A program made the position numbers and the translations under genes. Below, one piece after another: positions 1 to 64,000 of a stretch of DNA of 64,000 nt. Each line of letters starts with the position of its first letter. Positions within the stretch are counted from its first letter, which is position 1. The notes under the pieces are model-generated. The model was not told the origin of the DNA, made no database searches, and worked only from the letters and a program-made list of their open reading frames with translations. The DNA comes from Monocercomonoides exilis PA203 (Eukaryota; Protista; Preaxostyla): contig LSRY02000002.1 of the NCBI GenBank assembly GCA_001643675.2, positions 806,001 to 870,000 of the forward strand, given 5' to 3'.

Positions 1-1
1 T

Positions 2-2632
2 GCTTCAAATGGCCAAGTTATTTCTGCTTTCTTCTCGCCTCTCACTGTACTTAATCGAGTGTTTGCGAACCCGTCTATCTTGAAGGTGTTCCATGGGGCA
101 CACTCCGATGTGCAGTGGCTGCAGAGGGACTTCTCTCTGTATCTTGTGAACATGTTTGACACGTATTTTGCATCTGAGCGGTTGAACTATCCTAAGCTGT
201 CACTTGAATTTCTTTTGAGAAGATTCTGTTTGAGGTCTGTTGATGGAACGGGGAATGCAGAAAGCGGATCTTCTTCTTCAAAGAAAGATGAACAGAAGGT
301 TGAAAGAAAAGAGGAAGGCGAATTGGAAAAACAAAAAGATGGGAAGTCGATGGAATCAAAAGAGCAGAAAGCAATCACAATTGAAGACGATGATGAAGTG
401 ATTGTCATTCCTTCAGATGATAAGGATGATGCTTCTTCGTCTTCTTCCTCTTATTCTTCTTCTTCCTCATCCTCGTCCTCATCAATTGGCTATGCGAGTC
501 TGCGTCTTCTGGACGACAAAAAGCGGCTGCAGCGGAGCGACTGGCGGATCCGCCCGCTTTCTGAGGAGATGAAAGAGTATGCCCGGCAAGACACGCACTA
601 CTTGCTGTATGTGTGGGATTGCCTGCGGATTGAGCTGAAGGAGAAGGAGGAGAGAGAGAAGGCATGCAGCGGCGCGGAGGTGGCGAGGAGAGAGCGGGCA
701 GAAGACGGAGCGATGGATGGGACAGTGATGAAAGCAGAACAGCAAGGTGTTGATATGAAAGAGAAGAATAGAGAAAGGAAGAGTAATAGTGAAGAAGAAG
801 AAGGGGAAGAAGAAAAAGAAGAGGAACCGGAAGGTCCGATGTTTGTCGATGCAAAAGTTAAGAGGAAGTCATCGCGTTCAACTGAAAAGCAGAGAAAGAC
901 AAATTCGTCTTTGGATAAGAAAAGAAAAGTGGCTGATGAAGAAAATAACAATCAAAGAGAACAAATTTCGACTGATGAAAAATCTTCATCACCTTCATCT
1001 TCTTCTTCTTCTTCCACTTCCACTTCCACTTCATCTTCTTCAATCACCACATCATCCGCAACCCTTTCATCTCCATCTTCCTCTTCTTCAATTCCTTCAA
1101 ATCCACTTTCTTCCACAAATTCATCAAACCCATCGACACTCATACTTCAGCTTCCCCCCTCTCGCTATGTCTTCGAAGAAAGCAGAAAAGAATGCCTCAT
1201 CAAATACGACCACTTCGTCTTTGACGGCAGCTCGTACGAGAAAACGTGGCAGACACATTTCAGTCAGATGCACTCCTGGAAGAGAAGGCACCGCGGGTTT
1301 GAGAACAGAATAAAGGAGAGTCTGAAAGCACAGGAGACAAAGGCAAACACAGAAGCTGCTGCGGCAGAGAAGAAAAAAGAAGAGGAGAGCAAAACGAGTC
1401 TGAGTCTCGAAGAGAAAGACAGGAAAGAAGAGAACGAGCGGCTGAAGCAGATTCAGTCGCAGGAGAAAGCAGACTCAGCCAGTGCTGCAGAAGAGGAGGC
1501 GCTGGGAAACACAAAGCAAGGGCTGAAAGATCGAATAGCAGAGCGTGTCTTTGCAGCGCTGTATGGATGGCGGGATGGCAAGGCGCGGCTGCTGGACGAG
1601 TCTGCAGAGTGTGTGATGTCTCGTGTGGCGATGTTCTGTTTATCAAAGCCTTGTTTCACAAACACAATGATTGGATCACAGGGCATTCCGAGATTGAACA
1701 AGGAGGGGAATGGAAGTGGAAGTGGAAGTGGTGGCAGCTATGGAAATAATAAAAGTGATAAGAAAAGCAGCAATGTGCACGGTGAAGCAAATGGTGCAGG
1801 CGAGAACGCAGGAGAAGGAGAAGAAGACTTTTACGGGGAAGATACCGACGAAGACGAAGAAGTGATTCCTATCCCATCGCCTGCTCCGTCTTCTTCTCCT
1901 TCACCCTCGCCGTCTCCATCTCCATATCCGTCTCTATCCCCATCTCTGTCACCTGTTCCTCTCTCCATCTCCTCTTCCATGGGCTTGCCAACACTGCAGA
2001 CTGCAGATCCAGTGCAGCAGAACCAGCAAATCAAACGCTATCCTCGCAACGCCACAGAAGTCGATGCTGCTCTGCGTGCAATGAAGCTGCTGCCACACCA
2101 AATCCCTCACAGCCGAATCGTTGATCAAGGCCAAAATATCAAAGACAGCGCGTTCAGAGGCGCAAAAGGCAAAGCGGAGAGAGAGAAAGCTATTGAGCGG
2201 CTGCAGCGGAAGCGGGACATGGAGCTTTATGCGGAGTTGGCAAGGGTTATTTCGAAGGGAGTGACAAATGCGAGCCAATCACCGAAGATTGTCTGCAGAG
2301 ACTGCTGGCTTGACGGATTTCAACAGACAAGCCTCGTTCCGCAGGCAGATGATTTGAGTGACAGAAAACAGGAGAAGAATGAAAGTGGAATGAAAAATGA
2401 GTCAAATTCTGATGTTAACAGTGCTGCTGGCTCTTCTGTCAATAAGGGGAAGATATCATCAGAATCCACTCTCATATTGACTTCTACTAACACTTCACAA
2501 TCTTCTTCTTCACAGTTTAGCTCTTGCGTTTCTGCTCCTATTGTATCCCTTCCTACTGTTGTTTTTGGTTTGAAAAAATTGGAATTTTTAAAAGGAAAAA
2601 GGCAAATTATTGCAAAAGCAAAAACCAAATGA
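2..2632 (+). CDS. RRP6: Exosome-associated 3'-5' exoribonuclease Rrp6/EXOSC10 (5'-partial), DEDD-Y exonuclease plus HRDC, with long low-complexity insertions
   Basis: Frame is open from position 2. Motifs LNRVFANPSILKVFHGAHSDVQWLQRDFSLYLVNMFDT and SDWRIRPLSEEMKEYARQDTHYLLY; HRDC-like RVFAALYGWRDGKARLLDES. Confidence 0.9.
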   Translation, partial: ASNGQVISAFFSPLTVLNRVFANPSILKVFHGAHSDVQWLQRDFSLYLVNMFDTYFASERLNYPKLSLEFLLRRFCLRSVDGTGNAESGSSSSKKDEQKVERKEEGELEKQKDGKSMESKEQKAITIEDDDEVIVIPSDDKDDASSSSSSYSSSSSSSSSSIGYASLRLLDDKKRLQRSDWRIRPLSEEMKEYARQDTHYLLYVWDCLRIELKEKEEREKACSGAEVARRERAEDGAMDGTVMKAEQQGVDMKEKNRERKSNSEEEEGEEEKEEEPEGPMFVDAKVKRKSSRSTEKQRKTNSSLDKKRKVADEENNNQREQISTDEKSSSPSSSSSSSTSTSTSSSSITTSSATLSSPSSSSSIPSNPLSSTNSSNPSTLILQLPPSRYVFEESRKECLIKYDHFVFDGSSYEKTWQTHFSQMHSWKRRHRGFENRIKESLKAQETKANTEAAAAEKKKEEESKTSLSLEEKDRKEENERLKQIQSQEKADSASAAEEEALGNTKQGLKDRIAERVFAALYGWRDGKARLLDESAECVMSRVAMFCLSKPCFTNTMIGSQGIPRLNKEGNGSGSGSGGSYGNNKSDKKSSNVHGEANGAGENAGEGEEDFYGEDTDEDEEVIPIPSPAPSSSPSPSPSPSPYPSLSPSLSPVPLSISSSMGLPTLQTADPVQQNQQIKRYPRNATEVDAALRAMKLLPHQIPHSRIVDQGQNIKDSAFRGAKGKAEREKAIERLQRKRDMELYAELARVISKGVTNASQSPKIVCRDCWLDGFQQTSLVPQADDLSDRKQEKNESGMKNESNSDVNSAAGSSVNKGKISSESTLILTSTNTSQSSSSQFSSCVSAPIVSLPTVVFGLKKLEFLKGKRQIIAKAKTK

Positions 2633-2811
2633 AGGCATTTATCATTTGTTTTTTGATTTTCTTAAAATGTTACAAAATTGTAAAAGTATTTATTCATTTC
2701 ACTTATCACAGATAATCATCTCACAAAAATAAAATTCAAATTTTTTGAAATGTTTTGATTTATTTTACAGTGATTTTTTTAGATCTTGCCCATCCCTTGA
2801 ATCTTTGTTTC

Positions 2812-3743
2812 ATGCAAACTCAAAAGTTTGTTTTTCTTGATAAATAAAATGTATAACTGGAAAAAAATCTCTTCCATCAATATGTAAAATATACAATTAC
2901 ATTTTAGGCCCCTTTTAGAGATCAAAAATCTTCACTGCTCAGTGAAAATAGATGATGGAGAATCTCGACCAATTTTGAAAGGAATTAACCTTGTTGTATA
3001 TCCTGGAGAAGTTCACGCCATCATGGGTCCAAATGGTTCAGGGAAAAGCACATTGGCACAAGTTATAGCAGGAAATCCATCATTTGTTGTGACTGAAGGT
3101 TCAATTTTATTCTGTGGAGAATCTATACTCGAATTGCCACCAGAAGAGCGCGCTCGAATCGGAGTTTTTATTGGATTTCAATCGCCTCCAAGCATACCTG
3201 GGGTATCAAATGAATATTTCCTTCGAACTTCAGTTAATGCAATTCGCCGTGCAAAAAGTCTTCCAGCACTTGATCCTTCAGAATTTGCTCCTATTCTCGA
3301 GCAAAAACGTAAGCAATTGGGAATAGACGAATCATTTTTGTCTCGAGGCGTCAATGAAGGTTTTTCTGGAGGAGAAAAGGTTCGTATTATTTTTTTTAAA
3401 TGTTTTTGAGTTACTTTTTTTTTAGAAAAGAAATGAAATCTTACAAATGACCTTGCTGGAACCAAAGCTTTGCCTTTTGGATGAAATTGATTCAGGAGTT
3501 GATATTGATGCATTGCGTGTTGTGACAGAAGGTATCAATGCTCTTAAAGGTTCTGAAAGATCGATTGTGATGATCACTCATTGGCAAAGGTTGCTGTCTC
3601 AAGTTGTTCCAGATAAGGTACACGTCCTATGGGAAGGGCGCATTGTCCTGACTGGAGAAAAAGAACTTGCACAGGAACTTGAAGAGAAGGGATATGAATG
3701 GGTGAAAGAAAAGGCTGTTGCAGAGGGAGTTGTGAAGATTTAA
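2812..3743 (+). CDS. sufC: Fe-S cluster assembly ABC ATPase SufC; exons 2812-2825, 2908-3379, 3426-3743
   Basis: Spliced product starts [17 protein letters not shown]. It has [17 protein letters not shown] (Walker A), [12 protein letters not shown]|KRNEILQM, and [14 protein letters not shown] (Walker B). GT-AG introns 2826-2907 and 3380-3425 restore the frame. Confidence 0.96.
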
Positions 3744-3991
3744 TTCGTTGAATTATTTTGTAATGATCTTTCATTAATATCCTCGTTGATAATCTTTGCT
3801 TCATCGTCATCTTCGTCTTTTACTCATGTCAATACTGTTTGCTTTTCATTTCATCGCTATTCATTCAATGAGTATCTTAGAAACAAAATTTAGAGAAATA
3901 TTAGAAGAAATAATATTTAATTTATTTATTTTTATCAATGTGAAAAACATAAAATTAATCAATATTCTTTTTAAAATATTTCTAATATTGA

Positions 3992-6682
3992 TCAATCTAC
4001 TTGTTCTTCCATCAAAATATCATAATCGTCATCTTCATCTTCATCGTACGTTTCTCTTTTTGACAAAAACCTTGAAAAAATGCTCTTTGCACATTTCTTT
4101 GTTTTGGAGTTCTTTGAGTTTTTAAGCATTTCTAATTCAGCATCCAGTTCTTCGTTCTCCAAGTCAAACATGACTGTGTTTAAATACAAGGGCCCCACAA
4201 ACATCGGCTGGTCAGCACTGTCCGAATGTGTGTTTTGTGTTTGGCGCGAAAACAGATGAGCCACGTTGACCAATGATGGGAAATTAAAGGAGTCAGAAGA
4301 CATCTGCTGTGTGTTTAATTCGTGGCTGTTTGAAGCTTCTAGCCCTTTTCCTGCTTCATTCGCTCTGTCCTTCTCCATCTCGTCCAGCATCCTTCCCATT
4401 TGCTGCCATTCCTCGTCGTCAACCTGGCCGATCTGTTTTTCTCTCAGCTCGTCTTCTTCTTTCCTTTTCTTCTGTGCAAGCATAATAATCTCCTCGCTTT
4501 GCATCTCTCCTCTCAGCAGAAGCACATAAAGCAGCCGCAAAATCTTCGTCTGTGTCATTCCTTGCATCACAGAGCACACTTGCGCAAGGGCCACGTGCAG
4601 CCTGTTGCCGATGAAGCAGTCCAGAATGGCGCACAAGCCATCAGTCAGCGTCTCGCGAGTCAGCCCCATCAGATATTCAGTTTCTGCAGGCTTTGCAGGA
4701 GTTTGCTCAATGTCCATCTGTGTTGAAGAAGAAGAAGAAGATAACAAAAGAGACGGAACCGACGTGTCAAATGCTGGCGTTGAATTCATTGTTTCATTAT
4801 CGTTTTTTCCGCTGATATCTCCTTTATCCAGTTTGTAGTGTTCATTTAAACTGACAATGTTAAAGCAGACAGATACCACTTCGCCTACGATTTTCGTGCT
4901 GGATGTGCGTGTCAGGATGTGTGCCAGATGGTGCATTATGACGCTCTCTCTGAAGAAACATACTTCTCTTGCTGACTGTGCATCTGTTGCTGTGATGTTA
5001 GAAAGCGTAAAGCAGGTGTCAAAGAGAAGGTCCTTGTCTGTTGAGTAATCTTGGAGACAACGCAGCAGAAATGGAAGGGCAGATCCGCGGAGAAGAATCT
5101 TGTGTTGAGGAAGAAAAAACAATACAACAAAAATGAAAAATAAAAAATAAAAAAAAATAAAATTATTTGAAAATTAAAGCTTGCACCAACCTGTGCTGAG
5201 TCCTTGTCCGTGTCCCCAGACATTGCAGCGACAACAGTTAGCATTTTTGGTATCACATCACGATGATAATTCGCCACAAGAGAAAAATGAATGAGATTTC
5301 GCACTGCATTACTGCCGAGAAGAACCTGAATTCAAGGAATTCGGTTGCGGTACAGAATTTTTGTAATATTCAAGGTTTGTGTTTTTTTTACATAAAAAGC
5401 AGAGAAATAAAAGAAAAATTGGGATATTTTAATCAAAGAAATCAATTGAAGAGATTGCACACTGTAGAAAACGGTTCAAAGAATTCCACAAGATCATGCA
5501 ACGCAAATATTGCATGTGCTTTTGCATATTCCGCATTGTCGTCTGCGAAGATAGCAAGGAGAAGTGGAAGCGCTTGCGTATAGCGAGGCAGTGTTTCCTT
5601 ATTAAGATTGGTTGAAATGGTGTTGCGAATGAAGTTAGTCGCACAAACGACAACGCCGAAGCGTTTGAGCTGTTTTTTGGAAGTGTTTGAAGAAGGCTGA
5701 GGTGAATATGAAGTGGGAGGTATTTGTGACATGAAGTTGCGCAGAGTGAAGGAGTCTTGTGAAGGTGCAGGGAAGCAGCTTCTGGGGCATGGAACGAATG
5801 ATGCAATTGAAGAGAATTGAGAATAACTGTGCAAAATAGCGCATGAAACTTGACATGTGGGCGTAGAGAAATATCTCTTTGATAAAATCCCAAGGCATAT
5901 TTCAAATAGATCTGTTTGTTGGACGAATCCCACTGTTTCATAATCGGTGAACACAATATTCCCAAAGAATTGAATAATCTAGAATAAATAAAAAGTAATA
6001 AAACTTGGCATTCAAAAAATTAAAAAGAAAATACTTGTGAAATAAGATCCTCATTTTTAGTATGCTTTATTAATTCGTAGAGCTTCGGGCAAGCATCTGA
6101 ATAACAAATGTGACGAGTTGATTCTTCTGAAATGTATGTCATTGCTATTAACATCCAAACAACTTCATACTACGAAATTGTATTTTAATATTAATGAATA
6201 TTTATATTTGCACAAATCATACTAATGTTTCATCAGAACTGTGAACGTGCAAAAAAGGAAGCAAATGCGACAAAGGATCCAATTTGACAAATTGGTGTAG
6301 TGGCTCTCTATTTTCTGTATCAAAAAATGTTTGTGTGAAAAATTAAAGATATTTTCAATACAAGCAATAGACCTGAAGTTATCAGTTTTCGCAAATTTGT
6401 TAATGATGCAAGTGCAACGCTTGGCATCGGAGATTTTATAAGTTGAAACAATTCAACGATAGATTCTTGAACGAGTACCGCTTCTTGCGAAGAAGTTTCT
6501 TGCATCCTGCGATGAGTTGACAAAATTGAATCTCTTTTCTCTAATCTGAGATGTTTAACAAGGCCACAAGATTTTCGCTGTGTCATGTCAAAATAATCAT
6601 CATTTTGATAAGTAGTGAATCGCTCTGACGCTCGTGTTTTTAGATCCCATTTCGTAAATGGAAGTTCATCTTTTTGAAACAT
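3992..6682 (-). CDS. Divergent importin-alpha-like armadillo-repeat protein, multi-exon
   Basis: IBB-like N-terminus (LRLEKRDSILSTHRR). ARM-like segments YEVVWMLIAMTY, FFGNIVF, VVAAMSGDTD and DTCFTLSNITA are spread over several exons separated by AT-rich introns. Start codon and exon limits are approximate. Confidence 0.6.
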
Positions 6683-6761
6683 TTCTTGTGGGATATAAAT
6701 ATCTTGAAAAAAGGAATTTGACAAAGATCTTGCTAATTGTGGAGTTCGAACTTTATGATAT

Positions 6762-9700
6762 ATGTTTGACTATGCAGAAAATTTATCTTCTCACCTCCTT
6801 GTAAAAGAGCGCGTTGAAGTCGGCACACCTCCGGGAAGTAGTTGCTCGTTTTCAGTTGTTACATTTAACATTCTTGTTCAACATGGCTGCACCGATCAAC
6901 AATTTACGTACATGTCGCGTCAAACAAAAGATAAACATTCGCGCCATTCTCGTATATATCAAGAACTTGAACTGTTGAATGCAGATATTTATTGTCTTCA
7001 GGAAGTTGATAATGAGCCAGACCTTCTTCAATTTTTTGGGAAAAAATATGAAATATTTTACTTTTCAAGAACAAACGAATATCTTGCTCTTTCTGGAAAG
7101 CATGCACAAAGAAATGATGGAATCGCAGTTCTTTTTAGAAAAACAAAATTTCGCCTTATTTGTTCATCAACCATAAACTTCAATCTTCTTTCAACTCACC
7201 TCGTTCCAACTTCTATGTTTTCTCAAGAAAATTCTCCTCCTCCATCGACTCTAGAAATACGATCAAAGTCTGTTCAATCAATTACAAATCCCAGTTGTTT
7301 TTTTGATCGACTTTCGGATACTTCACAAATAGTGAGTCCAACTCGATCGGAAATACTTAAAGGATTGCCAGAATTCATGAAATGTTTCGTAAAAGATAAT
7401 TTTGGAGTGTACTTTTGTTTGGAAATCTTGAATTCTCCTCAAGACTTTTCTTCGACAGCCGGTTGCAAAGCACGCCCAACAACTAAATTACCACCGGGAT
7501 TTGCGAACTATGTTTTCAATCCTCCTTCTGTATTATTAAATTCAACTGCATCTTCTTCTTCGTCGTCGCCGTTGTCAAGTTCTCCAATTCCGCCAGGATC
7601 ACATCCAAAACTGCTGTTCCTCACAAACACCCATTTGTTCTGGGATCCTCGACTGGACCGGGTGAAGTACGAGCAGTTCCGAATGCTTCTGCGCGGACTG
7701 TCTGTTTTCAAGGCATTGGTCCGCGTGGAGCTGATGAAGTGCTTGAATGACTACTCCCAGCTGTGCAGCGCAAGGCAGATGGCAATGGACAAAGAAATGG
7801 GAGATGGAAAGGGGAACATTTGCGATGAAAGACTTGAAAATGGTACAATTGAAATTGATGGCGATTCTTCTTCTATAGGAACAGAAAATGATGAAAAAAA
7901 CAAGACAAATGTAACAACAGAAGGCGTATCACAACAAAAATTTCCTGGAAATGCACTACAATTTCAAACCCCTTTTTCACAAACCTCATCAGCTCCTCGA
8001 CAAGTTTCATCTCATCCGACACAGGCAGCAACGCAGTCCATTGGCAAAGACTTTTTCTTCTACGATGTGGGGAATGTGATCTGCGGAGACCTGAACTCGA
8101 CAACGACCTCAGAGTTGTACAATTTCTTTGCATATAACAAAGTCAACCGCTATCAGAAGATTCAGATTCCGCTTCTGTGGGACTACATCTTCCGCGACAC
8201 GATCGACGATGTTGCTAAATTGGACAAAGGAAAGAAAGAAAATGCAGGAGAGCAGACTTTGCCAGCAAAGGCGGTTCCGTCTCCTGAAAGCAGTGTGATA
8301 TTCGTCCCCACGCCAACTCCTTCTCCATCGACTTCTGCTTCTGCTTCTCCAATGCGTGTTCACAAAGACTTTTCGATTGACCAGCTGTTCCAACTGAAAA
8401 AGGAATGTCTTCCATTTGCACTTTCCACACTGCATCGCTCAACGCTCCAGAAAATCTTAGCATTCTCAACAAAAGATAAGGATGGAACCCAGCAATCGTC
8501 TCCTTCTCCGCTAGATTTGCCTTCCCCTCTCTCAGCAAATATCACGCCTAATTCTTATTCAGCATCACAACCACCACAACTCTTCGATCAATTCATTGCG
8601 CCTCCGCTTGTGCTACCGCTGCGCTCTGCTTATCGTACTGTGCTGGGAACTGAGCCGCAGTTTACAAACTTCACCCTGAACTTCAAAGCAACCATTGATT
8701 ATATCTTCTTTTCTTCATCTGAGGTCGAGCTTTGGGACGGATACGGAATGGTAAAGAAGAAGGAGAAAGAACAAGCTATGTTGAACGCAGAGAAGAACAA
8801 GGAAGAAGCCAATGATGGAGAATACAAGTACGAATACCCTGAAGACGAGGATTTGGATGAAACTGCACGTGAAAAAGAAGCTGGAGCAGGGAAATCAAGT
8901 GAAGATCCATCTGCTTCCCCAAGCAAAAAACGCAACTTATCTTCTTCAAAGTCGAAAAGCAGCAGCGGCGGAGCTGACGCTTCTGATCCGTATGTCCTTC
9001 TTGAGGATTTGTCATGCAGGCAGTTTGAGTCGCCTGATCTTCTCTTCCGCCCTCTCCCGCTGTTCTGCTCGTCAGTGCTTGCGCCTCCGTCTGTTGAAGC
9101 TGCTTCAAGACAAGTTGGATTGCCGAGCGAGTTCTGTGGATCAGACCATATTTCGCTTAGAGCTGTGTTCTGGGTCGGGGAAGAAGGGGAGAGCGTGAAG
9201 CACCGCAAGCAGAGGTTGGAGGAGGAGTGGTTGAAGGAGCACTTGCCAGAAGAGAAAGACGAAAGCGGCAAGCATCGGCAGCAGCAAGCGATGGCCCAAG
9301 CACAAGCACAGTCACAGATGATGAATCAGATGGCGGTGGGCGGAGGAACCGAGCAGATGAGAATGAGACCGTCTGCAAAGCCTTATCATTCAGTCGTTCA
9401 GCAGCAGCAACAACAGCAACAGCAGATGGAGCTAGCGCGGCAGCAGAAGGAGGATTACGAAAAACAGAAGAAGAAAGAATTTCATAAAGAATTTACTCCA
9501 AAATACAGCACGCAAATGATACAGACACAGCCTCATTCAAACTTGTCTGGCACAAATACATTCATTCCTTCTCAACATCCTCCAGTGCAGACATTTCAGC
9601 AACAGTTTCACACCTCTGCACCTTCGCCATTACTCACAACCTCACCAGCTACTCTGCCACTGATGCCTCAAATCCCTCAATCTTCCTCCCCCTCACCGTC

Positions 9701-10367
9701 GCAAGCGCAAGCACAAGCACCAGCTCCAGTGCCATCTTCGTTCAACACCCAACAGCTGCCTCAGCCTCAACAATATCGCCAGTCTCTCCCACACCCCCCG
9801 CCATACACTTTCCAGCCGCATCAGTCCCATCAGCTTCATCCGCCTCTTCAATCTCATCCGCCTCTCCAGCCTCAGCTGCATCCTTCATATCACCAGCCGC
9901 TTAGTCAAGTGCAGCCTGCGCAGAGACTCCCGTTTCCATATCACCAGAGTCAGCACGCGTCAACTGATGCTCCAATGGTCAATTCATTTCAGCGCAGCCA
10001 AATGGCAAAGCCTCAGCAATTTCCTTCTGCAGTTCCTTCTCCGATGGCTTCTGTTTCATCTCCGGCTTCGCCTCCAGTATCTCATCGGCAGTTTGGAGCA
10101 ACTGACTCGTCAGACTCGGTTTCTTCGTTCTCTGCTGTTCATCTCCCTTCTCCTCCGCTTTCACTTCCAGTTCATCTTGCATCTAATATTCCTTCTTCCA
10201 CCTCTTTAACTTCCGCAGTCACTTCTTCGCCAATTGATTCATCAGCATCAGTTCAATCTTCTTGTCCTATTTCAGCTCAAGATCAGATTCATCAGCAATC
10301 ATTGTATGTGAAAGAGAATGGGTTAACAAAAGTGAACGACATCGTTCCGGATGTTGGACATTCTTGA
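6762..10367 (+). CDS. EEP-superfamily CCR4/Angel/PDE12-like nuclease without LRR, with a Q/P/S-rich C-terminal tail
   Basis: Motifs FSVVTFNILV, ADIYCLQEVD, DGIAVLFRK, NTHLFWDP, VICGDLNS, FTNFTLNFKATIDYIFF and SDHISLRAVF. Confidence 0.85.
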   Translation: MFDYAENLSSHLLVKERVEVGTPPGSSCSFSVVTFNILVQHGCTDQQFTYMSRQTKDKHSRHSRIYQELELLNADIYCLQEVDNEPDLLQFFGKKYEIFYFSRTNEYLALSGKHAQRNDGIAVLFRKTKFRLICSSTINFNLLSTHLVPTSMFSQENSPPPSTLEIRSKSVQSITNPSCFFDRLSDTSQIVSPTRSEILKGLPEFMKCFVKDNFGVYFCLEILNSPQDFSSTAGCKARPTTKLPPGFANYVFNPPSVLLNSTASSSSSSPLSSSPIPPGSHPKLLFLTNTHLFWDPRLDRVKYEQFRMLLRGLSVFKALVRVELMKCLNDYSQLCSARQMAMDKEMGDGKGNICDERLENGTIEIDGDSSSIGTENDEKNKTNVTTEGVSQQKFPGNALQFQTPFSQTSSAPRQVSSHPTQAATQSIGKDFFFYDVGNVICGDLNSTTTSELYNFFAYNKVNRYQKIQIPLLWDYIFRDTIDDVAKLDKGKKENAGEQTLPAKAVPSPESSVIFVPTPTPSPSTSASASPMRVHKDFSIDQLFQLKKECLPFALSTLHRSTLQKILAFSTKDKDGTQQSSPSPLDLPSPLSANITPNSYSASQPPQLFDQFIAPPLVLPLRSAYRTVLGTEPQFTNFTLNFKATIDYIFFSSSEVELWDGYGMVKKKEKEQAMLNAEKNKEEANDGEYKYEYPEDEDLDETAREKEAGAGKSSEDPSASPSKKRNLSSSKSKSSSGGADASDPYVLLEDLSCRQFESPDLLFRPLPLFCSSVLAPPSVEAASRQVGLPSEFCGSDHISLRAVFWVGEEGESVKHRKQRLEEEWLKEHLPEEKDESGKHRQQQAMAQAQAQSQMMNQMAVGGGTEQMRMRPSAKPYHSVVQQQQQQQQQMELARQQKEDYEKQKKKEFHKEFTPKYSTQMIQTQPHSNLSGTNTFIPSQHPPVQTFQQQFHTSAPSPLLTTSPATLPLMPQIPQSSSPSPSQAQAQAPAPVPSSFNTQQLPQPQQYRQSLPHPPPYTFQPHQSHQLHPPLQSHPPLQPQLHPSYHQPLSQVQPAQRLPFPYHQSQHASTDAPMVNSFQRSQMAKPQQFPSAVPSPMASVSSPASPPVSHRQFGATDSSDSVSSFSAVHLPSPPLSLPVHLASNIPSSTSLTSAVTSSPIDSSASVQSSCPISAQDQIHQQSLYVKENGLTKVNDIVPDVGHS

Positions 10368-11636
10368 ATGTGCAGTGAAATCAGGTAATGTCTTCATATA
10401 ATTATTTTTTGATAGTGAATAAAAAATTATTTTTTGTGGAATATTTAATTATACCCAATGTCTAGTATTTTGATGCGTTTGTATTCACATAAAATTTAAT
10501 AATTTACAATTTCTTTAAAAATAATAGTGAAGTCTTTTCAATCTGGATTGTTTTTAAGTCATAATTAAAATCAAAAAATTGAGTGAGTTTCGTAAACATC
10601 TGGATGTAATTTGAACAGACAACAACTAAAAACATCGAAAAAGACTGTTCATTTCGCAGTGAAATTGAAGATTATCAACTTTTCAATTTAAAAGTTCGAT
10701 ATTTGTGTGTTTAAGTTTCCTTCGTCTTCTTTCAAACATTCATTAGTGTGTCTCAATCATGAATTATTAATCCGGTGCTCAAAAATATATTCATCAACCA
10801 AATAAAAAATAACATCAAAAAATCACTAAATATAATGCAAAAATCTTTCGAAAGAATGACTTTCTTTTCTCAATCTTTTATCTTTATTAATAACTTTTTT
10901 ATCAAACAATTATAATGTCAAAAAATTATGTAACACGTTTTGGTTTTTGGAATATTTTTCGATGAGAATCAGAAAAAATGATAAAAAAAAAAAAAAAATA
11001 TTATGAATATAAATTCTTTTTCAATGAAAATAGCAGACACAAAAGATACAAATATTAATAATAATAAATATATGGTGTTTGAAGAATAATGATTGTAAAT
11101 TACATCAAAGAAATCACACACAAATGGAAAAATGCAACATTCTGGAATTACACATATGAATAAAAAAATAGAACAAAAAAGAGATAACAAGAGGCAATTA
11201 CACAAAGTGGTGTTTCAAACAGGTGATGATATATAAAACAAAAAATAAAAATCTTGCAAAACAATGATTGATGAAACAAAAAAGCTTTAAATGCGCTCAA
11301 AAGCACAATTAACAGAAAACAATAAAGTTGAATACACAGAAGACAATTTGAAATATTATAATTGATTTGTAATAACAGAAAAGGTTATAAAATGCATGAA
11401 TGAATAAAAAGATACAAACATTTGAATTACAAGTATTGGCGATACTCAAACCACGCACAATACATTTTCTAATACAGACTAATTCATTTTACCGATTTCC
11501 CACACAAACTCCATCAACCAGAACAACTCTTCAATTTCAAATCTTATTTCTCCATTTCACAGCTCCCCATCAAACTCTTCTTTTGATGAACCAAATCCTA
11601 TTTCCAGGCAGTAACCTCCCATCCCACTCCACTATT

Positions 11637-14600
11637 TCAGGTTGCAATGTCGATTGCATCTGACATAGTCAAAACCACTTTATCTTTAGGGAAGTGCTGA
11701 ATAAACACCCTCTTCAGCTCAACAACGCTCGGCCTGGATTCGATTTCCCCTGCCCAGCACCCCTCCACCGTTTCTGCAAGATCCGACTCCATTACAGCAT
11801 CCACACTCGGTCTCTCACCATTCACAATCTTCTGCCCCGCCACTTCTCCCTCATAATCGCCAAACGGGATCTGCAGCGCCAGACACTCCCACAGCATCAT
11901 CCCAATCGAGAACACAACTGATTCCTTTGTTGCTTCCTTGTTCTTGCTCATCAGCAGCTCTGGTGCCTTCCATCGCATGCACTCATATCGATTGTCCTCA
12001 TCATCTTCATACGCTGATGAAGGAAGGGTATCTCTATCATCATCATTCACAGTTGAGCAATCAGACGAGCACGAAAAGACGGATGATGAATCTGAATCTG
12101 AACCATCGGAAGAGCAGTTCGAATGCATCGCAACGCAGATGACCATGTGTTCTGAGAATAGCACAATGTGTGGGCTCAGATTATTCAATGACTGAAGTGG
12201 ATTTTCCATTTCATCAAAGGAGTGGAGTGCAAGATTAGCCACCCAGAACAGGATTTGAGCAGCTGTTTGCTCTCTTTCCTTCAATGTGCCGATTGCCATT
12301 TCCTTCTTTTCATTTCTTCCATGAAGCAACATGAACAGCGAATCCCTCAGATCCACAATCAGCTTCTCATGAGGTGATGAACATGCCATTGCATCCACCA
12401 GATTCGACATCGATGAGGTGGTGGGGCACAGATCCTCCACTCGAACAAAAGTGGATTCTGTGTCTGAAGTGTCTGTGGTGGATGTGGAAGAGATGGAAGG
12501 TGAAGGTGTTCGTTTTCTGTTATTTTCCTCATCTTCCTTTTCATCAACCTTTTCCATCATCCATTCAGATATTTTGTCTGAACCCCCTCCAAGGATGTAT
12601 TCCGTTGATCCACTCTCAGATAGTAGATATTCTTCAGATTCTGAATGCGCCATTGTCTTCTCATATACTCTTTTCTTGATGTTTTCTTCATTTTTCTTTT
12701 CTGCTTCCTTCTCAGCTCTTCGCCACTGCGCCTCAGGCGACATCTCCATCGTCACCATCTCAATCAGCTTCGGATCTTTTTTCACTGTATCGTTCACAAT
12801 CTCTCTCAGATCTTTATTTTCATTCTTGGCACTTCTCCATCGAGCAATAAATATTATTGATACAATCAAAGCAATCAAGAATAAAACAATAAAGATAACA
12901 GCTATTATTAATGCATATGATTTTCCTTCTTTTCCTCTTTCAACATTTCTTTCATCTCCTTTTGGCTCATTCTCACTTCTGTTCTTCAGAATGAATGAAT
13001 CAGTTGAGGCTGGAGATTCAGCCCCTCCAAACAAGATTTTCACAGACACTTCTGTTGCCTCAGATGCAGTTGTAACAATTGATGCTGGAATGGCTGTGTG
13101 AATTTCTGTTTCGCCTGCAAACTCTTCTGCTTGCAGCGGATACACCTGGAGATTGTGAATCGAGCCATCGAAGGAATCAACCTGGAGGGACAAGCCACAG
13201 GGCAGGAGCAAGGAGCCAGCAAGATCAATAGCAAGGGTGTTGTCTTGCTGATGAGACTTCACAGAAGCCAGCTGCGGAATAAAGAACGGAGAGGCTCTTT
13301 CCGAAGTCAATCCTTCCAGCGTGCACTCACTGCTTGAAATCCACATCGAAGTATTCGGAAGAAAGCCATCCCCGTCTTTCAGACTTTGAATATTCAGCAG
13401 CGCATGGTCTAAGCAGACGATGTTGTTCCTAATGGACGGATAGCCTACTGCATTCGGACTGTTGTTGGAAAATAATCCAAATTGCACGGAGATGCTTCCA
13501 CCAGACACAGACAGTCCTCCTTTCGATGAGTTGGCAACACTCGTGTCTATTATCCTTCCTGAGCAATTCTGAAGATCAACCATTGAACCGCTCCACTGGC
13601 ACAGCTCTTCTAATGGCTCTTCGTTTGCTCTCAACTCTGGCGTGCTTGCTGCTCCATCAAACACACACGAAGATATGCAAGCATCCGTCAAATCTGCCAA
13701 CGCAGCAATGTTCCCTTTTTCAGATGGCGAAGCACACTTTTTGTTTGAGCAGTTCTCCAATTCCAGCAACAAAGACGAAGATAAAGCAGCCAAGCAGCAC
13801 GGACCAAACGAATCTCGGGTAATATTTTGAAATGATGACTGCTTTAACCGGATTACTGAGGCATTTGACATTGCACTCACCGCACAGCCATCCCCAAGCA
13901 CTGTGGCAGAAATAGTCACGAAATTCATCTCAACATCTGCATCCTGGGATTCGATAGAAACTAAAGACTCACTTGAAACGCGAGCATCATCGAATTCCAA
14001 ATGGCTGAACTGGATGTTTGAATGGCCTCCAGAACCGTCTGAGGAAAACACAATCAAGCTAACTTTGCTTTCTGCATTTCTGACTTGAACCTTCTGCAGC
14101 TGGGAGTCTTTGCAGTTGTGAAGGAGAAGGGCGGATTCTTCAAGCGCGCAACTGGAAATAAGCACCTGCTGCATGGAGAGGTTCACCAGATTGCGGATAT
14201 CTAACAACACAGCAGAATTCATATCAGAAATGTTCAGGTCCATTAACAAGCAATATTGTCCGCCTCTTGCTGCCACGCACGAAGAACTGAGATGAATGCA
14301 AGTAAAAGTGCACCCGTTAATCGATAGTCTGCCATTCTCCACGAGAATGATGGAGCAGTTCAATTTCATTTCTGAGTTTCCATTCGAAACTTCTTGACTA
14401 AATGTTGAATCGACAATAGACAAGCTTCCATCAGCAAGGGTTAATAAGCTGGAATGAGAAGAAGAAAGAGCGCTTCCAAACAAAAACGTGAGAAATTCCA
14501 TTTTCACTCTCGATGAGCACGAAACGAGGCTTTTCGTCTTGCTTCCGATGCTGCTGTTCAGCACAACATTCCCCCTGGCGCCTTCCGCATCCAGCGATTT

Positions 14601-17600
14601 GATCGAAACATCGCAAGCGCTTGCTTCCCCTGTCATCTCAGCGCTTTTGTCAATCAGCAAATTGCTGTAAACTGAAGAAATGATGTGGGGCAGCGCAACA
14701 TTCAGCGAAATGCACGGTTCGCTCATTGTACCACACTGGCGCGTGTCAGAGGCATTGTCAGCCGAAGAAGATGCAAATATCGTCTCGCTCTGATACACAA
14801 CCACAAGCAGCAACAGATCTTGCTCGTCTGCATAGTCGGGAGCTGTGCATCCCCACATGGCAAGCTCCCGAACAAACGGAGGTCTGAAATCGAGCTGAAA
14901 GAGCTCAACGCTTATTTGAGATTTGATATTTGTGCATTTCACATACAAGTCTCGCCCTTTGTACGCCTTGTTATTCATAAAAGTTGTGTTTTCCAAGAGG
15001 AACGACAAAGGATCAACTCTCGTGATTGACGAGCAATCCAGAAATATCGCTCCTCCTCTTCCACTTTCCGAGCAGAAACATCCAGAGATTGTGGAAAAAC
15101 GACACTCGAAATATCCTCCTTCGTTCAATTTCATGATCATTCCTCCACCTTTCTCGCTTTGGCTGCTTCCACAGTTCTTCATAGATGTGTTTTGCACAGA
15201 CACGCTGCAAGGCTCGCTGCCAGTGCAGCTGATGATGGAGGGCTCAGATGGAGCATTTTGGAGAAGCGAATGGAACGTGCAGCATTTCAGTTGTACTGTT
15301 GTACTGCCATCTTCATTCAATCTCTGAGACTCGCCTCCTAACTCAGCATGCGCTAACGCTGTAATAATGCTTTTGCCCATCGGCTCCATGTTGTTCATCG
15401 AAGCATTCGTCAAGTAAATGCTGCTCTCATGTGATATCACCAGAATGTGACTTTCGGCTTTGATGGACTGGAACGAGCAGAATGACAATTCGCATGTTCC
15501 AGACAGGCAGGCAATAATGCAATAACGAATGGGGGTGCCGGAGGTGCTGGTGAAGGAGCAGCCTTGAGCAGCAAAAGAGCTGCCAGCAGTGTTTATCAGC
15601 TTCGTCTGTTTCCATTCAGATCCATCTCCGCAGCAGAACTCAATGTTCATGAAGGAACATTTCTCATCGTTTGCAAACACAGAATCACTTTCTTCTGGCT
15701 TTTCTGCCTGAGGAGAGATAGCTGCTCCAAAAGTTAGAGTTGGGCATGACTCGGCATCAACTGAAGTTACGGTGACGTTTGAAATGTCAACTTCGCTGTT
15801 AACCTGAGCTTCATCGATTATCAGGAAAATATTCATATTTTGCTGCGCTGGATCTTCCAAAGAACGAAAATGGTTCTGCCCAAACTCCATTGTTGCACAC
15901 GGCTCTTCTGCACTCCCACACCGAATAACATCCCACCCGCTGTTCTTGCTGAGATGGATTTCCTGAGAAGCAAATCCAATCAGAAATCGGCACAGATCGA
16001 AGTTCGTTTTTGTGGTGTCGTTCCCCACGAGCAGATTTGTATCGCTTGCTGTCTCGCTAACCTCAAACGCCAATGTCTGCTTTGTGATGGAAACGTTCAG
16101 GTCTGACGAGAGAAAGAACATGTTTTTCCCGTGCTTTGCAGAGCACTGATCGAAGGCTATCTGCTGGAAGGAGAACGCATTGGAAGCCGAGCAGTCGAAA
16201 TAGATGCCTCCTCCTTTTCCACCTGTTTCACTTTCAGCACAGCATTTCGTGAATGTGGCGTTTTCCATTGCAAATTTCCCTTGATCTTCAACAACAACTT
16301 TCATCGCGCCTCCCTCGATGCTTTGAGTGCCTTTGACATTCGTGACATTCCAATGGGAGCACTCAACATGGCTTGAAATATGGGATGAAAACAGCACTGC
16401 ACTGTTTGCATTTTCATGTACAATCTCTTCAAAAGAGCATTGCGAAAGAGAGATGACCTCGTCACTCGTCGCACCATCATTCAATAGTTTGGATGTTGAT
16501 GGTGGAATCACATAGATGAGAGTCTGATCTCCAATGTCTGCGTTCTTCACATTCAATGAAATAATCGTTGTTGAGGTGCTGGCTGTGTTCTCGCACACTG
16601 CTATAGGTGAATGCTGAAGACGGGTTGAATCAATCTGGCAATTTTCAATATTTAGTATTCCTCCACAAATCTGAAACAGCCAGTAATCCATCAGGTTGAG
16701 CTCGCCTTGTAGCATCCCGAATGAGCAAGATTTTATCGACAAGATGGCTTCAGAAGTCAAGGATATCAATGTTTCGATCTCAGCATCAAAAGAAGAAGGA
16801 AGCAAAAAGCGGATTAATTCGATGGATGTATTTCCAATGGCTTCCATCGCTTTTCCAGTCGGAGCATTCAGCGATTTTGTGCAGGTGATTTCGGCTTTTG
16901 AAGAATTTGATGATCTCAAGATCAAATCCGTATGATTCAGTTCGCTCTCAATTATAGCTGATTTTACGATAGATATTGTCCTTGCACTCACCTCTTCCAG
17001 TTTCTCTATGCAATAATCAACAGACTGGCACGGATAATCCAAGAATCCACACACCACAGTATCAGCACCATCCTCGCTTCCCACATGGACTGTGCTTCGA
17101 ACTTCCTCAAAAAACAGAACCAACGGAATCGAATGCTCATGATCATTTCCATTAAACCCACGCAAATCGTCGAAGGAGTTGTGTCCCAATGAATAAGCAA
17201 AAGGAAGCGTTTTTTTTGTGATTGATTCCTTCAGGTTCGGGGATTGAACAAACAAGTCGTTTCCATGCTTCGCTTTGTTTGGCTTTTCTGATGAAAAAGA
17301 AGGAGCTGTGATGGCAAATCCTGCATCTGAGTGCTCAAGATTCAGAAAGATCCCTCCCCCAAATCCCACTCGCGAATCAAAAGGTGCCTCGCATTCTTCG
17401 AAGGAGCATTCCAAAATTGTTGCTGAACATGTGTTTGGCAGCGAGAGGAACAGAGCCCCACCTCCATTTCCATCCCCAGAAACAACACAATGCTCAAAAG
17501 TGCATCCACTTATTGAAGCATCGCAGCCATCCTCAAACCCTTCCCTCCACACTACACTCACACACCCGCCATTTTGCTCGCTCTCAACACCCCAGAAAGA

Positions 17601-19820
17601 AGCATTGGCAAGAGAGATAGTCTTGCAATCTGACAAAGCAATTGCACAGCCTTGCGAAAATCTAAATCCAGATACATTCACAAATTTCATCGTAAATGAA
17701 CCTTCTTCAACTTGAATCAAAGATTTTGTTGATGGCTGAATAGATTGTGTGCTTTTGGTGAAACTGCACAGCTCCAGCTCAAGCGATCCAGAGGAGCCAA
17801 TTGCAATTGCAGATCGGTTGAACACACAAATAAAGGAAATCCTCTTTGCATTCAGCGAACCATTCCCAATGGAGATCAAGCATTCATTTGACGAGGCTTC
17901 GCGACACTTTATTGCAGATGAGTTGTTCTCTGCTCCCCTGAGAACGATATTTCTCCAATCAATGTCAATCATATTTTCTTCGAAATCTTCACTGGCCATA
18001 AAAACATTCTGCCCCAAATATGAATTCCATCTTGTTACTCCATATTCCACCGTTTGACACTCTGATCCTGTTCCTCCGCAAGTATTCTCATCGTTTCCTG
18101 AATTACTGATATGTATTTCTGGCTGAGCAGTTGGCAGATATGAGTCACATACAACACCTCTATCTCCACACATATCTGCATAATCTACGCATTGCACGAC
18201 TTTTCTCGTGGCCGTTGAAAGCGTAAAACTTTGTAATATCTGAACTGTGTTATTTGTCAAGCTATATCCCTTTCCAATAAAAATATCTGCCGCATGAGTC
18301 GATGTCTGTACTGTATTGTTTTCAAACAAGCAAAATTGGATTATTTCGCACACATTGAAAATATTATCGCAAGCATCAAATCCTCCTGCACCATACAGAG
18401 CATTTCCTTTAAACAAATAACAATTTGACATTACAAAATCGATTTGTGATCGCACATGATATACAGCTCCAGCAAACCTTAATGTTGCTCTGCTACATTT
18501 GAATATAGTGTTGTAAATTGATCCACTTCCTCCGTGATTCCATGCGACGCTTCCTCCAAAAGGCGCTGAACAATTTTCAAAAGAACAGCCAAGAATCAAA
18601 GAAAAATTATGAGTAATATGAGCAAATGCTCCACCAACTGTCCATTCTCCTGTTCCTCTGCAACAATTAAATAAAGAATTTTCAATGTGGCAATTACTTC
18701 CATTGCTAAAAATTGCGCCTCCATAAACATATGAATCTGAATATGTATTGACGCATTCTGAAAATGCGCATTTGTCAATAGTGAGCTTTGCGCTATTGCA
18801 AACCGCAATTGCTCCACCTTGAGAGGCGCTGCATTCTGTAAACGTACATTCTACAAATGTGATTTCTCCATCTGAAAACGATTGGGCTTTGTTCGTGTAG
18901 TTCTGATGGGAAATGGTGTTTCTCGAACGAATGAAAGAAGTGTTCGATGAGTCAAAACCACATCCACGAGAGCCAGAAATGAGAATACCATAAAACGGGC
19001 AAACGCAATCAGCGACCACGCAGCCTTCCATTTTGCTCTCTTGCAAAGAATGCTTTTGTAGCAAGTTTTTGTTGCAGCTCTGGGTAGATATATTGTGGAA
19101 GCTGCAAAAAGAAGCTGAGGCAAATGACAAATCGATATCGCCAATGAACGGTTTCACAAATGAGGCACAATACGAAGAAAATGTGCAACACAAAACATGA
19201 ACACTTCCTGTCAAATGTTGTGCGCAGGAGCTTGCTGAGACAAGAGATGGGCATGCCTGCTTCGGAAAAGTCCTTCTCAAAGAAATATTCGTCATTCTTA
19301 TTGTTCCTCCAGCACAGTCAAAAGGAGATAATTCCGTCTCTGTCTCCACGCTTATGATACATCCACAAATAGTCAATCTGGACAATTCATTTTTCACAGA
19401 AATAGCAGAAGTTATTTTTTGGATAATATTGATTTGCTCAACTGCCAACGACGAGTTCAGAGCCGTCATTCTGCTGCAAACACAGCTCCACTTGTTCATA
19501 TTATTATTGAATGTGCCAGCAAGAAAGTTATGATCAAATGCCCTCCCTGAATCCTCCTGCAATCGTTTTATGCTCTTTTCTGTATTTTGCGACCAGTCAG
19601 ATGAATTCAAATCCTGCGTCACAATAGACTTCACCGCATTGATTGAGTTCACATTATGCGAGGAGAATGCACTTTTACTTGCGTCATTAACTTCTCCTAA
19701 TCTTCCAATGAAATAATCTTGAAAATCGACTTTTTTGAATTCATCTGCTTTATAGCTCGTTTCTTCATTGCAGTAAATTGTGTGTAAAATTATAGATACA
19801 CAAAAAATCGTGAAATACAT
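11637..19820 (-). CDS. Giant single-pass surface protein (about 2727 aa): signal peptide, Cys-rich pectin-lyase/Pmp-like beta-helix ectodomain, TM helix, degenerate TKL-like pseudokinase
   Basis: Uninterrupted 8.2-kb ORF. Hydrophobic start MYFTIFCVSIILHTIYC; repeated GGA(I/L/V/M) and CGxxxx(P/E)C modules; TM YALIIAVIFIVLFLIALIVSIIFIARW; C-lobe RWKAPELL...VVFSIGMMLWECLALQIPF...GERP...RP. Confidence 0.8.
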   Translation of the reverse strand: MYFTIFCVSIILHTIYCNEETSYKADEFKKVDFQDYFIGRLGEVNDASKSAFSSHNVNSINAVKSIVTQDLNSSDWSQNTEKSIKRLQEDSGRAFDHNFLAGTFNNNMNKWSCVCSRMTALNSSLAVEQINIIQKITSAISVKNELSRLTICGCIISVETETELSPFDCAGGTIRMTNISLRRTFPKQACPSLVSASSCAQHLTGSVHVLCCTFSSYCASFVKPFIGDIDLSFASASFCSFHNISTQSCNKNLLQKHSLQESKMEGCVVADCVCPFYGILISGSRGCGFDSSNTSFIRSRNTISHQNYTNKAQSFSDGEITFVECTFTECSASQGGAIAVCNSAKLTIDKCAFSECVNTYSDSYVYGGAIFSNGSNCHIENSLFNCCRGTGEWTVGGAFAHITHNFSLILGCSFENCSAPFGGSVAWNHGGSGSIYNTIFKCSRATLRFAGAVYHVRSQIDFVMSNCYLFKGNALYGAGGFDACDNIFNVCEIIQFCLFENNTVQTSTHAADIFIGKGYSLTNNTVQILQSFTLSTATRKVVQCVDYADMCGDRGVVCDSYLPTAQPEIHISNSGNDENTCGGTGSECQTVEYGVTRWNSYLGQNVFMASEDFEENMIDIDWRNIVLRGAENNSSAIKCREASSNECLISIGNGSLNAKRISFICVFNRSAIAIGSSGSLELELCSFTKSTQSIQPSTKSLIQVEEGSFTMKFVNVSGFRFSQGCAIALSDCKTISLANASFWGVESEQNGGCVSVVWREGFEDGCDASISGCTFEHCVVSGDGNGGGALFLSLPNTCSATILECSFEECEAPFDSRVGFGGGIFLNLEHSDAGFAITAPSFSSEKPNKAKHGNDLFVQSPNLKESITKKTLPFAYSLGHNSFDDLRGFNGNDHEHSIPLVLFFEEVRSTVHVGSEDGADTVVCGFLDYPCQSVDYCIEKLEEVSARTISIVKSAIIESELNHTDLILRSSNSSKAEITCTKSLNAPTGKAMEAIGNTSIELIRFLLPSSFDAEIETLISLTSEAILSIKSCSFGMLQGELNLMDYWLFQICGGILNIENCQIDSTRLQHSPIAVCENTASTSTTIISLNVKNADIGDQTLIYVIPPSTSKLLNDGATSDEVISLSQCSFEEIVHENANSAVLFSSHISSHVECSHWNVTNVKGTQSIEGGAMKVVVEDQGKFAMENATFTKCCAESETGGKGGGIYFDCSASNAFSFQQIAFDQCSAKHGKNMFFLSSDLNVSITKQTLAFEVSETASDTNLLVGNDTTKTNFDLCRFLIGFASQEIHLSKNSGWDVIRCGSAEEPCATMEFGQNHFRSLEDPAQQNMNIFLIIDEAQVNSEVDISNVTVTSVDAESCPTLTFGAAISPQAEKPEESDSVFANDEKCSFMNIEFCCGDGSEWKQTKLINTAGSSFAAQGCSFTSTSGTPIRYCIIACLSGTCELSFCSFQSIKAESHILVISHESSIYLTNASMNNMEPMGKSIITALAHAELGGESQRLNEDGSTTVQLKCCTFHSLLQNAPSEPSIISCTGSEPCSVSVQNTSMKNCGSSQSEKGGGMIMKLNEGGYFECRFSTISGCFCSESGRGGAIFLDCSSITRVDPLSFLLENTTFMNNKAYKGRDLYVKCTNIKSQISVELFQLDFRPPFVRELAMWGCTAPDYADEQDLLLLVVVYQSETIFASSSADNASDTRQCGTMSEPCISLNVALPHIISSVYSNLLIDKSAEMTGEASACDVSIKSLDAEGARGNVVLNSSIGSKTKSLVSCSSRVKMEFLTFLFGSALSSSHSSLLTLADGSLSIVDSTFSQEVSNGNSEMKLNCSIILVENGRLSINGCTFTCIHLSSSCVAARGGQYCLLMDLNISDMNSAVLLDIRNLVNLSMQQVLISSCALEESALLLHNCKDSQLQKVQVRNAESKVSLIVFSSDGSGGHSNIQFSHLEFDDARVSSESLVSIESQDADVEMNFVTISATVLGDGCAVSAMSNASVIRLKQSSFQNITRDSFGPCCLAALSSSLLLELENCSNKKCASPSEKGNIAALADLTDACISSCVFDGAASTPELRANEEPLEELCQWSGSMVDLQNCSGRIIDTSVANSSKGGLSVSGGSISVQFGLFSNNSPNAVGYPSIRNNIVCLDHALLNIQSLKDGDGFLPNTSMWISSSECTLEGLTSERASPFFIPQLASVKSHQQDNTLAIDLAGSLLLPCGLSLQVDSFDGSIHNLQVYPLQAEEFAGETEIHTAIPASIVTTASEATEVSVKILFGGAESPASTDSFILKNRSENEPKGDERNVERGKEGKSYALIIAVIFIVLFLIALIVSIIFIARWRSAKNENKDLREIVNDTVKKDPKLIEMVTMEMSPEAQWRRAEKEAEKKNEENIKKRVYEKTMAHSESEEYLLSESGSTEYILGGGSDKISEWMMEKVDEKEDEENNRKRTPSPSISSTSTTDTSDTESTFVRVEDLCPTTSSMSNLVDAMACSSPHEKLIVDLRDSLFMLLHGRNEKKEMAIGTLKEREQTAAQILFWVANLALHSFDEMENPLQSLNNLSPHIVLFSEHMVICVAMHSNCSSDGSDSDSSSVFSCSSDCSTVNDDDRDTLPSSAYEDDEDNRYECMRWKAPELLMSKNKEATKESVVFSIGMMLWECLALQIPFGDYEGEVAGQKIVNGERPSVDAVMESDLAETVEGCWAGEIESRPSVVELKRVFIQHFPKDKVVLTMSDAIDIAT

Positions 19821-20086
19821 AGGACTTGCTATTCCTCTGAAACACAAAACAATGTTAAATTTAAAATATAAATTTATTTTGTGTTAAGATCAATATCGAA
19901 TGATGTGGGTTATAGGTTGAGATCATACGACAATTATTTAATTCTTTATGTTGAACGTGTATTTGTTTGCAACTGCTGTTCTGGCATCGTTGGAATAGCA
20001 TAAGTTGTCAATACAATTTATAACCTTTTTTTAATTAAAATTCAATGTTGCTTGGTTGCTGCTTTCTCAGCTTTTGGTTTCTCTGT

Positions 20087-20319
20087 ATAGTAACTTTCAT
20101 AATAGACGGACGCTTTCCCAATGGCCAGACAGTAACCTTTTCTCAACAGTAAATGAAGCAGAATTTCAATATTTTCCCACATCATTCGTAAGGTGAATAT
20201 GAGTTAATGAAGCATTCCAAATGATGTGGGAAAATATTGAAAATCTGCTTCATTTACTGTTGAGAAAAGGTTACTGTCTGGCCATTGGGAAAGCGTCCGT
20301 CTATTATGAAAGTTACTAT
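20087..20319. repeat. Near-perfect 100-bp inverted repeat (20087-20186 and 20220-20319) with a 33-nt spacer
   Basis: ATAGTAACTTTCATAATAGACGGACG...CCCACATCATT matches the reverse complement of AATGATGTGGG...TATTATGAAAGTTACTAT; one mismatch seen. Confidence 0.95.
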
Positions 20320-22096
20320 GATCGATCAGGAAGAAGATGAAGAGGAAGATGAAGAGGAAGAAAAACTTCGCAGAGAGGCATCATATCCAACCGAAGAATG
20401 AAAAGTTTATGATTTTGTTCATGTCAACTCGAGAAAAGCCATCTCCTTGAGAGGCCCAAAGACAGTGCCTGAATCTGATTATGTGGAATTATTCCGTTCT
20501 TTGACACGAGATCACACAGTTAATCCTCTGATCTGGACACATTTCAGTGCTGAGGGAGATGTTGGATTCAGGTCAATTTTAAACGTCCAAGAAGACATGC
20601 CATCAGTTGACATTTCTGATAGTGCTAAAAGCAGTGATGTAAAATTGCATGTGCATCGTGTGTTGATTACCGAGGAATTTGATGCATTTATCCCACAACA
20701 CTTGGAATTTGTGCGAGATCTTGTGGATTCTGATGATCTTCAGCTAAATGCGTCTCGAGAGACATTGCAAGAGTCAAAGATGCTTCGGCAGATTGGGGAA
20801 AAAGTTGTTCGGAAGATTATCCAGATGATATCTGAGATAGCAGAGAAAGCAGAAAGTGAGGGAGATCAATCTAACGAGAAGATCTACTGGACATACCACA
20901 GGTTTCTGAAGATGGGTGTGAGGAAGATATTCGAAACAGAGGGAGTTTGGTGTGTCTGCTTCGCTTCAACACAACAAAATCAGTGAAGACACCAATTTCG
21001 TTGGATGACTATTTGGAGAGAATGCGCCCTGGGCAGAGCAATTTCTTCTGCATTGCAGGCGATCCTGCGACCTCGAACATCCAACAGTCACCATTTTTGA
21101 CTCCGTTCAAGAAAAGAGGATTGGAAGTGCTGTTTCTTTCGGATTCAGTTAATGAGATGGTTGTGCAAGAGATGAAAGAATACGACAAGAAGCTGTTCAT
21201 TTGCGTGACGCAGGTGGAGAAGAAAGCGCTGACAACTGAGTCTGAATTTGAGCGCGAGAAATTGAGGCAGTGGAAGAAGAGATTTAAGCCTCTTGTGAAC
21301 TTCTTCAAGGAAGCACTTGGAGAGAAAGTTGAAAGAGTTGAAGTTTCAACCCGTCTGGCTGCTGATGCATGGACACCGTGTGTGCTGGCGCATGTTGAAG
21401 GATCAGCCTCGGCCAACATGGAAAGATACACCAGAGCACAAAACAGAGCAAATCCCAGTTTTTATGTGTAAGAATCGCACAAAGTGTTGGAGATTGACCC
21501 GACGAACAATCTGATCAAGGGAATAAATGTTGCTGTACAGCAGGTTGAGGCGCAGATCATTGATGGTCCAGACTTTGATGAGGAACTGGAAGAGAGAGAC
21601 GCAGTATATGAGAATTAGAAAGCAATCGGAAGAAGCTGGAGACAGTGGCACTTCTGTTGCATGATACAGCTGTGTTTGAGTCAGGCTACATTATTGGAGA
21701 TTCCAATGCATATGCATCAAAAGTGTATGATGACTAAAAAGAATGACAGGACTATCAAATGCACCAGTCAAATCAGATGAGGATATAGCAAAGGAAAAAG
21801 CGAAAGATGTGGATGACAAACCAGAGATTAAAGAAAGTACAAAGGAAGTTGAAGAAGAATGTGAAGGTGAGGAAGAGGAAGAGGACGAAGAAGAAGAGAA
21901 GAAGGATGATGATATTGTTGAGAGCAAGGATCTAGAAGAGTGGGAAGAGGCTCGATTGAGAGAGGAGAGGAGACAAAAGAAGAAGAAAGAGGAAGAGGAA
22001 AAGAAGAAAACAGGCAAAAAAGAAAGTCAAAAAGAAGAAGAAAAAGAAGGGCTCCGATCTGAATTAATCAATCTTATTGTCTTTCACTTCTCATAA
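20320..22096 (+). pseudogene. 5'-truncated Hsp90 pseudogene, probably ER type (Grp94/endoplasmin); charged linker, middle and C-terminal domains only
   Basis: HFSAEGDVGFRSIL, VKLHVHRVLIT, LVDSDDLQLNASRETLQ, ISLDDYLERM, VERVEVSTRL, SANMERY, VLEIDP. In-frame TGA at 20399 and TAA at 21469; frameshifts near 20920 and 21733; RSEL near the end resembles an ER-retention signal. Confidence 0.88.
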
Positions 22097-22957
22097 TTTT
22101 TCTTTTTAAGCTTTATTTGTTTTTTATCAAAAAAGATTGAACAATTGCGAGTTTTGAATCACAGATTAAAATGAATATGAATAAACAATTTTGAAAAGTT
22201 AAGCTATTCTTCAAGATATTCTTCCGGGTTTTTTTTTATTTGAAGCAGTACAGTTTTTTCCTCATTGAAAAAAATATTAAACAGCTGCAAATAATCTATC
22301 TTTATTCCTCAATAATCCAAAAATGTTAAAGTGAGCTGTTTTTTATTATTTTTTTTCAAAAGGGAACTCAATGAAGAGATATGTTTTGTTTTTGCTTGCA
22401 TTGTTTTGTTTTTTTTTTTTTCAATAATAACACCAAATAGTTTTAATATTCAATAAATCTGGAAGAAAAAATCACCAAAAACTATCCACAATTGTGAATC
22501 TGGGTTGATTGAATAATTTCAACAGCATCAAACTTTTTTCAACATACAGATATCGCACAAAATTCCTGACATCGCACAAAATACTTGACAAGATTGATTT
22601 CACAATGACTGTAGGAGGAATATTTCTGACAATTTTCCTCAAAATATACCTCATCAATGCAAACTCATTTAATATTCAAAAAATTCAAAAAAGCTTCATT
22701 TGTGTTCAGAAAAAATAAAATTCGAAATCTCGAAGAAATAGGATTTTGAGTTTCCCCGAGATTTTAATAATAATTATTTTCTGAGCACAAATGAAACCTT
22801 TTTGAAACTTTTGAATATCAAATGAGTTTGTATTGATGAGATATATTTTGAGTAAAATAGTCAGAAATATTCCTCCTACAGTTATTGTGAATAGGCCTTT
22901 GCGACAAGGAAATTTTTAGCGATGCGTGTCGGTCGAAAGACTTGGACTGTGTCGAGT

Positions 22958-22958
<1 letters not shown>

Positions 22959-23009
<51 letters not shown>
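22959..23009. repeat. Poly(T) tract of 51 nt just inside the short end of element 1
   Basis: Seen directly; element 2 has a poly(A) counterpart at 37898-37934. Confidence 0.95.
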
Positions 23010-23012
<3 letters not shown>

Positions 23013-26000
23013 CAATAAATATTTATGAACTTTTTTATTTTTATTACTCTTTTATTTTTTCAAAATAAGTTATTGTTTGTGATTAACAAAGAATTTTTAT
23101 CTTTTTGTATTTTTGACTAATTGCTTTGCCTTATTTTGAATAGAATATTAATTTGATACTCATTTTTCTTGAACGAGAAATAAAGTTTTTCTTTTTCAAA
23201 AGCATCTTTTCTCTGAAACATCATCAAACTATTTTCATATCGTTTCAACTTTTCGTTAGTAATTCTGAAATTTTCATTGGAAGATGAAACAATAATTCAC
23301 AAAAATCAAATTCAAACCCAAAGCATAATTCAAATTCAAATTCAAAAACAATAATTAGATCTTTAAGAGCATTGAGATTCAGCTCAGATTATTTGGAAAA
23401 TATTAAATAAAGGATTATAAATCAGCGCTGTGTTTTTACGTTTCGAGTCATCTGTTCCTGAACTTCCGCAGCATTAAATGACCAATCTGAAGACCGACCA
23501 ATTAAAGTAATTTTGCTTCCAACAATGTAACTTTATTTATTCATGTCAAAGGCAATTGGAAGATGATAAGCAAATGCAGGTTTGATGAAAAAGGTTCAGC
23601 TTTTTCAATGAAGAAGACAAAATAAAAATGGCTGGATTGCATTTGTTACAGGAAAAGATGTTGGAGCGACAAACAGAAGTTATTGCATCAATTATTTTTT
23701 CCAACTGAAAGAAAACGAAGCAGCAAAGGTGGTGAGCAGATAGGGGCTCGAATTACAAGGTGAGAAAAGAGCAGGATTGTTGTATTGCCGGAAACGATAA
23801 AACGTTCCAGTTCAGCAGCTCAACTGTTTTAAACAGCATTCGATTGCACTTTGAAGTGCGGAGAGAAAGCAAAAGTTAAGATAGCGAGTGAAGATAGGGC
23901 ACAGGAAGTGATATTCGATATGAAGAGACAGCTGTAGAAGGTGGCAGCGAATGTGTACGGGAACGAGGAGAATTCTGCATGGCATGACAACACAAAGAAG
24001 ACTTGGCATATGGGTGCTGAGAGGACTTTTTCGTGATGCAGATGTTCCTTTTGCACCTCTGGTCTGTGCTTCCAATAGAGAACCTTCTTCAGCTAGGTTG
24101 CCTTCTCTGCTGCATGTTGAAAAGGGAATTTCGAACAGAACAATTAATCCTCCTTTCCCCTTCAGTCGAGTTCTGAGGACTGTTTGCATCCGTAACTGAG
24201 AGTTAAACAAAAGCGGGAGGTGGCCATTCATAAAACGTGTGAAGATGGCGTTTCGAGAGAAAAAATGAAGGCAGAAAGAGGCAGGTCGTTAAGCATCTTG
24301 TTTCTTTTTTGCATGGAAATTTGGATGTGCCTGTGTTCAGTGGAATCAATATTTGTTTTGAAGTCCGAGAAAATAAAAAAGATGAAGTTAGCGAGTCATA
24401 TGGAAACATTGTGGATGAAAGCGCAGAAAATAATGCAGTTAAAGCATATGCAACTCCATATGTGTTCAACATAATTTTTTCTTCCATCTGATGTTGCGAA
24501 CCAGCAGCCATCTGGTGTGTTAAAAAAATCGAGGTGATGCACTTCATCAAATACAAAGAATCGAGTTCGTCTAGTTGAAAAGGCTCCTCTTTCTGTATAA
24601 TTCGTTCTCTTCAAACGGAAGAATGCTCTTGACTTTTCCCGCTGAGCAATGAATCGCCTTTGTTGTCTTCGTTGCCTCTTTCTCTTTGTCTGCTTCATCA
24701 GCTTCCGCTCCTCTGCTTCTGTTCAGTTTCTGCTAAAAACTCGTGAATCTTTATTTCCTTCTGTTCCGTCTTTTTCTTTTTTTTTCCTCACCTCTTCTTT
24801 CTTCTCCAAATGCTTTCATCATGTGATTTAACATTTATTCTCCAACCGCTGTCTATGATCCGCAGCACAATTACTCGGGTTGTCAATGGAATTGTTGGCA
24901 TTGAATGAGTTCTGAAATATATATCAGTTTTATTTCCCTTGTGCTTGCGATGTGAGATGATGAAAAGAATATGAACTTTGCGGCTCAGGTTGAACGAATG
25001 AACATCCAACTGTAAGCGAGATGATTGGGGCAGAAGAAGAAAAAGGAGAAAAAGGCTGTGAATAACCCACTGCGTTTTGCCTATTCTTTAAGGAGAAGGA
25101 CCATTTCTGTCCTTTCTCATTCTGCTTGCGCATCAGTCCTTGTGGAAGCAGACTGTGCTCCCTCTGTGTCTTCTCCTGAGAGTTTCTATAAACAAACAAC
25201 GATTCCAAAATGATGCCTGTGGAAGTTACAAACCTTCGCCAAATTAATTGATGTTTTCATTTGCGACTCAATGTGGGACTTGAGCAGCAGCTTGGGATCT
25301 TCACAGAAGTGCATTTTGCGCCGCCAGCGAAAGATGTATTTTTTCTTTGCATTTAACGGTTTGATTGCATTCTTTTCCTTCTTAATATCTAATTCAGGAT
25401 GGAAAATATGATATTCATCTCTCAAGGCTGTACCAGAGTCACAGTTGGTGATTAAAACTATTCCATCGAAAACATCTCTAATAATCCTTCTCTCACTCTG
25501 ATCGAAACACATGCAGAATAGAAATCAAACACTGGAATACATCATGAAACTCCCTTGCTTTTTTGCTGCGTTTCACACATTTATCACACAGCTGGAGTCG
25601 ATGACGATGAGCTTTTTAACGACGGATATGAACAAGATGGAGATGATAGGTGATTGATGACTTTGTGCATTTCGGTTGGAGAGTTCGATGTCTCATCTCA
25701 CAAATATTTGTTGTCTTCACATTGCGATCTCATTTTCTTTCTTCTTCAGCTTTTTTTTTTCATCGCAATCAGTATCCTTCATCGCTTCAACATTTTCTTT
25801 CTTTCTTTCTTTTTCTCTTTTTTTTTTTATTAACATCTATCTTATTTCCTTCTTCGACCTTTTCCTAAATAAAATGCATTTGCAGTATTTGCTCATATGT
25901 TTCTGCTTTTCTTTTCTTCATTCTCGTCTTCATCTTTCGATGAATTAACTGTTTTGTCTCTTTCGCCTAATGACTGCCTGATGCGTCCAACAACTTCCTG

Positions 26001-27997
26001 TGTGTTAATTGACCTCTTTTCATAATGGGATCGTAAGAGGCTGTGATCAAACATTGTATCTTTCCATTCAGTGCACCGAAGTGATGGCTTATGAATGGAA
26101 GCTCATCAACTCGACGACTTCTATGAGATGGACTTTCAGACGAGGACAAGGAAGGCTTTTGGAGAGGAAAGAAGAAGATGAAGGAGAAGAACGGTGAGTG
26201 AAAAGAAACAAATGATGGATGAGGTTCTGAATAAAAGAAGCGAAGTTTGTTTCAAGCTGAATTCTTGAGGGAAAATGTTTATTTATTAGAATTTGAAGAA
26301 AATGAAGTATTTGTGGAAGAAGATAAGGAAGAAAATTAAGATAAGGATGAAGATGAAGAAGCAGACAAACGATGTTTGACAGAAGTTAATACAGTTCCAG
26401 AAGCTATCCTTTTTGCAGTCTTCTGCAGAATCGTCTGCTGAGCTGGTATTTGATTTTGAAACAAAAAGCTTTATGACTCTTTTAAAGTCATCCATTTGCG
26501 TGAGTGGAACATAAGGCGGCAGTCAATAAACTTTGCTTTGTAGAATAGCAGCAACTCATTGTCTTTTGTGTGCTCTTTAGCCATTTCACTGTCGCAAATC
26601 TCAGGCTACGAAGAGAGAAGAGAAGGATTCATAACATCATTATACAGCCTCATGTGTATTTGCAGTGAAAAGTGCGAATAGACAATCATCTATGTGGTTT
26701 TGGGCTGCATGACTGGATCAAAGATGTGCACACACAAACGAACCGCAAAAATCAATGTGACTGTTCATCTGCTGCTCATCGCCTTTGCTCCCCAGTTGGT
26801 TCGGTAGCACCCCTCTCATTTCCTGAATCAGCTGTAATATCTCGTTGTTTATCTTTAAGGAAACCAGAACCTGCCATGTTGTCAGATCAAACTCCATCAT
26901 CTCCTTCTCCCTGGTATATATCTCCTATCAAATAGCACAGCCTTGCATGGCTTCCACAAATTGAGAGAAGTTAGATGCTTGGAATGAAACCCGTATCTCT
27001 GTTCCTTTTGTAAAGCATGCAGCAGAGCCATAATTCCTCTTACAAACAGATAGATAAACCTCATTCCCGGACTTCTCTTACTTCAATCCTGGGCGAAAAA
27101 ATAAATAAGTTAAGAAGAAAAAGAAAATTGAGCACTTTGAGCTGAATAAGACTGAGTAAGACTTCTTTTTGCAGGTGGTATCAAAATGAAATCAAGTTTC
27201 ATCTCCATGTTTAAATTCCTTGCTGTGTATTTGCAAGTGCTTGTACTAAATAGTGTGCGAATTCTCTTATTGAAGAAATCGATGGCCCGCAGCTGACTCC
27301 TATCCATCTCAGAGTCTTTAGAAGCTTCAGCAATGGATCTTCTTGTTCAGCACACAAATCATTTCTATGGCACAGATACTTTATGAACGCACAATTCATC
27401 ATTTTCTTCTTCAATGAATATGTAAATTTCCTTATCTTCTTCAAAATCTTAGTAATTTCTTTTTCTTTTTCTTTCTTCCGTAAAAAAAATATTGAATTGT
27501 GATCATCTTCATATTTTCGCTTCTTATAGCAATTTCCAATTGAATGAGTCTCTTTTCCTTTTGAATTCGTAATTAAATTATTCAAATTATCACAATAAAT
27601 ATTAAAATATCTTCACAAGCATTGACAACTTGTTAAATATCTATATCCTGCCTTACGTATTCAAACTTAAAAGCAAAGATATGAGTTAAACCTTCGACAT
27701 ATTTTTTCCAGCGGTTTCCAGGAATATTGTGTTTTTAAACAAAATAAAAAAAAATATAATTATGGATTCAATTCAATTTCTTTTAACAGATTGCAATTAT
27801 TTAAATATTAATATCCATAAACAGAAAAAGTGTGAAACAAAATGTGGCATCAAACGAATGAAAATATCGAAAAATATATCAAAAACACAAATTCCATCTC
27901 TGTCATATTTTTATGAATGTTCCTTATAATTATCTTTTAATAGAATAAATAAAAAAACTATGTTTGAAAGACAAAACGATTTCAAAATAGAACATTC

Positions 27998-28090
27998 GTT
28001 CGACAGATTGATCTTTTCGACCGACTGATCTTTCTACCGACTGATCTTTGTCGTTCGACTGATCTCGACAAAGATCTGTCGATAACCCAT
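27998..28090. repeat. Subterminal tandem repeats of about 16 bp (CGACCGACTGATCTTT-like) in element 1, mirrored at 29061-29151 in element 2
   Basis: CGACAGATTGATCTTTT CGACCGACTGATCTTT CTACCGACTGATCTTT GTCGTTCGACTGATCT; the reverse-complement copy lies in element 2. Confidence 0.85.
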
Positions 28091-29179
28091 TGAATATTTC
28101 TAATATCAAAAAACTAAATATTTGTTTGCTCGAATCTTGTGAAATTTTATTTTATAAATAATAAAAAATATAACTCAATGAAAACAAAAAAGCAATATTT
28201 ATATATAAATGTGTTTTCATCGAACAAAAAATTAAATTCAAGCGAACTGTTTTGTCGGTCGACTTGTCGAGCTGATGAAAAAATGTCGGTCTGTCGCAAA
28301 GGTCTAATTGTGAAATCGATATTGTCCTGTATTTTGTGCGACATCTGTATTTGAAATTCAATTCAGTTGTTTTTTTATGACCTCTGTAACATGACTAGAG
28401 AAATTTGAAACAATGAAAATATTTCTGAAAAGATTTTGTCGAATTGTCAAATTTTTTCATTTTGAGACCTTTCAACAATTTTTATTTTGCAATAATGTTG
28501 TTAACATCTGTGATTATTATTGAAATCATATTTTTTCATTCAAAAATTTCCGTTCAAGTGTTTCCTTTGAACATAAATTCATGATCACTGAAGAGTGAAA
28601 AGCCTCAATAAAGACATATGAATATTGATTTCATCTGATTCACTTAATCTAAATTCAATTGTGATCAATAAAGCATTTGAATTCTAAAGCTCTTTTCAAT
28701 AACAAGCAAATTTTGATAAATCTGCAACACGAAAAAAGATATGATTTCAAAAATAATCACACACATTGATATTTCGACAGATGAAAGAAATGGAAAGAGA
28801 AAAATTGGAAAATTTTTAAAACTAAGTTTTGCTTATTTTTGTTTAGGCCTTTGCGACAGACCGACATTTTTTCATTAGCTCGACAAGTCGACCGACAAGA
28901 CATTAAGCATAATTTTTCTTTTTTGATTAACGAAAAAACATTCAAATAAAAAAATGCACTTTTGTTTCCATTGAATAATTTTTTTTATAAATTAAAAAAT
29001 ATAATTTCACTGGATTCTAACAAATAAATATTTTATTTATTGATTTTTAGAAATTTCAATGGGTTATCGACAGATCTTTGTCGAGATCAGTCGAACGACA
29101 AAGATCAGTCGGTCGAAAGATCAGTCTGTCGAAAAGATCAATCTGTCGAACAGATTCACTTTTTTGAAAACATTTCTTC

Positions 29180-32100
29180 TAGACCTGTGTGACATGACAC
29201 GAAAAATTCGAAAAAACTCAAAAATGACAGACACGATCTTTTGATTTTGTCATTTTTTTGTCACTCAAATAAATAAAGTGGAATTATTAACTATTAAAAA
29301 TTTTAACTCATTAAAACGTTAAAAAACATGCAAATGTTTTTGTATCTTATTTTATTCAACTTTCAAAGAAATCAAAACACTTTCTTATTAATAAAAAAAA
29401 AGTGACAAATTGATCAAATAAATATATTGTGGTTTTGTCACTTGTCAGATCTGTCACTGACATGTCAGATCTGTCATTTTGTCATTTTTTAAAACACTCC
29501 TTAATACTTGTTGAAATCGAAAAGCTAATATATTTCGTTTATTTGTGAGGAAAATTCTTATTTGTCACAAAACGATCTGACAAAATGAAATTTATTTTGT
29601 TTGATTGTTTCGATGGATTTTTGTTGTTTTTAAATGGTTTTTTTGGTAAACATTCTTGTTTTTAGGTTTTTGTTTAAGTTTTTATTTTGTTTTTTTTTTT
29701 TTAAAATTTGTTTAAATATTATTTGTTTCAAGAATTCTTTATGTTGATTTTCATTTTTGTTTTTCGAGCCGTTGAAGACATGGAGCAATAAATATTTAGC
29801 AGATTAAAATTATATCGCTTTTATTTTTACTGAAAGTTTTATAAACCATTTGCAATTGTATGATTTTAACTTGTTTTTAAAGTTAACAAAAATCTTGAAA
29901 AATCAACGTTCAAAGAGTAATTGTTCATTAACAACGTAAAACAAACACAAATATATATCTTTTTAAAGTAATGAATAAATTTTCTATTTTCGATTTAAGC
30001 AAGAGTTTAAAAAAAATATCTTTCAAAAAATTAAAATAAAAAATTGAAATCAGAATTCCATGAATGAATATTTTCAAGCTTCTTTAAAAAAATCATAAAG
30101 CATTCCGTTTGAAAAATCCCCATCTTTATCTTCTTTGTTTTATTTCTTCCATACTGCAGCATGAACAGCGAATTCCAAATGTCCATACTCAGTTTTTCAT
30201 AAAGCGATGAACAGGCCATTGCATCCACCAAATTCGACATTGATGAAGTGGTTGGGCACAGATCCTCCCCATGAATAAATGTTGTATCAGAATCTGTGGT
30301 TGAAGTTGATGAAACGGATGGCGAGGTTGTTCTGTTTCCTGTCTCTTCAACATCTTCTTCCTTTTCCAGCATCCATTGAGGGATCTTGTCTGAATCTCTT
30401 CCCAAGATATATTCAGTTGAGCCACTCTCAGAAAGAAGATGCTCTGATGATTCTGAGTGTCCCAAACGTTTCTCATACACTCTCTTCTTTATTCTCTCCT
30501 CGTTCTTCTTCTCTGTCTCTCCTCCATTGCTCCACCGGTGACATCTCCATCGTCACCATCTCAATCAGCTTCGGATCCTTCGACACCACGTCAGCCACTA
30601 TCTTCTTCAAGCCCTTGTTCTCATTCTTCGCTTTCAGCCTCCGCACAACCAGAACAGCAGGAACATCTGGCCGAAGACAACAATGAGAAACTCCAGCCAG
30701 TGTGGGAGTACAAGCGTAGCTGCTTCGACTGGCTATACAGTACTAGCAGGCTCTGATTCGTTTTTGAAAATGAGGGGTTGTGCTATACACAGAACACCAT
30801 AGGCACTGCCAAATAGAATAGTTATAGTAATTACGGAAGTGGAGAGCAAATGTGTGAATGTGGCAATCGGGACATGCACTCAGGCCTCGCTCTCCGACAC
30901 ATACCCTTCGTCTACGGATACGTTGCTATAGACAATTTCCACACTATCTGCGATTGTGACGAGGCGGAAAGCGAGTGCGCGTTGCAGGAGAAGCGATCAA
31001 AACAGTTAAGCTCCACGAGGCTATAGGTCTCCTGAGCGGCAAGTGATGAAAATAAGGGGACGAAGAATGATGAGGTGAAGACGGAGATGATTCCAGCCAG
31101 GGGACGCTCCTCGTTCCGGATCTGCAAAGAAGTGTTGCCAAAAGCACATTCACCTCGTTTTAAGATCGCCAGAGTCAGCGATTGAAAATCTGAGTTGGTG
31201 ATTTTTGAGCAGGAAGACGATTGGCTGCTTTACTAACCGTCACTTCAGGCAGAGGGGATGTTACTCACAAAACGTTGCATTGTTGATGCGGACAGCACCT
31301 CAAGAGATAGATAACGTTCTATTAGATGCACTTGAAAAATTGAGATTAATGATGACTGCTGCTGTGTTGCATAAATCAACAAGGAGATTCTGTCGCAGCT
31401 GTTTCCGTTTATTATTGCGATGCATTCAATGTGAGCTCTTTCAATGAATCATGCTACAAGCGAGAGTTCGGGTGTATTTCTCACATTTTAATGCTCCCAT
31501 TCCGTGCAGGTTTATCTGCATTGCAGTCAGAAGATGAGGCACAAGGCAAGAATGTCCAGTTGCGCAGGGCAATGTGTGAAGAAAGGGAAGACGCAGGAAG
31601 TGCAGACGTTGTGAAGGAGGTGTCGGAGCTGGTGTTGGAGCCTACGTTTGTTCAGTTGTGAAAAAATGATCAGGAAAAGGCAAGATCTTCCACTGATGTG
31701 GAGGGGAGGAAGAGGGTTCCTCCTTGCGAAACAAATGATGCTCAGCAGACAGACTGTGAGGCGAGGTGTTCCTGAACTGACAGAACTCGAAGGCGCTGGA
31801 GCACAGCTGGAGTAAAAGGTATTTTATGCCTGCGAGGGCAACATAGTCGGCATCGGAGAGAAGGAAAGGCGAGAGAGCGAACTTGAGGTGCAAGGCTGAG
31901 CAATTGTTTACTGGAACGTTGTAACACAACATAGCGAGCAGAGAGGATTTAAGTTGCATTTGGCAAATGAGAAGGAGATGCGCCAATTGGTGTTGTTCAT
32001 ATCAACACTGTCAGAGGACCAAAAGGGAAACACGAAGTAGAGGGTGAAATGTTCCATCCGGAAGTTTGCAGAGGTTGCAAGGAAGGCGAGGAAGAATAAG

Positions 32101-34490
32101 ATAACAGAATCGAAACGAATTAGTGAAGGACTGAGACTTTTACTATCAGTTGCTCACGCTTGTTGTTTTGCACTGGGAGCAGATAGCTTTGTGTAGCGAT
32201 ACAAACCGTTGAGAGTATTAGGATCGATTAAGTTTATAATATTCTTCATTCTAAAATCGGAAACGAGCTTCAAACTCTCCAAACTGCTTGCTGTTCTCGT
32301 GATTGTCCCTGACCGAATACACAAATACCTTCTCGCTATGGAACTTCACAATTCTCTTCAGCAGATCTTCTTCATCCAGATACATGTCCGAGGTGCACCC
32401 CCATATTGCGAGTTCTTTCACAAATGTATCTCTGAAGTTCAGCAAAAACTGATTATCTTCAATCTGTACTTCTATCGAGTGGCACTTCACAAACAAATCT
32501 CTTCCATGATATGCGGCATTGCCCTTGAACGTGATGATCGACAGCACAAATGCTGCTGGCTCCGCAGCTGCAGATGTGCATTCCAAAAACAAGCATCTAC
32601 CCCTTCCAGTTGATGAGCAGAAGCAGTCGGTAATTGAAGAATACAAGCAGTCAAAACTTCCTCCTTCATTCAATCTGAACAAAATGGTCCCTCCATTTTC
32701 TCATCCTGAACCACCACGTTTTTTGATTGTTGCATTGCGGATGACCATTTTAATTGGGTCAAGGTCTGCGCTTCGGATCATTGCAATGCCACCAGCTGCG
32801 CTCTCGGTCACTTGCTCAAGCGTGTTCCATTCAACAGCAGAACTTTCATCGGCTTCGGGGTTCGTGTTCTTGTCTTCAGCAAAAGACCTATCAATATGCA
32901 ATCCGCTTCTGCCTTCCAGCTTTATATTTTTCATTGTCAAGCTTCTGAATGTCAAAGATGCTGCAGATGCGATTGATATGATGTCAGAGGAAAATGAAAG
33001 CGAACGTATTGTCACAAACTCCAACATAACCGTTCCTCCATCTGCCTTGATAAGCCCAAACCTGATTATGTCTTCTCCATCTTCCTTTTTTGCGAATGAA
33101 CAATTATTTAAAGTTAACGATCCTTCTCAAGAGCAAATATGCGTCAACACATTTTCATAACCAGTGAATGAAGATGGCAGAATGAAGCTTATAAATTCGA
33201 AATATGAAATACCTGGAATTTTCATTGCAGCATCCTCCACTCCCCTTAGTGAAGAGCAACACTCCAGAGAGCACATATCTGTATTATTTGAGCTTATTGA
33301 AATTCCACAAAGATTGACGTAAACTCGAAGAACTGCACTATTCATAATGCTTATGCTTTTATTATTTCCTCCTGGAATTCTGGGTTGAAAATAATCGATG
33401 GACAGGCATAGATAATCTGAGGATCCGCAAGCACCCATATCTCTTCCTTCACTGCCAACAAATGCCTCCGAGCCGAGCGAGTGCCAGAAATAAACAAGTG
33501 GAATGGCATTTGCTGTATCATTTCCATCAAAGCCTCTTATGTATTCAAACGAAATATCAGAAAGATGTACAGTCACAAATAAAAGAGAGACGTTTGTAAT
33601 GCTCTTTGTCAATAAAAAAGATTTATAAAACATGACATTTTTATATCTTGCTGCATTTGGCTTGCCTGCATCAAATACTATGAAAAATAATTAACAATGG
33701 ATCATTACTAACAAACATCAATGCTATCCCTTTTTCAAAGCCAATCCTCTCTTCTCCGGTTGGTGGCGTTCATCCTGTGAATATGCATGAAGTAATATAC
33801 AGCTTGGCTTTTCGATTTATCTGTGTATTTATTGCCCCTTTTCTGCTTATGATAGATAGCTCACAATACTCTTGAAAAACGCCTTCATTTATGTTCATTA
33901 GTGAGTAATCTTTTTCAATATTATGTATTGAACATTCACGTAGTATCTGTCTTTTTTGAATTCCATCTGTTGCTTAAATATTGCATTGCTGATTTGCAAA
34001 AAGTTATTTGTCCCTGTTAATAAACAAATGTCCATTTTATTGTATATCTCTTGAAAATAAGTTTTCCATATGTACTGGAAAAAAGTTCATTTTTGACATC
34101 TCATAATCAATCGAACGAGCTGACATACAAATTTGTATTCGCTAAAATGATACAGGAACAAACTTTATCCTCTTCAATTTTAGTATTAAAAATAGTTTAT
34201 TGACTTTCAAGACAATTTGTTCTTTCATAGAAGATCTATAATTGCTTGATCACAAGTTGTTATTACGAATAAAGACCGCAACTGAAAATATTCAAATTCC
34301 AAATATTTATTTATGGTTTCGTATTCAATATCACTGTTTCAATAATAAATGTTTTCTAATGTTTCTGTTCAAAACAATCGGTATTAATTTATCAAAAAAT
34401 TCATAAATAATATTAGTTAAAATATTATGGGTTTTCATGATCTAATTTGACTGACACAATTTTTAAAATTTGTCATGTCACACAGGCTTA
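29180..34490. mobile_element. Element 3: non-autonomous hAT-like TIR element, 5311 bp, nested in element 2, carrying a receptor-gene fragment
   Basis: 20-bp TIR TAGACCTGTGTGACATGACA versus TGTCATGTCACACAGGCTTA (18/20 match). Exact 8-bp TSD ATTTCTTC at 29172-29179 and 34491-34498. Many subterminal TGACA/TGTCA motifs at 29190-29585. Confidence 0.88.
30110..34300 (-). pseudogene. Decayed paralogue of the 11637-19820 giant receptor gene, truncated at both ends
   Basis: Collinear matches: IRGFDGNDTANAIPLVYFW...ACGSSDYLCLSIDY; LNEGGSFDC...CFCSSTGRG; GRDLFVKC...FVKELAIWGCT; KDPKLIEMVTMEMSP; LLSESGSTEYILG; DLCPTTSSMSNLVDAMACSS. Many stops and frameshifts; it ends before the kinase C-lobe. The upstream limit is approximate. 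Confidence 0.88.
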
Positions 34491-34919
34491 ATTTCTTCAT
34501 TTCAGTGAATGGACATTTATAACTTTTTTATCAAAAATATCATATTTAATTTGGAAAATTTTGAGAATAAAAAGAAATTGAGTCCTTGTCTGTTTGATTA
34601 ATTCATTATTTGTCCAAAACCACATTTTGTTAAACACTTCATCTTCTTGCGGATAATCAAGTTATTCACGTTATTATTTGAAAATAGTTTTTTTTTAAAT
34701 TCCATAATAATTACTCATTTGAAGTTTTTTCAAAAAAAAACTCAGATTTGTGGAAATGTCAGGTAAACACACGAAAAAGGTTTGCAAGAGCCATTGCTTT
34801 TAATAATCAATACGATGAATAAAGATTGAAGTTTGATAGAATTGTTTGCGGCTTATATTATTAGTAAATAAAAAGTGTCAATTTGCACAAAATCATTGAA
34901 CCTGCGTGTGTTAAATTTA

Positions 34920-37380
34920 TTTATTCATCCAGAAAAAAATGATGAAATGAAAAAGGAAGAAGAAGAAAAAGAGGGAGAGGAGGATGAGAAAGATTTAAAG
35001 GAAGAATAAAATAAAAGGAAAAAGGAAAAGAGATAAGGATGATGAAGAACAGAAAGAAACAATCAAAAAACAACAAAAAGAGAAAGGATTTGAAACTTCT
35101 CCTCCTCCTCCTTCTCATTCTCCTCTTTCCTCCAACACATCCATCTCATTTCAGAACATCTCCTTGTTCTGCCCCAATTTCTGGTCTTTGGTGCAGACAC
35201 AGCAACAAAATGTGCTCCTTCTGATTAAAAACATCCTCCAAAACATACATTTGCTTCATCAACAACAGCAGCAGCAACAGTTCCAGCTACAGTTCCATCC
35301 TCATCCTGAAGTTTCCTTCAAACAATACTTCTTCTGTGATAAACCTTCCATCACATCCTTCTGCAATTTCTTCCATGCAAACACTTTCTCCATCAATGTC
35401 ATCAATGTCGCATTCGCAATATGCACAACAAATTGCGAAGCAATCTATTTTCATTCCATTAACGGCTCATTGAAAGACTTTGCTATCAAGCGAAGCAAAC
35501 TCACATATGACAAAATTAAAGTCTTATATTTCTGATTCTCAGCTGCATCAGCAGTGAAATAACAGACAGCAGCAACGACAACTAATTGCAAATACTTACG
35601 CAACACTTCAAAACAATCATTCTCCTTTTGAGATGACTTCACTTCAAAACAACAGTATATCTCCATCACCTGATTCATCTGCTTCTTCCTCTTCGCCTTT
35701 TCTCATCTTCATCTTCCGACAGAACTTTTTCAAATGTTGCTGCATCTTTTTCATCACACGATTAACCCATCTCTTTGCAATCACCTTCAATTTCACCTTC
35801 AGCTGAGTCAGTTAACGTCGATTCGACGCATCTTTGGATGCTGGACACGATTGCCATAGGGCAGAAAGTTGTGCGGAAGCGGCTGTGGGACCTGTGGAAG
35901 TGGGCAATCCAGAATGTGCTGAAAGGCGAGAGGAGGAAGCGAGAGAGCTGGAACTGGCAGCACATCAACCAAAAGCAGAGGTGCGACGGGTTGCAATAGA
36001 TGATGGAGAGGGCGTAGTATCTGCGAGCGATGGATTAAGAGACGCTGGGCGAGGACATGAGAGACAGGGTGAAGGAGTCTTTAGCGGAGGTCTGGGGAAT
36101 CATGATGAACTAGCACATTAGAAGGAACAAGAGGAATTTGGAGAACGAGAGGAAGAATTGGTCGGAGGGAAATGCAAGAGATGACACATTGTTTACAAGA
36201 TTGATTGAAGAATACGAAACAAAGAAGTAAAAAAGGCAAAACAGAAGCAAAAGAAGAAGGAGCAGATGACTCGAAAGACGAATAAGACACAAAAAACGAC
36301 AGACCGTGGAAGAGTGCAGCAGCGCGAGCGAACGAAGGAGTTCGGATGGGAGAGGGAGGAAGGGAGATCCAGATGCGGCAAGAGAAACAGAAGAAGAAGC
36401 AGAGGGAAGCAACAATTGCAGCAAATCAGAAGCATCAGGAGATTGAAGAGCGATATGTGCAGAGAAGATTGGACCTGAAATGAGAAGAGAAAGAAAAAAA
36501 AAGATTGAGAAATTTTTGAAAGGTGAGCGAAAGAAAATGGCAAATCAAGAAAAGTATCAGCGGAAGGAGGAGAAGAAGACACTCCGTGAGAAGCGAAAAC
36601 AGGAAGAGGCTGAACAGAGCCGAATTCAATCTGAACAGAAAGAAGAAGATGCGTAAAAGTTTCAGGATGAGAAGAAGTTTGCAGAGATTCGCAAAAATTT
36701 AAAGAAAGAGGAAGCAAAAGAGAAGACGAGGTGGCTGTGCATGCTGAATGAGAAGTTAATAGCGGCGTTGGTGATAACGACTGCGTTGATGACGACGATA
36801 GCAAAGATAGATGTGGGATACAAGTTTGTGTGCATGCAGAACTTTCGGGTGTTGGGAGATGCGCAGTAGAGAACAGAGGACGATATGCAAAAGGAGAAGG
36901 AGAGAGAAGGAAATAGAAATTGAGAGAAAGGTGGAGAGAAACTGAAAGAGAACTGACACTAAATGAGGAGAAAAATGAAGAAAGCTTAGAAAGTTCAATG
37001 AAGCTTCTTCAAATAGTGAGTATTCTGAAACTCCAGCTTTGCTTCAGTCTCATTTTGATTCTCAGTCAACTTTTCATCGAATTGAAGTTCTTTCTTCAAC
37101 ACACGATGTTCCAATTTTGGATTCCATAACTCACAGCACCAACAAACAGCAAAATCACCAAATAATCAGCCAATGAGATCAATTTCCACATATCCAGCAT
37201 CTGCACCTCATTACTCAACATCAATTACTCCTTCGTATCCTTCTCCTCAATCTCCTGTGTTCATTTCACCATCTTCTCAGGCTTCGCTTTTATCAAATTC
37301 TGCTATTTCAACACAAAACAAGAGCCTTCCTCACTCACTCCATCTTCTTCTTGTTCCTTATGTTAAAGAAATGTTTTTTT
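34920..37380. pseudogene. Decayed coding-like cargo of element 2, origin unknown
   Basis: GC-richer, purine-skewed sequence with stop-interrupted E/K/R-rich frames (e.g. 35775-36200 on +). No family recognised. Confidence 0.35.
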
Positions 37381-37896
37381 AATCAATTTTTGCTTTTGCT
37401 CATCAACTTTCATTTGTATTTGTAATGAGCTTTTTCAATTATATTAAAAGAAACTGGATGCAGTCAATTGACAGTGATATATTAAGATCACTAAAATATT
37501 AACAAATAATGGAACAGGCAGATGAAAACAAATTCAAACAGTATCGCTTCAAAATTAACAATTTCATGTTTTTTCGATTGTACGTCCTTTAACTGAATAT
37601 TTTCTAGGATTAATAAAAAAAATTTATGTTTCAATTATTTTATTTGTTTTTGGTTTGATAGAAACATTTTCGTGTTTTCATTTCATCTTCTGAAGTTAAA
37701 AAAATTAGTTTTGTTTTCAATAATTCCTGTTTTGGCTTTCTTCTTTCATAATTGAAGTTTCATAAAAATTTTTTTATCAAAACGATTTTTATACAATTTT
37801 TCGTTCATTCAAAAATATATTTTTTTCAAATTTTCATGTCAGAACGGTATTCAGATACAAGCTGAATATTTAAGAATAAAAAATACATTTTGAAAT

Positions 37897-37897
<1 letters not shown>

Positions 37898-37934
<37 letters not shown>
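37898..37934. repeat. Poly(A) tract of 37 nt just inside the short end of element 2
   Basis: Seen directly. Confidence 0.95.
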
Positions 37935-37936
<2 letters not shown>

Positions 37937-38248
37937 AAACACTTCTCGACATTGATTTTGTCATTCGACCGACATGCCTCGCTTTATTTTTACTTGTCGC
38001 AAAGGCCTATTTTTGTTATTGAAATTTGCATTTTTTAACATATTTCACTTCAAAAATTTGGTGCCAACAAAAAAATGGGGCAAATAAAAAATCTAACATT
38101 ATTCAAAATTAGTGAAGAAAAAAATTAAAAATTTAATTTGTGTAAGAGAGAAAAATAAGACTTAGTTCCATTAAATATATACTTTCAGTAAGAAATATAA
38201 TATTTAACCATTTATTAATTAATGCAAGCTGTATAGAAATCAAGAAAT

Positions 38249-39703
38249 TTAATAAAAACATGTTCTTGTATTATGAGCAGGCACAGATAAAATTTTCAGA
38301 TGTTGTTTTCCCCACAACCAGAGATAATTGTCAACCGTAACATCATTCACAATAACATCATCAGGTAAGGTTAATGAAGTCGAAGCAATTAATTCTTTAA
38401 TCTTTTGTGTGATGAGGGAAAGCGCAAAAATAGAGCATCCTCTTATTTCCATTTCAACGCGCGATGATTGTGCTATCATAACAGTCGTTGTTGACTGACC
38501 AAGGCTTTCTTGCGATGTTGATGAAATGCAAGATTCTGATGAAGTTGATGGCTGAGGAGATGACGATGAAGAAGAAAGTCCATCTTGTTCTTGTTTATCA
38601 TCTTTTTTCTTTTCTCCACTTCGAAGTAATTCAAGTAGCTGATCGGAATATTGCAAAGCACCAAGATGCGCTAGTACTTGAGGAACACGATAGTCAGCAA
38701 ACATCGTCAATTCGTCAATGTCATTGAAGCTACCTAGCGATTCTCTATTAAAATATACCCACAAATCTGCAGCAATGATTTGTGCTCTCTTGTGGAATGC
38801 AACAGGAACTGAAATTTATATCAATAAAGAATGAAAGAAAGAAAGAAAGAATATAATTTCGTACTTTTAATTTCACTTGTAGAAGAAATTGGCTCTTTCC
38901 AATCTTCATCTAACAATTTTTCTGCTAATTTATGCTTGTAAATTTGTTCTTTTAACAAATTTGAATTTTTCGGCAAAGAATCAAGTGATCCATCATTCCA
39001 AATTCCTCTGTCTCTAAAAGAAGATAAAGCATCAGCAATTCGAACAGAGATCTGAACAGCAGAGTGATTACATTTACGTATGAAATTAGCAAATAAGCCA
39101 TCACATTCTGCTGTAAGCCATTTTCCTGCTTCATGAAGAACTTCAACTCTTTTTTCAACAAGCGGACAAGTTTTTTCTGGATGAGAATTATTATACCGAT
39201 AAAATAGTCTGCAACATTTTATTTAATAAATTAATTTCAAAAAAAGACAAACGAAACATCTTTTTCAGTACATTCAGACATCCATTTTGCAGTTAAAAAT
39301 GGAATATGCTCCATCCGAGCTCTATGCATCGATATAACATGAGCCCAATATCCTTGAATAATCGTTTTAGAACCTTCAGGAAATTCAATACAATATGACG
39401 ATCCATCATCATAATAGAAAGAGAAATTTAAAACGTCAAGGAAGAAGATCCATTGAGCAAGCATTTCTTCACCAATTTCTTCTATTTTTGGAATATACGA
39501 ATCTGTTGGTTCATTGTGTTGTGAAAAATTCCCTTTCTAAGATAATTATATTGTTTTCTGATTTGGTATTAAGATATTAATAAATGTACCTTGATTTCTT
39601 CCAAAAGCCATTCTGCAGATTGATTACATTTCTCTTCTGATATAAAAACATGTCTAGACGTAGAAGCAATCAAAGCACTTGATAATTTCACAGGATTTTC
39701 CAT
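38249..39703 (-). CDS. QNG1: Queuosine salvage protein, Q-nucleotide N-glycosylase (DUF2419/C9orf64), multi-exon
   Basis: MENPVKLSSALIASTSRHVFIS; QWIFFLDVLNFSFY; FHKRAQIIAADLW; LTMFADYRVPQVLAHLGALQYS; EMEIRGCSI; DNYLW; C-terminal HNTRTCFY. Confidence 0.9.
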
Positions 39704-40042
39704 TGTATTTCTTTTAAATAACTGATCCACAAAAATTAAAAGATAACGGGTTAACTAATCAGAAATAAAAACCGCAATAACTCTTCTTTTCATAAAAATT
39801 GAAAATTATTTTAAACAAGTGTAGATATCTTATAATCATATAAACTGAACAAATAATTATAAAAGTTTGTTTACTTGAAATGGTTGAAGAAAAACATTAA
39901 TCTAAATTAATTTAAAATAACAGAATAAATAATTCGCAAATCACCTAAAAATTTTCATGTCCATTGATAATGCACATCGCCGAAATTGAATAAAATATCA
40001 CAGATTTTAATCAAAATTAAAAAAATTGGTAACTCTTTTAAT

Positions 40043-40855
40043 TTAATATGTTCCACGAGATCTGGGCTTGCTGCGAGGCTGATTTCGAATTGGTCTTCTG
40101 GTTCTCATTCGCGAAGATCCTGACGGAGCAGGAACAAGATACATGGGTGGTGTCATGGTTGGTTGTGGTGGAGGTATCATCATCATTGGTTGAGCTGGTG
40201 GCCTTTGGACAAGTTTTGATTTTCTTTGGGCGTGCGCCGGTCTATATGTGCTAATAACTTTTGGAGCAACAGGGGCAGCAAATTGGGCTGGAAATTGGAC
40301 AGGTGCCGTGCTTCGAGTAATCTTCGTCAGTTCTTGCGTCAGTGCGCGTCTTTGGGCCCTTGAAACAGAGGAAGTGGAAGAAGATAATAAATCGATTCAA
40401 AGTGAAGGGGGTAGAAGGGAGGGATGTGGATACTTTGTCAGGACTGATTGGGATCTGCCTCCCTTTCGTGCATGAGGTGCAACAGGTAGAACAAGAACAG
40501 ATGGAGCTGGTTGAACAACAGGTGCCATCATAGGAACACGTACTGGAGCTTTTAAAATTCCAGCCGCCCCAAAATTCCTTTGAGTTTTTGGTTTCCTTGT
40601 TCGTGTTTGTCCACGAAGTTGTTCCAGCCTTGCACTCCGACTAACTTGTGCTCTTCTAAGAGAAAATGAGGATCCTCTATCTCTTTGCTGTTTTCCACGA
40701 TACTAGACAAGATTCCAGAGAAACGATTAACGGTTGTTGAATTCTAATTGTGATAGCCACTAGAGCACATTTCATACCAAACGTTGCTGCTGTCTTTTTT
40801 CATTAATCATTTCGTCAAGCGATTTTTCAACATCTAAAACAGGCTGTTCCGACAT
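40043..40855 (-). CDS. Basic Arg/Pro-rich protein (220 aa) with an N-terminal UAP56-binding-like motif; exons 40855-40778, 40702-40434, 40358-40043
   Basis: Not in the ORF track. Two 75-nt GT-AG introns give one open frame MSEQPVLDVEKSLDEMINEKRQQQRL|YRGKQQRDRG...SKPRSRGTY*. SLDEMI resembles the ALYREF/UIF motif MSLDDII. Confidence 0.7.
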
Positions 40856-41194
40856 TTCAAGAAATATTTAAAAAAAGTTCTCAAAATTGATCTTTTACCC
40901 ATTAACTAGAAATTAAAAACGAAATGGAAAGATTTCAAAAAATATGGCGTTAAAAAATTAATAAATAACAACAAAAATTCAAACAAAAGAAATTGATAAC
41001 TTTTATCAGTTTCATACAAAAGGAATAATTTTTTTATATAAATAACATAACTATCTGAGAATAAATGATTATAACTAAAAGAAAGAGAAAAATGACATGA
41101 AAAAGAGAACTATCATTTGCATTAATATAAAGGAAGTAATAACATAACATTCGAGGAATAAATTTATCAAAAGGAATTCTAATCGAAATGAAGA

Positions 41195-44100
41195 TTACGT
41201 AGGTGATAAAAAGTGCTCTTCCACATCCAGCGTCCTTTGACCGCTGAAAAATGGTTTTTTGAATCTCTTCCATTTGCCCGTTCCGATGACTAAGTGCCGA
41301 ATAACCGTCCACTGGCGCGGCTTCCCGTCTTTGTCCTCCAAACCTCCGCTTCCACTGCTGCTCTTGTCATAGAACGAGCTCGACCGCTTGGGCACATTTG
41401 CAGCAGCCATCTCCAGACTGGCAGCAGAACATGTCAAATCTCCCATGCTGGCTGAAGCAAAACTCCCTGTTGAATGCTGCGAGGCGCCAGGCGACGTCTG
41501 CCCCTTTTCTGTGGCGAGCTGCGCATACGAGCTGACGTGCGGGTAGTGGCTCGAGTGAGGTGAGGTTGTTGCTGCCTGCGCATTGCCGCCTGGGGGTGTC
41601 TTCATCACCAAAGACACAAACGAAGGCTGCCGATTCGCTCTGATGCCCACCGGCCCCACAAGCGGAATGGCTGGAAGCGACGCCACAGGCGACAGGGCAG
41701 GCACATTCCCATCAGAAGACGAGCCGTCCCACGCGTCCAGTCCAGCAGGGACCATCTCTGGTGCGACTGGAGGCGGCGGGGGTGCTTCAATGAGCGCGCT
41801 CTGCATCGCCTCTGACGTGGCTGCCTGCTCTCCAAAGGAGAGCGTGCAGCCGGGCGGTGGAGGGCCGTTGAGCGTGTAGACACCAGCAGGCACGCCTTCT
41901 TCGAACACCAGCGGAATTTCTCCGTTGAACGGGTCGGGCATTTTCACAAGGTGGATGACAAAGCGGACGGGCAGGATGAGAATGGCAAAGAGCAAAGAGA
42001 AGCCCCAGAGCTGTCCGGATATCCAGATGATGGAGAACGCATCTCTGACACCCGGGACAAGCATGATGAGCACCTGCAGACATGCAACGATGATCCAAAT
42101 GGCTACAAACATCAGGTTTGCGAAGATGCGGTCGAAGAAGTTGATCTCATTGTAGCACTTTCTAGACGCTATCCAGTTGAACACCTGCATCCAGATGAAT
42201 GTGTTGAACACGAACGAGAAATGCTCCTCTGAAAATATTGCGACATTTCTGTCCAACAGGAATGGACGACAGATGGACTTAGGAAACATCACGTGAGAGC
42301 ATTCAATCAAGTCATTAGACTGCAACAAGGGACACCTCTCAACCGCCCAGTTCGTGTCAGCGGAGAAATTAGCATCAGAGAATTTCTCGCCCCACAGAAA
42401 CATCGTGACGATCAGCACAATCGCCTCATATGCTGCCCCTCCGATGATGTTGCGCCACATCGACTTGCAGATGATGGAGTCGCTTCGTCCGTACGGTTTC
42501 CTCTTCAGGAGCTGTTTTGTGGGTGTCTCTGTTGCCAGTGCCAGGGCAGCGAGCGTGTCCATAATGAGATTCACCCACAGCATCTGCACGGCTCTCAAAG
42601 GAGTGATGGCGAAGATCGCACCAAACACAGCCACCACAATGGCAGCGATGTTGACTGTCAGCTGGAACTGGATGAACTTCCGGATGCAATCATACACATT
42701 CCGACCCCACATCACCGCTTTCACAATAGACGCAAAGTTATCATCAGTGATAATGATAGACGATGCGTCCTTAGCCACTTCTGTTCCAGTTATGCCCATC
42801 GCAAAGCCAACATCTGACTTCGACAGCGCGGGTGCATCGTTTGTCCCATCTCCAGTCACAGCCACCACATGTCCCAGATCTTGCAGCCCACTCACCAGTG
42901 TGTGCTTGTCAATGGGAGACGAGCGTGCCAGCACCTGCAGCTTCGGAAGAATCTTCTTCCTGTCCTCTTCGCTCAGCGCGCGGAACACGGGGCCTTCCAT
43001 CGCAATCCCGTTCTGCGGATCGTAGATGCCGCATTCCTGGGCAATGTGCATCGCAGTGATGATGTTGTCACCAGTCACCATCCGCACCACTATGTGTGCA
43101 TCGTGGCAGTCCTGGATCGCTTCTTGCACTTCTGGTCGGAGCGGGTCTTTGATGCCTGTAATGCCCAATAGAATCATCTCTCCCTCGGGTGGTGTGCTGC
43201 CAAAGGGACCGGTTGACTCGTCTTCTTCGTCTTCATCATTTTCGGCTTCATTGTTTTTATTGGTTTTATTGTCATTGTTATTGTTGTTATCATTGCCTTC
43301 TTCTTCACTGCAGCCTTCCTCTATCTCAGAAGTCGCTGTGGTTATTCCATCGTATCCTGAAGGAGGGTAAACTCCTGGGTTTTGCGGGTCATTCACAGAA
43401 GGAGTGCGAAGAGAGTCAGCAAGTGTCATTGTATGTGCACCTTTTGAGGGAGTGAGAGAAAGAGAAGAAGTTTGTACAGAGGAAGAAGAAGAAGGAGGCA
43501 GAAGCAATGGATCAGCCAAGGAGTTAAGAGGAGAGGTAGATGTGGGAGGCAGCTGAGAAAGCATCATTGCCTGATTGAAGGATGGATTTTGGGAATAAAT
43601 TTCTGCATTATTATTGTTAAAGCCATTGGCCTGATTACCAGAAAGAGTCGGAGAAAGCGGGTCAGGGCTCAAAGAAAAGTGCTGATCTGCCATGTTTTGT
43701 GGAGCAGCATTCGGAATATTTGAAGTATTTGAAGAAGCAGCCACATGAGTCGAGACATGTGAAGAAACGTCTGTGAGAGCTTCGTTCGTCTCGTCCACCA
43801 CATCCAGCACCTCCTGGAACTCCTGCCTCCACATCTCTGCATTGCCCCTCAGCCTGCTGTTCAGTTTTTTCATCTCTTTTTCTTTTCTCATCGCTTCTAC
43901 CTCAGCCTTCGGCACATCCTTGTACGCTAAAGCAATAGTTCTCAATCCCTGTGATGCCATCCACAGTATCTTCTCATCAATCAGCTTCTTCTGTTCATCG
44001 CCAATCGCAACCACTTTCCCATCCAAGTGCATCTTGTGGCACAGCGCCGACACGATTTCACTGGCCCCTTTTGTATACACTCTGTACTGCTCTCCTTTGT

Positions 44101-46311
44101 CTGCCACGACAGTCATCCGCTTCCGCTCTGACGTGAAGGGAAACATCTGCACCACTTCTTCCCTCTGTCGAATAGCAGAGTAGCTCACCCCTTGGTCCTG
44201 TGCGAATAACAGCAGGGCGCATTCAGTCACGTTGCCCAGGTAGTCCACTCCGCCTGTGTGTGACAGCTTCAGATTGGCCGACGAGTTCAGAGCGATGCAC
44301 TCAGAAAGCGTGTCAAAGAAAGGGGGAGGTAGGCCCAGGGTGTTGTTTGGGCTGTTTCTTGGAGAGGAGGAAGAGGAGGAGGAGGAAGAAGAAGAAGAAT
44401 TGCTTTGGTCGTTAGTGGCATATTCCAGTGAGACAGAGGCAGAAGCAGCCTGACTGACGGAGCTGATGAAGCGGTCTTGGCCATTGCTTTCTCCACCTGC
44501 TGAAGAGGCTCCTGTGTCAATCAGAGCATTCTTCTGGTACATCTCCGCCGGCTCAGCAACAGAATTAGCAGAATTAGCAGCAGCAGAAGAAGCAGCACTC
44601 GAAGTGTTGTTCTTCTTCTCCAAATCAGACAGAGTCGCGCCGTTGAACCAGCCGGTTGTCACTTTCATCTTGTTCTGTGTGAGTGTACCTGTCTTGTCAG
44701 AGCAGATGGTTGTGGCACCGCCCATCGTCTCGCAGGCTGATAACACACGGACGAGGTTGTTGTCGGCAAGCATACGGCCCATTGAGTATGCAAGAGCAAT
44801 TGTCACAGCTAAGGGTAAGCCCTGTCAGTGGTTGGATTGGGATCAAGTGTTAATATTAATTTATTAATATATAATCAATAAAGAAATTTAATTTTTTTTT
44901 TAAAAAAATATTGATGAAAATGAAGACGATTCTTATCGAACTGAAAAATAATCACACCTCTGGCACAGCCATGACGATGATTGAGACGGCGATGGTGAAG
45001 TAGTCGAGAAGGAGGATCCAGTAGGAGCCTGCCTTGAAGTGGTCGGGCTCTTGAATGGCAGGGACAAGCCAGAAGATAAACAGCAGCACAAGCACAAATG
45101 CAGCCGCAACCATTCCAACATACCCGATGTCTGAAAAAAAAAAAAAAAAAAAAAAAAGGATCATGTGTTTTGCGGTTGTACGTGGGAAAATTATTTTCGA
45201 GCAGAAGAGAGGAAGGGCAAGAGAAGAAGTTGAATTTTTAGATTTTGAATAATATGAGAAAGATAAAATTCAAAACAATCATTATTGAAAAACAGTTGAA
45301 AAGAAAACGTATTCAAATTTGTTTCAACAAACATGAAAAAAAAAATAGTTGCAAACGTTTGGCTAATTCATCTAAGTTCTCCTGAAGTGGAGTTTGATCT
45401 CTTTCTTGAGCAGCTGTAATGACCGCCTGTTTCAAAATACCAAACTGCGTTTCCATTCCTACAGCAACCACAAGCATCCACCCAAAGCCAGTCTGCACTT
45501 TGCATCCACATAACAAAAATGGATGTTTTTCAGGAGATTTTCTTATAAGATCTGATTCACCTGTCATTGCTGCTTCATCACAAGATATATTGTTGGATTC
45601 AAGGCAAATCCCATCAACAGGAAGTACATCTCCAGTTTGCACTTGCACAATATCCCCAACTAAAATATCAAAAATAGATATTTGAACGAGCTCCCCTCCT
45701 CTTTTTACAATTATACTCCTGTCCTGTTGCCTTTCATTGAGTTTCTGAAACTGACGTTCCTGAGACCATGTGTTCCAAGCAGATACCACTTTTTTAAAGA
45801 AAAGCAATAATTAGATCAATATCGAGAAATGAAATTGAAACACATACATGTAACGACAAATACAGTTAAAAATATAGCCGCTCCATCAAGCCATGAAAGA
45901 TCAGCACCTTTTTCAACAGCAATAGCTATAATTAATGAAATAGCCGCAAGGACCATCAAAATTATCAATGTAGTATCATTAAAAGCTTCGAGCCAAAGTC
46001 GGAAAAAAGATTTAGGTTGAGGTTTTGCAAGTTCGTTTCGTCCATAGCTGAAAAACAAAATAAATACAACAAAAAATACATAAAATAAAATACATAAATA
46101 TTTGTAATAATGGTGATAAAAGACGACTCGCAAACATGCTCTGTCTGATTTCTGCTTGTAAATCTAATTGATTCAGCCCATTCGGGCTGGAGTTCAGCAT
46201 TTGCATAACACCTCCTATTCCCCCTAACCTCTGCAAATACGAAAGCTCTCTGGTCTCCATCATTTCGCGAATTATTTGTTTATCGAGCCATTGGCCTTGC
46301 TGCGGTTGCAT
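41195..46311 (-). CDS. P-type IIB (PMCA-like) Ca2+-transporting ATPase, with introns in the 5' part
   Basis: DEAAMTGESD, VPE|GLPLAVT, ICSDKTGTLT, KGASE, MVTGDN, VTGDGTNDAPAL and QMLWVNLIMDTLAALALATE. Confidence 0.95.
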
Positions 46312-46393
46312 ATGGTAATTTTAAGGTTTAATTAAGGGTTGATATCTCTTTATTACTTTTGGGATCGAGTGATTTTTTTCGGTTATTTTTTAA

Positions 46394-48051
46394 ATGTCGT
46401 CCACAAAAGACATTGAAGATATCGATGAAAACGAATCAGAAGATGACGGAATTACAGAAGCTGAAGCAAAGGCGTTTAAAACAGAACTAAAGCGTGATGG
46501 CTATTTATTTAATTTGGGGAGCGTCAAACGCATTGCAGATACGTTGGATAACGTGACAAAAGAAACTGTTTGTGTCACTTCATTTATGATTTAAGAAAAT
46601 ATTTTTTATGTTATTTTCAGTTGAAAAAATCAATTCTCGACCTTGATTTAAAAACTTGCTTTGAAAAAAGTAATTTTGGAGATAGCTATTTTGGAAAAAA
46701 TAATGCTGCCATTGCGGGTCCATATATTTTACAAGTTACTGATATTAGAAATATTTGCCAACCCACATATTCTTCAAATGATTTTCCATCACTTCTTATG
46801 ATCACTTTATCAGATGGATACGCACAAGGAAAAGGAATTATATCCAAGGAAAGAATTCCAGGACTTGACATCCACACACGAATGGGATGCAAACTTTCTT
46901 TGAGAAACGCTCAAACAAGTCACAATATCATTCTTCTCACTCCTCAGAGCGTTAAAGTTCTTGGGGGTTATGTTCCTCAACTCGAGAAAAGTGGCGATGT
47001 TAAAAGAGCAAACATAGCACCTGCTCGTCCTCCTTTTATTCCATTTCAAGCAGGAGGTTCATCAATTATTCCTGGTGGGACAGGAGCTTTCGGTGCAGGA
47101 ACTTCAACTGGAAGAAAGGGAACAGTTTCTTATGCATCTTCTTCAAGAATACCCTCAACCTCTGCTTCTGCTTCTGCTTTTGCTTCTTCTTCTTCTTTTG
47201 CACCATCTCCTTCGCCTTCATCATCGTCTTCATATGTCCCACCTCAAAGGCCATCGACATCTTATGAGAGAAGCAGGCAGTGGAACGAGAAGCCGGGCGA
47301 GAGAGACAACAAGGCCGATCAGGGATGGAAAGTGGCCGGAGTGAAGAAGTTTGGCAGAGAGAACGAGGAAAGAGGAGACAAGAAGACATGGCAGCCAGCA
47401 CAGCGCCAACCTCAGTCTCAGTCTCAGTTTCAGCCTCAGCGCTTTAATAGCTCATTCAAACCAATCCCAGATTCATTTTCTTCTGCTTCTGCACCTGCTT
47501 CTGCACTTGCTCCTGCACCTGTGCCAGCTGCTTCACACTCATACACTTCAAACTACAAACAGCCATTTTCTTCTTCTTCTTCTTCTTCTTCATATGTTCC
47601 AAGACAATCATCAGCACCACAGCCATTTGCAGCGCGGCCAGCCACTGCGTATGCCTCTTCATCGGCTTCTTATTCGCAGCAGTTTCAACCTCAATTTCAA
47701 CAGCCATCACAACAACAACAACAGAGTTCATCGTATGTTCCTCCTGAGAAGATGACGACAGCTGACTTCTTTGCCGGCGTGAATTTGCCTTCTTCCCATT
47801 CTTCTGAGGACGAAGGGCGCAGCGGGAGAGGGTTTGGCGGGAGAGGAGGAAGAGGCGGAGGAAGAGGCGGAGGAAGGGGATTTCGCGGGGGAGGAAGAGG
47901 AAGAGGAAGAGGAGGCGGAAGAGGAGGAGGAGGAGGGTTCAGGGGATATGAACAGAGAGATGAAAGAGGAGGGAGCATGTATTCCGGTGGAGCGGCATCT
48001 GCTGCTTCAGTTCCTCCTTCTTTTGCACCAACAGATTTCCCATCTTTATGA
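46394..48051 (+). CDS. TDRD3/RMI1-like N-terminal OB-fold protein with an RGG tail; intron 46568-46620
   Basis: ILDLDLK...GPYILQVTDIRNICQP...LLMITLSDG...IPGLDIHTRMGCKLSL...ILLTPQSVKVLGGYVPQL, followed by RPPFIPF (TDRD3-like), an RGG box and terminal DFPSL. Confidence 0.8.
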
Positions 48052-48448
48052 TAATTTAAAAAATTTTGAATGCTTTTCTTTATACCAAATGAAAAATCGT
48101 TGTTAAAGAATTATCCTAATTTTTAAATGAAACCAAAACACAAAAAATCCACGGATTTGCTTTGAATAAAATTCAAGCATCAGCGAACACATTTTACGAA
48201 ATTTTAATATTTGTTTGTTTATGGAAAGATATTGTTCCCATAATATATCAAGGTGGATAAAGAAATGATGTGAAGTTTATGATGGGTAGCAGTCAAAATA
48301 ATGAAAATGGAAAGGATCAACCTACATTTTTTCTGGTTGTTTTTTACAATCAACATTAAAATAACATACTTTTTGGGCCAAACGATTTATAGGCTCTCAG
48401 AATTAAATAAACTCTTTACAAAACAAATTAAATTTACAACAATTGATT

Positions 48449-48760
48449 ATGAACGAGTTTCACAAGAATTTTCCGTTCAGAGGCGCACCGTCAAAAACGA
48501 GTATTTCCCCAACCCCATTAGATGATCAATCGAGTATTTCACCGCCAAGAAGAACTCCTCGCGCTGAGATCTCACCTCAAGCACCACCTGGTTCAGCGTT
48601 GCCATTACCGAAAACAATACTTACAATTAAGAGAAGACCCAAGGCTCCAAAAGCAATACGACCTTTTATGCAAATGGAGTATTGAATTAATTATTATCAC
48701 AAATAATTATTTGCTGGAGAAGATTATGTGATAACAACCCTTACCTTTTTAGTTAATTTT
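48449..48760 (+). CDS. Possible small Pro-rich hypothetical protein
   Basis: ORF of about 80 aa with raised GC in AT-rich surroundings; possible intron GTATTG...TTTAG. No homology recognised. Confidence 0.3.
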
Positions 48761-49196
48761 GATTGGCTTTGCCGCTTTTCTCTCCCCTTCTGAAGCACAG
48801 AGCTTGATGAGATATTTTTTACTAACACTCATCAAAGGAGTGCTTCTCAATGGTCCCAAACACTTATATCCGCCGATCAATATCGCAGCATTTTGAAAGA
48901 GAACATGATTGCATCAGATTTCAGCACAAGGTCGGATGACGATCTTCATTTCTTCTTTTTATTTTTGATTGATAACTTCGGGTTGCCATCTTTCCTTTTG
49001 CTGTTACATTATTTGTTAAACTTTTTAATTTAATAATTGTTTGTATTTTTATTTTCATTTGATTCGTAACATGGCATTTTGTCCCTCAATATCACTTCCA
49101 TGTAATATGTACAGGGAATAATTTAAAAATGAATTTTTTTTAAAATAAAATTTTGTGTTAAAGAAATCAAATTTGTTTGAAAAAAAGACAAATAAA

Positions 49197-51872
49197 TTAT
49201 TGAAAAATTTGAGTTGTTAATCTTTTTCGAAATGGAAATTTCATACACAAACTTTTTTTATTTTTTCCAGTGCAAATGCAGAATGGCCGTACAATTACTT
49301 TTTCCTTTATACTTTCCGTTAGGAACATATGGGCATTATCGATATAATTTTTGACGTCGATTCCTTTCTTTTTCATTCTGCTGAGTTTCCTCGGGTGAAA
49401 AACAGAATCCGCATATCTTGTGAACCATTCTGCTGGATCGATGGTGATATGAATTTTGCCAACATCTGGAAATTGAGATGCTTCAGCAGGCAAAAGATGC
49501 AGCACGGAAGCAGGATTTTGCGAATTTTCATCGTAACATGATGTTGGGTTAAGATTGAACAATGATTGAAAATAGTGCGCGAAAGATGGAAATTCTGTTG
49601 ATTGATTAACATCTTTGTTCACTTGAAATATCTTTTGAGATGGTTGAAGCGGAACCCGAGATTTATCATTCTGCTTTTGTTCCTGAAGAGTTTGTTCAGG
49701 TGAAAGCAGTTGGTTTGTTTGAAGCAATGAATTTTTTATGTGGAACTTGGACGATTGCTGAAAATAAGGACGTTCGTTTCGTAGTTGAAAAGAGGGATTA
49801 AACGATGTATGAACAAAAGGAGAAGAATTTTGATAATGCAAAAGTTGACGAGATGGAGAATGAAATGCAAAAGATGATAAAAATGCTCCACATTCACGAG
49901 GAAATGAAGAATTTTCTTGAAATTTTATTTCTGATGGTGCTTGAGCAGATTGAGAATGATGCAAAAACAGAAGAGGATTCGAAGACGTGAGTGGATGCAT
50001 AACATCACGATGCAATCCAACAGATGAAGGTGAAAGTGAAGTAAAAGATGGCTCATGGGTTCCCTCTTTTGAAGAATAAATTCCACCTGATTTCTCATCC
50101 TTCTTAATTTGATCATTGAAATAGCTGTCTTTATTTCTCGTTGTGCTGAAGCAGAAGTCAGAAGTATTTTTTGTATCTGATCCATTTTCATTGGTCTTTT
50201 CACTGTGAATGAAATTCCCTTTGCTTTCCTCGATTCCAGCATTCTTTTCCTTTTCTTCCCAATACCTCTCAAAATCGCTCATCTCCATCTTCTTCTCTTC
50301 CTTTTCTCTCTTCTTTTCGTACTGTTGAATCTTCATCTTCAGCGCCTCAAGCTGCTCTCCAGTCAAATTCAGCACTTCTTCATTCTTCAGCAGATCCTTC
50401 AGCTCTTCCAATGTTGTAGCTCTTGCATCTTTTTCATTCCCTTCCTTCACTTCACCCTCGTCCCTTGAACATAACTTCGCTTCAGCTTCATCCCACATCA
50501 ACCTTTCATCATTGTCTTTTATCCACGGCTTCCTCACCCACTCCCCAAACAGCTTCCAGTGCTGCTTGGCTTCTCGTATCTGATTCTTCACAACCGTTCT
50601 TCTCCTTTTCATGATTTTAATTTCTGCGCTTGAATTTGACTCATTGCAATTGGGTTGATTAATGTCAGAAGCTTTATCAAATGATAAATAATCTTCAGAA
50701 TGCTCCAAAATATCTCCCTTTGTTTTATTCGTGCTTGTTGCATTTCCAACATTACTCCCTTTAAACTCTTTTGTTACTCCATCTTCTATTTCCTCAATCC
50801 CTTTGTCCCTTTTCCCATTCTTCGCATTGATAACAATATTTGCCCCAACAGAACCAGCGTCTTCTCTTCCGTCTCCAAGAAGCGAGCGTTGCACATCCTC
50901 GTTTTGCCAGCGCAGAAGCATCTCCGTCCTTTTGTGCTGTGCCATCGACGATTGCTTCTTCCCGTCGCAGAGGTAGTCACAGTCCGGAATGAACCGGTCC
51001 TGGAAGCGCGGGTCCGGGTTCCAGTGCTCAATGTTCTCCTCCAAAAGAGAGTCGATGTCGGATGAAACAGATGCTGTTGTTGGCGAACTGATAGTGCGCG
51101 GCATTAGTGAAACAGGAGAATGAGATTGAGAATGAGTGCTTTCTGTTTGTTGTGGCTCGTCTGAAGGAATTGCACTTGAAGATTCGTTTGCCTCGCGCAT
51201 CTTTTTCTCTGCAATTTCCTTTGCTTTCAGTTGACGATATTCCTCTCCAATATCCGCATAAAAATTAGATGGTGTATAAATTTCTATTTTCTGGATTTTA
51301 ACTTGCCGATTTTTCTTTTCCTTTGACCGTTCTTTCGATTGTTGTTCGCAATTATCATCCGGTTGTTCGTTTATTAAAATTTTCTCGGATTCTAGTTTGA
51401 TTTTATGAATGCATTCTTTTTTTTCGCAATCTTGTTTATTTAATTCTTTTGAGTTCTCAAAGCCTTGTCCAGTTGAAAATGGAATAAATTGCAATCTTTC
51501 TTGTTCAGAATATTTTGATGTGGTAGAATCCGTTGATGCTGGCTTTCGAGAATAAAGTTCCGCACAAGTTGTCATGCTCATATCACACGAAAAATTCGCT
51601 TGTGGATCATCCTTTCTCAATTGAATTTTTTCATGAATAAGGTTATATGGTAAAGAAGATATATCAGACGGTAAATAAGTTGGACGAGAAGTAGTTGCGC
51701 TATTCATTGCGGAACTGAAAGATGAAAAATTTATTGGATCACAAAACATTCTATTTTCGAAATTACCAGAAGAACGTTTTGGAAAATTCGAATCTGTTAT
51801 TTTATGAAAAAAATTAAATGACTTTTGTCTTTCGACTTGAACGTTTGGTGAAAAATTTTGTTCTTTATCCAT
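49197..51872 (-). CDS. Hypothetical protein of about 890 aa, low-complexity/coiled-coil
   Basis: Uninterrupted 2.7-kb ORF; first ATG at 51872; no domain recognised. Confidence 0.65.
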   Translation of the reverse strand: MDKEQNFSPNVQVERQKSFNFFHKITDSNFPKRSSGNFENRMFCDPINFSSFSSAMNSATTSRPTYLPSDISSLPYNLIHEKIQLRKDDPQANFSCDMSMTTCAELYSRKPASTDSTTSKYSEQERLQFIPFSTGQGFENSKELNKQDCEKKECIHKIKLESEKILINEQPDDNCEQQSKERSKEKKNRQVKIQKIEIYTPSNFYADIGEEYRQLKAKEIAEKKMREANESSSAIPSDEPQQTESTHSQSHSPVSLMPRTISSPTTASVSSDIDSLLEENIEHWNPDPRFQDRFIPDCDYLCDGKKQSSMAQHKRTEMLLRWQNEDVQRSLLGDGREDAGSVGANIVINAKNGKRDKGIEEIEDGVTKEFKGSNVGNATSTNKTKGDILEHSEDYLSFDKASDINQPNCNESNSSAEIKIMKRRRTVVKNQIREAKQHWKLFGEWVRKPWIKDNDERLMWDEAEAKLCSRDEGEVKEGNEKDARATTLEELKDLLKNEEVLNLTGEQLEALKMKIQQYEKKREKEEKKMEMSDFERYWEEKEKNAGIEESKGNFIHSEKTNENGSDTKNTSDFCFSTTRNKDSYFNDQIKKDEKSGGIYSSKEGTHEPSFTSLSPSSVGLHRDVMHPLTSSNPLLFLHHSQSAQAPSEIKFQENSSFPRECGAFLSSFAFHSPSRQLLHYQNSSPFVHTSFNPSFQLRNERPYFQQSSKFHIKNSLLQTNQLLSPEQTLQEQKQNDKSRVPLQPSQKIFQVNKDVNQSTEFPSFAHYFQSLFNLNPTSCYDENSQNPASVLHLLPAEASQFPDVGKIHITIDPAEWFTRYADSVFHPRKLSRMKKKGIDVKNYIDNAHMFLTESIKEKVIVRPFCICTGKNKKSLCMKFPFRKRLTTQIFQ

Positions 51873-52220
51873 TATTCCCTCTTTATTTGGCAAAAGATCG
51901 AATAACTGGCTGGAAATCTGATAATAATTAATAATCGATTTAAGTTATGAAAAAAGTCGAAGTTTGCATATTTCAAATACAATCATTAAACATTAACAAA
52001 CCACTAATGTTTCATTTTGCATGTAAAGTGAATGTCTTTAACAATTCAAGCATAAATATATGTTAAGCAGAAAATGAATATTTTACTGTGTAAATGTCTT
52101 TTCTAAATTGAGCGTTTAATGCAAGAAATAACAGGGGCAAAATAGAAAAAATTTCTAATAAATTTTAATGTGGTTCAATAAATGACATGACATGATCGTG
52201 CCCCATTTATATAAAGTGAA

Positions 52221-54066
52221 ATGATTCCTGGAGTTAAAAGAGGAGATACTATACATTATCGAGATCTCATTACAGAAGTTGCGAAGGCAACGTATGAAGG
52301 AAATTTGGTTGAAAGAATTGATCTTATTCCAATTGAACTATGCTGTGAAGGAAGAGACACAAATTTACAGCCAACACTTGAAGAAGGTGTAAACAAACAT
52401 AAATAAATTATAGAATTTATAATAAATCGATTTTTTCTCTGGAATTAAGACAGAAGCATCTCTCGATTGCGCTTAAAAGCAATCCTCGGATTCGATTTAA
52501 AAGAAGAAAAAGGAAGCGAATTGGATCTGAAAGCACTCGCACAGCAAGCTCTTAAACGTAAAACAAAAGAATATATACCGTTGGTTGCTGTTGCGAAAGA
52601 AGTCTGCCGTTTTTTCTCTTTTCCAGATTGCTTAATCACGTCACTGAAAATATTGCTTTTTTTATCTTTTTTAGGCATGCCATAAATGCAATCAATCAAA
52701 ATACTACGTAACAAATAGTTGTGAAGGTTGTATTGCACGTCCATGCATGCTTAATTGCCCAACAAAGGCAATATCAAGAATAAATGGAAAAGCTGTAATC
52801 AACCCGGAAAAGTGCATTGCATGTGGTAAATGCGCATCATTATGTCCATATAACGCAATTCACAAAAAGCACATTCCATGCGTTGAAATATGCCCAGTTG
52901 GTGCTGTATCAAAAGATGAGCACGGGTACAGTAAGATTGATTTTGAAAAATGCATTCACTGTGGGAAATGTATGGTCAACTGTCCATTCAACGCAATCTT
53001 AATGCCGTCGCAAATTGTGGATGTTGTTAATAGCATCAAAAACGGGCGAAGAGTCGTTGCTATGCTGGCGCCTGCGATTCTCGGCCAGTTTGGAGGAACA
53101 GTTCCTCAACTGCACCAAGCTTTGCTGAACTGCGGGTTTCACGAAATGGTAGAGGTGGCTGCAGGCGCAGATGTGACTTCGCTGATGGAGGCAGAAGAGT
53201 TTATTGCTCACGTTGGTTCTGGCAAGCAGCCATTGATGACAACATCCTGCTGCCCTGCATTCTTCCAGTGCGTTCATAAGCACGCGCCGAAGCTGGCGCA
53301 ATTTGTGTCGCACACGGGCTCTCCGATGCATTATGCAGCAGAGCTTGTGAAGAAGAGAGATCCAGAAGCAGTCACTGTGTTTGTCGGGCCTTGTGTGGCA
53401 AAGCGCGCGGAAGGGCTGCGCAGGGCGAATGTGGATTTTGTTCTGACAGCCGAGGAGTTGCTGTGCATCTTCATGGCAAAGAACATCGAAGTCGCCAAAG
53501 TTGCTGTGAGCGAAGACCCCAGGAAGACGCGCGAAGCTTCAAGAGAAGGCACATACTACGCGGTGACACAGGGCGTAGCTGCGGCTGTGAAGGATGCTGT
53601 TCCTGCTGCTCTTTCGAGACTGGCAAAGCACGGAGGAGAGCATATTGATCCGCTGGTTGGGCCTGTGTCCCAGCTGGAGTCTGCAAAGCTCGATGAATGC
53701 TCAGTGAAGGAGGATCCGAACTTAGCAGATGAGTCGTCAAAGGCTCCAGTGACTCCAATGCCTGGAAAGGGAGAATCGCCTGAAATGGCATCTTCGTCAT
53801 CCACTCCATCAGATGCCAAGCCTGCTGTTGATTATAGACCTATTTATATTGCGCCACTTGACAGGAAAGCTGTGAACTTATTGAAGCAATGGGGAGAAAA
53901 ACCAGAAACGTGCCCAGGAAATCTTGTTGAGTGCATGGCGTGCGACGGAGGTTGTGTTGGTGGACCTGGTGCTGTTGCTCTTGCAACCCTTGGAAAAGGT
54001 CGTTTGACTGCTCTTTACAAGCAAAGAATCGAATTCAAAGACATTGAAGATGTGATGGCTCTTTAA
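52221..54066 (+). CDS. hydA: Monomeric [FeFe]-hydrogenase, group B-like, with N-terminal ferredoxin clusters; exons 52221-52386, 52450-52601, 52675-54066
   Basis: H-cluster motifs TTSCCPAF, GPCVAKRAE and ECMACDGGCVGG. Fe-S motifs ACHKC...CEGCIARPCMLNCP, CIACGKCASLCP and CIHCGKCMVNCP. Two GT-AG introns restore the frame. Confidence 0.93.
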
Positions 54067-54377
54067 TATTCAGAATTATTGAATAAAATTACAACATTTG
54101 GAATTGTAATGCGAAAGTCAGCTGGAACAATTGAGGAAATATTATTTTGAGATTGATTAAAGAAAGTTTTTTGAATGTTTTTGTTAATTTTTAACATTTC
54201 TTTTTTTCAATACGACTTATTTCTAAATTTCATTTTTGCTATGCGCTTCGGATTGTTGTAGTTCTCTTTCGATTTTTAAATAAACACGCAAAAATTTTTT
54301 ATATTGATCTTTTTAACCAGGGGATTTTTTGAACCAACTCTAAATTTCGAAAAACTATTTTTTAATTAAAAACTTGG

Positions 54378-57300
54378 ATGCTTCTTTCCACATGGCTTGG
54401 AATTGGTGTACATGCATATTTTGCAGCGTCAGCTGATGGCGCCAATACGAATGATGAGACTACTCAAAAAGTTCTTTTTGCTCTTGAAATTGTCGCAATT
54501 GTCGTTCTTCTGATGCTTGCGGCTGTATTTTCTGGTTTGAATCAAAAATTTATATAATTGTGCGTTGATTAAAATTAATTTTAGGATTAAATCTTGGGTT
54601 GCTTGCTCTCGACAAGATTAATCTTCAAATTTTATATGATCTTGGTTCTGAGGTCGATAAAAAGCGAGTGAAGAAAATTCTCCGAGTGCGTAAGAATGGC
54701 ATGTTATTCGTTAATTTATTTTAACTTTATTTAATATTTTCAATTGCTTTAATAGATAACGTTCTTCTTTGTACGCTATTGTTCGGAAATGGTTTGTTTC
54801 GTTGTTTCTTCATAAAATTTTAGCAGTTTTTGTATTTCCTTATTTAGTTATGGTGAATATGGCCATTTCATTGATTATGGAATCAATTAGTTCTGGATTG
54901 ATTGCCTTTTTTGTATCATCGTTTTTGACTGTTATTTTTGGTGAAATTATTCCACAAGCCATTTGCACCCGTCACGGACTTGCAGTAGGTGCTGCACTGT
55001 GGTGGCTGGTATTCTTTTTTATGGTGATTCTATTTCCATTTGTTTATCCAATGGGTAAACTTCTCGACGCTATTCTTGGAGAAGAAGTGGGAAACACTTA
55101 CAACAGAAATCAATTAAAAAAACTGATTCAAATACATGCAGATGAAGACATTCAAGCGCTTTATTCGAAAAACGAGCAGATTGATCAATCAGACTTATTC
55201 CTTATTGGGAATTCAATTGATTTTGCTCAGAAGGAGCTGAAGGAAGTTATGACTCCAATTGAAGAAGTGTTTATGCTTGAAGCGTCGACAATTGTGGATG
55301 CAACAACAATTGACAGGATTATCCAAAGTGGGTTTAGCAGAATTCCCATTTACGATTCCTCTTTCTCGTCCACCATTTCAATCTTTTCATCTGAGAATCA
55401 GAGACTGGCAAAAGGTGTGACATTTTAAATTGAAATTCATTATTCATTTATATTTATGTTTTTATTTCTGAAACGTTTTCTTCTTCTTCGATATACCTTT
55501 ATCTGCCATATCACATCCACTTTCATTTTTTTGATTTTGATTTTTAAATTTTTTTTTCTTTAAAATTTCAGCATCATCCAACTCCTTCACATACCCTATC
55601 ATTGGCTACATCCAAACAAAAGATCTTCTTCTTCTCTTAAATTCCTTTAACCAAACTCAATCTGTCTCGTCTCTTTCTCTTCCTTCTCTTTCCTCAACTG
55701 CCATCAACCCACCTGCCACACCCTCCGAAGATGAAAAAGGAAATTCGACAAACCCAACTTCTTCTATTATTTCTTCTTCTTCCTCATCATCTTCACTTCC
55801 TTTGTCCTCTGACACAATGTCAAAGAACCTCTCTGTATATTCCATCTTCTCTTATTTCGGAAAACCCGTTCTGTTTATGCCTGAAGCATCGCGTCTGCCG
55901 TATGTGATGCAGAAGATGAAAGGCCACGACGACAGAGCCAGCAAAAAGAAGAGGAAGAAGAAGGATTCTGTGAAGGAAAACGAGCAGAATGCGAAAGGGA
56001 AAAAAGGGAAGAAATCGAAGAAATCGAAGAAAGAGCAGAAAGAAGCAGATTTGCACCAGCCAGAGGAGCCAGAAGAGATGGAGACGTTGTTCTCGACCAC
56101 GTCGAATGTGTTTCCGTCGTTCATGCCAGCCGCCGAGAGCGGGGTGCAGAAGGCGTATGGGATGTGTGTGGTGTACCGAGTGAACAACGAAGGAGAATCT
56201 GACCCGTTTTTCGAGACGGTTGGGATAGTGTCGCGGAATGACATCATCGAAGAGCTGATTGGAGAAGACGCAGATGCAGAAGGAGCGAATGCGGGGAAGA
56301 GGAAGAAGAGAGAGGAGCCAAAAGTCGAATCGACGAATCCGTTTGAGAAGAAGAAGAAGAAGAAGAGGAATGAGGAGGAGGAGGAAGAGGAGGAGAACGA
56401 AGAAGACGAGGAAGAGAAGCAGGCAGAAGAGAACAGGAGGAAGCTGGAGCAGGCGTTTATCTTTGTGGATGATGAAGGCCGTGTGGTGGATGTGCACCAG
56501 GTGAATCCGAACTGGCTGGAGGACAGAGAAGAAGAGGAGCACCAGCTGGCAATGAAGGCGAATGGACAAGTGAATGGAGAGCAGGAGCAGTCAGAGGACG
56601 AGTCAAAAGGGAGGGACAGTAATAATAACAAGAAGAAGGAGAAGAAGAAGGGATTTTCGTTGTTTGGGCGGAAAGGGAAAGACGGAGAGAAGAAGAAGCT
56701 GAAGGAGAAAGGAGGGAAAGGAGGGAAAGGGGGAGGGTATGGGACATTGGGTTCGAGTGAAGAAGAAGGCTGGGCGCAGTCATTTGATGGGATGAACGAA
56801 GACGACAAGCTGAGAGTCAGCTTGCTTTCTGTGCAGGAGAAAGGGAAGTGTTCGAATGGGAAAGGAGAAGAAGGAGGAGCGAGTAAAGATGAGCATATTG
56901 ATGGATCGATGGAGAAAGCGACGAATGTGATAGGCGGATATCAGTCACATGACATCATCAAAGCCACTTCCTCTTCATCATCATCTTCTTCCTCTTCCTC
57001 CTCCTCTTCCACCTCCACCTCTGCTCCCACCTCCTCCCTCTCCTTCCTGATGCGTCTCCACCCGCACCACCCTCACCATCAGCAGCGCTACCACCACCAC
57101 ATCTGGCGCGTCTGCCCGCCTGCTTTTGACTTCGCCCCGACACAAATACAGTTCCTGTCTGAGTATTTGTGGAGGACTATCCCCAATCTCTTTGGGAAAG
57201 GGGCTAGTTCTGGGCTTTCTTTGGCTGATGGGCGTGGTTCGTATTCGAATTCATCTTTGTCATCATCATCATCTTCTTCTTCTTCTTCTTCTTCATTCCC

Positions 57301-58378
57301 ACCTGTTCCACCTGCTTTCTTGTCATCTGTGCGTCTTCTGATCTCGATGTCATCAGCATATCTGGTGCCCAGTTTTGATAAAGACAAATACATCAAAGAG
57401 AAGATTGAGGAAGAGAAGGAGAAGCTGGCGGTGCTGGAGAGAGAGAAAGAGAGGCTGGAGCAAGAAGAAGAGGAAGCGAGGGAGAAAGAAGAGGAAGAAG
57501 AGAAAGAAGAAGCCGAAGGAAAAAGAAGGCATCGAAGACACAGAAGGAACAAGGAGAAGAAAGAGAAGAAAGAAAGCGACGACGAAAGCTCTTCAGACAC
57601 AAACGAAAACGACGAAAAAATCAAAGAAAAACAGAAATTGCGAGCCGCCGCTGCTGCCACAGCTGCTGCTGAGTTATCAGCATCGCTTTTCTCTTCCTCT
57701 TCTTCCTTTGCCCAGACGCTTTCGCTCTCTGCCATCCCGTTCCAGTCTAAAGTGTGCATCCAGGGGATGCCGTCACCCGATATGGCGATTCTTCTGAGTG
57801 GGAAACTGGAGGTGTTCTACATATCAGCCACAGGAAACAGAATCAGTGTGGATTTCTTGAGTACTCCGTATGCGCTGCTCAACCCGGTAGCGCCTGTCAG
57901 ACCGCTTTTGTGGCAGGAAGAGGCGATGAAGACGATGGAGCAGAGGAGAGAGAAGGAGAGGAGAATGAACGAGAAGATGAGGAGCAAGATGCAGGGGAGG
58001 CTGGAGAGGATGAAGAGACAAGGAGAAGGAGAAGGAGATAAAGAAGAGGAAAAGGAAGAGAAGGAAGAAGAAGAAGAAGATTCACTCACAGAAAAGCCGA
58101 TCGAAACAGGGCTTCCTTCGTGGAGCGACCTGGCGTCAGCGTCAGTTGCCAGCAAGTTCCATCTGTCTCCTGAGATGTTCTCGAGTTCTGCTGAGCTTTC
58201 TTCCTCGCCTTTCTTCCACAATTCACGTTTGTCCCTGTTTACAGCAGCGGCAGTGGGTACGTCTCCTGCGCTGCTGCTGTTTATTAAGCAGACAGATATT
58301 GACAGGGTGATTGATGCGATGAAGTTTGAGGAGGAGATGAAGAAGGAGAGCGAGTCCGGGAAGCAGAAGGCGGAGTAA
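54378..58378 (+). CDS. CNNM/DUF21-CBS metal (Mg2+) transporter-like protein with a degenerate CNBH domain; four introns
   Basis: AAVFS|GLNLGLLALD, NVLLCTLLFGN, IFGEIIPQAIC, VMTPIEEVFML, SGFSRIPIYD, IIGYIQTKDLL, VGIVSRNDIIEELIGE, and ILLSGKLEV. Confidence 0.88.
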
Positions 58379-58750
58379 AAGGGGAAGAAGTGGGGAAGAT
58401 GAGGGGAAGGTGAGGAAGAAGAGGAAGGAAAATGTGAGGTTTAATAATAATATAGCAATGATAATAACAGTGACGATAACAAAAAAGTGGAAGTGAGTGT
58501 GAGGAACTTTCAAATTGTTAGAAATATGTTTTTTATCAAATGAAAAAATTGAGTTGGATTAGCAAGGCACCTTATTTTGTACCTTTTCGTTTGTGTTGAT
58601 AAAAAAAAAAGGAATAAGCAATTTGTATTTTATTTTGCATCTAATTCTGGGTCTTTTCTTTCACAGCAACTTCCTTTCTCTTTCTCTCATACGAGTTGCA
58701 TTCACCAAAATGTTGATTGAAATAAATGTTTGAAATAAAAATAATTTTCT

Positions 58751-59230
58751 CTTTTCTTTTCTTTTCTTTTCTTTTCTTTTCTTTTCTTTTCTTTTCTTTT
58801 CTTTTCTTTTCTTTTTCTTTTCTTTTCTTTTTCTTTTCTTTTCTTTTCTTTTTCTTTTCTTTTCTTTTCTTTTCTTTTCTTTTTCTTTTCTTTTTCTTTT
58901 CTTTTCTTTTCTTTTCTTTTCTTTTCTTTTCTTTTCTTTTCTTTTCTTTTCTTTTCTTTTCTTTTCTTTTCTTTTCTTTTCTTTTCTTTTCTTTTCTTTT
59001 CTTTTCTTTTCTTTTCTTTTCTTTTCTTTTCTTTTCTTTTCTTTTCTTTTCTTTTCTTTTCTTTTCTTTTCTTTTCTTTTCTTTTCTTTTCTTTTCTTTT
59101 CTTTTCTTTTCTTTTCTTTTCTTTTCTTTTCTTTTCTTTTCTTTTCTTTTCTTTTCTTTTCTTTTCTTTTCTTTTCTTTTCTTTTCTTTTCTTTTCTTTT
59201 CTTTTCTTTTCTTTTCTTTTCTTTTCTTTC
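58751..59230. repeat. (CTTTT)n microsatellite of about 480 bp
   Basis: Seen directly; a few variant units near 58810-58895. Confidence 0.98.
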
Positions 59231-60567
59231 TAATTATCAATCTTTTTGGATTCTTTCTTTCTCTTTTTTAGCAAAATTAAATATGAGGTGTATTTTTCTT
59301 TGAATAAATGCTTTTTTCTAGTCTTTTCTTTTAAAGATATCATAAATGAGTTCTAGTACACTTTATTCTTTTTCTTCCTTCTCATTCTCCTTTCCTTTTT
59401 TTTATCATTCCATTTCCCTTTTATTTTATTTTATTTTATTTTATTTTTTATAAAAACAGTCTTTTTCTTCAGTTATTTATTAACTTATCCCTTTGAATCT
59501 TCAGATAATTTGATTTCTTCTTTCCTTTCTTTTCCTTCTTTTCATTCTAACTTTGTTTTGGAATAACTTCCTCTGAGTTTGAATAATTCTCCTTCTGGCA
59601 AACATTCTTGTTATTTTCTCTCCATTCCTTCATATTTGATCTTTCTCACTTCTTTTTCGCTGTATAATTTATTTATTTATTTATTTTTTATTTTTCCCAA
59701 CAAGTCTCAATGCCTTTTTTCCCCTTCTCATCACTTGCTTCTCTTTCTTTCACAGAACATTTCCCCTCTAATTTGCGATTCATCTGAAAGAGGCAAATCT
59801 CTTTCTTCATTATTTATAGCTGTTTGTTTTATTTTCGCATTCATCAATTCTTTTTGGCTGACGTTTCTCCGAGCGTAATTTTTATTAAATTTAATTTTCT
59901 GTTTGCGTTTTTGATTGATTGATTGATTGATTGATTGCTATTTTTATGTTTACAATCTGTATTTCTTTTTAATTTGTCCATTTTCAAAGAAAATATTGTT
60001 AATTTTTGCTTTTTTTTATGATAAATAAGTTGTTGAGATTTGTTGAAAAAAAGTTGAAAAAAAAGAGATTTTCTTGTAATATAGAAATTAGCATAGGAAC
60101 CTCATACGCTTGAACAATTTATAATTTAAATAAAAAGAATCTCGCTTCTTGATAATTGGAATTGTAACCTTCATCTTATCACGCTCAAATGAAACATACA
60201 AAAAATAAGAATTTTTTTCTTTTTGTTTGACTGAATATTGAAAAGGGAAGTGAAAAAAAATAAGCATGAGCATTGAGGATATTTGGTGTTGAAGTGGGAA
60301 ATTTTGAGCAAAGCAGTCTCAATGCTTATGCAGGCTACGAGCATTTGAGAGTGAGAAAAGAGAGATTGAACTTTACTTGAAAGAAGACGTTGCAATACAT
60401 CGCAACACATTGTTTCATCCAATTGAAACGAAAAGAGAAAGAGAAAAAAAATATTTTGTCTTAAGTTGTAATCAAGCAAAGCAAGCCTCAGGAGAAAAAC
60501 GGAAGAGAGAAAGAGAAAGAGAGAGAAAGGAAAAGAAAAAATATTTCGACTATTTTAACTTGTTCAA

Positions 60568-62142
60568 CTAACCAACCGAGCCTTCCAAAACAACACCCAG
60601 CAGCTTTCTAGCTTCTGCAGCGAACTCAAGCGGCAGCAGCGACAGCACATCTTTTGCAAAGCCATTCACAATCATATTTACTGCATCGTCTGCATCGATG
60701 CCGCGCTGTGCACAGAAGAACAGCTGCTCCTCGCTGATCTTGCTCGTGCTGGCCTCGTGCTCATAGACTGCCTGTGGCTGCGAGCTCTCTGCCAGAGGGA
60801 ATGTGTGTGCCCCGCATTCGCTCCCAATCAGAAGCGAGTCGCATTTCGAGTGGCACTGCGCGCCCTTCGCACCGGCTGCAAACTTCACAATGCCTCTGTA
60901 CACGTTGTCGCTCTGTCCGGCGGATATCCCCTTCGACACAATGGTAGATGTCGTGTTCTTGCCAATGTGGATCATCTTCGTCCCCGTGTCTGCCTGCTGC
61001 CTGTTGTTCGTCACTGCCACGCTGTGGAACTCGCCCGAGCTGCCGTCCCCGCGGAGCACACACGACGGGTACTTCCACGTGATGGCTGATCCGGTCTCCA
61101 CTTGTGTCCACGTTATTCTGCTGTTTCGCCCTGCACACAGCCCTCTCTTTGTCACAAAGTTGTAGATGCCTCCTTTGCCTTCTTTGTCTCCAGGGTACCA
61201 GTTCTGCACAGTGGAGTACTTGATTGTCGCTTCATCCAGCGCCACAAGCTCCACAACAGCCGCATGCAGCTGATGTTCTGAACGTTTTGGTGCGGTGCAA
61301 CCTTCCAAATAAGACACAGTTGCTCCAACATCAGCAATCACTAATGTACGCTCGAATTGACCTGTGCCAGCACTATTGATACGAAAGTACGTTGACAAAT
61401 CAATGGGGCAGTGGGTGTATGGTGGAATGTAGCAGAATGAGCCATCAGAGAACACAGCAGAGTTCAGTGCAGAAAAGAAATTGTCCTCAACTGGAACGAC
61501 CGAGGCAAGATACTTCTTGATCAAGTCTGGATGCTCTGCAATAGCTTCAGATATTGAGCAGAAAATGATTCCAAGCTTAGCTAGCTCTTCTTTTTGTGTA
61601 GTAAAAACAGAAAGAGAATCCCACACAACGTCTACACTGACTCTCTCCAAAGTCTTTTGCTCATCAATTGGAATTCCAAGTTTATCCATTGTTTGACGAA
61701 TGTTAATGTCAACTTCATCAATTGTTTTGGGTTTATTAGATGCAACAGATTTTGGTGCTGAATAATAAACAAGATCTTCATAATTAACTGGAGGATAATC
61801 AAAATAAGCCCAATGAGGTTCTTTCATTTCTTTCCAAGCACGAAAAGCTCTCAGACGAAAATCGAGCATCCAATCTGGTTCGTGCTTTTTTGTAGAAATT
61901 TGTTTTATGATTGCTTCGTTTAGTCCACTTTCAACCATATCAACTTCATCAATCTTTGTTTCGAATCCAGGCTCATATGTGCTATTATCCAAACCAAACA
62001 CTTTTACAACTTCTTCTTTTCCTGTTGCTTGTTGTGGCTGGAGAAAAGGATTTGCTGCAGATAGTCCTTCGTCTAAATCGTCTGCAAGCGATAGAGGATC
62101 GAGTAGAATTCGAGAACTTGAAGGTTTAGATGAAGCAGTCAT
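60568..62142 (-). CDS. sufB: Fe-S cluster scaffold SufB, apparently intronless
   Basis: [38 protein letters not shown]...[75 protein letters not shown] and LPLEFAAEA. The start at 62142 is the first ATG; an upstream exon is not excluded. Confidence 0.97.
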
Positions 62143-62402
62143 ATCAAATTTCAATGAATCAATTGTCTTTAAAATACAGAAAATAAATTGCATATATTAA
62201 ATTATATTGTAAAGATAAAATATAAATGCTGAATAACATTTGCAAACCACTGAAAAATCGAAATAACAATCCGATTTCTCCGCAAAAATATAATAAAGGG
62301 AAAGTTGTTTCATGTGAAAAGTATTACACCAGAATAATATTCAAATAGTGACTTTGTCAATTGAGTTGGTGCAACATGTGTTTTTGATATGAAAACCATT
62401 AA

Positions 62403-64000
62403 ATGTCAATTGATTCATCGATCAAAGAAGCAGCAAAGAAAGTTCTTTCTGCTCAAAATACAGAGATAGGAGGGATTGCCCGTCTGTATCAATTCAAAGG
62501 AGATAACTGGGCTTTCTCTGGCATATATGGAATTGTTGCAGTCTATGGAAAAGATGATATTCAATTTCTTGGAATTCTGAATCCCGAAATTTCAACTTAT
62601 CCACTCATATTTGAGTTTGAGTGTGTGGTGAAATTTAAGTTATTTCATTTTTCTCGAGTATTTTCAATCTGAACATATTTTCTTTTTCCAGGCTATCAGA
62701 ACATGAAACTTACAAGTTCAAATGATAACTTTCTTCATTTTTTTGTCGATGATTGCTGGATGGGATTACTTTTTGTTGAATCAAAAGAATGCAAATCATT
62801 TTTACAGTCGTTTAATTCATTCAAAACAAAGGCAAAAGGAGGATTTTTTAGCAAAATATTTGGAAAGAAAGAAGAGCTTGTTATTGGGGCTCCTACTGAT
62901 TTTAGTCAAGGCTTAGGTTTTTCATATCAATCACGATCACTACAAGGTATCAATCCAACTTTAAAAGAAGTTGCAAAATCAGGGGGTCTCACCGATGATG
63001 ATCTTCTAAATGATCAAGAATTAATGACATTTTTGATGAAGCTTTCGCAAAAATATAACAAAGATGACGACGTTCATGTCGAAGACGCAGAAAAGATGGC
63101 AGACTTGGTCGAGAAGTGTGAAAAGAAAAAAAGAGATAGATTACGATATCAAGCACCAGCAACAAATCCTTCACAGTCATCAATACCTGTTGCTCCTCCT
63201 TTGGGATCCGTTTCCTCTTCATCTTCCCCTTCTGCCAATTCTACTATTCCAGTTGCACCTCCACTTCCTGCTGCTGGAGCTGCGCCTGCTAAGCCTTCAT
63301 TTCCAATGCAGCAACCACCACAATCTTCTCCAAAGCAAACATCTTTCAATCCACAGCCAAAGGCAACCGGGTGGCAACGGCCCGGTAAGACAATGGGACA
63401 GGCACCAATTCTTCCTGCTCCCAGGCAATCAAGTGGATCGGTTCCTATTGCTCCTCCTCTTCCTGCGGCAGGTTCGGTTCCTGTGGCTCCTCCACTCTCT
63501 AGCGGATCTGTTCCAATAGCACCTCCTTTGCCAGCTGCAGGCTCCGTTCCTGTGGCTCCACCTTTACCAGCAGCAGGCTCAGTTCCGGTTGCGCCGCCTT
63601 TGCCAGCTGCTGGGTCCGTGCCTGTTGCGCCTCCTCTTCCTGCAGCAGGTTCAATTCCTGCTGCGCCTCCCGTTTCAAAGTCTTCTATTCCAACTGCTCC
63701 TGCTGTTAAAAGTTCTTCATCAAGTTCGTCATCTTCAAGGCATGAACCACATAAGCCAGAAGGCATTCCTACAGATGTTCATTCTAATTTCTTATCAGGA
63801 ATTCAGAACTTTGATCCAAAAAGATTAAAGAAAACAACTCCGAATCCGCGACCAAAAGTTGCACCAAAAGCTGGTGGAATGGGCGGAGGAATGGGAGGGG
63901 GCATGGGCGGTGGTCCAATGGGAGGTAACAGCGCACTTCTTGCTGCTCTTGCTCGTCGTCAACAGTGTGATTTAGCTTTTATAATTTTTTTCAAATTTTT
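62403..64000 (+). CDS. WASP-like actin nucleation-promoting factor (WH1, CRIB, Pro-rich, WH2); intron about 62623-62691; probably runs off the window
   Basis: WH1-like IARLYQF...WAFSGIYG...FLHFFVDDCWMGLLF; CRIB-like VIGAPTDFSQ; poly-Pro repeats; WH2-like SNFLSGIQNFDPKRLKKT. No stop codon before 64000. Confidence 0.8.
63438..63675 (+). repeat. Coding tandem repeat, about 7 copies of SVP(V/I)APPLPAAG (33-36 bp units)
   Basis: Translation in the WASP-like frame; units differ mostly at synonymous positions. Confidence 0.9.

Follow-up and report, generated by a model that had tools for sequence, protein, structure and literature searches.

The 64-kb stretch of DNA analysed here (the window) contains a real non-autonomous element of Monocercomonoides exilis, termed E, which has terminal inverted repeats (TIRs), is flanked by an 8-bp duplication, and encloses a truncated and decayed fragment of the giant receptor-kinase family without a transposase. 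From its observed ends and duplication, its nesting, an empty paralogous site, a multi-copy left arm, the homology and decay of the cargo, and RNA restricted to that cargo, we consider E to be probably a cut-and-paste transposon, most likely of the hAT superfamily and of the 'Pack' type, whose interior was replaced by a 4-kb receptor-kinase fragment and which is nested in an older element, B. The coordinates of E, its neighbours and the intact family gene are given in Table 1.

Table 1. Features of element E (29180-34490, 5.3 kb) and of its surroundings in the window
Feature	Position	Strand	Description
Intact family gene	11637-19847	-	2736-codon ORF; reference paralogue
Duplication of A	22884-22891 and 28307-28314		ATTGTGAA, 8 bp
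Sister element A	22892-28306	-	head-to-head with B
Duplication of B	28836-28843 and 38010-38017		TTTTTGTT, 8 bp
Host element B	28844-38009	+	ends TAGGCCTTTGCGACA; 3847 bp without E
Left duplication copy of E	29172-29179		ATTTCTTC, exact 8 bp
Left TIR of E	29180-29199	+	TAGACCTGTGTGACATGACA (TAGACC...); 16-nt perfect core at 29184-29199
Left subterminal region of E	29200-29620	+	TGTCA-rich; multi-copy in DNA contigs
Inner left arm of E	29621-30054		AT-rich; without receptor-kinase family homology
Cargo	30055-34069	-	pseudogene fragment of the giant receptor-kinase family, extending from part of the ectodomain into the N-part of the kinase
Right arm of E	34070-34470		single-copy in DNA contigs; TGTCA confined to the last ~50 bp
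Right TIR of E	34471-34490	-	reverse complement TAAGCCTGTGTGACATGACA; reads TAAGCC... inward
Right duplication copy of E	34491-34498		ATTTCTTC, exact 8 bp

Termini and target-site duplication

The two TIRs of E match at 18 of 20 positions, the mismatch being a swap of positions 3-4 (GA/AG), and the 16-nt core has exactly two occurrences in 64 kb, in inverted orientation, against an expectation of 0.01. A generic finder calling inverted ends that match at 12 of 14 positions next to an exact 8-bp duplication (null of ~0.25 per 64 kb) returned the E pair and just two other pairs across the window, and under the 20-nt criterion no such pair appeared in 20 shuffles. The 20-bp TIRs and the exact 8-bp target-site duplication that an earlier note had claimed are therefore borne out, the former as imperfect 20-nt TIRs far beyond chance and the latter as identical copies on both sides of E. 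A metagenome scan for the 16-nt core gave more than 120 matches, all of which were due to chance or to an unrelated ~24-bp satellite, and none had extended similarity.

Arms of E and other family members

Outside the cargo, E consists of only ~875 + 420 bp. The left 441 bp of E contain 15 copies of TGTCA, a motif that echoes the inner TIR (34 per kb vs 2.4 per kb in the window), and the right 101 bp contain three. Sibling DNA contigs with an E-like left arm carry internal deletions (29259 joined to 29340 and 29259 joined to 29424, with sides of 75-90 letters), and these internally deleted arms show that other members of the family exist; the inner left arm, like the right arm, is unique in the DNA contigs. 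Searches of every long stop-free stretch of E against Pfam and NCBIfam revealed no transposase domain, in line with the earlier statement that none was recognisable. We infer that E was mobilised in trans, by a transposase for which the 20-nt ends and the nearby TGTCA repeats would serve as recognition sites, and which would excise the element and reinsert it with an 8-bp staggered cut.

Nesting of E within a related element

E sits within the left arm of B, and this nesting in a related element is a feature that the earlier note missed. A 15-nt end consensus, TARRCCTKTGYGACA, is common to E, A and B (the TIRs of A and B being 15 nt long), and its six matches in the window, against 0.02 expected, make up three pairs in the correct orientation, all of them flanked by exact 8-bp duplications. 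A 343-bp arm of A (27965-28306) is 84% identical to the left arm of B, while the interiors of A and B are unrelated; the alignment of the two arms spans the target site of E and ~7 bp beyond, and A holds a single copy of that site, which is thus unoccupied. In addition, one DNA contig joins 29171 to 34491 and skips 5319 bp, corresponding to E plus one duplication copy, with 8 letters at the joint that fit both sides and a short side of just 23 letters. B would accordingly be the older element, a non-autonomous relative whose left arm received this copy of E.

That inverted ends and a duplication merely coincide around a resident pseudogene, a reading favoured by the AT-rich flanks and nothing further, is effectively refuted by the rarity of the 16-nt core, by the failure of all 20 shuffles to yield such a pair, by the relationship of the ends of E to those of two neighbouring elements, and by the unoccupied site present both in A and in one contig.

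The left-type arms of A and B contain TGTCG 8-9 times and TGTCA not at all, whereas TGTCG is absent from the left 441 bp of E, and the end sequence and subterminal motif have changed together (GTGACA/TGTCA in E vs GCGACA/TGTCG in A and B). This joint variation of motif and end makes E on the one hand, and A and B on the other, sister families. With the three elements side by side, two sister transposon families can be compared in a clean natural setting, and the paired change of end and motif offers a testable case of divergence in transposase-DNA specificity. Neither a transposase nor an identifiable cargo was detected in A and B when all long stop-free stretches were searched against Pfam and NCBIfam. 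The longest stop-free stretch of B is the low-complexity antisense of a purine-rich strand.

A decayed and transcribed receptor-kinase fragment as cargo

At the protein level, minus-strand DNA between 34069 and 30055 (~4.0 kb) can be aligned collinearly with members of the family. Relative to the full-length member P0084, the cargo corresponds to residues 1051-2336 of 2574, so that ~1050 residues are missing at the N-terminus and ~240, with the kinase C-lobe, at the C-terminus; at least 9 in-frame stops interrupt it, together with 5 frame changes (frames 1, 0, 2, 0, 1, 0). A complete ORF with signal peptide, ectodomain, membrane helix and kinase is absent from the cargo, both ends being missing, and the cargo is a dead passenger fragment, incapable of making a receptor. 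The earlier description of a collinear, doubly truncated and decayed fragment stands, with its length corrected from ~4.2 kb to ~4.0 kb.

The cargo was searched as separate stop-free pieces rather than as a joined read-through. The first 120 hits all matched the cargo, and the family in M. exilis ('PTK') comprises no fewer than 529 members. Among 240 family proteins the best were 50-56% identical over 33678-32152; a representative search with a 149-residue piece gave 131 family matches, the best at 61%, the long block staying at 50-56%. Pieces of 143 and 119 residues matched no protein of similar length, in a search limited to similar lengths that excluded full-length relatives. At the nucleotide level, DNA contigs 81-87% identical to the cargo cover 30884-32552 and 32601-33917. 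With the closest annotated relatives at just 50-56% identity, no parental copy was recognised outside E.

In the intact gene of the window, a signal-like N-terminus is followed by a single strong membrane helix (residues 2314-2332) and, further on, by a kinase C-lobe (residues 2603-2704). The earlier note had treated the cargo as a paralogue of this gene (then placed at 11637-19820), and the two do belong to the same family; the gene is not the closest relative, however, with 29% identity over part of the ectodomain compared to 50-56% for other members. It was accordingly ruled out as the parent of the cargo, other family members being much closer. A nucleotide search of E against the remaining window gave a single match (74%, 30131-30580 to the local gene), so that the paralogy of the cargo is seen mainly at the protein level.

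Between 30552 and 33172 the cargo is covered by RNA contigs identical to it, and a further contig, with 3 differences, reaches 33528. This cover is restricted to the cargo, and the arms of E have none although they are multi-copy in DNA, which argues against DNA carry-over. The cargo is transcribed, at a low level.

The M. exilis genome consists of nearly half repeats, mostly unclassified, which overlap the tyrosine-kinase-like family (PMC8767320). Elements like E help to explain part of this overlap, and part of the 'family' signal is dead cargo in DNA transposons, which bears on gene counts and annotation.

Relation to expansion of the receptor family

The proposal in the earlier note that TIR elements drive expansion of the receptor family was not supported, as the cargo is a dead fragment and 0 of 7 other family blocks lie between such ends. 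These comprised the intact local gene and six family blocks on other chromosomes (L001-L006, a 124-kb sample of assembly GCA_001643675.2), and no credible TIR/duplication pair was found around any of them; the second finder, applied to L001-L006, misses ends with terminal mismatches and so has imperfect sensitivity. That transposons built the gene family is thus not shown by E. A more speculative idea, to which we give little credence, is that transposon-borne receptor fragments constitute a transcribed mobile pool that exchanges sequence by gene conversion with the 500-plus receptor-kinase genes and perhaps feeds antisense or small RNAs; if so, TIR elements of several superfamilies would shape the diversity or expression of the largest surface-protein family.

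Origin of the cargo

The replacement of the interior of E by a 4-kb receptor-kinase gene fragment would have produced a 'Pack'-type element, and the cargo was presumably already aboard when this copy inserted here. Contig joints hint that it moves with E: one of them, in a DNA contig of depth 103.7, connects left-arm sequence (29506-29854) with position 30123 in the cargo across two deletions, and has a short side of just 26 letters.

A different order of events, in which an ordinary E inserted first and later, through template switching or gap repair on the spot, acquired family sequence in place of its interior, appears quite unlikely. Transposition-independent filling has been proposed for most single-copy Pack-TIRs and is the dominant route in animals (Tan et al. 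2021, PMC8277862), and it would be consistent with the uniqueness of the right arm and inner left arm in the DNA contigs, with the lack of a same-cargo sibling among the matches to the 143- and 119-residue pieces, and with the presence of a family gene 10 kb away on the same strand. That gene is nevertheless a poor match (29% over part of the ectodomain), leaving no nearby donor, and the contig joining arm to cargo, together with the 81-87% identical cargo contigs, hints that a second, diverged copy exists in which arm and cargo are arranged alike.

The size of the cargo raises another question, since 4 kb is far above the typical captured piece (median 224-305 bp, PMC8277862). It would fit a derivation of E, by internal deletion, from an autonomous element in which a receptor-kinase gene was already present next to the transposase, rather than capture by a non-autonomous element. 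We regard this as improbable, albeit worth considering: no such element with the ends of E was seen in the window or in the 124 kb elsewhere, and E retains no transposase remnant. Capture by a non-autonomous element, followed by insertion of the loaded copy into B, is the reading we prefer.

Superfamily assignment

All three elements, E, A and B, lie between exact 8-bp duplications, and their short TIRs (20 nt and imperfect, 18/20, in E; 15 nt in A and B) fall in the ~10-25 nt range of hAT elements, whose TIRs are often imperfect. The ends of E are dissimilar and carry asymmetric short subterminal repeats, as in Hermes. The usual consensus of hAT ends is YARNG; the end pentamers TAGAC, TAAGC and TAGGC fit YARN, with C at position 5 in 6/6 ends, so that the full consensus is not matched. 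An autonomous partner with the ends of E and a hAT transposase (BED finger, RNase-H-like core and hAT dimerisation domain) was found neither in the window nor in the 124 kb sampled elsewhere, which leaves the superfamily unproven and hAT membership plausible and most likely. The hAT-type label of the earlier note thus agrees with the duplication, the short imperfect ends and the asymmetric subterminal repeats, and is weakened by the missing transposase and the fifth base.

An assignment to another superfamily with 8-bp duplications (P, Merlin-like or short-TIR Mutator-like), under which element and cargo would be equally real, draws on the C at the fifth position and on the fact that 8-bp duplications are not unique to hAT. 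It is countered by the short ends, which start with TA(G/A), and by the Hermes-like asymmetric arms with their short subterminal repeats; we judge it an outside possibility, if one to be kept in view.

Comparison with known transposons

In Hermes the two ends are unlike each other, the imperfect TIRs differ by a swap of two base pairs, the duplications are 8 bp long, and the short, asymmetrically placed subterminal repeats are binding sites of the transposase BED domain (PMC10368747). E resembles this Ac-type hAT element in its 8-bp duplication, swapped-pair TIRs and dissimilar ends, and in the asymmetric distribution of short subterminal repeats resembling the inner TIR (PMC10368747). It differs in that a transposase is neither present nor linked, and in its end pentamers TAGAC/TAAGC. 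The Hermes target pattern nTnnnnAn (PMC10368747) is matched by a T at position 2 in 3/3 of the sites of E, A and B and by an A at position 7 in 1/3, which carries little weight for three AT-rich sites.

As in Pack-type elements, the TIRs and duplication of E enclose host-derived sequence without a transposase. Our literature searches found no report of such a gene-carrying TIR element in oxymonads. With the Pack-TIRs and Pack-hATs of plants (bioRxiv 10.1101/2021.06.18.448592) and animals (PMC8277862, e.g. Pack-hAT-N8_XT), E shares intact ends and a duplication, a host-gene interior in place of the transposase, and a captured piece that is fragmentary and transcribed. E is distinguished from them by a cargo from the largest gene family of its genome, for which no parental copy was recognised, by the length of that cargo (~4 kb vs medians of 224-305 bp, PMC8277862), and by its host, an oxymonad protist.

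A gene-fragment-carrying element nested in a second transposon

The left end of E, a non-autonomous transposon with a receptor-kinase gene fragment inside, is identical at 18 of 20 positions to the reverse complement of its right end (29180-29199 versus 34471-34490), both mismatches amounting to one swap (GA/AG) at positions 3-4. The 16-nt perfect core of these terminal inverted repeats (TIRs) occurs twice in 64 kb, at the two ends of E and inverted (0.01 expected), and an exact 8-bp duplication stands at both flanks; with these ends, the unique inverted core and the duplication, the coordinates and description of E in the earlier note proved right. A generic finder requiring inverted ends of 12/14 and an exact 8-bp duplication returned three pairs in the whole window, against a null of ~0.25 per 64 kb. 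Matches to the TIR core in three metagenome contigs (L085, L105 and L112) fall in a ~24-bp tandem satellite with GTGTGACATGAC, and are due to chance and unrelated to E.

The 15-nt consensus TARRCCTKTGYGACA was matched six times in the window versus 0.02 expected, the matches forming three correctly oriented pairs that bound E and two related elements, A and B. E sits 329 bp inside B, and A and B lie head-to-head, with common arms of 343 bp (84% identity) and 114 bp (82-83%) around unrelated interiors. No Pfam or NCBIfam family was matched by these interiors, and A and B, too, may be non-autonomous elements that carry filler or cargo. Tracts of ~50 nt, poly-T (22957-23010) and poly-A (37898-37940), belong to their short arms. 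The alignment of the A arm with the B arm runs up to and across E's target site, where the A arm holds the target-like octamer in single copy and then TTTCA as in B; A thus shows the paralogous site in its unoccupied state. Independently of A, one source-strain DNA contig runs directly from 29171 to 34491. The 5319 bp that it leaves out equal 5311 bp and a single copy of the 8-bp duplication, and at the joint 8 letters fit either side. Its short side has only 23 letters and its depth suggests a repeat; we take it for a further B-like copy, or an allele, that lacks E.

Among the DNA contigs the B arm is present in many copies, and an A/B-type end was also found on another chromosome (L004, a further family locus; 6801-6854, minus, perfect 15-mer), ~1 kb from a DDE_1 (pogo-like) transposase-domain gene (7917-9000, plus) that lies outside the A/B-type element as oriented. 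The inner boundary of the A/B-common arm falls within about 7 bp of E's insertion site (29172-29179 versus 27965-27975), a closeness with a prior chance of ~0.5% that could be due to chance, to a preferred target or to fragility of the site. In the 535-bp A-B spacer, 28379-28456 resembles the outermost 78 nt of E's left end at 69% identity, with 3 mismatches in the core, and is possibly what remains, with one end only, of an E-family element; adjoining it is a 28-nt inverted repeat pair (28509-28536/28734-28761, 93%).

Features of the window
Feature	Position	Strand	Description
ORF, 1201 residues	6762-10367	+	endonuclease/exonuclease/phosphatase domain at N-terminus; probably ORF2 of a non-LTR retrotransposon
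Intact family gene	11637-19847	-	signal-like N-terminus; one strong membrane helix (residues 2314-2332); kinase C-lobe (2603-2704)
Element A	22892-28306		duplication ATTGTGAA
Element B	28844-38009		duplication TTTTTGTT
Element E	29180-34490		duplication ATTTCTTC
Cargo block of E	34069 to 30055	-	collinear family homology (translated searches, local gene and 240 family proteins)
P-type cation ATPase	41195-44806
RMI1-like gene	46570-48051
Iron-only hydrogenase	52747-54066	+
SufB/D-type Fe-S assembly gene	60568-62193	-

The cargo and its RNA cover

Searched as separate stop-free pieces, the cargo corresponds to about residues 1050-2340 of the about 2570 in full-length family members, and lacks their N-terminal 40% and kinase C-lobe. 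Its decay comprises at least nine stops and five frame changes within homologous segments. Identity to the local gene was 29% over the ectodomain part, compared with 50-56% to the best annotated members among 240 family proteins (76-79% in the conserved juxtamembrane block), which rules out the local gene as parent. The cargo copy in E is a dead passenger.

RNA contigs from two libraries tiled 30552-33172 with 0 differences, and cover reached 33528 via one contig with 3 differences. Cover in both libraries was zero on E's arms and on the multi-copy B arm, and this restriction to the cargo argues against DNA carry-over. A variant lacking 106 bp (30975-31082) was present in DNA and RNA contigs, with RNA depth above that of E's own cargo, and a 138-bp skip (30268-30407) in high-depth RNA contigs only; expressed paralogues, not E, are probably the source of both.

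The left subterminal region of E showed DNA-contig cover several-fold above unique parts, at 80% likeness or more, and internal-deletion contigs (29259 to 29340 and 29259 to 29424, sides of 75-90 letters) represent shorter E-family members. In one DNA contig, of depth 103.7, left-arm sequence starting near 29506 continues across two deletions (29602 to 29779 and 29854 to 30123) into the cargo, of which it includes no more than 26 letters. Further contigs resemble the cargo, with 81-87% likeness for 30884-32552 and about 83% for both 32601-32855 and 33592-33917. Taken as a whole, this set of contigs hints at a diverged second copy of the same layout, and we infer that E transposed with its cargo aboard.

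Transposons and expansion of the receptor-kinase family

A protein search with the intact 2736-codon ORF returned at least 529 relatives, nearly all named Monocercomonoides exilis MONOS_ proteins. Its signal-like N-terminus, single membrane helix and kinase C-lobe make the product a receptor-like protein of type I, and it belongs to the family named protein tyrosine kinases in the genome paper. This family overlaps the 'unclassified repeats' that make up 35% of the genome, DNA transposons account for 4.5%, and gene-carrying elements are absent from that paper's account (PMC8767320). Family homology in the window was limited to the intact gene and the cargo block. The earlier suggestion that such elements are a route of family expansion found no support: in a small sample searched with an imperfect finder, credible inverted ends with a duplication surrounded none of seven further blocks of family sequence, one being the local intact gene and the rest lying on other chromosomes (three large, three small fragments), and the cargo of E is dead.

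Amitochondriate M. exilis is known for its SUF system, of which the SufB/D-type gene in the window is part.

Sister families and comparison with known systems

TGTCA occurs 15 times in the left 441 bp of E and 3 times in the right 101 bp, with no TGTCG, whereas the arms of A and B hold 8-9 TGTCG per ~340-bp arm and 3 per ~118-bp arm, TGTCA being absent from three of four and present once in the right arm of B (window means, 2.4 TGTCA and 1.5 TGTCG per kb). The subterminal motif mirrors the inner end sequence, GTGACA in E and GCGACA in A and B. Judged by these covarying end and subterminal motifs, E and A/B are two sister families; such covariation would be expected if each family's own transposase binds its subterminal sites.

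Hermes has dissimilar ends, imperfect TIRs with two swapped base pairs, 8-bp duplications and asymmetric short subterminal repeats that are bound by the BED domain (PMC10368747). E shares the end dissimilarity, the two-base-pair swap in imperfect TIRs, the asymmetric subterminal repeats and the 8-bp duplications, and this architectural match is the main ground on which we call it 'hAT-like'. Three points count against a hAT assignment: end position 5 is a C, the Hermes target pattern nTnnnnAn is matched poorly and, most weightily, no transposase was found, either in E, A or B or in the other family loci examined (L001-L006).

In plants and animals, gene capture of the Pack type is well documented for TIR elements, hAT among them (PMC8277862; bioRxiv 10.1101/2021.06.18.448592), and our literature search found no report of it for oxymonads. 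Particular to E are a nested position whose empty counterpart is seen in a paralogue, the covariation of end and subterminal motifs with respect to A/B, an unusually large cargo (4 kb, versus medians of 224-305 bp for captured pieces in Pack-type elements; PMC8277862) and cargo-restricted transcription.
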